From contig JAYEMF010000055.1 in assembly GCA_034717975.1 (NCBI GenBank), positions 1 to 17,961 on the forward strand: a stretch of DNA of 17,961 nt, given 5' to 3'. Under the pieces are notes generated by a model. That model was not told where the DNA came from. It did not search any database and saw only the letters and a program-made list of their open reading frames with translations. Each line of letters starts with the position of its first letter. The first letter of the stretch is position 1. Shown here one piece after another: positions 1 to 17,961 of the stretch. The translations under genes were made by a program, and so were the position numbers. Source of the stretch: Campylobacterota bacterium. GTDB taxonomy: Bacteria > Campylobacterota > Campylobacteria > Campylobacterales > Sulfurimonadaceae.

Positions 1-123
1 AGAAAAAATGAGCTGCTAGTTCTGATCATGGATCAGATTTTACAGGAAGAGTGTTTCATTAATGTTAAACGGAAGGTAATTTTAAATGCTAAATTTTTAA
101 TTTTTAATTTGAAGGGTTTTTAA
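1..123 (+). CDS. possible 3' end of a convergent gene entering from the left edge (RKNELLVLIMDQILQEECFINVKRKV...GF*)
   Basis: Frame 1 is open from base 1 to TAA at 121-123 and looks protein-like. Only 40 codons are visible, and the tail runs through the heptamer array. Confidence 0.3.
   Translation, partial: RKNELLVLIMDQILQEECFINVKRKVILNAKFLIFNLKGF
77..109. repeat. left arm of a 33-bp inverted repeat made of tandem 7-mers (AATTTTA AATGCTA AATTTTT AATTTTT)
   Basis: taattttaaatgctaaatttttaatttttaatt matches the reverse complement of 534-566 at 31/33 positions. Confidence 0.92.
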
Positions 124-459
124 AATAGACGTTAAAAGCTTAATCAGCTCAATACTTTCATTTTGTAAAGCATGTACCTTTTTATTATTTGAAGGTAAAT
201 AGCCGGTCGTCATCAATAAATCAATCCAATACTTTGTTTCTCTGGCTTCTTTTGAAGCTATTGCAAGCTTGGCAATAAAATCTTTTCGACTCTGTGCAGC
301 CTGAGCTTCATTTGCATTTGCTCCAATGGACGTACCTGATCGAAGAAGTTGTTTTGAAAGAATATACTCTTTTTTGTTATCTTGTAAGTATTTACATACA
401 TTCACTATACGAATAGCAAATTCAAATGATTTATTTAAAAGTTGATTATCAGTTTTCAT
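97..459 (-). CDS. four helix bundle protein (23S rRNA intervening-sequence protein / Avd-like family)
   Basis: Family motifs LSKQLLRSGTSIGANANEA, SRKDFIAKLAIASKEARETKYW. ATG at 459 is preferred over 507 because GAGGTG precedes it, giving 120 aa. The stop codon lies inside the left repeat arm. Confidence 0.92.
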   Translation of the reverse strand: MKTDNQLLNKSFEFAIRIVNVCKYLQDNKKEYILSKQLLRSGTSIGANANEAQAAQSRKDFIAKLAIASKEARETKYWIDLLMTTGYLPSNNKKVHALQNESIELIKLLTSILKTLQIKN

Positions 460-533
460 AATCACCTCACATTTTACATCTAAGGCAATTTTACTGACAA
501 AATCCACTTACTCAACAAATTATTTCACTCAGC

Positions 534-566
534 AATTAAAAATTTAAAATTTAGCATTAAAAATTA
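534..566. repeat. right arm of the 33-bp heptamer inverted repeat
   Basis: aattaaaaatttaaaatttagcattaaaaatta, the inverted copy of 77-109. Confidence 0.92.
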
Positions 567-592
567 TCAAAAGAGCTAAATAGCTCTTTTGA
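567..592. other. perfect 12-bp inverted repeat overlapping the amt stop codon
   Basis: tcaaaagagcta-aa-tagctcttttga. The TAG stop of 576..1745 lies in one arm. Confidence 0.8.
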
Positions 593-1745
593 ATTCCGGA
601 TAGGCTTCAACCCCGCACTCGTTAACGTCAAGTCCCTCGACCTGTACGTCATCTTCGGCGCGGAAACGGATGAGCTTGTTAATGCTGAACAGTACAACCA
701 ATGAGGCCGGAAAGACAATACCGAAGACAACAAGCACACCTTTAAGCTGATCCATAAAGCTTATATCGGCGACGAAGATACCAACGGCCAGTGTTCCCCA
801 GACACCATTGACCAGGTGAACGGAAAGGGCACCGACCGGGTCATCGAGTTTGAACTTATCGAACATCGGAACCGCAAAGACAACCAGCGTACCGCCGATC
901 GCACCGATCAGGATCGGCGTATACATATCATAGAGATCCGGGCCGGCAGTGATCGCGACAAGTCCGCCAAGGGCACCATTGAGGATCATCGTGATATCAA
1001 ACAGTTTATAGCGTATATACATCAAGAGACCGGCGATGATCGCTCCGGCAAGTCCGGCTGTGTTGGTATTCATAATAGTCAAGGCTACGGCATCGGCATT
1101 CTCTTTTGAAGCGATCGAACCGACCGACCCTCCGTTGAAACCGAACCAGCCGATCCAGAGCAAAAAAGCGCCCAAAACAACAAGTGGGATGTTGGATGCC
1201 GGGATAACACGGATCTTATTACCCAGATAACGTCCCTTACGCGGTCCCATGATCAAGATCGCTGCCAGAAGTGCCCAACCACCTGTAGAGTGGATAACTG
1301 TTGAACCGGCAAGGTCATACATATTGATATCGAGCATCGTACCATCGAACATATCCGCACCCCATGAAATGTTAACGATGGTCGGGTAGATCAGCGCACC
1401 CATAACAACAGCGAAAACTGCCAACGGTACCATACGTACACGCTCACTCACCCCGCCACTCATAATATTGATAGTCTTCCCGACGAAAGCCATCTGAAAC
1501 ATAAAGGCCGCCCATATACTCATTGAGCTGTTCTCCCATGAACCAAATGCCAGTGTATAACCAACCAGCAAAAAGGCCATGGAGGCAACGGCATAGATCA
1601 TTGTGTTTACTGTCAATACGGCAGTGACATTTTTAGTTCGCACAAGTCCCGCTTCGAGCATGGCAAAGCCCGGTACCATAAAGATGATCAGTGTCATCGT
1701 AAAAAGTGTAAAGAACGTGTCTATAATGTAGGAAAAGTCTGCCAA
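576..1745 (-). CDS. amt: ammonium transporter (second, divergent Amt paralog)
   Basis: Motifs PGFAMLEAGLVRTKN, DLAGSTVIH, GWFGFNGGS, DDPVGALSVH, EGLD..E.G..AYPEF. TTG start with GGAG Shine-Dalgarno. Confidence 0.93.
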   Translation of the reverse strand: MADFSYIIDTFFTLFTMTLIIFMVPGFAMLEAGLVRTKNVTAVLTVNTMIYAVASMAFLLVGYTLAFGSWENSSMSIWAAFMFQMAFVGKTINIMSGGVSERVRMVPLAVFAVVMGALIYPTIVNISWGADMFDGTMLDINMYDLAGSTVIHSTGGWALLAAILIMGPRKGRYLGNKIRVIPASNIPLVVLGAFLLWIGWFGFNGGSVGSIASKENADAVALTIMNTNTAGLAGAIIAGLLMYIRYKLFDITMILNGALGGLVAITAGPDLYDMYTPILIGAIGGTLVVFAVPMFDKFKLDDPVGALSVHLVNGVWGTLAVGIFVADISFMDQLKGVLVVFGIVFPASLVVLFSINKLIRFRAEDDVQVEGLDVNECGVEAYPEFKRAI

Positions 1746-1761
1746 GCAATACTCCGTATTA

Positions 1762-1924
1762 AATTCTAAATTTTTAATTTTAAATGCTTAATTACAAAAA
1801 AAGTCAAGCATTAATAAAAGTTCAAGTATTGTAGCGAAAGAGAATTAGGAAAGATTAGAGAAAATGATTATTTTTTAATCAATCAATAAAAAGCAAAAGA
1901 ATTTAAAATCAACAATTAAACATT
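1762..1924. repeat. gene-less heptamer inverted-array element (arms 1762-1793 and 1897-1924)
   Basis: Left arm AATTCTA AATTTTT AATTTTA AATGCTT AATT. Reverse complement of the right arm AATGTTT AATTGTT GATTTTA AATTCTT (22/28 identity). Same unit type as the arms at 77-109 and 534-566. Confidence 0.7.
1865..1885. promoter_or_regulatory. putative transcription-factor box upstream of amt (copy 1)
   Basis: TGATTATTTTTTAATCAATCA, identical to 3845-3865, containing the palindrome TGATTA-N5-TAATCA. Confidence 0.75.
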
Positions 1925-1925
1925 G

Positions 1926-1948
1926 ACTTTTCCCTAATGGGGAAAAGT
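1926..1948 (-). terminator. hairpin directly after the PII stop codon (terminator or mRNA-stability element)
   Basis: acttttccc-taatg-gggaaaagt, a 9-bp perfect stem. No clear U-tract, so the terminator role is uncertain. Confidence 0.5.
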
Positions 1949-2314
<366 letters not shown>

Positions 2315-2316
2315 TC

Positions 2317-2347
2317 ATAAAGTGAGCGTATTATACTCTCACTTTAT
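2317..2347 (-). repeat. intergenic hairpin with GAGAGTA-loop-TACGCTC core (copy 1)
   Basis: Minus strand reads ATAAAGT GAGAGTA TAA TACGCTC ACTTTAT. Confidence 0.7.
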
Positions 2348-2359
2348 TTAATACTGATT

Positions 2360-3661
2360 TTATAGGTTAAATCCACGTTCACCGTGAACCGACTCATCCA
2401 GACCCATCGACTCTGTCTCTTCATCAACACGTCCGCCGCCTGTAAGTGCCGAAGCGATGTAGTAAACCACTACCGTACCGATCAATGTAAAGATACCTAC
2501 AACAATGACTGACTCAAACTGAACTATGATCTGTCCCATTCTGTCTCCGCTCTCTTTCAATGGACCGTCCCATAGAAGATCTTGATCATTAAGGGCAAAG
2601 ATACCTGTCGCGATCGCACCCCAGAGACCGGCAAGGAAGTGGATACCGAATGCATCAAGGCTATCGTCGTAACCCAGCTTTTTCTTAAGCATAGTAACAC
2701 CGTAAAATGCGATGAGCGCACCGATGATACCGATCAGGAAAGCACCTGTCACATCTACAAAACCTGCCGCCGGTGTAATTGCAACCAGACCGGCGATCGC
2801 ACCTGAAGCCGCACCAAGGAGTGTCGGTTTTTTGTAGACCATAGTCTCGACCGCCATCCATGTCAATGTTGCAACAGCTGCAGCGATGGTAGTCGTCAGG
2901 TAAGCAAGACCGGCAATCTCGTTTGCACCAAACGCTGAACCACCGTTAAATCCGTACCAGCCGAACCATAATAGAACCGCACCAAGGGCCGTAAGAATAA
3001 TGCTGGCCGGTTTCATAGCCGTTTTAGGGTAACCAGCACGTTTACCAACCAAGATTGCAAGAACAAGACCTGCCAGACCACCATTCATGTGTACAACCGT
3101 ACCACCTGCAAAGTCAAGAGCACCTTCGTCAAACAAGAATGCACCATCACCGCCCCAAACCATATGCGTGATCGGTGCATAGACGACAAGTGTCCAGACT
3201 GCAACAAAGACGATCCATGTAGAGAACTTGATGCGCTCAATGACAGAACCGCTGGCGATCGCTACTGTAATAGCCGCGAATGTACCTTGAAATACGATAA
3301 ACACATAAGTAGGATACGAACCGCTAAGATCATTCCAGTTGATACCGCTAAGCATAACATGGGAGAAACCACCAATGACTTTTTGCATTGCTGCACTCTC
3401 TGCCGTACCAAATGCGATTGAGTAGCCTGCGATGATCCAGACAATAAAGGCTGTAACAAACGCACCCATAACCATCGCATAGGTATTGAGAATGTTTTTA
3501 CTGCGCGTCATGCCACCATAGAAAAGTGCCAGACCTGCGGGTGTCATCAACAGTACGAATGCCGTTGAAACCATCATCCATGCAGTATCACCTGCACTCA
3601 ATGTATCTTCAGCCAGTGCCAGTGTCGGCAAAAGCAAAAAGGCTAGAAACCATTTTTTCAT
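2360..3661 (-). CDS. amtB: ammonium transporter AmtB
   Basis: Signal peptide (MKKWFLAFLLLPTLALA), GDTAWMM, DFAGGTVVH, GWYGFNGGS, YDDSLDAFGIH, GLD...HGE. AGGAG Shine-Dalgarno. Confidence 0.97.
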   Translation of the reverse strand: MKKWFLAFLLLPTLALAEDTLSAGDTAWMMVSTAFVLLMTPAGLALFYGGMTRSKNILNTYAMVMGAFVTAFIVWIIAGYSIAFGTAESAAMQKVIGGFSHVMLSGINWNDLSGSYPTYVFIVFQGTFAAITVAIASGSVIERIKFSTWIVFVAVWTLVVYAPITHMVWGGDGAFLFDEGALDFAGGTVVHMNGGLAGLVLAILVGKRAGYPKTAMKPASIILTALGAVLLWFGWYGFNGGSAFGANEIAGLAYLTTTIAAAVATLTWMAVETMVYKKPTLLGAASGAIAGLVAITPAAGFVDVTGAFLIGIIGALIAFYGVTMLKKKLGYDDSLDAFGIHFLAGLWGAIATGIFALNDQDLLWDGPLKESGDRMGQIIVQFESVIVVGIFTLIGTVVVYYIASALTGGGRVDEETESMGLDESVHGERGFNL

Positions 3662-3683
3662 TTATATACTCCTATAAAATCTC

Positions 3684-3712
3684 ATATTATTTGAACAAAG
3701 TCCAAATAATAT
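3684..3712 (-). other. hairpin in the amtB upstream/leader region
   Basis: Minus strand ATATTATTTGGAC-TTT-GTTCAAATAATAT, a 13-bp stem with one G-U pair. Confidence 0.55.
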
Positions 3713-3844
3713 TCAGTCACTAAAGCTATGCCTATCGGCAAGAAAAAAGTCATATTTGATTTTAACTTTTCCATCCAAAAAGATATTTCGGATACTTGAT
3801 AACCAAAGTATAGAATGATTTTTGATTGTTTATAATCATTTTAC

Positions 3845-3865
3845 TGATTATTTTTTAATCAATCA
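3845..3865. promoter_or_regulatory. putative transcription-factor box upstream of amtB (copy 2)
   Basis: Identical 21-mer to 1865-1885. A related site TGATTGTTTATAATCA lies at 3823-3838. Confidence 0.75.
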
Positions 3866-4047
3866 GCATTTTATTTTGCAATCACTCTATTATCTTTCAT
3901 AATATATGATGAGAATAAATTCATCTTTTCTTTTACTATCTCACTCACTTCTATTTGCAGTACATTAAATAAGAGCATAAAAAAACGACTATTAAGTGTT
4001 ATTAAGCTATTATCGATTCCATTATCTTAAATTAGGGCGTTATACAC

Positions 4048-6519
4048 ATGAACGATCTTTTAGACAACAGCGAAGTTCAAAATATCAATATCGAAGACTC
4101 ACTCAAAGGGAGTTACCTTGACTACTCCATGAGTGTTATCGTCGGACGTGCACTGCCGGATGTACGTGACGGTCTCAAACCGGTTCACCGCCGTATCCTC
4201 TACGCGATGGACAAACTCAATCTCTCAGCCGGTGCAAAATATAAAAAATCAGCCCGTATCGTCGGTGACGTTATCGGTCAGTATCACCCGCACGGAGACA
4301 CAGCGGTTTATGACGCACTGGTTCGTATGGCCCAGCCATTCTCGATGCGTATGATGCTCGTCGACGGCCAGGGTAACTTCGGTTCCATCGATGGCGACAA
4401 CGCGGCTGCCATGCGTTATACCGAAGCCCGCATGACAAAGTATGCCGGCGAACTGCTAAAAGACCTCGACAAAGCTACGGTCGATATGGTCGACAACTAC
4501 GACGGAACGACTCAGGAACCCGAAGTTCTTCCTACGCGTGTTCCCAACCTTCTTATCAATGGTTCATCCGGTATCGCTGTCGGTATGGCCACCAATATCC
4601 CGCCGCACAATCCGCGCGAAGTGATGCTCGCACTTAACCACTTTATGGATAATCCGGATGCGACTCTGATCGACCTGATGGAGTTTATCAAAGCACCGGA
4701 TTTCCCAACCGGAGGTACTATCTACGGTAAAAAAGGGATCATAGATGCGTATGAGACAGGCCGTGGCCGCATCAAAGTACGTGCCAAAACACACATTGAG
4801 AAAAAGGGGAACAAAGATGTGATCGTCATCGATGAGCTCCCTTATATGGTTAACAAATCCCGTCTGATCGAAAGTATCGCCAACCTGGTCAAAGACAAGC
4901 AGGTCGAAGGGATCTCAGAGATTCGTGATGAGTCAGACCGTGAAGGTATCCGCGTCGTTGTTGAGCTCAAGCGTGATGCGATGTTTGAGATCGTGCTGAA
5001 CAACCTCTACAAATCAACCAACATGCAGACGACCTTCGGGATCATCATGCTCTCTATCTATAATCAGGAGCCACGTGTCTTCACATTGATCGAGATGCTT
5101 AACCATTTCGTCAATCACCGTAAGACTGTCATCATCCGGCGTACGATCTTTGATCTGGAAAAAGCCAAAGCCAAAGCCCATATCCTGGAAGGTCTAAAAA
5201 AAGCACTTGACCACATCGATGCCATCATCAAACTTATCCGTGCCAGTCAAGATACCGAGTCCGCTAAAAATGGCTTGATCAGCGAGTTTGATTTCTCGGC
5301 CATTCAGGCGCAGGCCATCCTCGATATGCGTCTGCAGAAACTGACCGGACTTGAACGTGAAAAGATCGAAAACGAACTTCGTGAACTCCTTGAGCTCATC
5401 GAATACCTCGAATCGATCCTCAAAAGTGAAGAGGTTCTCAAAGGGATTATCAAAGAGGAGTTTGCAGAAGTTCTTGAGACCTATACCGACGAGCGCCGCA
5501 CAGAGATCGAAGACAACTACGACGATATCGACATCGAAGATCTGATCCCTAATGAGCCGATGGTCGTCACCATCACTCACCGCGGTTACATCAAGCGTGT
5601 ACCGCTTGCTTCCTATGAGAAGCAGCGTCGCGGCGGTAAGGGCAAAACAGCCGTTACCACCTATGAAGATGACTTCATCGAACGGTTCTATACCTGCAAC
5701 ACCCATGACACCCTCATGTTCGTTACCGACCGCGGTCAGCTTCACTGGCTCAAGGTCTACCGTATTCCGGAAGGCTCCCGTACGGCCAAAGGTAAAGCGG
5801 TCGTCAACCTTATCAATCTCCAGGCCGATGAGAAGATCCAGTCGATCATCCCGACAACCGACTTCAGTGAAGAGAAATCACTCGCATTCTTCACCAAATA
5901 CGGTATTGTCAAGCGTACCAATCTCAGCGACTTCTCCAACATCCGAAGCAATGGTGTCCGCGCTATCGTTCTGGATGATAATGATTCACTTATCACCGCC
6001 CATATTACCAACCAGGAGACCAAGTACCTCTTTATTGTCACCAAATTTGCACAATGTATCAAATTTGACATCAATAAAACCCGTGAACAGGGACGTACCA
6101 CCCGCGGTGTCCGTGGTATCAAATTCAAAAAAGATGGCGACTGTGTCGTCGATGCCAATGTCATTAAAAATGATGAGCAGGAGATCCTTACCGTCTGTGA
6201 AAAAGGTATCGGTAAACGTACCACTGCCGAAGAGTATCGCCTGACAAACCGTGCCGGTTCCGGTGTCATCGCCATCAAACTCAATGCTAAAACCGGTACA
6301 ACCGTTGTCGGCTGTGTCATGGTCGATGAGTCGATGGATCTGATGGCCCTGACCAAAGCGGGTAAAATGATCCGTGTCGACATGCAGAGCATCTCCAAAT
6401 CATCACGTAACACCAGCGGTGTCTATATTGTCAAAGGTGATGACGTAGCCGGCATCTCACGCTGTCCAAAAACAGAACAAGATGAAAATGAAAGTGATGA
6501 AGAGCTGGAACTGGAATAG
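4048..6519 (+). CDS. gyrA: DNA gyrase subunit A
   Basis: [22 protein letters not shown], catalytic AAAMRYTE, GyrA box QRRGGKG, acidic C-terminal tail. Confidence 0.99.
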
Positions 6520-6527
6520 TTCTTGCT
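6512..6527 (+). promoter_or_regulatory. sigma54 (-24/-12) promoter for flgP
   Basis: TGGAATAGTTCTTGCT = GG(6513-14)-N10-GC(6525-26), resembling the Campylobacter-type TGGAA..TTGC consensus, 37 nt before the ATG at 6564. Confidence 0.7.
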
Positions 6528-6563
6528 TAAACTCTTGCAATATATTACTGCGAGGAATAACTC

Positions 6564-7064
6564 ATGAAATACTCCCTGCTTCTGGTAGCCCTGCTCGCCA
6601 GCACATCCCTTATGGCTGAGGAAACTCAGTTAATAGAGGGAGAACAAGCTACTGTCACTGCACCTGCACCCATAACCGTCATCTGCAACGATGCACAACA
6701 GGAGAAGTGCGAAAAAGAGAATGTCGAAGCTGAAGAGAAAGTCCTGACTCACAACAGTGATGTTCGCATCTCTGTTGTCGGACAGGGTGTTGCGCCGATG
6801 ACCACTTCATCACCTGCTCAAGCCTATGCCCTGGCCAAACGTGCTGCCATCGCCGACGCCTACCGTCTGATCGCCGAAAAAGTGAAAGGTGTTCGTGTTG
6901 AAGGTCAAGATATCATTAAAAACATGATGGTCAAACGTTCAACGGTCCGTACCTCTGTCGATGCCATGGTTCGTCAAGCGAACATAGTTGAAACGACGTT
7001 CAAAGAAGGTCTGTGCGAAATCGAAATGGAAATCGTGCTTTCACACTCGCAGTTTGCGCGTTAA
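6564..7064 (+). CDS. flgP: LPP20-domain exported protein, FlgP homolog
   Basis: SVVGQGVAP..SPAQAYALAKRAAIADAYRLIAEKVKGVRVEG motif. Position between gyrA and flgR as in C. jejuni. N-terminal signal peptide. Confidence 0.8.
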   Translation: MKYSLLLVALLASTSLMAEETQLIEGEQATVTAPAPITVICNDAQQEKCEKENVEAEEKVLTHNSDVRISVVGQGVAPMTTSSPAQAYALAKRAAIADAYRLIAEKVKGVRVEGQDIIKNMMVKRSTVRTSVDAMVRQANIVETTFKEGLCEIEMEIVLSHSQFAR

Positions 7065-7417
7065 GCACCTTTAACATCCTCTATGCTGATGAGTATATCA
7101 TCAGCTACCGCTCTGTCGTCAGTGACGCCACCCTGACTCATGAGACCCTGACTGTCAGCCGTGCCATGCAAAAATGCAGCGGCACACCTCGCCACTCTAT
7201 CTTACTTGACACCCAGGACTCTGCCAATCTTCATCAGATTCTTCTCAGAGGTTTTGATGATTTTTTTGCATTAATGCAAAAAGAGAAACTTCACATCCGC
7301 CATAGTGAAAAAACCATCAATGGCGTGAACAGCGCACAGACGGTCGTCACCCTGCCACCACACTGTTTTACAGTCGATTTTAATCAAGGTTTAGTTAAAA
7401 TATCCGCCTTAAATTGA
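7013..7417 (+). CDS. small exported protein, probable FlgQ homolog
   Basis: GTG start overlapping flgP, signal-like N-terminus (…NILYA/DEYIISY), two Cys in the mature part. The assignment rests mainly on synteny (flgP-flgQ-flgR). Confidence 0.65.
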   Translation: MRNRNGNRAFTLAVCALSTFNILYADEYIISYRSVVSDATLTHETLTVSRAMQKCSGTPRHSILLDTQDSANLHQILLRGFDDFFALMQKEKLHIRHSEKTINGVNSAQTVVTLPPHCFTVDFNQGLVKISALN

Positions 7418-7432
7418 GTGGCTAAAAGCCGC

Positions 7433-7531
7433 AGGGAAGAGGAAAGTGGGAAGTGGGAAGAGGTAAACGTAACATAATTATTAAAAACACCTCTATTAAT
7501 CCTCTTTCCCCTTCCCTCTTTCCCCTTTCCT
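7433..7531. repeat. gene-less heptamer inverted-array element, purine/pyrimidine type
   Basis: AGGGAAG AGGAAAG TGGGAAG TGGGAAG AGG (7433-7463) versus CCT CTTTCCC CTTCCCT CTTTCCC CTTTCCT (7501-7531). Confidence 0.88.
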
Positions 7532-7557
7532 TTTCACAAAAGGTATTTTTGTGAAAA
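7531..7557 (+). promoter_or_regulatory. perfect 11-bp hairpin covering the flgR SD and GTG start
   Basis: ttttcacaaaa-ggtat-ttttgtgaaaa. Confidence 0.7.
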
Positions 7558-8843
7558 TCGCAATAGTCGAAGACGATATCAATATGCGCAAATCTCTGGA
7601 GATCGCTATGGGCGATTATCCGGAGTTTGAGATCGTCAGTTTTAAGAATGCCAAAGATGCCCTTAAAAAACTCGATGAGAGCTTCGAACTTATCATCACG
7701 GACATCAATATGCCCGGAATGGACGGGATTGAGTTCGTTACAACACTCGATGGCAAATATGAAGTGATCATTATGACCGGCAATGCGACGCTTAGCCGCG
7801 CCATCGAATCGATTCAGCTGGGTGTCAAAGACTTCCTTCTCAAGCCGTTTGAGATCGAAACCCTCATCACTGCCATCAAACGCTCTGATAAAGTTCAAAA
7901 AACCGTTAAGAAAAGCCGTCCAAAAACAAAAAGCAATCAAGGTGCTTTTCTGGCTCAATCACCGGCACTGAACAAATTGCTGAGTGTCACCGATAAAGCA
8001 GCCAAAACAGACGCTTCTATCTTGCTGCTTGGCGAAAGCGGCGTAGGCAAAGAGGTTTTTGCACGCTATATTCACGACAGCTCACCACGCTCAAAGAAGC
8101 CCTTTATCGCAATCAACATGGCTGCCCTGCCGGAGAACCTGATCGAGAGTGAACTCTTCGGATTTGAGAAAGGGGCATTTACCGATGCTATCGAAGCCAA
8201 AGCAGGTCAATTTGAAGCTGCCAACGGCGGTACCCTCTTCCTCGACGAGATCGGTGAGATGCCGTTTGGCGTACAGGCGAAACTGCTTCGTGCTATCCAG
8301 GAGCGTGAGATCAGACGCCTTGGATCATCCAAGTCGGTCAAGATCGATGTACGCATCATATCAGCTACCAATGCCAACCTGGATGAGAAGATAAAAACGA
8401 AAGATTTTCGTGAGGATCTTTACTATCGACTCAATACCATCCCGCTTCATATCCCGCCGCTGCGTGAACGTACCGAAGAGATCTTAGGTATTGCCGAAGC
8501 GATCTTAGAGCAGAACTGTGAACGCTATGGTTTTGAAAGTAAACATTTTGATGAGAGAGCCAAGGAGCAGTTACTAGCCTACAACTGGCCGGGGAATATC
8601 CGTGAGCTGATCTCTGTCGTCGAACGTGCAACCATTTTGAGTGACGGCGATACAATCACGCCTGACGCCCTCTTTCTGGAGAGTCGTGGTCTTAAACCCG
8701 AACGAACTATTGAAACGATGGAACGTGAACTTATCGCCGAGGTACTGCAAAACTGCAACACTCAGCTGGATGTTGCCGCCAAGACACTCGGGATGAGCCA
8801 AAGCGCTTTAAAAAAGAAGATGCAGACCTACGGTCTAGAATAG
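7551..8843 (+). CDS. flgR: sigma54-dependent response regulator (REC-AAA+-Fis HTH), FlgR ortholog
   Basis: Receiver (VEDD, ITDINMPGMDG, KPF), Walker A GESGVGKE, ESELFG, GAFTDA, FLDEIGE, FREDLYYRL, WPGNIREL, C-terminal AAKTLGMS HTH. Synteny with gyrA and asd. Confidence 0.9.
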   Translation: MKIAIVEDDINMRKSLEIAMGDYPEFEIVSFKNAKDALKKLDESFELIITDINMPGMDGIEFVTTLDGKYEVIIMTGNATLSRAIESIQLGVKDFLLKPFEIETLITAIKRSDKVQKTVKKSRPKTKSNQGAFLAQSPALNKLLSVTDKAAKTDASILLLGESGVGKEVFARYIHDSSPRSKKPFIAINMAALPENLIESELFGFEKGAFTDAIEAKAGQFEAANGGTLFLDEIGEMPFGVQAKLLRAIQEREIRRLGSSKSVKIDVRIISATNANLDEKIKTKDFREDLYYRLNTIPLHIPPLRERTEEILGIAEAILEQNCERYGFESKHFDERAKEQLLAYNWPGNIRELISVVERATILSDGDTITPDALFLESRGLKPERTIETMERELIAEVLQNCNTQLDVAAKTLGMSQSALKKKMQTYGLE

Positions 8844-8863
8844 AAAAAAAGGAAACACAATCT

Positions 8864-9889
8864 ATGAAAACATATAATGTAGCGGTAGTCGGTGCCACTG
8901 GTGCCGTAGGTGAGGAGGTCCTCCGTATTTTTGAAGAGATCGATTTCCCGATGAACAAACTCGTTCCATTGGCGAGTGCACGTTCAGCCGGAAACAGCAT
9001 TGAGTTCAACGGCAAAGAGCTGGTAATCAAAGAGCTGACCGAGACTGTCTTTGACGAGGAGGAGATCGAGATAGCCATCTTCAGTGCCGGCGGTTCAATC
9101 TCTGCTAAATTTGCTCCGTTTGCAGCAAAAGCCGGTGCGGTAGTCATCGACAATACCAGCCACTTCCGTATGGATGAAGATGTACCGCTCGTCGTTCCCG
9201 AAGTCAACCCGGAAGATATCAGCCAGTGGCGTAAAAAAGGGGTTATTGCCAACCCCAACTGTTCGACCATTCAGATGGTTCAGGCACTCAAACCACTTGA
9301 CAATGCCTATGACCTTGTGCGTGTAGATGTCAGCACTTACCAGGCGACATCCGGTGCCGGCAAATCAGCGATGGAAGAGCTGGTCCAGCAGATGCAGGAC
9401 TTTTTTGCTTTTAAACTAAATGAATCTGAACACAAAAGCTTCCCGCACCAAATTGCCCTCAATCTCATTCCGCAGATCGACGTCTTTCTAGACAACGACT
9501 ACACGAAAGAGGAGATGAAGATGGTCAATGAGACCGACAAGATCCTGCACAAAGAGGTTGAACTCAGTGCCACCTGTGTACGCGTACCGGTACTGCGTGG
9601 CCACTCCGAATCATTGACACTCACCTTTGACAGTACCGTCGATGCCAACGAAGCGCGTGACATCCTCTCCAAAGCACCAAATATCATCATCCTCGATGAT
9701 CCGAAAGAGAGCGTCTACCCGATGCCGGCTGCCTGTGTCGATCAGAACGAGACCTTTGTCGGGCGTATCCGTAATGACCTCTATCGCGAGAACATGCTGC
9801 ACCTCTTTGTCGTAGCTGACAATCTTCGCGTCGGTGCAGCTACAAATGCTGTCAGAATTGCCCAGAAATGGGTCGAGATGGAGGGATAA
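8864..9889 (+). CDS. asd: aspartate-semialdehyde dehydrogenase
   Basis: VGATGAVG, ANPNCST, STYQATSGAG, CVRVPVLRGHS, DNLRVGAATNA. Confidence 0.98.
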   Translation: MKTYNVAVVGATGAVGEEVLRIFEEIDFPMNKLVPLASARSAGNSIEFNGKELVIKELTETVFDEEEIEIAIFSAGGSISAKFAPFAAKAGAVVIDNTSHFRMDEDVPLVVPEVNPEDISQWRKKGVIANPNCSTIQMVQALKPLDNAYDLVRVDVSTYQATSGAGKSAMEELVQQMQDFFAFKLNESEHKSFPHQIALNLIPQIDVFLDNDYTKEEMKMVNETDKILHKEVELSATCVRVPVLRGHSESLTLTFDSTVDANEARDILSKAPNIIILDDPKESVYPMPAACVDQNETFVGRIRNDLYRENMLHLFVVADNLRVGAATNAVRIAQKWVEMEG

Positions 9890-9890
9890 G

Positions 9891-9928
9891 CCGACTAAAG
9901 AGAGTACTGAATGTACGCTCTTTATCGG
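9891..9928 (+). repeat. intergenic hairpin with GAGAGTA-loop-TACGCTC core (copy 2)
   Basis: CCGAC TAAA GAGAGTA CTGAATG TACGCTC TTTA TCGG, directly after the asd stop. Confidence 0.7.
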
Positions 9929-9963
9929 ATAAAATCCTATAAAAATAGAGAGAAGGAATCTAT

Positions 9964-10476
9964 ATGGAAAAAATATTTGAAAGCAGCTTGTGGAGTTCAC
10001 GATTTATCATAATTCTGGCGGTCATCTTCGGCTTGATCGGTGCCGTCATACTTTTTATTGTTGCCAGTGTTGATGTCTTTGTTACTGCCAAGTATGTCAT
10101 AACAACCTACATCACCCATGCACACCCGGACAAGTTTCACGAAGATGTAGTCGGCGGGATCATCGGTGCGGTTGACCTCTACCTGATCGGTGTTGTGATG
10201 CTGCTCTTCTCCTTTGGACTCTATGAGCTATTTATTTCAGAGATTGATGCGGCCAAAGAGAATGATGAGGACGATCATCAGCTCTTGGCTATTCACTCCC
10301 TTGACCAGCTGAAAGACAAGATCTCAAAGGTTATCGTCATGGTGCTTGTCGTCGGCTTTTTCCAAAAGGTCGGTCAAACCGAATACACTGGTGCTTTAGA
10401 TATGCTCTATCTGGCTCTCTCTATTACCGCTGTTTCCCTAGGACTTTATTTCCTTGGCAAAGTCGGTAAAAAGTAA
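9964..10476 (+). CDS. YqhA/UPF0114 family membrane protein
   Basis: Four hydrophobic segments, LWSSRF, VDLYL, GLYELFIS, SLDQLKDKISKVIV. Confidence 0.88.
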   Translation: MEKIFESSLWSSRFIIILAVIFGLIGAVILFIVASVDVFVTAKYVITTYITHAHPDKFHEDVVGGIIGAVDLYLIGVVMLLFSFGLYELFISEIDAAKENDEDDHQLLAIHSLDQLKDKISKVIVMVLVVGFFQKVGQTEYTGALDMLYLALSITAVSLGLYFLGKVGKK

Positions 10477-10508
10477 TAATAACCAAGAAAACATTTTAAG
10501 GAATAGAT

Positions 10509-11549
10509 TTGAGTAAGATTTTCGTCGATGCCTGTTTTGGCAAACCAACACCCTACACCCCAGTCTGGATGATGCGTCAGGCAGGACGCTACCTTCCTGA
10601 ATACATGAAGGTCCGTGCCGAAGCCGGCAACTTCCTCAATCTTTGTCATGACCCTGAAAAAGCAGCTGAAGTGACCATCCAGCCACTTGATATTGTCGGC
10701 GTTGATGCTGCCATTCTTTTCAGTGACATCCTTGTTATCCCTGATGAGATGGGTATGGACCTGGAGTTCATCAAAGGCGAAGGTCCGAAGTTCAATGACC
10801 CTATTGCTACACAGGAGGATCTCGACAGACTTATTGGTGGGGACGAGGCAGCGAGCAAACTTACTTATGTATTTGACACCATTAAACTGCTAAGAGAACA
10901 GCTCGATGAGAGAGGTGACGAGATAGCACTTATCGGTTTTACCGGTGCACCTTGGACACTGGCTACCTACATGATAGAGGGACAAGGCACAAAGACCTAT
11001 AACATCTGTAAAAAACTGATGTACTCAAATCCTGAACTGCTGCATAACATTCTTGCCAAAGTGACTGAAGTCGTAAAGCTTTACATGGAGAAACAGATCC
11101 AAAGCGGCGTCGATGTCGTTCAGATATTCGACTCATGGGCAGCGGCGATCGAGCCTTCCAAGTATGATGAGTTCTCATGGAAATATATGGTCGAGATCGC
11201 CGAGTACCTTAAAGAGAAGTACCCGCACATCCCTGTCATCATGTTCCCTAAAGGCATTCCTGCATTTTTGGACAAGGTCTATGGCAATTTTGATGTATTT
11301 GGCGTCGATTGGAGTACCCCTATGGAGCTTGCCAAAGAGAAGCTGGGTGACAAGTATGTACTGCAAGGCAACATGGAGCCGACTCGTCTCTACTCCAAAG
11401 CGATGACGACTGAAGCTGTAGAGGCCATCCAAAAGACCATGGGCAGTTCACGTCACATCTTTAACCTGGGTCACGGGATACTGCCAGACGTTCCTGTCGA
11501 AAACGCCATACACTTTGTAAGTGAATGTCAAAGAGTGAGTAAAGTTTAA
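10509..11549 (+). CDS. hemE: uroporphyrinogen decarboxylase
   Basis: [47 protein letters not shown] start with AAGGA Shine-Dalgarno. Confidence 0.98.
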
Positions 11550-11553
11550 TTAT

Positions 11554-11642
11554 GGGAAAGGGGAAAGAGGAAAGAGGAAAGAGGATAGCCTTAAATAGCA
11601 GTCATAACATTCCCCTTTACTCTTCCCTCTTCCCTCTTCCCA
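11554..11642. repeat. gene-less heptamer inverted-array element, purine/pyrimidine type
   Basis: GGGAAAG GGGAAAG AGGAAAG AGGAAAG AGGATAG (11554-11588) versus CATTCCC CTTTACT CTTCCCT CTTCCCT CTTCCCA (11608-11642). Confidence 0.88.
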
Positions 11643-11667
11643 ATTCAAAAAAGAAACTTTTTTGAAT
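11643..11667 (+). promoter_or_regulatory. perfect 11-bp hairpin covering the TTG start of the radical SAM gene
   Basis: attcaaaaaag-aaa-cttttttgaat. Confidence 0.7.
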
Positions 11668-12603
11668 ATAATTTTCGGCCCGGTGAACTCCCGCCGCTTC
11701 GGCGTATCACTGGGTATCGATCTCTCCCCTTCTCATAAACAGTGTAACTTTGACTGTCTCTACTGTGAGCTTGCCCCTGCGGCCACCGTCGATCATCAAA
11801 CGGATATTATCACTGTAGATGAAATCATCGATGCACTGAAAGCAGCACTCAAACAGCATGACAATATTGATGTCATCACGCTTACAGCCAATGGTGAGCC
11901 GACCCTTTACCCGTATCTTAATGAACTTATCGATGCCATCGGTCAGCTTAAAGGCAAAACGGAGACACTGATCCTCACCAACAGTGCTGCCCTTGTAGAT
12001 GAAAAAAGTTTTCATACCCTGCTCAAACTCGATCAGGTCAAACTCTCACTCGATGCAGTTACTCCCGATATCTTTAAAAAGATCGACCGGCCGCATCAGG
12101 GAGTAGACGTTGCAAAGATTGTAGAAGCCGTCGAAACCTTTTCAAAACAGTTCAACGGAAAACTCTTTATCGAAATTCTCTTTGTTCATGGGCTTAACGA
12201 TACCGCCGAAGAGATCAAAAAGCTCAATGATGCACTTTTGGATATTCTGACCACACGTATCGACCTTGGCACGATCGACCGTCCTCCGGCTTATCCGGTC
12301 CAGGGTGTTTCCTACAGTGAGCTACATGCCATCGCTATGCAGTTTGACACATCACTGCCCATTCATATTGCTTCACGCCAACACGCAGAGTCCTGTACTT
12401 CCAGCTACACTACTGAAGATATCATCAACACCCTTGACAAACGACCCCTTACACAAGAAGATATTGAACTGCTGTTTGACCAAGCAAGTAAAATGCGGTT
12501 AAACGAGCTATTGAAAACTGGTAAAATCATCCAACAAGAGACATCCGGTATCCAATTTTTCATCCCTTCAGATAATCTCAGGCGAAAACGACAAAAGTCT
12601 TGA
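11662..12603 (+). CDS. radical SAM protein of unknown function
   Basis: IFGPVNSRRFGVSLGIDL, CNFDCLYC (CxxxCxxC), ANGEPTLYP. Confidence 0.93.
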   Translation: MNIIFGPVNSRRFGVSLGIDLSPSHKQCNFDCLYCELAPAATVDHQTDIITVDEIIDALKAALKQHDNIDVITLTANGEPTLYPYLNELIDAIGQLKGKTETLILTNSAALVDEKSFHTLLKLDQVKLSLDAVTPDIFKKIDRPHQGVDVAKIVEAVETFSKQFNGKLFIEILFVHGLNDTAEEIKKLNDALLDILTTRIDLGTIDRPPAYPVQGVSYSELHAIAMQFDTSLPIHIASRQHAESCTSSYTTEDIINTLDKRPLTQEDIELLFDQASKMRLNELLKTGKIIQQETSGIQFFIPSDNLRRKRQKS

Positions 12604-12628
12604 CAAAAAAGCGTGCATTTCCTATAAT
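12600..12628 (+). promoter_or_regulatory. consensus sigma70 promoter of tRNA-Asn
   Basis: TTGACA (12600-12605), 17 nt, TATAAT (12623-12628), followed by a GC-rich discriminator-like segment. Confidence 0.9.
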
Positions 12629-12718
12629 TACGCCTGCCTTCGACGGTGCGAGCACAACGTCTACGGTTCCAAATCTAAAAAAGTAAAGCAGTTTACTTTT
12701 TCTTAACGCTTTTCACAT

Positions 12719-12793
12719 TCCGGATTAGCTCAGCGGTAGAGTAGGTGACTGTTAATCACTTGGTCACTGGTTCGAATCCAGTATCCGGAGCCA
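12719..12793 (+). tRNA. tRNA-Asn (GTT)
   Basis: 75 nt. Acceptor TCCGGAT/ATCCGGA, D arm GCTC..GAGT, anticodon GTT at 12751-12753, T loop GTTCGAATC, discriminator G and encoded CCA. Confidence 0.98.
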
Positions 12794-12889
12794 CTACCAA
12801 TCAACATTCAATCTCATCAAAAACAGACTATCACCTCTGATTAACACGCTTTTTGCTACACTTTTTTACTTACTTTGAAGGATCTCTGT

Positions 12890-13888
12890 TTGCGTATTGC
12901 CATCATCCGTTTAAGTGCATTGGGAGATATTGTCAATTCGGTCTTTGTCCTCTCCTTCATTAAAGAAAAATATCCAAATGCTACCATAGACTGGGTCTGT
13001 GAAGAGGCTTTCGCATCACTGCTTGAACGGCACCCGCTTGTAGACAACGTACATATTGTATCCATTAAGCGTGCAAAAAAAGAACGTTCGTTATCTTTGC
13101 TAATGCAGACTATCCGGAAATTAAAAACCCTTGGGTCTTACGATCATATCATCGACCTGCAAGGCTTGTTGAAATCAGCTTTGGCGGCAAGAGTGATCGG
13201 TAGCAACATTCATGGTTTTGACAGCGACAGTCTGCGGGAGGGTGTCGCTGCCAGGCTTTACAAGACGCACACCCATATCCCTTACCGGGAAAATGCCATG
13301 ATACGTACCGCCAAGATCATTTCCGATGCCTTGGATCTCGATATCACAGCCGATGCGATGCTCTCCAAACCGGCAGCCTTTGAGAAGGATACCCTCACAC
13401 CGGAACTGCGAGCTCTTTTCAGCCCGACAGAGAAAAATATTGTCTTTACGCTCGGTTCGAGCTGGCCATCGAAAGTGTATCCTAAAGAGCTGTTTTTGGA
13501 AGTGGCAAAACTGCTGGAAGCAACTATTATCCTGGTCTGGGGAAGCGAGGGGGAGTATCAAGATGCCGAGTTCATTGCCGCGTCCTGCGAAGAGTGCAAG
13601 GTCGCACCAAAACTTTCACTTTATGAGCTCATACAACTCATTACCCATGCTGACCTGCTCATCGGCAACGACAGCGGCCCAACCCATATGGCCTGGATGC
13701 AAAACCGCCCTTCCATCGCCCTCTTCGGCCCTACACCGGCCTATAAGATGATGTTCGAGACACCGATCAATCTCGCTATTGAGTCCGACTCCAAAATCGA
13801 TCCGCTCAAACTCAACCGCGAAGATGACTCCATCAAAACTATTCTTCCTGAAACCATTGTTGCCAAGGCTGAAATGCTACTGCGCTAA
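12890..13888 (+). CDS. waaC: lipopolysaccharide heptosyltransferase I (GT9)
   Basis: RIAIIRLSALGDIV, IDLQGLLKSA, GNDSGPTHMAW, LFGPT. TTG at 12890 is preferred over 12875 because AAGGA precedes it. Confidence 0.9.
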   Translation: MRIAIIRLSALGDIVNSVFVLSFIKEKYPNATIDWVCEEAFASLLERHPLVDNVHIVSIKRAKKERSLSLLMQTIRKLKTLGSYDHIIDLQGLLKSALAARVIGSNIHGFDSDSLREGVAARLYKTHTHIPYRENAMIRTAKIISDALDLDITADAMLSKPAAFEKDTLTPELRALFSPTEKNIVFTLGSSWPSKVYPKELFLEVAKLLEATIILVWGSEGEYQDAEFIAASCEECKVAPKLSLYELIQLITHADLLIGNDSGPTHMAWMQNRPSIALFGPTPAYKMMFETPINLAIESDSKIDPLKLNREDDSIKTILPETIVAKAEMLLR

Positions 13889-15586
13889 GCTACCTGACAA
13901 ACGCTGAAACTCTTCAGATCTATCCAACAACTCCTGATATGTCCCGCGTGCGACAATCCGACCCTCTTTAAAGACTAAAATCATATCGGCATGTTCGATC
14001 GTACTCAAACGGTGAGCAATCGTAATGGTGATCTTATCTTTCGTGTACTCATCCAACGCTTTTTGAATGCGTTTTTCACTCTCATTATCGAGTGCACTGG
14101 TTGCTTCATCGAGCAGCAGCAGTGAAGCATGTTTGTAGATCATCCGGGCAATGGCGATACGTTGACGCTGGCCTCCGGAAAGATTGGCGCCGAACTCCTC
14201 CATAATAGTCTGGATACCATCAGGCAGTGAGTTGACAAAGTTTATTGCATCAGCCAATTTCAGTGCTTCCGTGACACGTGCTTCATCTATTTCCTGACCA
14301 TATGCGACATTAGCCGCCAGTGAATCCTGAAAGATATAAACACGTTGAGATACCAATGCAATATGATTACGCAGTGAAGTCTGTGTATAGTCACTCAAAG
14401 AGGCGCCATTGATCAATACTTCTCCCTCTGATGGGTCATAAAAACGAAGCAGCAGATTGACCAGCGAACTTTTTCCGCCTCCACTGTCACCGACCAATGC
14501 AATATTCTGACCCTGCGTAATAGAGAGATCGATAGATTGCAATGCCTGTTTTTCACCATAATACAATGAAAGGCTTTTCATCTCAACAGAATAGATACCC
14601 TCAATTAACTCTTTCTTGCCGTCGACAATACGATTTTCACGGTCCAAAATATCAAAGATACGTTCACTCGCGGCAACAGCATCCTGAATCTTTCCATAGA
14701 TGGATCCAATACGGCGAACCGGTTGAAAGACCAATCCTACCGCGGTCAAAAAGGCTGTAAACTCTCCTACTGTCATCGTACCATCATAGACCTGCTGACC
14801 ACCGATGTAGATCACTGCCGCCAAGCCGATGGAAGCGATAATTTCAAGCAGTGGAGAGACCAGTTCATTCGTATAGACCGCTTTCATGTTGAGCTTGAAG
14901 AAGTGCCAGTTATCTTTACTGAAACGATTGAGTTCAAAACCTTCCGTAGCGTTGGCTTTAATAATCTCATTGTTATTAAAAACCTCCGTCAGACGGGTGA
15001 CGACATCAGCATTTTTCTCCTGAGATCGGTGCGAAAGTTTCTTCAGACGTTTTGCAATCAAAACCAGTGGATAGATCACGACAGGAAGGACGATAAGCGC
15101 ATAAAAAGCGAGTTCATGACTGAGATAGATGACATAAGCCACAAGGCCCACAACGGTTAAAATCTCTCTTAACAGTTCCGGAAGCATATTGGAGACAAAA
15201 TACTGTACCCGATTGATATCATTGGTAATGCGGGAGATCATCTCCCCGCTTCGATTGGCATAGACAAAGGCCATATCGAGATGAAGCATCTTATCCAGCA
15301 GTATTTCGCGCAGACGGGAAACTATATGAAGACCAATATAGTTCATGTAGACCGATTGCAGATAACGGCCAATAGATTTTGTGAAGTAGATTCCGATGAG
15401 CATCAATGGGATTAAGTAGAGCATTTTGGGATCTTTGGCAATGAACATATCATCCATCAATGGCTGCATAATATGGGCTGTCGCCGCTGTCGCACTGACC
15501 GTCAGTAAAATCCCGATAAATACAATGAGGTAATAGAGTTTATACTCTTTTAGATAAGGCAGATAGCGTTTAAAAGTCTTTTTCAT
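13877..15586 (-). CDS. msbA: lipid A export ABC transporter ATP-binding/permease
   Basis: N-terminal TM domain, Walker A GDSGGGKS, signature LSGGQRQR, LLDEATSALDNESE, IAHRLST. LPS cluster context. Confidence 0.88.
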   Translation of the reverse strand: MKKTFKRYLPYLKEYKLYYLIVFIGILLTVSATAATAHIMQPLMDDMFIAKDPKMLYLIPLMLIGIYFTKSIGRYLQSVYMNYIGLHIVSRLREILLDKMLHLDMAFVYANRSGEMISRITNDINRVQYFVSNMLPELLREILTVVGLVAYVIYLSHELAFYALIVLPVVIYPLVLIAKRLKKLSHRSQEKNADVVTRLTEVFNNNEIIKANATEGFELNRFSKDNWHFFKLNMKAVYTNELVSPLLEIIASIGLAAVIYIGGQQVYDGTMTVGEFTAFLTAVGLVFQPVRRIGSIYGKIQDAVAASERIFDILDRENRIVDGKKELIEGIYSVEMKSLSLYYGEKQALQSIDLSITQGQNIALVGDSGGGKSSLVNLLLRFYDPSEGEVLINGASLSDYTQTSLRNHIALVSQRVYIFQDSLAANVAYGQEIDEARVTEALKLADAINFVNSLPDGIQTIMEEFGANLSGGQRQRIAIARMIYKHASLLLLDEATSALDNESEKRIQKALDEYTKDKITITIAHRLSTIEHADMILVFKEGRIVARGTYQELLDRSEEFQRLSGSLAQ

Positions 15587-15704
15587 AATCGTATTATATT
15601 ACAGTAATTATTGCTAACATTAAGTTTCTTCCATAATTACCACTGTAGCGCCCTTAAGTTCGAATAATATATAATCTGAAAATAACTTTCCAATAGGATT
15701 TCTG

Positions 15705-16496
15705 TTGTCTTTACCAATATTAATTTCCAACCGCTTGAGTAAAATAATAGGAAATATCAGTAAGGCTTTATGCTATGCTTTCCATTTTTTCTTCCCAAAC
15801 AAGCGCTTTACCATCCCAGAATACAGTGCACCGATATTTCCTTCCAAAAAAACACCAAAGATTCCTAAAGTCATTTGGCAAACAAACTTCACCAACCGTG
15901 TCAGTCTGCCGGTCTATCTGAATTATCTGTTCAACCGTCTAATGTCCCTTAGCTATGAATACCGCTATGTCAGTACGGAAGCACGACTGGAATTCATTGA
16001 AGCCAACATGTCAGAAGAGATCACCAATGCCTTCAAAAAGCTGGTCAATGGCGCATCACAGGCAGATTTATGGCGGCTGATAGTTTTATATCATCATGGT
16101 GGCGTCTACATGGATATTGACGCGCATGCCGTGTGGCCTCTTTCCAAAATCATCAAACCTGAAGACAGTGAAGTGATACTTTATAATAAAGAGCACTACA
16201 CAAACTATTTTATGGCAAGTGCAAAAGGCAACCCCATTTTCAAAGAGATGATCGATCTCGTTGTTGACAACATTAACAATGAAAAAGTCGAAGGTGGCGT
16301 TTACAGTCTCACCGGGCCTGCAGCTTTAAACATAGCACTTGAAAACAAGGTGTTCAATGATCGATTTTATCGTTACACTTGTATTCAGGGCAGTTTTACC
16401 AATGAATACTTTCAGTATATTGACAAGCCAAGAGGGAAATGGACACATATGAAGAGTTCAGAACTTCTCAAAAAGAATGACGATGGCATGAAATAG
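15705..16496 (+). CDS. DXD glycosyltransferase (GT32, OCH1/SUR1-like)
   Basis: IPKVIWQT, ADLWRLIVLYHHGGVYMDID, LTGP. TTG start with AGGA. Confidence 0.88.
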   Translation: MSLPILISNRLSKIIGNISKALCYAFHFFFPNKRFTIPEYSAPIFPSKKTPKIPKVIWQTNFTNRVSLPVYLNYLFNRLMSLSYEYRYVSTEARLEFIEANMSEEITNAFKKLVNGASQADLWRLIVLYHHGGVYMDIDAHAVWPLSKIIKPEDSEVILYNKEHYTNYFMASAKGNPIFKEMIDLVVDNINNEKVEGGVYSLTGPAALNIALENKVFNDRFYRYTCIQGSFTNEYFQYIDKPRGKWTHMKSSELLKKNDDGMK

Positions 16497-16535
16497 TCAC
16501 TCAAAAAAACTCTTGGCAGAAATTAATTGGTGGAA

Positions 16536-16544
16536 TGTTAAAAT
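16536..16544 (+). promoter_or_regulatory. candidate extended -10 promoter
   Basis: TG-T-TAAAAT, 26 nt upstream of ATG 16571. Confidence 0.45.
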
Positions 16545-16570
16545 AACTAATCTATTTCCAAGGGATAGCA

Positions 16571-17506
16571 ATGCGAAAACGTATTTTAGTGACCGGCGGT
16601 GCCGGCTTTTTAGGATCCCACCTGTGTGAACGCCTGCTAAATGAAGGCAACGATGTCATCTGTGCCGACAACTTCTTTACCGGCGACAAAGCCAATATTG
16701 AGCATCTACTTGACAACCCTTACTTTGAACTGCTTCGTCATGATGTCACCTTCCCTCTCTACGTTGAAGTCGATGAGATCTATAATCTTGCCTGCCCTGC
16801 TTCCCCGCCGTATTACCAATTTGACCCCGTGCAGACAACTAAAACTTCCGTAATGGGAGCTATCAATATGCTGGGTCTAGCCAAACGCACCAAGGCAAAA
16901 ATTCTCCAGGCTTCAACATCTGAAGTCTATGGTGATCCGGAAGTTCATCCTCAGCCTGAAAGCTACAAAGGTTCAGTAAGTACCACAGGAATACGCGCCT
17001 GCTATGATGAGGGCAAACGGTGTGCCGAGACCCTCTTTTTTGATTACTATCGCCAGCATAATGTTGACATTAAAGTGATACGTATTTTCAATACTTACGG
17101 TCCAAGAATGAATCCTGATGACGGCCGAGTAGTATCCAATTTCATCGTTCAGGCATTAAAAGGTGAAGATATTACCATTTATGGTGACGGTATGCAGACC
17201 AGAAGTTTCTGTTATGTCAATGACTTGATTGAAGGTATGATCCGCCTTATGAACTCACGTGATGGATTTACCGGACCAGTCAACATCGGTAATCCGAATG
17301 AGTTCACCATGCTTGAACTGGCCGAAGCTGTAATTAAACTGACCGGATCAAACAGTAAACTTATTTATCAGCCTTTGCCGCAAGATGATCCTCTTCAACG
17401 TCAACCGGATATCGCACTCGCCAAAAAAGAGCTGGGATGGGAACCGACGATTCATCTCGAAGAGGGACTGAAAAAGACGATTGACTATTTTAAAACCGTC
17501 ATCTAA
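16571..17506 (+). CDS. UDP-glucuronic acid decarboxylase (UDP-xylose synthase family SDR)
   Basis: [58 protein letters not shown]. Confidence 0.93.
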
Positions 17507-17961
17507 ATGCAAAAATCCCCTACAGCCGTCATCTGTCTCTCTCCCTATTCCGGAGGGATGGAGATAGACAGCATCAAGATGGCTGAAAAACTGGCACCAT
17601 ATTCCAAAACTGTCCTAATAGCCAAAACCGGCCATTTCATTGCCAATGAAGTTGCTTCCAAAAGAGATGACTTTTTCCTTGAAACCATCTCTTTCAACAG
17701 TAATCTCAGTCTTTCAATAATATTTGGCGCACGGAAAATCATTAAAAAATATGACATCAAAAATGTCATTTTCTTTGGGGCGTCCGAACTTAAATCACTC
17801 TATTTTTCCTTCTTGGGTTTGGATATCAACCTGATCATCCGCCATGGGACAACCAAGTCTACCCCAAAAAAAGATTGGTTTCATCGACTGATTTATTCAA
17901 AAGTAAATTATCATATAGCTATCTGCGAGCACCTTGCGAACAATGTGAAAGAAATTATTCC
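17507..17961 (+). CDS. glycosyltransferase, probable GT4 N-terminal domain (truncated by window end)
   Basis: ATG directly after the upstream TAA. Open frame MQKSPTAVICLSPYSGGMEIDSIKMA...IIRHGT...HIAICEHLANNVKE runs to the window end; GGxE-type N-terminus. Absent from the ORF track because it has no stop in the window. Confidence 0.8.
   Translation, partial: MQKSPTAVICLSPYSGGMEIDSIKMAEKLAPYSKTVLIAKTGHFIANEVASKRDDFFLETISFNSNLSLSIIFGARKIIKKYDIKNVIFFGASELKSLYFSFLGLDINLIIRHGTTKSTPKKDWFHRLIYSKVNYHIAICEHLANNVKEII

Follow-up and report, generated by a model that had tools for sequence, protein, structure and literature searches.

The window, the whole stretch of DNA analyzed here, comprises 17,961 nt of a Campylobacterota bacterium (Sulfurimonadaceae; GCA_034717975.1, contig JAYEMF010000055.1, positions 1-17,961 of the forward strand). 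It contains one complete cassette, in which a four-helix-bundle gene is enclosed by inverted heptamer arrays, together with two intact gene-less hairpins and one decayed hairpin (Table 1).

Table 1. Heptamer arrays, hairpins and associated features in the window
Feature	Position	Strand	Remarks
AT-type heptamer array, arm downstream of four-helix-bundle gene	77..109		TRF period 7, 4.9 copies; 94% complementary to 534-566
Four-helix-bundle gene (PF05635 / TIGR02436)	97..507	-	ORF from GTG at 507; likely start ATG at 459 (picked from homologues), 120 aa
Promoter-like site within cassette, upstream of gene	471..500	-	TTGTCA-18-TAAAAT, 10/12; consensus match only
AT-type heptamer array, arm upstream of gene	534..566		TRF period 7, 4.7 copies; pairs with 77-109 in minimum-energy fold
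Terminator-like hairpin directly 3' of amt stop codon, abutting cassette	567..592	-	11-pair stem, then T-rich tail
AT-type heptamer array in glnK-amt spacer	1759..1793		TRF period 7, 4.9 copies
Degenerate inverted partner of 1759-1793	1897..1924		79% complementary; no TRF array; z -1.2
Small flanking hairpin	7418..7432	+	6-pair stem, AAA loop; minimum-energy fold
Gene-less purine/pyrimidine heptamer hairpin upstream of flgR	7433..7531	+	Arms 7433-7463, 7501-7531; loop 37 nt
Small AU-rich hairpin, flgR start codon in 3' half	7532..7558	+	10-pair stem
Gene-less purine/pyrimidine heptamer hairpin between hemE and radical SAM gene	11554..11642	+	Arms 11554-11586, 11611-11642
Small hairpin holding radical SAM start codon	11643..11668	+	11-pair stem

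The cassette and hairpins of the window

Tandem Repeats Finder (TRF) located period-7 arrays at 77-110, 534-566, 1760-1793, 7434-7460, 7500-7530, 11555-11585 and 11620-11641, and reported no array at 1897-1924. At the cassette, 33-nt terminal inverted repeats (77-109 and 534-566, complementarity 94%) pair around the S23p ORF, as is required of an ORF-bearing intervening sequence (IVS), and the arms are paired in the minus-strand RNA fold of 60-590 (z -4.3). The inverted pairs 7433-7463/7501-7531 and 11551-11590/11611-11642 have local scores of 37 and 34; the maximum among 400 random controls was 27, and flanking arrays were called at 28 or more. RNA folds of 7417-7562 and 11546-11672 reach -59.6 kcal/mol (z -7.9) and -45.4 kcal/mol (z -5.3), respectively. 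The pair 1762-1789/1897-1924 is only 79% complementary, and the minus-strand fold of 1746-1948 is no better than shuffles (z -1.2, equaled by 24 of 200).

The original prediction was that four sites share one architecture. Three do (77-566, 7433-7531 and 11554-11642), while the fourth (1759-1924) consists of one good array, 93% identical to 82-108 (family D15), and a decayed partner. Two sites carry AT-type and two carry purine-type units, as predicted. Spacers measured 424, 103, 37 and 24 nt, which agrees with the expected gene-sized, 103-nt and 37-nt spacers but lengthens the last from about 19 nt. The window had been said to lack a transposase or integrase, and no such family matched among the 17 ORFs scanned. 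An Rfam search of the window returned one tRNA only.

The cassette protein matches Pfam PF05635 (E 1.2e-25, 90.2 bits; cut-off 33.8) and TIGR02436 (E 1.2e-31, 109.2 bits; cut-off 24), and its sequence matches the solved chain 2rld_A, from an entry with five chains, at E 1e-33. Profile searches recognized no nuclease, recombinase or polymerase domain in it, and PADLOC gave no match. Structures have been solved for members of the very large PF05635 family, which has, to our knowledge, no known function. A Xanthomonas homologue is reported to form a pentamer, as cited in PMC4990558.

The sole identified neighbor of the cassette is the protein-coding amt, and on the other side 76 nt lead to the contig edge. 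The placement of the sites inside operon junctions is correct for the gene-less ones, which lie between co-directional genes, but not for the loaded copy, which follows the terminator-like hairpin of amt and has a promoter-like site. The radical SAM gene starts with TTG here and with ATG in a same-genus relative.

Arrays in the genome and its relatives

Two array families occur throughout the genome, a purine type (GGRAAGR) and an AT type (AATKYTW). We found 60 strict period-7 arrays and 22 gene-less convergent pairs (hairpins), none within an ORF, as well as solo arrays. The purine pattern has 39 matches versus 3 for its reversed control, and the AT pattern has 10 versus 0. The hairpins lie between co-directional genes in 16 of 22 cases. 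All three PF05635 genes of the genome are situated between arrays, and because these arrays belong to the same two unit families as the gene-less hairpins, the predicted membership of loaded and gene-less sites in one system is supported. Arrays range from 3 to about 68 units in length. On contig C118, an ATG directly adjoins a purine array. The genome has a gene for RNase III; a search of it found no assembled 23S rRNA.

Among 121 genomes of the family, the arrays are nearly confined to this one, with 0-3 matches to the purine pattern in each of the 120 relatives. Both same-genus genomes lack the PF05635 gene and are almost devoid of arrays. A few array matches occur in four genomes where the gene was not detected (G002, G070, G122 and G130). 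At the same spot, array units are replaced from one genus to another.

The heptamer hairpin at the flgR junction is absent in 13 relatives, and the hemE-radical SAM junction measures 0-8 nt in 13 of 16; at neither junction do any of the relatives examined have arrays. Judged by these comparisons, the two strong gene-less hairpins are insertions. The 5' half of the 7532-7558 hairpin is likewise missing upstream of flgR in the seven relatives listed. No direct target-site duplication was seen at the two junctions, where the nearest relatives are too divergent for exact boundaries.

Unit order and loops differ in every gene-less copy. None of 20 loops resembled another, or a cassette interior, above shuffles, and the conserved internal sequence that serves as a criterion for MITEs (miniature inverted-repeat transposable elements) is thus missing. 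The gene-less hairpins are therefore neither copies of one master element nor emptied cassettes. The first proposal, of full and empty forms of one cassette system, is supported as regards the single system but not in the sense of emptied cassettes or landing pads.

PF05635 loci across phyla

Inverted 7- or 8-mer arrays (score 28 or more) flank 76 of 109 PF05635 loci from this family and many phyla, and the unit differs between genomes; the other 33 loci are without them (e.g. L035, L037 and L038). Among the 55 positive cross-phylum loci, 39 have two arms of period 7 and 10 have two arms of period 8. The median aligned arm length is 31.5 nt. Two orientation rules were observed: the gene is co-directional with its neighbors in 96 of 103 determinable flanks, and at 68 of 76 loci G exceeds C in the 5' arm. 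None of the 20 family cassettes examined is located in rRNA.

Gene and arrays also co-occur at the level of genomes. GTRAATR arrays have 190, 89, 19 and 50 matches in four genomes, chosen as carriers of PF05635 genes, three of them with GTRAATR flanks, and 0 matches in the present genome. In genome G021, each of five four-helix-bundle genes has its own unit, and every such unit is also found gene-less elsewhere; at least nine unit families are present there versus only five genes. Period-7 arrays become denser as gene copies increase: per 400 kb they number 0 and 0 in genomes with no gene, 0, 2 and 3 with one copy, 9.5 with three and 41 with five (Spearman 0.89, a small sample of n = 7, the related genomes not being independent). 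In the gene-bearing G068, no array was present in 400 kb. Everywhere in this comparison, periods 8-11 stay close to zero and periods 5 and 6 at background. Short perfect palindromes stand beside arrays in 20 of 58 flanks versus 6.4% of 1907 ordinary ORF 3' ends, and those of loaded elements are external to the arms.

The arrays had been predicted to act as an RNA stem, which is plausible by analogy with rRNA IVSs. Mismatches between the arms show no G:U excess on the sense strand (60 G:U versus 104 A:C), and of the 76 loci, 45 have the better arm fold in antisense RNA and 23 in sense RNA. Together, these results argue against simple selection for a sense-RNA stem, and the prediction is not supported.

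Interpretation and comparison with known systems

An IVS-type cassette system acting outside rRNA would explain both the cassette and the gene-less hairpins of the window, and we give this explanation about an even chance of being right. The genome holds two lineages, one with purine units and the classic protein subtype and one with AT units and a second subtype, each of which may have given rise, at transcribed gene-gene and tRNA-tRNA junctions, to gene-less hairpins and solo arrays with its unit. For cleavage, binding and the origin of new arrays, we infer the following. The elements would be transcribed by read-through with the host operon, and the arms could pair into a stem of ~30 bp cleavable by RNase III, like rRNA IVSs, leaving RNA ends capped by the short flanking hairpins. 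The cassette protein probably binds the arrays; as a ring it would engage roughly one unit per subunit, and such binding would tie array spread or maintenance to the gene. Arrays would be made or remade in place and would not be inserted as master-element copies. A bolder version, which we put forward tentatively and consider doubtful, is that the ring protein may be the specificity factor of a so far unrecognized cross-phylum system that both creates and spreads, at transcribed junctions, arrays made of its own 7-base unit. Such arrays would form in situ where DNA is broken or forks stall, and flanking host DNA copied in inverted form would be the scar.

Alternatively, the four-helix-bundle ring could be an RNA- or DNA-binding regulator, for which the arrays serve as operators in the processing, stability or translation of neighboring genes and of itself. 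Gene and arrays co-occur, arrays are found at junctions and next to start codons (the small hairpins at flgR and the radical SAM gene, and the array and ATG on C118), and a role in translation has been proposed for the TAACTGA heptamer arrays, as described in PMC4679880. A regulon is nevertheless unlikely, since the occupied junctions involve unrelated housekeeping genes and tRNA spacers, arrays are missing from the same junctions in close relatives, and the turnover of units between genera looks selfish or neutral.

It is more improbable that these are ordinary heptameric simple-sequence repeats (formers of G-quadruplexes, H-DNA or cruciforms) produced by replication slippage and template switching and only indirectly linked to the gene. 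The wide range of array lengths would fit such an origin, as would the match of purine arrays to a G3N4 quadruplex pattern and the array-adjacent palindromes, which include an inverted copy of host sequence as template switching would yield; GGGAATC arrays are reported to form G-quadruplexes, with 70-75 convergent pairs of them in Xanthomonas (PMC4692102). However, slippage leaves unexplained why 76 of 109 PF05635 genes lie exactly between inverted arrays and why period-7 arrays are missing from the gene-free genomes sampled, with periods 5 and 6 at background everywhere, and most units, such as GTAAATG, TGAAGTT and the AT-type units, cannot form quadruplexes. Least probable of all are MITE-like non-autonomous transposons, in which the gene-less hairpins would be master-element copies mobilized by a transposase whose gene lies elsewhere and the four-helix-bundle gene would be a passenger: the elements are short, intergenic and genome-specific, with inverted ends and presence or absence at orthologous sites, but loops and unit order differ per copy (0 of 20 loops alike or like cassettes), target-site duplication is not visible at the two junctions compared, no transposase family matched in the 17 ORFs, and a gene that travels with matching arms across phyla is ill-suited to random cargo.

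The finding connects 7-base repeats of bacterial genomes, so far unexplained, with an uncharacterized family of proteins; our literature search found no paper connecting PF05635 genes to heptamer arrays. In many bacteria, no class of long simple repeats is more over-represented than the heptameric ones, which lack an explanation, as cited in PMC4692102 and PMC4679880. If the protein is a specificity factor, this long-noted excess would be explained, rRNA IVSs would become a special case and Avd of diversity-generating retroelements a domesticated relative. The genome offers a clean natural experiment: the protein occurs in two subtypes, each with a repeat family to match, gene-less hairpins are numerous, and the sister genomes have neither gene nor repeats. 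Hairpins inside operons and tRNA clusters also matter for annotation and assembly.

MITEs and REP/BIME elements are likewise small intergenic palindromes in dispersed positions, able to function as RNA hairpins in operons. Unlike these, the elements described here have internally periodic arms, and no conserved core or loop, target duplication, transposase or REP-associated transposase was identified. Avd has a homologous four-helix-bundle fold, and the classic-subtype protein matches NF033474 weakly (E 1e-5, below cut-off). In contrast to Avd systems, there is no template/variable repeat pair, and no reverse transcriptase (PF00078) was found in this genome, which is 99.9% complete.

The Xanthomonas GGGAATC and Nostoc GGGGAYT arrays, read as quadruplex-forming simple repeats, are intergenic tandem heptamers of mostly about four units with many convergent pairs, the G-rich strand inward, and without association with insertion sequences; the account of them in PMC4692102 names no protein partner. 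Intergenic tandem 7-mers, often convergent, are likewise what we find, but here they bracket and co-occur with four-helix-bundle genes. The TAACTGA repeats of marine Beggiatoaceae are similarly abundant, lineage-restricted and intergenic, with many ending just upstream of start codons, but nearly all are direct (one inverted case) and the account in PMC4679880 makes no link to PF05635.

A further likeness is to the ORF-bearing IVSs known from the 23S rRNA of Coxiella burnetii (helix 45) and Leptospira, where a gene of the same S23p/PF05635 family lies between terminal inverted repeats with a stem of ~28-33 bp (PMC4990558). As described there, the S23p-bearing IVS is excised by RNase III, the Coxiella element contains tandem heptameric repeats of strain-variable copy number, and such IVSs are, likewise, sporadically distributed with suspected horizontal transfer. 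Unlike them, the present cassette is not part of an rRNA gene but follows amt, and its gene-less relatives lie between protein-coding genes and between tRNA genes; its arms are whole heptamer arrays of genome-specific units, accompanied by 22 gene-less hairpins.

Inverted heptamer arrays in the window

The window is the complete 17,961-nt contig C55 of a 2.52-Mb host genome with 149 contigs and 45% G+C. Its arrays, small hairpins and genes are collected in the table.

Features of the window, with coordinates, strand and basis of the call
Feature	Coordinates	Strand	Basis
Period-7 arrays flanking the PF05635 gene	77-110 and 534-566		Tandem Repeats Finder
PF05635 four-helix-bundle gene	97-507	minus	Pfam
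amt	576-1745	minus	Pfam
Period-7 array, glnK-amt spacer	1760-1793		Tandem Repeats Finder
glnK	1949-2287	minus	Pfam
Second amt	2360-3661	minus	Pfam
gyrA, then LPP20-type lipoprotein gene		plus	Pfam
ORF without family, 134 aa	7013-7417	plus	No Pfam or NCBIfam match
Small palindromic hairpins	7418-7432, 7532-7558, 11643-11668		
Period-7 arrays upstream of flgR	7434-7460 and 7500-7530		Tandem Repeats Finder
flgR	7551-8843	plus	Pfam
asd, then UPF0114-family gene		plus	Pfam
hemE	10509-11549	plus	Pfam
Period-7 arrays, hemE/radical SAM junction	11555-11585 and 11620-11641		Tandem Repeats Finder
Radical SAM gene	11662-12603	plus	Pfam
LPS and sugar genes		plus	Pfam
ORF without family, 151 aa, open at contig end	17507-17959		No Pfam or NCBIfam match

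Four sites had originally been predicted to carry heptamer arrays in inverted pairs, and three of these stand far above chance. At the first, the PF05635 gene is enclosed by arms at 77-109 and 534-566 that are 33 nt each and 94% complementary, and that base-pair in the predicted fold of 60-590 (z = -4.3); a gene held between inverted arrays in this way is termed a cassette, or loaded element. The other two (7433-7531 and 11554-11642) are gene-less hairpins, in which purine and pyrimidine arrays surround a short loop and are predicted to pair over about 30 bp, each seventh position being mismatched; their z scores against dinucleotide shuffles are -7.9 and -5.3, respectively. The fourth site does not hold as an inverted pair: the array at 1759-1793 is good, but its partner at 1897-1924 is decayed, being complementary at only 79% and not called as an array by Tandem Repeats Finder, and shuffled sequence folds as well as the glnK-amt spacer in 24 of 200 cases (z = -1.2).

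The loaded copy had also been placed inside an operon junction. Instead, the amt stop codon is followed, on the minus strand, by a terminator-like hairpin (592-567) that adjoins the cassette, and a promoter-like site lies within the cassette at 500-471 (minus strand), which together place the loaded copy at the 3' end of that unit, glnK-amt. Among the neighboring minus-strand genes (576-3661), glnK sits between two ammonium-transporter paralogues (order amt, glnK, amt), and in several relatives the locus yields two glnK-like matches. Direct repeat D13 hinted at another four-helix-bundle gene at the right end of the window, which the absence of protein similarity ruled out.

Immediately beyond the arms, at many sites in the host genome and in G021, a genome with five PF05635 genes, there are short perfect palindromes, which often have a C(AAA)G-type triloop. 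Palindrome stems of at least 6 bp occur in 20 of 58 flanks versus 6.4% of 1907 ordinary ORF 3' ends (binomial p ~3e-10). Across 76 loaded elements, palindromes were found in 13% and 20% of outer flanks, compared with 3-5% of inner flanks and 2% of controls, and the related cassettes L001, L024 and L026, from three genomes, have homologous outer palindromes in common. The start codons of flgR and the radical SAM gene sit within two of the window's palindromic hairpins; the 5' half of each repeats, in inverted form, the first 6-7 nt of the respective gene and is missing in relatives. The radical SAM start at 11662, inside the small hairpin, is TTG in the window, and the position aligned with it is ATG in the same-genus and five other relatives.

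Association of the arrays with PF05635 genes

All three PF05635 genes of the host genome lie between inverted arrays, so that none of its four-helix-bundle genes is without them. Those on contigs C144 and C9 encode the classic protein subtype and have purine arms; the window gene encodes a second subtype and has AT arms. PF05635 is present in 29 of 121 Sulfurimonadaceae genomes and absent in both same-genus genomes. The 20 family cassettes examined all lie outside rRNA, and no 23S rRNA was found among the assembled contigs of the host genome.

Inverted matches were sought in the 220-nt flanks of 109 PF05635 loci, 30 from Sulfurimonadaceae and 79 from many phyla. The latter were drawn from 80 kept of 603 relatives using a classic-subtype alignment as query, and this cross-phylum survey therefore covers the classic subtype only; an alignment of both subtypes was too diverse. 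At 400 random control positions in the host genome the score had a mean of 17.2 (sd 2.4) and a maximum of 27, and 76 of the 109 loci scored at least 28; all six second-subtype loci checked in the family were positive. Among positive cross-phylum loci (n = 55), 39 have period 7 in each arm, 10 have period 8 in each and 6 are mixed. The aligned arm has a median of 31.5 nt, or about 4.5 units, and the unit varies by genome (e.g. GTAAATG, GGAAAAT, ATTGGTG, AAGGTAG, TGAAGTT, ACTCGGA and TTAGTGG). In the 5' arm, G outnumbers C at 68 of 76 loci and C outnumbers G at 3, and gene and neighbor are co-directional in 96 of 103 determinable flanks, a further 45 being ambiguous.

Array abundance was compared with gene copy number in 400-kb samples of six complete genomes, counting arrays of at least four units. 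Period-7 arrays per 400 kb numbered 0 and 0 in two genomes without PF05635, 0, 2 and 3 in three single-copy genomes, and 41 in G021; the three-copy host genome has 9.5 (Spearman 0.89 between copy number and density, n = 7 genomes). Periods 8-11 gave 0-1 arrays in every sampled genome, and no trend with copy number was seen for periods 5 and 6. The five PF05635 genes of G021 have five distinct flanking units, each also found gene-less in the sample, but G021 has at least nine unit families for these five genes. The GTRAATR pattern had 190, 89, 19 and 50 matches in four genomes picked for their PF05635 genes (flanked by GTRAATR in three and by another unit in G100) and 0 in the host genome. The proposal of one cassette system is supported as a family link between loaded and gene-less arrays. 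A GTGAATG array in genome G094 (C1:2181181-2181656) runs uninterrupted for about 68 units, where 4-5 is the usual length.

Gene-less hairpins and orthologous junctions

A strict scan of the host genome found 60 period-7 arrays, and a loose scan found 171 runs (41 purine, 39 pyrimidine, 50 AT-rich and 41 other). Pairing of these runs gave 29 elements, of which 22, with spacers of at most 200 nt, are gene-less hairpins (14 purine type, 8 AT type); about 23 purine or pyrimidine arrays were left solo. The purine arm is always the 5' arm. No gene-less hairpin lies within an ORF, and the neighbors of the 22 are co-directional in 16 cases, divergent in 3, convergent in 1 and indeterminate in 2. The purine pattern (GGRAAGR x3) has 39 matches in the host genome versus 3 for the reversed control, with 1-3 matches each in 4 of 120 other family genomes (0 and 1 in the two same-genus genomes). 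The AT pattern (AATKYTW) has 10 matches versus 0 for its control, and 1-8 in 5 of 120 relatives. On contig C118 of the host genome (5695-6823), a purine array adjoins the start ATG of an ORF (5738-6733) that encodes 331 aa and contains a P-loop motif, and a complementary pyrimidine array lies about 60 nt past the stop codon, with a pair score of 37. The site is either a pair of solo arrays or a cassette that carries another cargo.

The original prediction treated loaded and gene-less sites as full and empty forms, which the loops do not bear out. Those of 20 gene-less hairpins resemble neither the three cassette interiors nor one another above shuffles, which rules out deletion remnants of cassettes, and the order of unit variants differs from arm to arm in all arms. 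The gene-less hairpins thus did not arise by emptying of cassettes or by copying of a master element.

Orthologous junctions were compared to see whether the gene-less hairpins are insertions, as the two in the window prove to be. The spacer upstream of flgR is 136 nt in the window and 13-105 nt in 13 relatives with both flanking genes, and no arrays occur in the seven relatives' junctions inspected. The hemE/radical SAM junction is 115 nt in the window and 0-8 nt in 13 of 16 relatives (4 nt in the same-genus relative); the remaining three have 29, 112 and 661 nt, the last of which could fit an extra gene. The glnK-amt spacer is 58-269 nt in 11 of 14 paired relatives and 0 nt in the other three; none of the 14 has the AT array, and one relative at order level carries a solo array built from another unit in this spacer. 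Downstream of amt, no PF05635 gene was found among the matches listed for the relatives compared, and arrays of other units occur in 3 of 19 relatives. Other genera have very different heptamer units at the amt-downstream or glnK-amt spots (L159 in G011, L160 in G015, L154 in G009 and L163 in G021), which suggests recurrent use of these sites or in-place unit turnover.

Arm symmetry and comparison with known systems

The proposal that the arrays act as an RNA stem finds a plausible analogue in the intervening sequences (IVS) of rRNA. The host genome has an RNase III gene, and PMC4990558 describes excision by RNase III of an S23p-bearing IVS, S23p being a name for the PF05635 family. Among the sequencing runs listed as containing the host genome, four were of DNA, from one study, and none was of RNA. 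Selection for a sense-RNA stem is not supported: arm mismatches on the sense strand comprise 60 G:U and 104 A:C, and the better arm fold is that of the antisense RNA in 45 loci and of the sense RNA in 23, with a tie in 8 (Wilcoxon p 0.0007). Given these counts and this fold bias, arm symmetry is not simply kept by selection on the sense transcript, and constraint at the DNA level or from protein binding is at least as likely. Array synthesis by a reverse transcriptase or telomerase-like enzyme, an idea prompted by the inward orientation of the G-rich strands at either end, was set aside, the host genome having no PF00078 match. The PF05635 protein had no PADLOC match. In the mechanism we propose, the ring protein would bind its own heptamer arrays, the arrays would be made locally, and the hairpins may be tolerated or processed inside host transcripts.

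In literature outside subscription journals, we found no published link of dispersed heptamer arrays to PF05635 beyond a single Coxiella IVS, for which PMC4990558 describes a stem of 28 bp and three heptamers in tandem. Rehm et al. (PMC4692102) report that each Xanthomonas genome has 70-75 convergent pairs of GGGAATC arrays, which they read as quadruplex-forming repeats, and MacGregor (PMC4679880) describes TAACTGA arrays. One paper, from 2023, identifies PF05635 with Avd, and a 2024 paper describes 23S_rRNA_IVP ORFs within rRNA insertions of CPR bacteria. In the host genome, two AT-type heptamer hairpins lie between tRNA genes of a six-tRNA cluster (C111:33765-34204), and their location in a stable-RNA transcript recalls the intervening sequences of rRNA.
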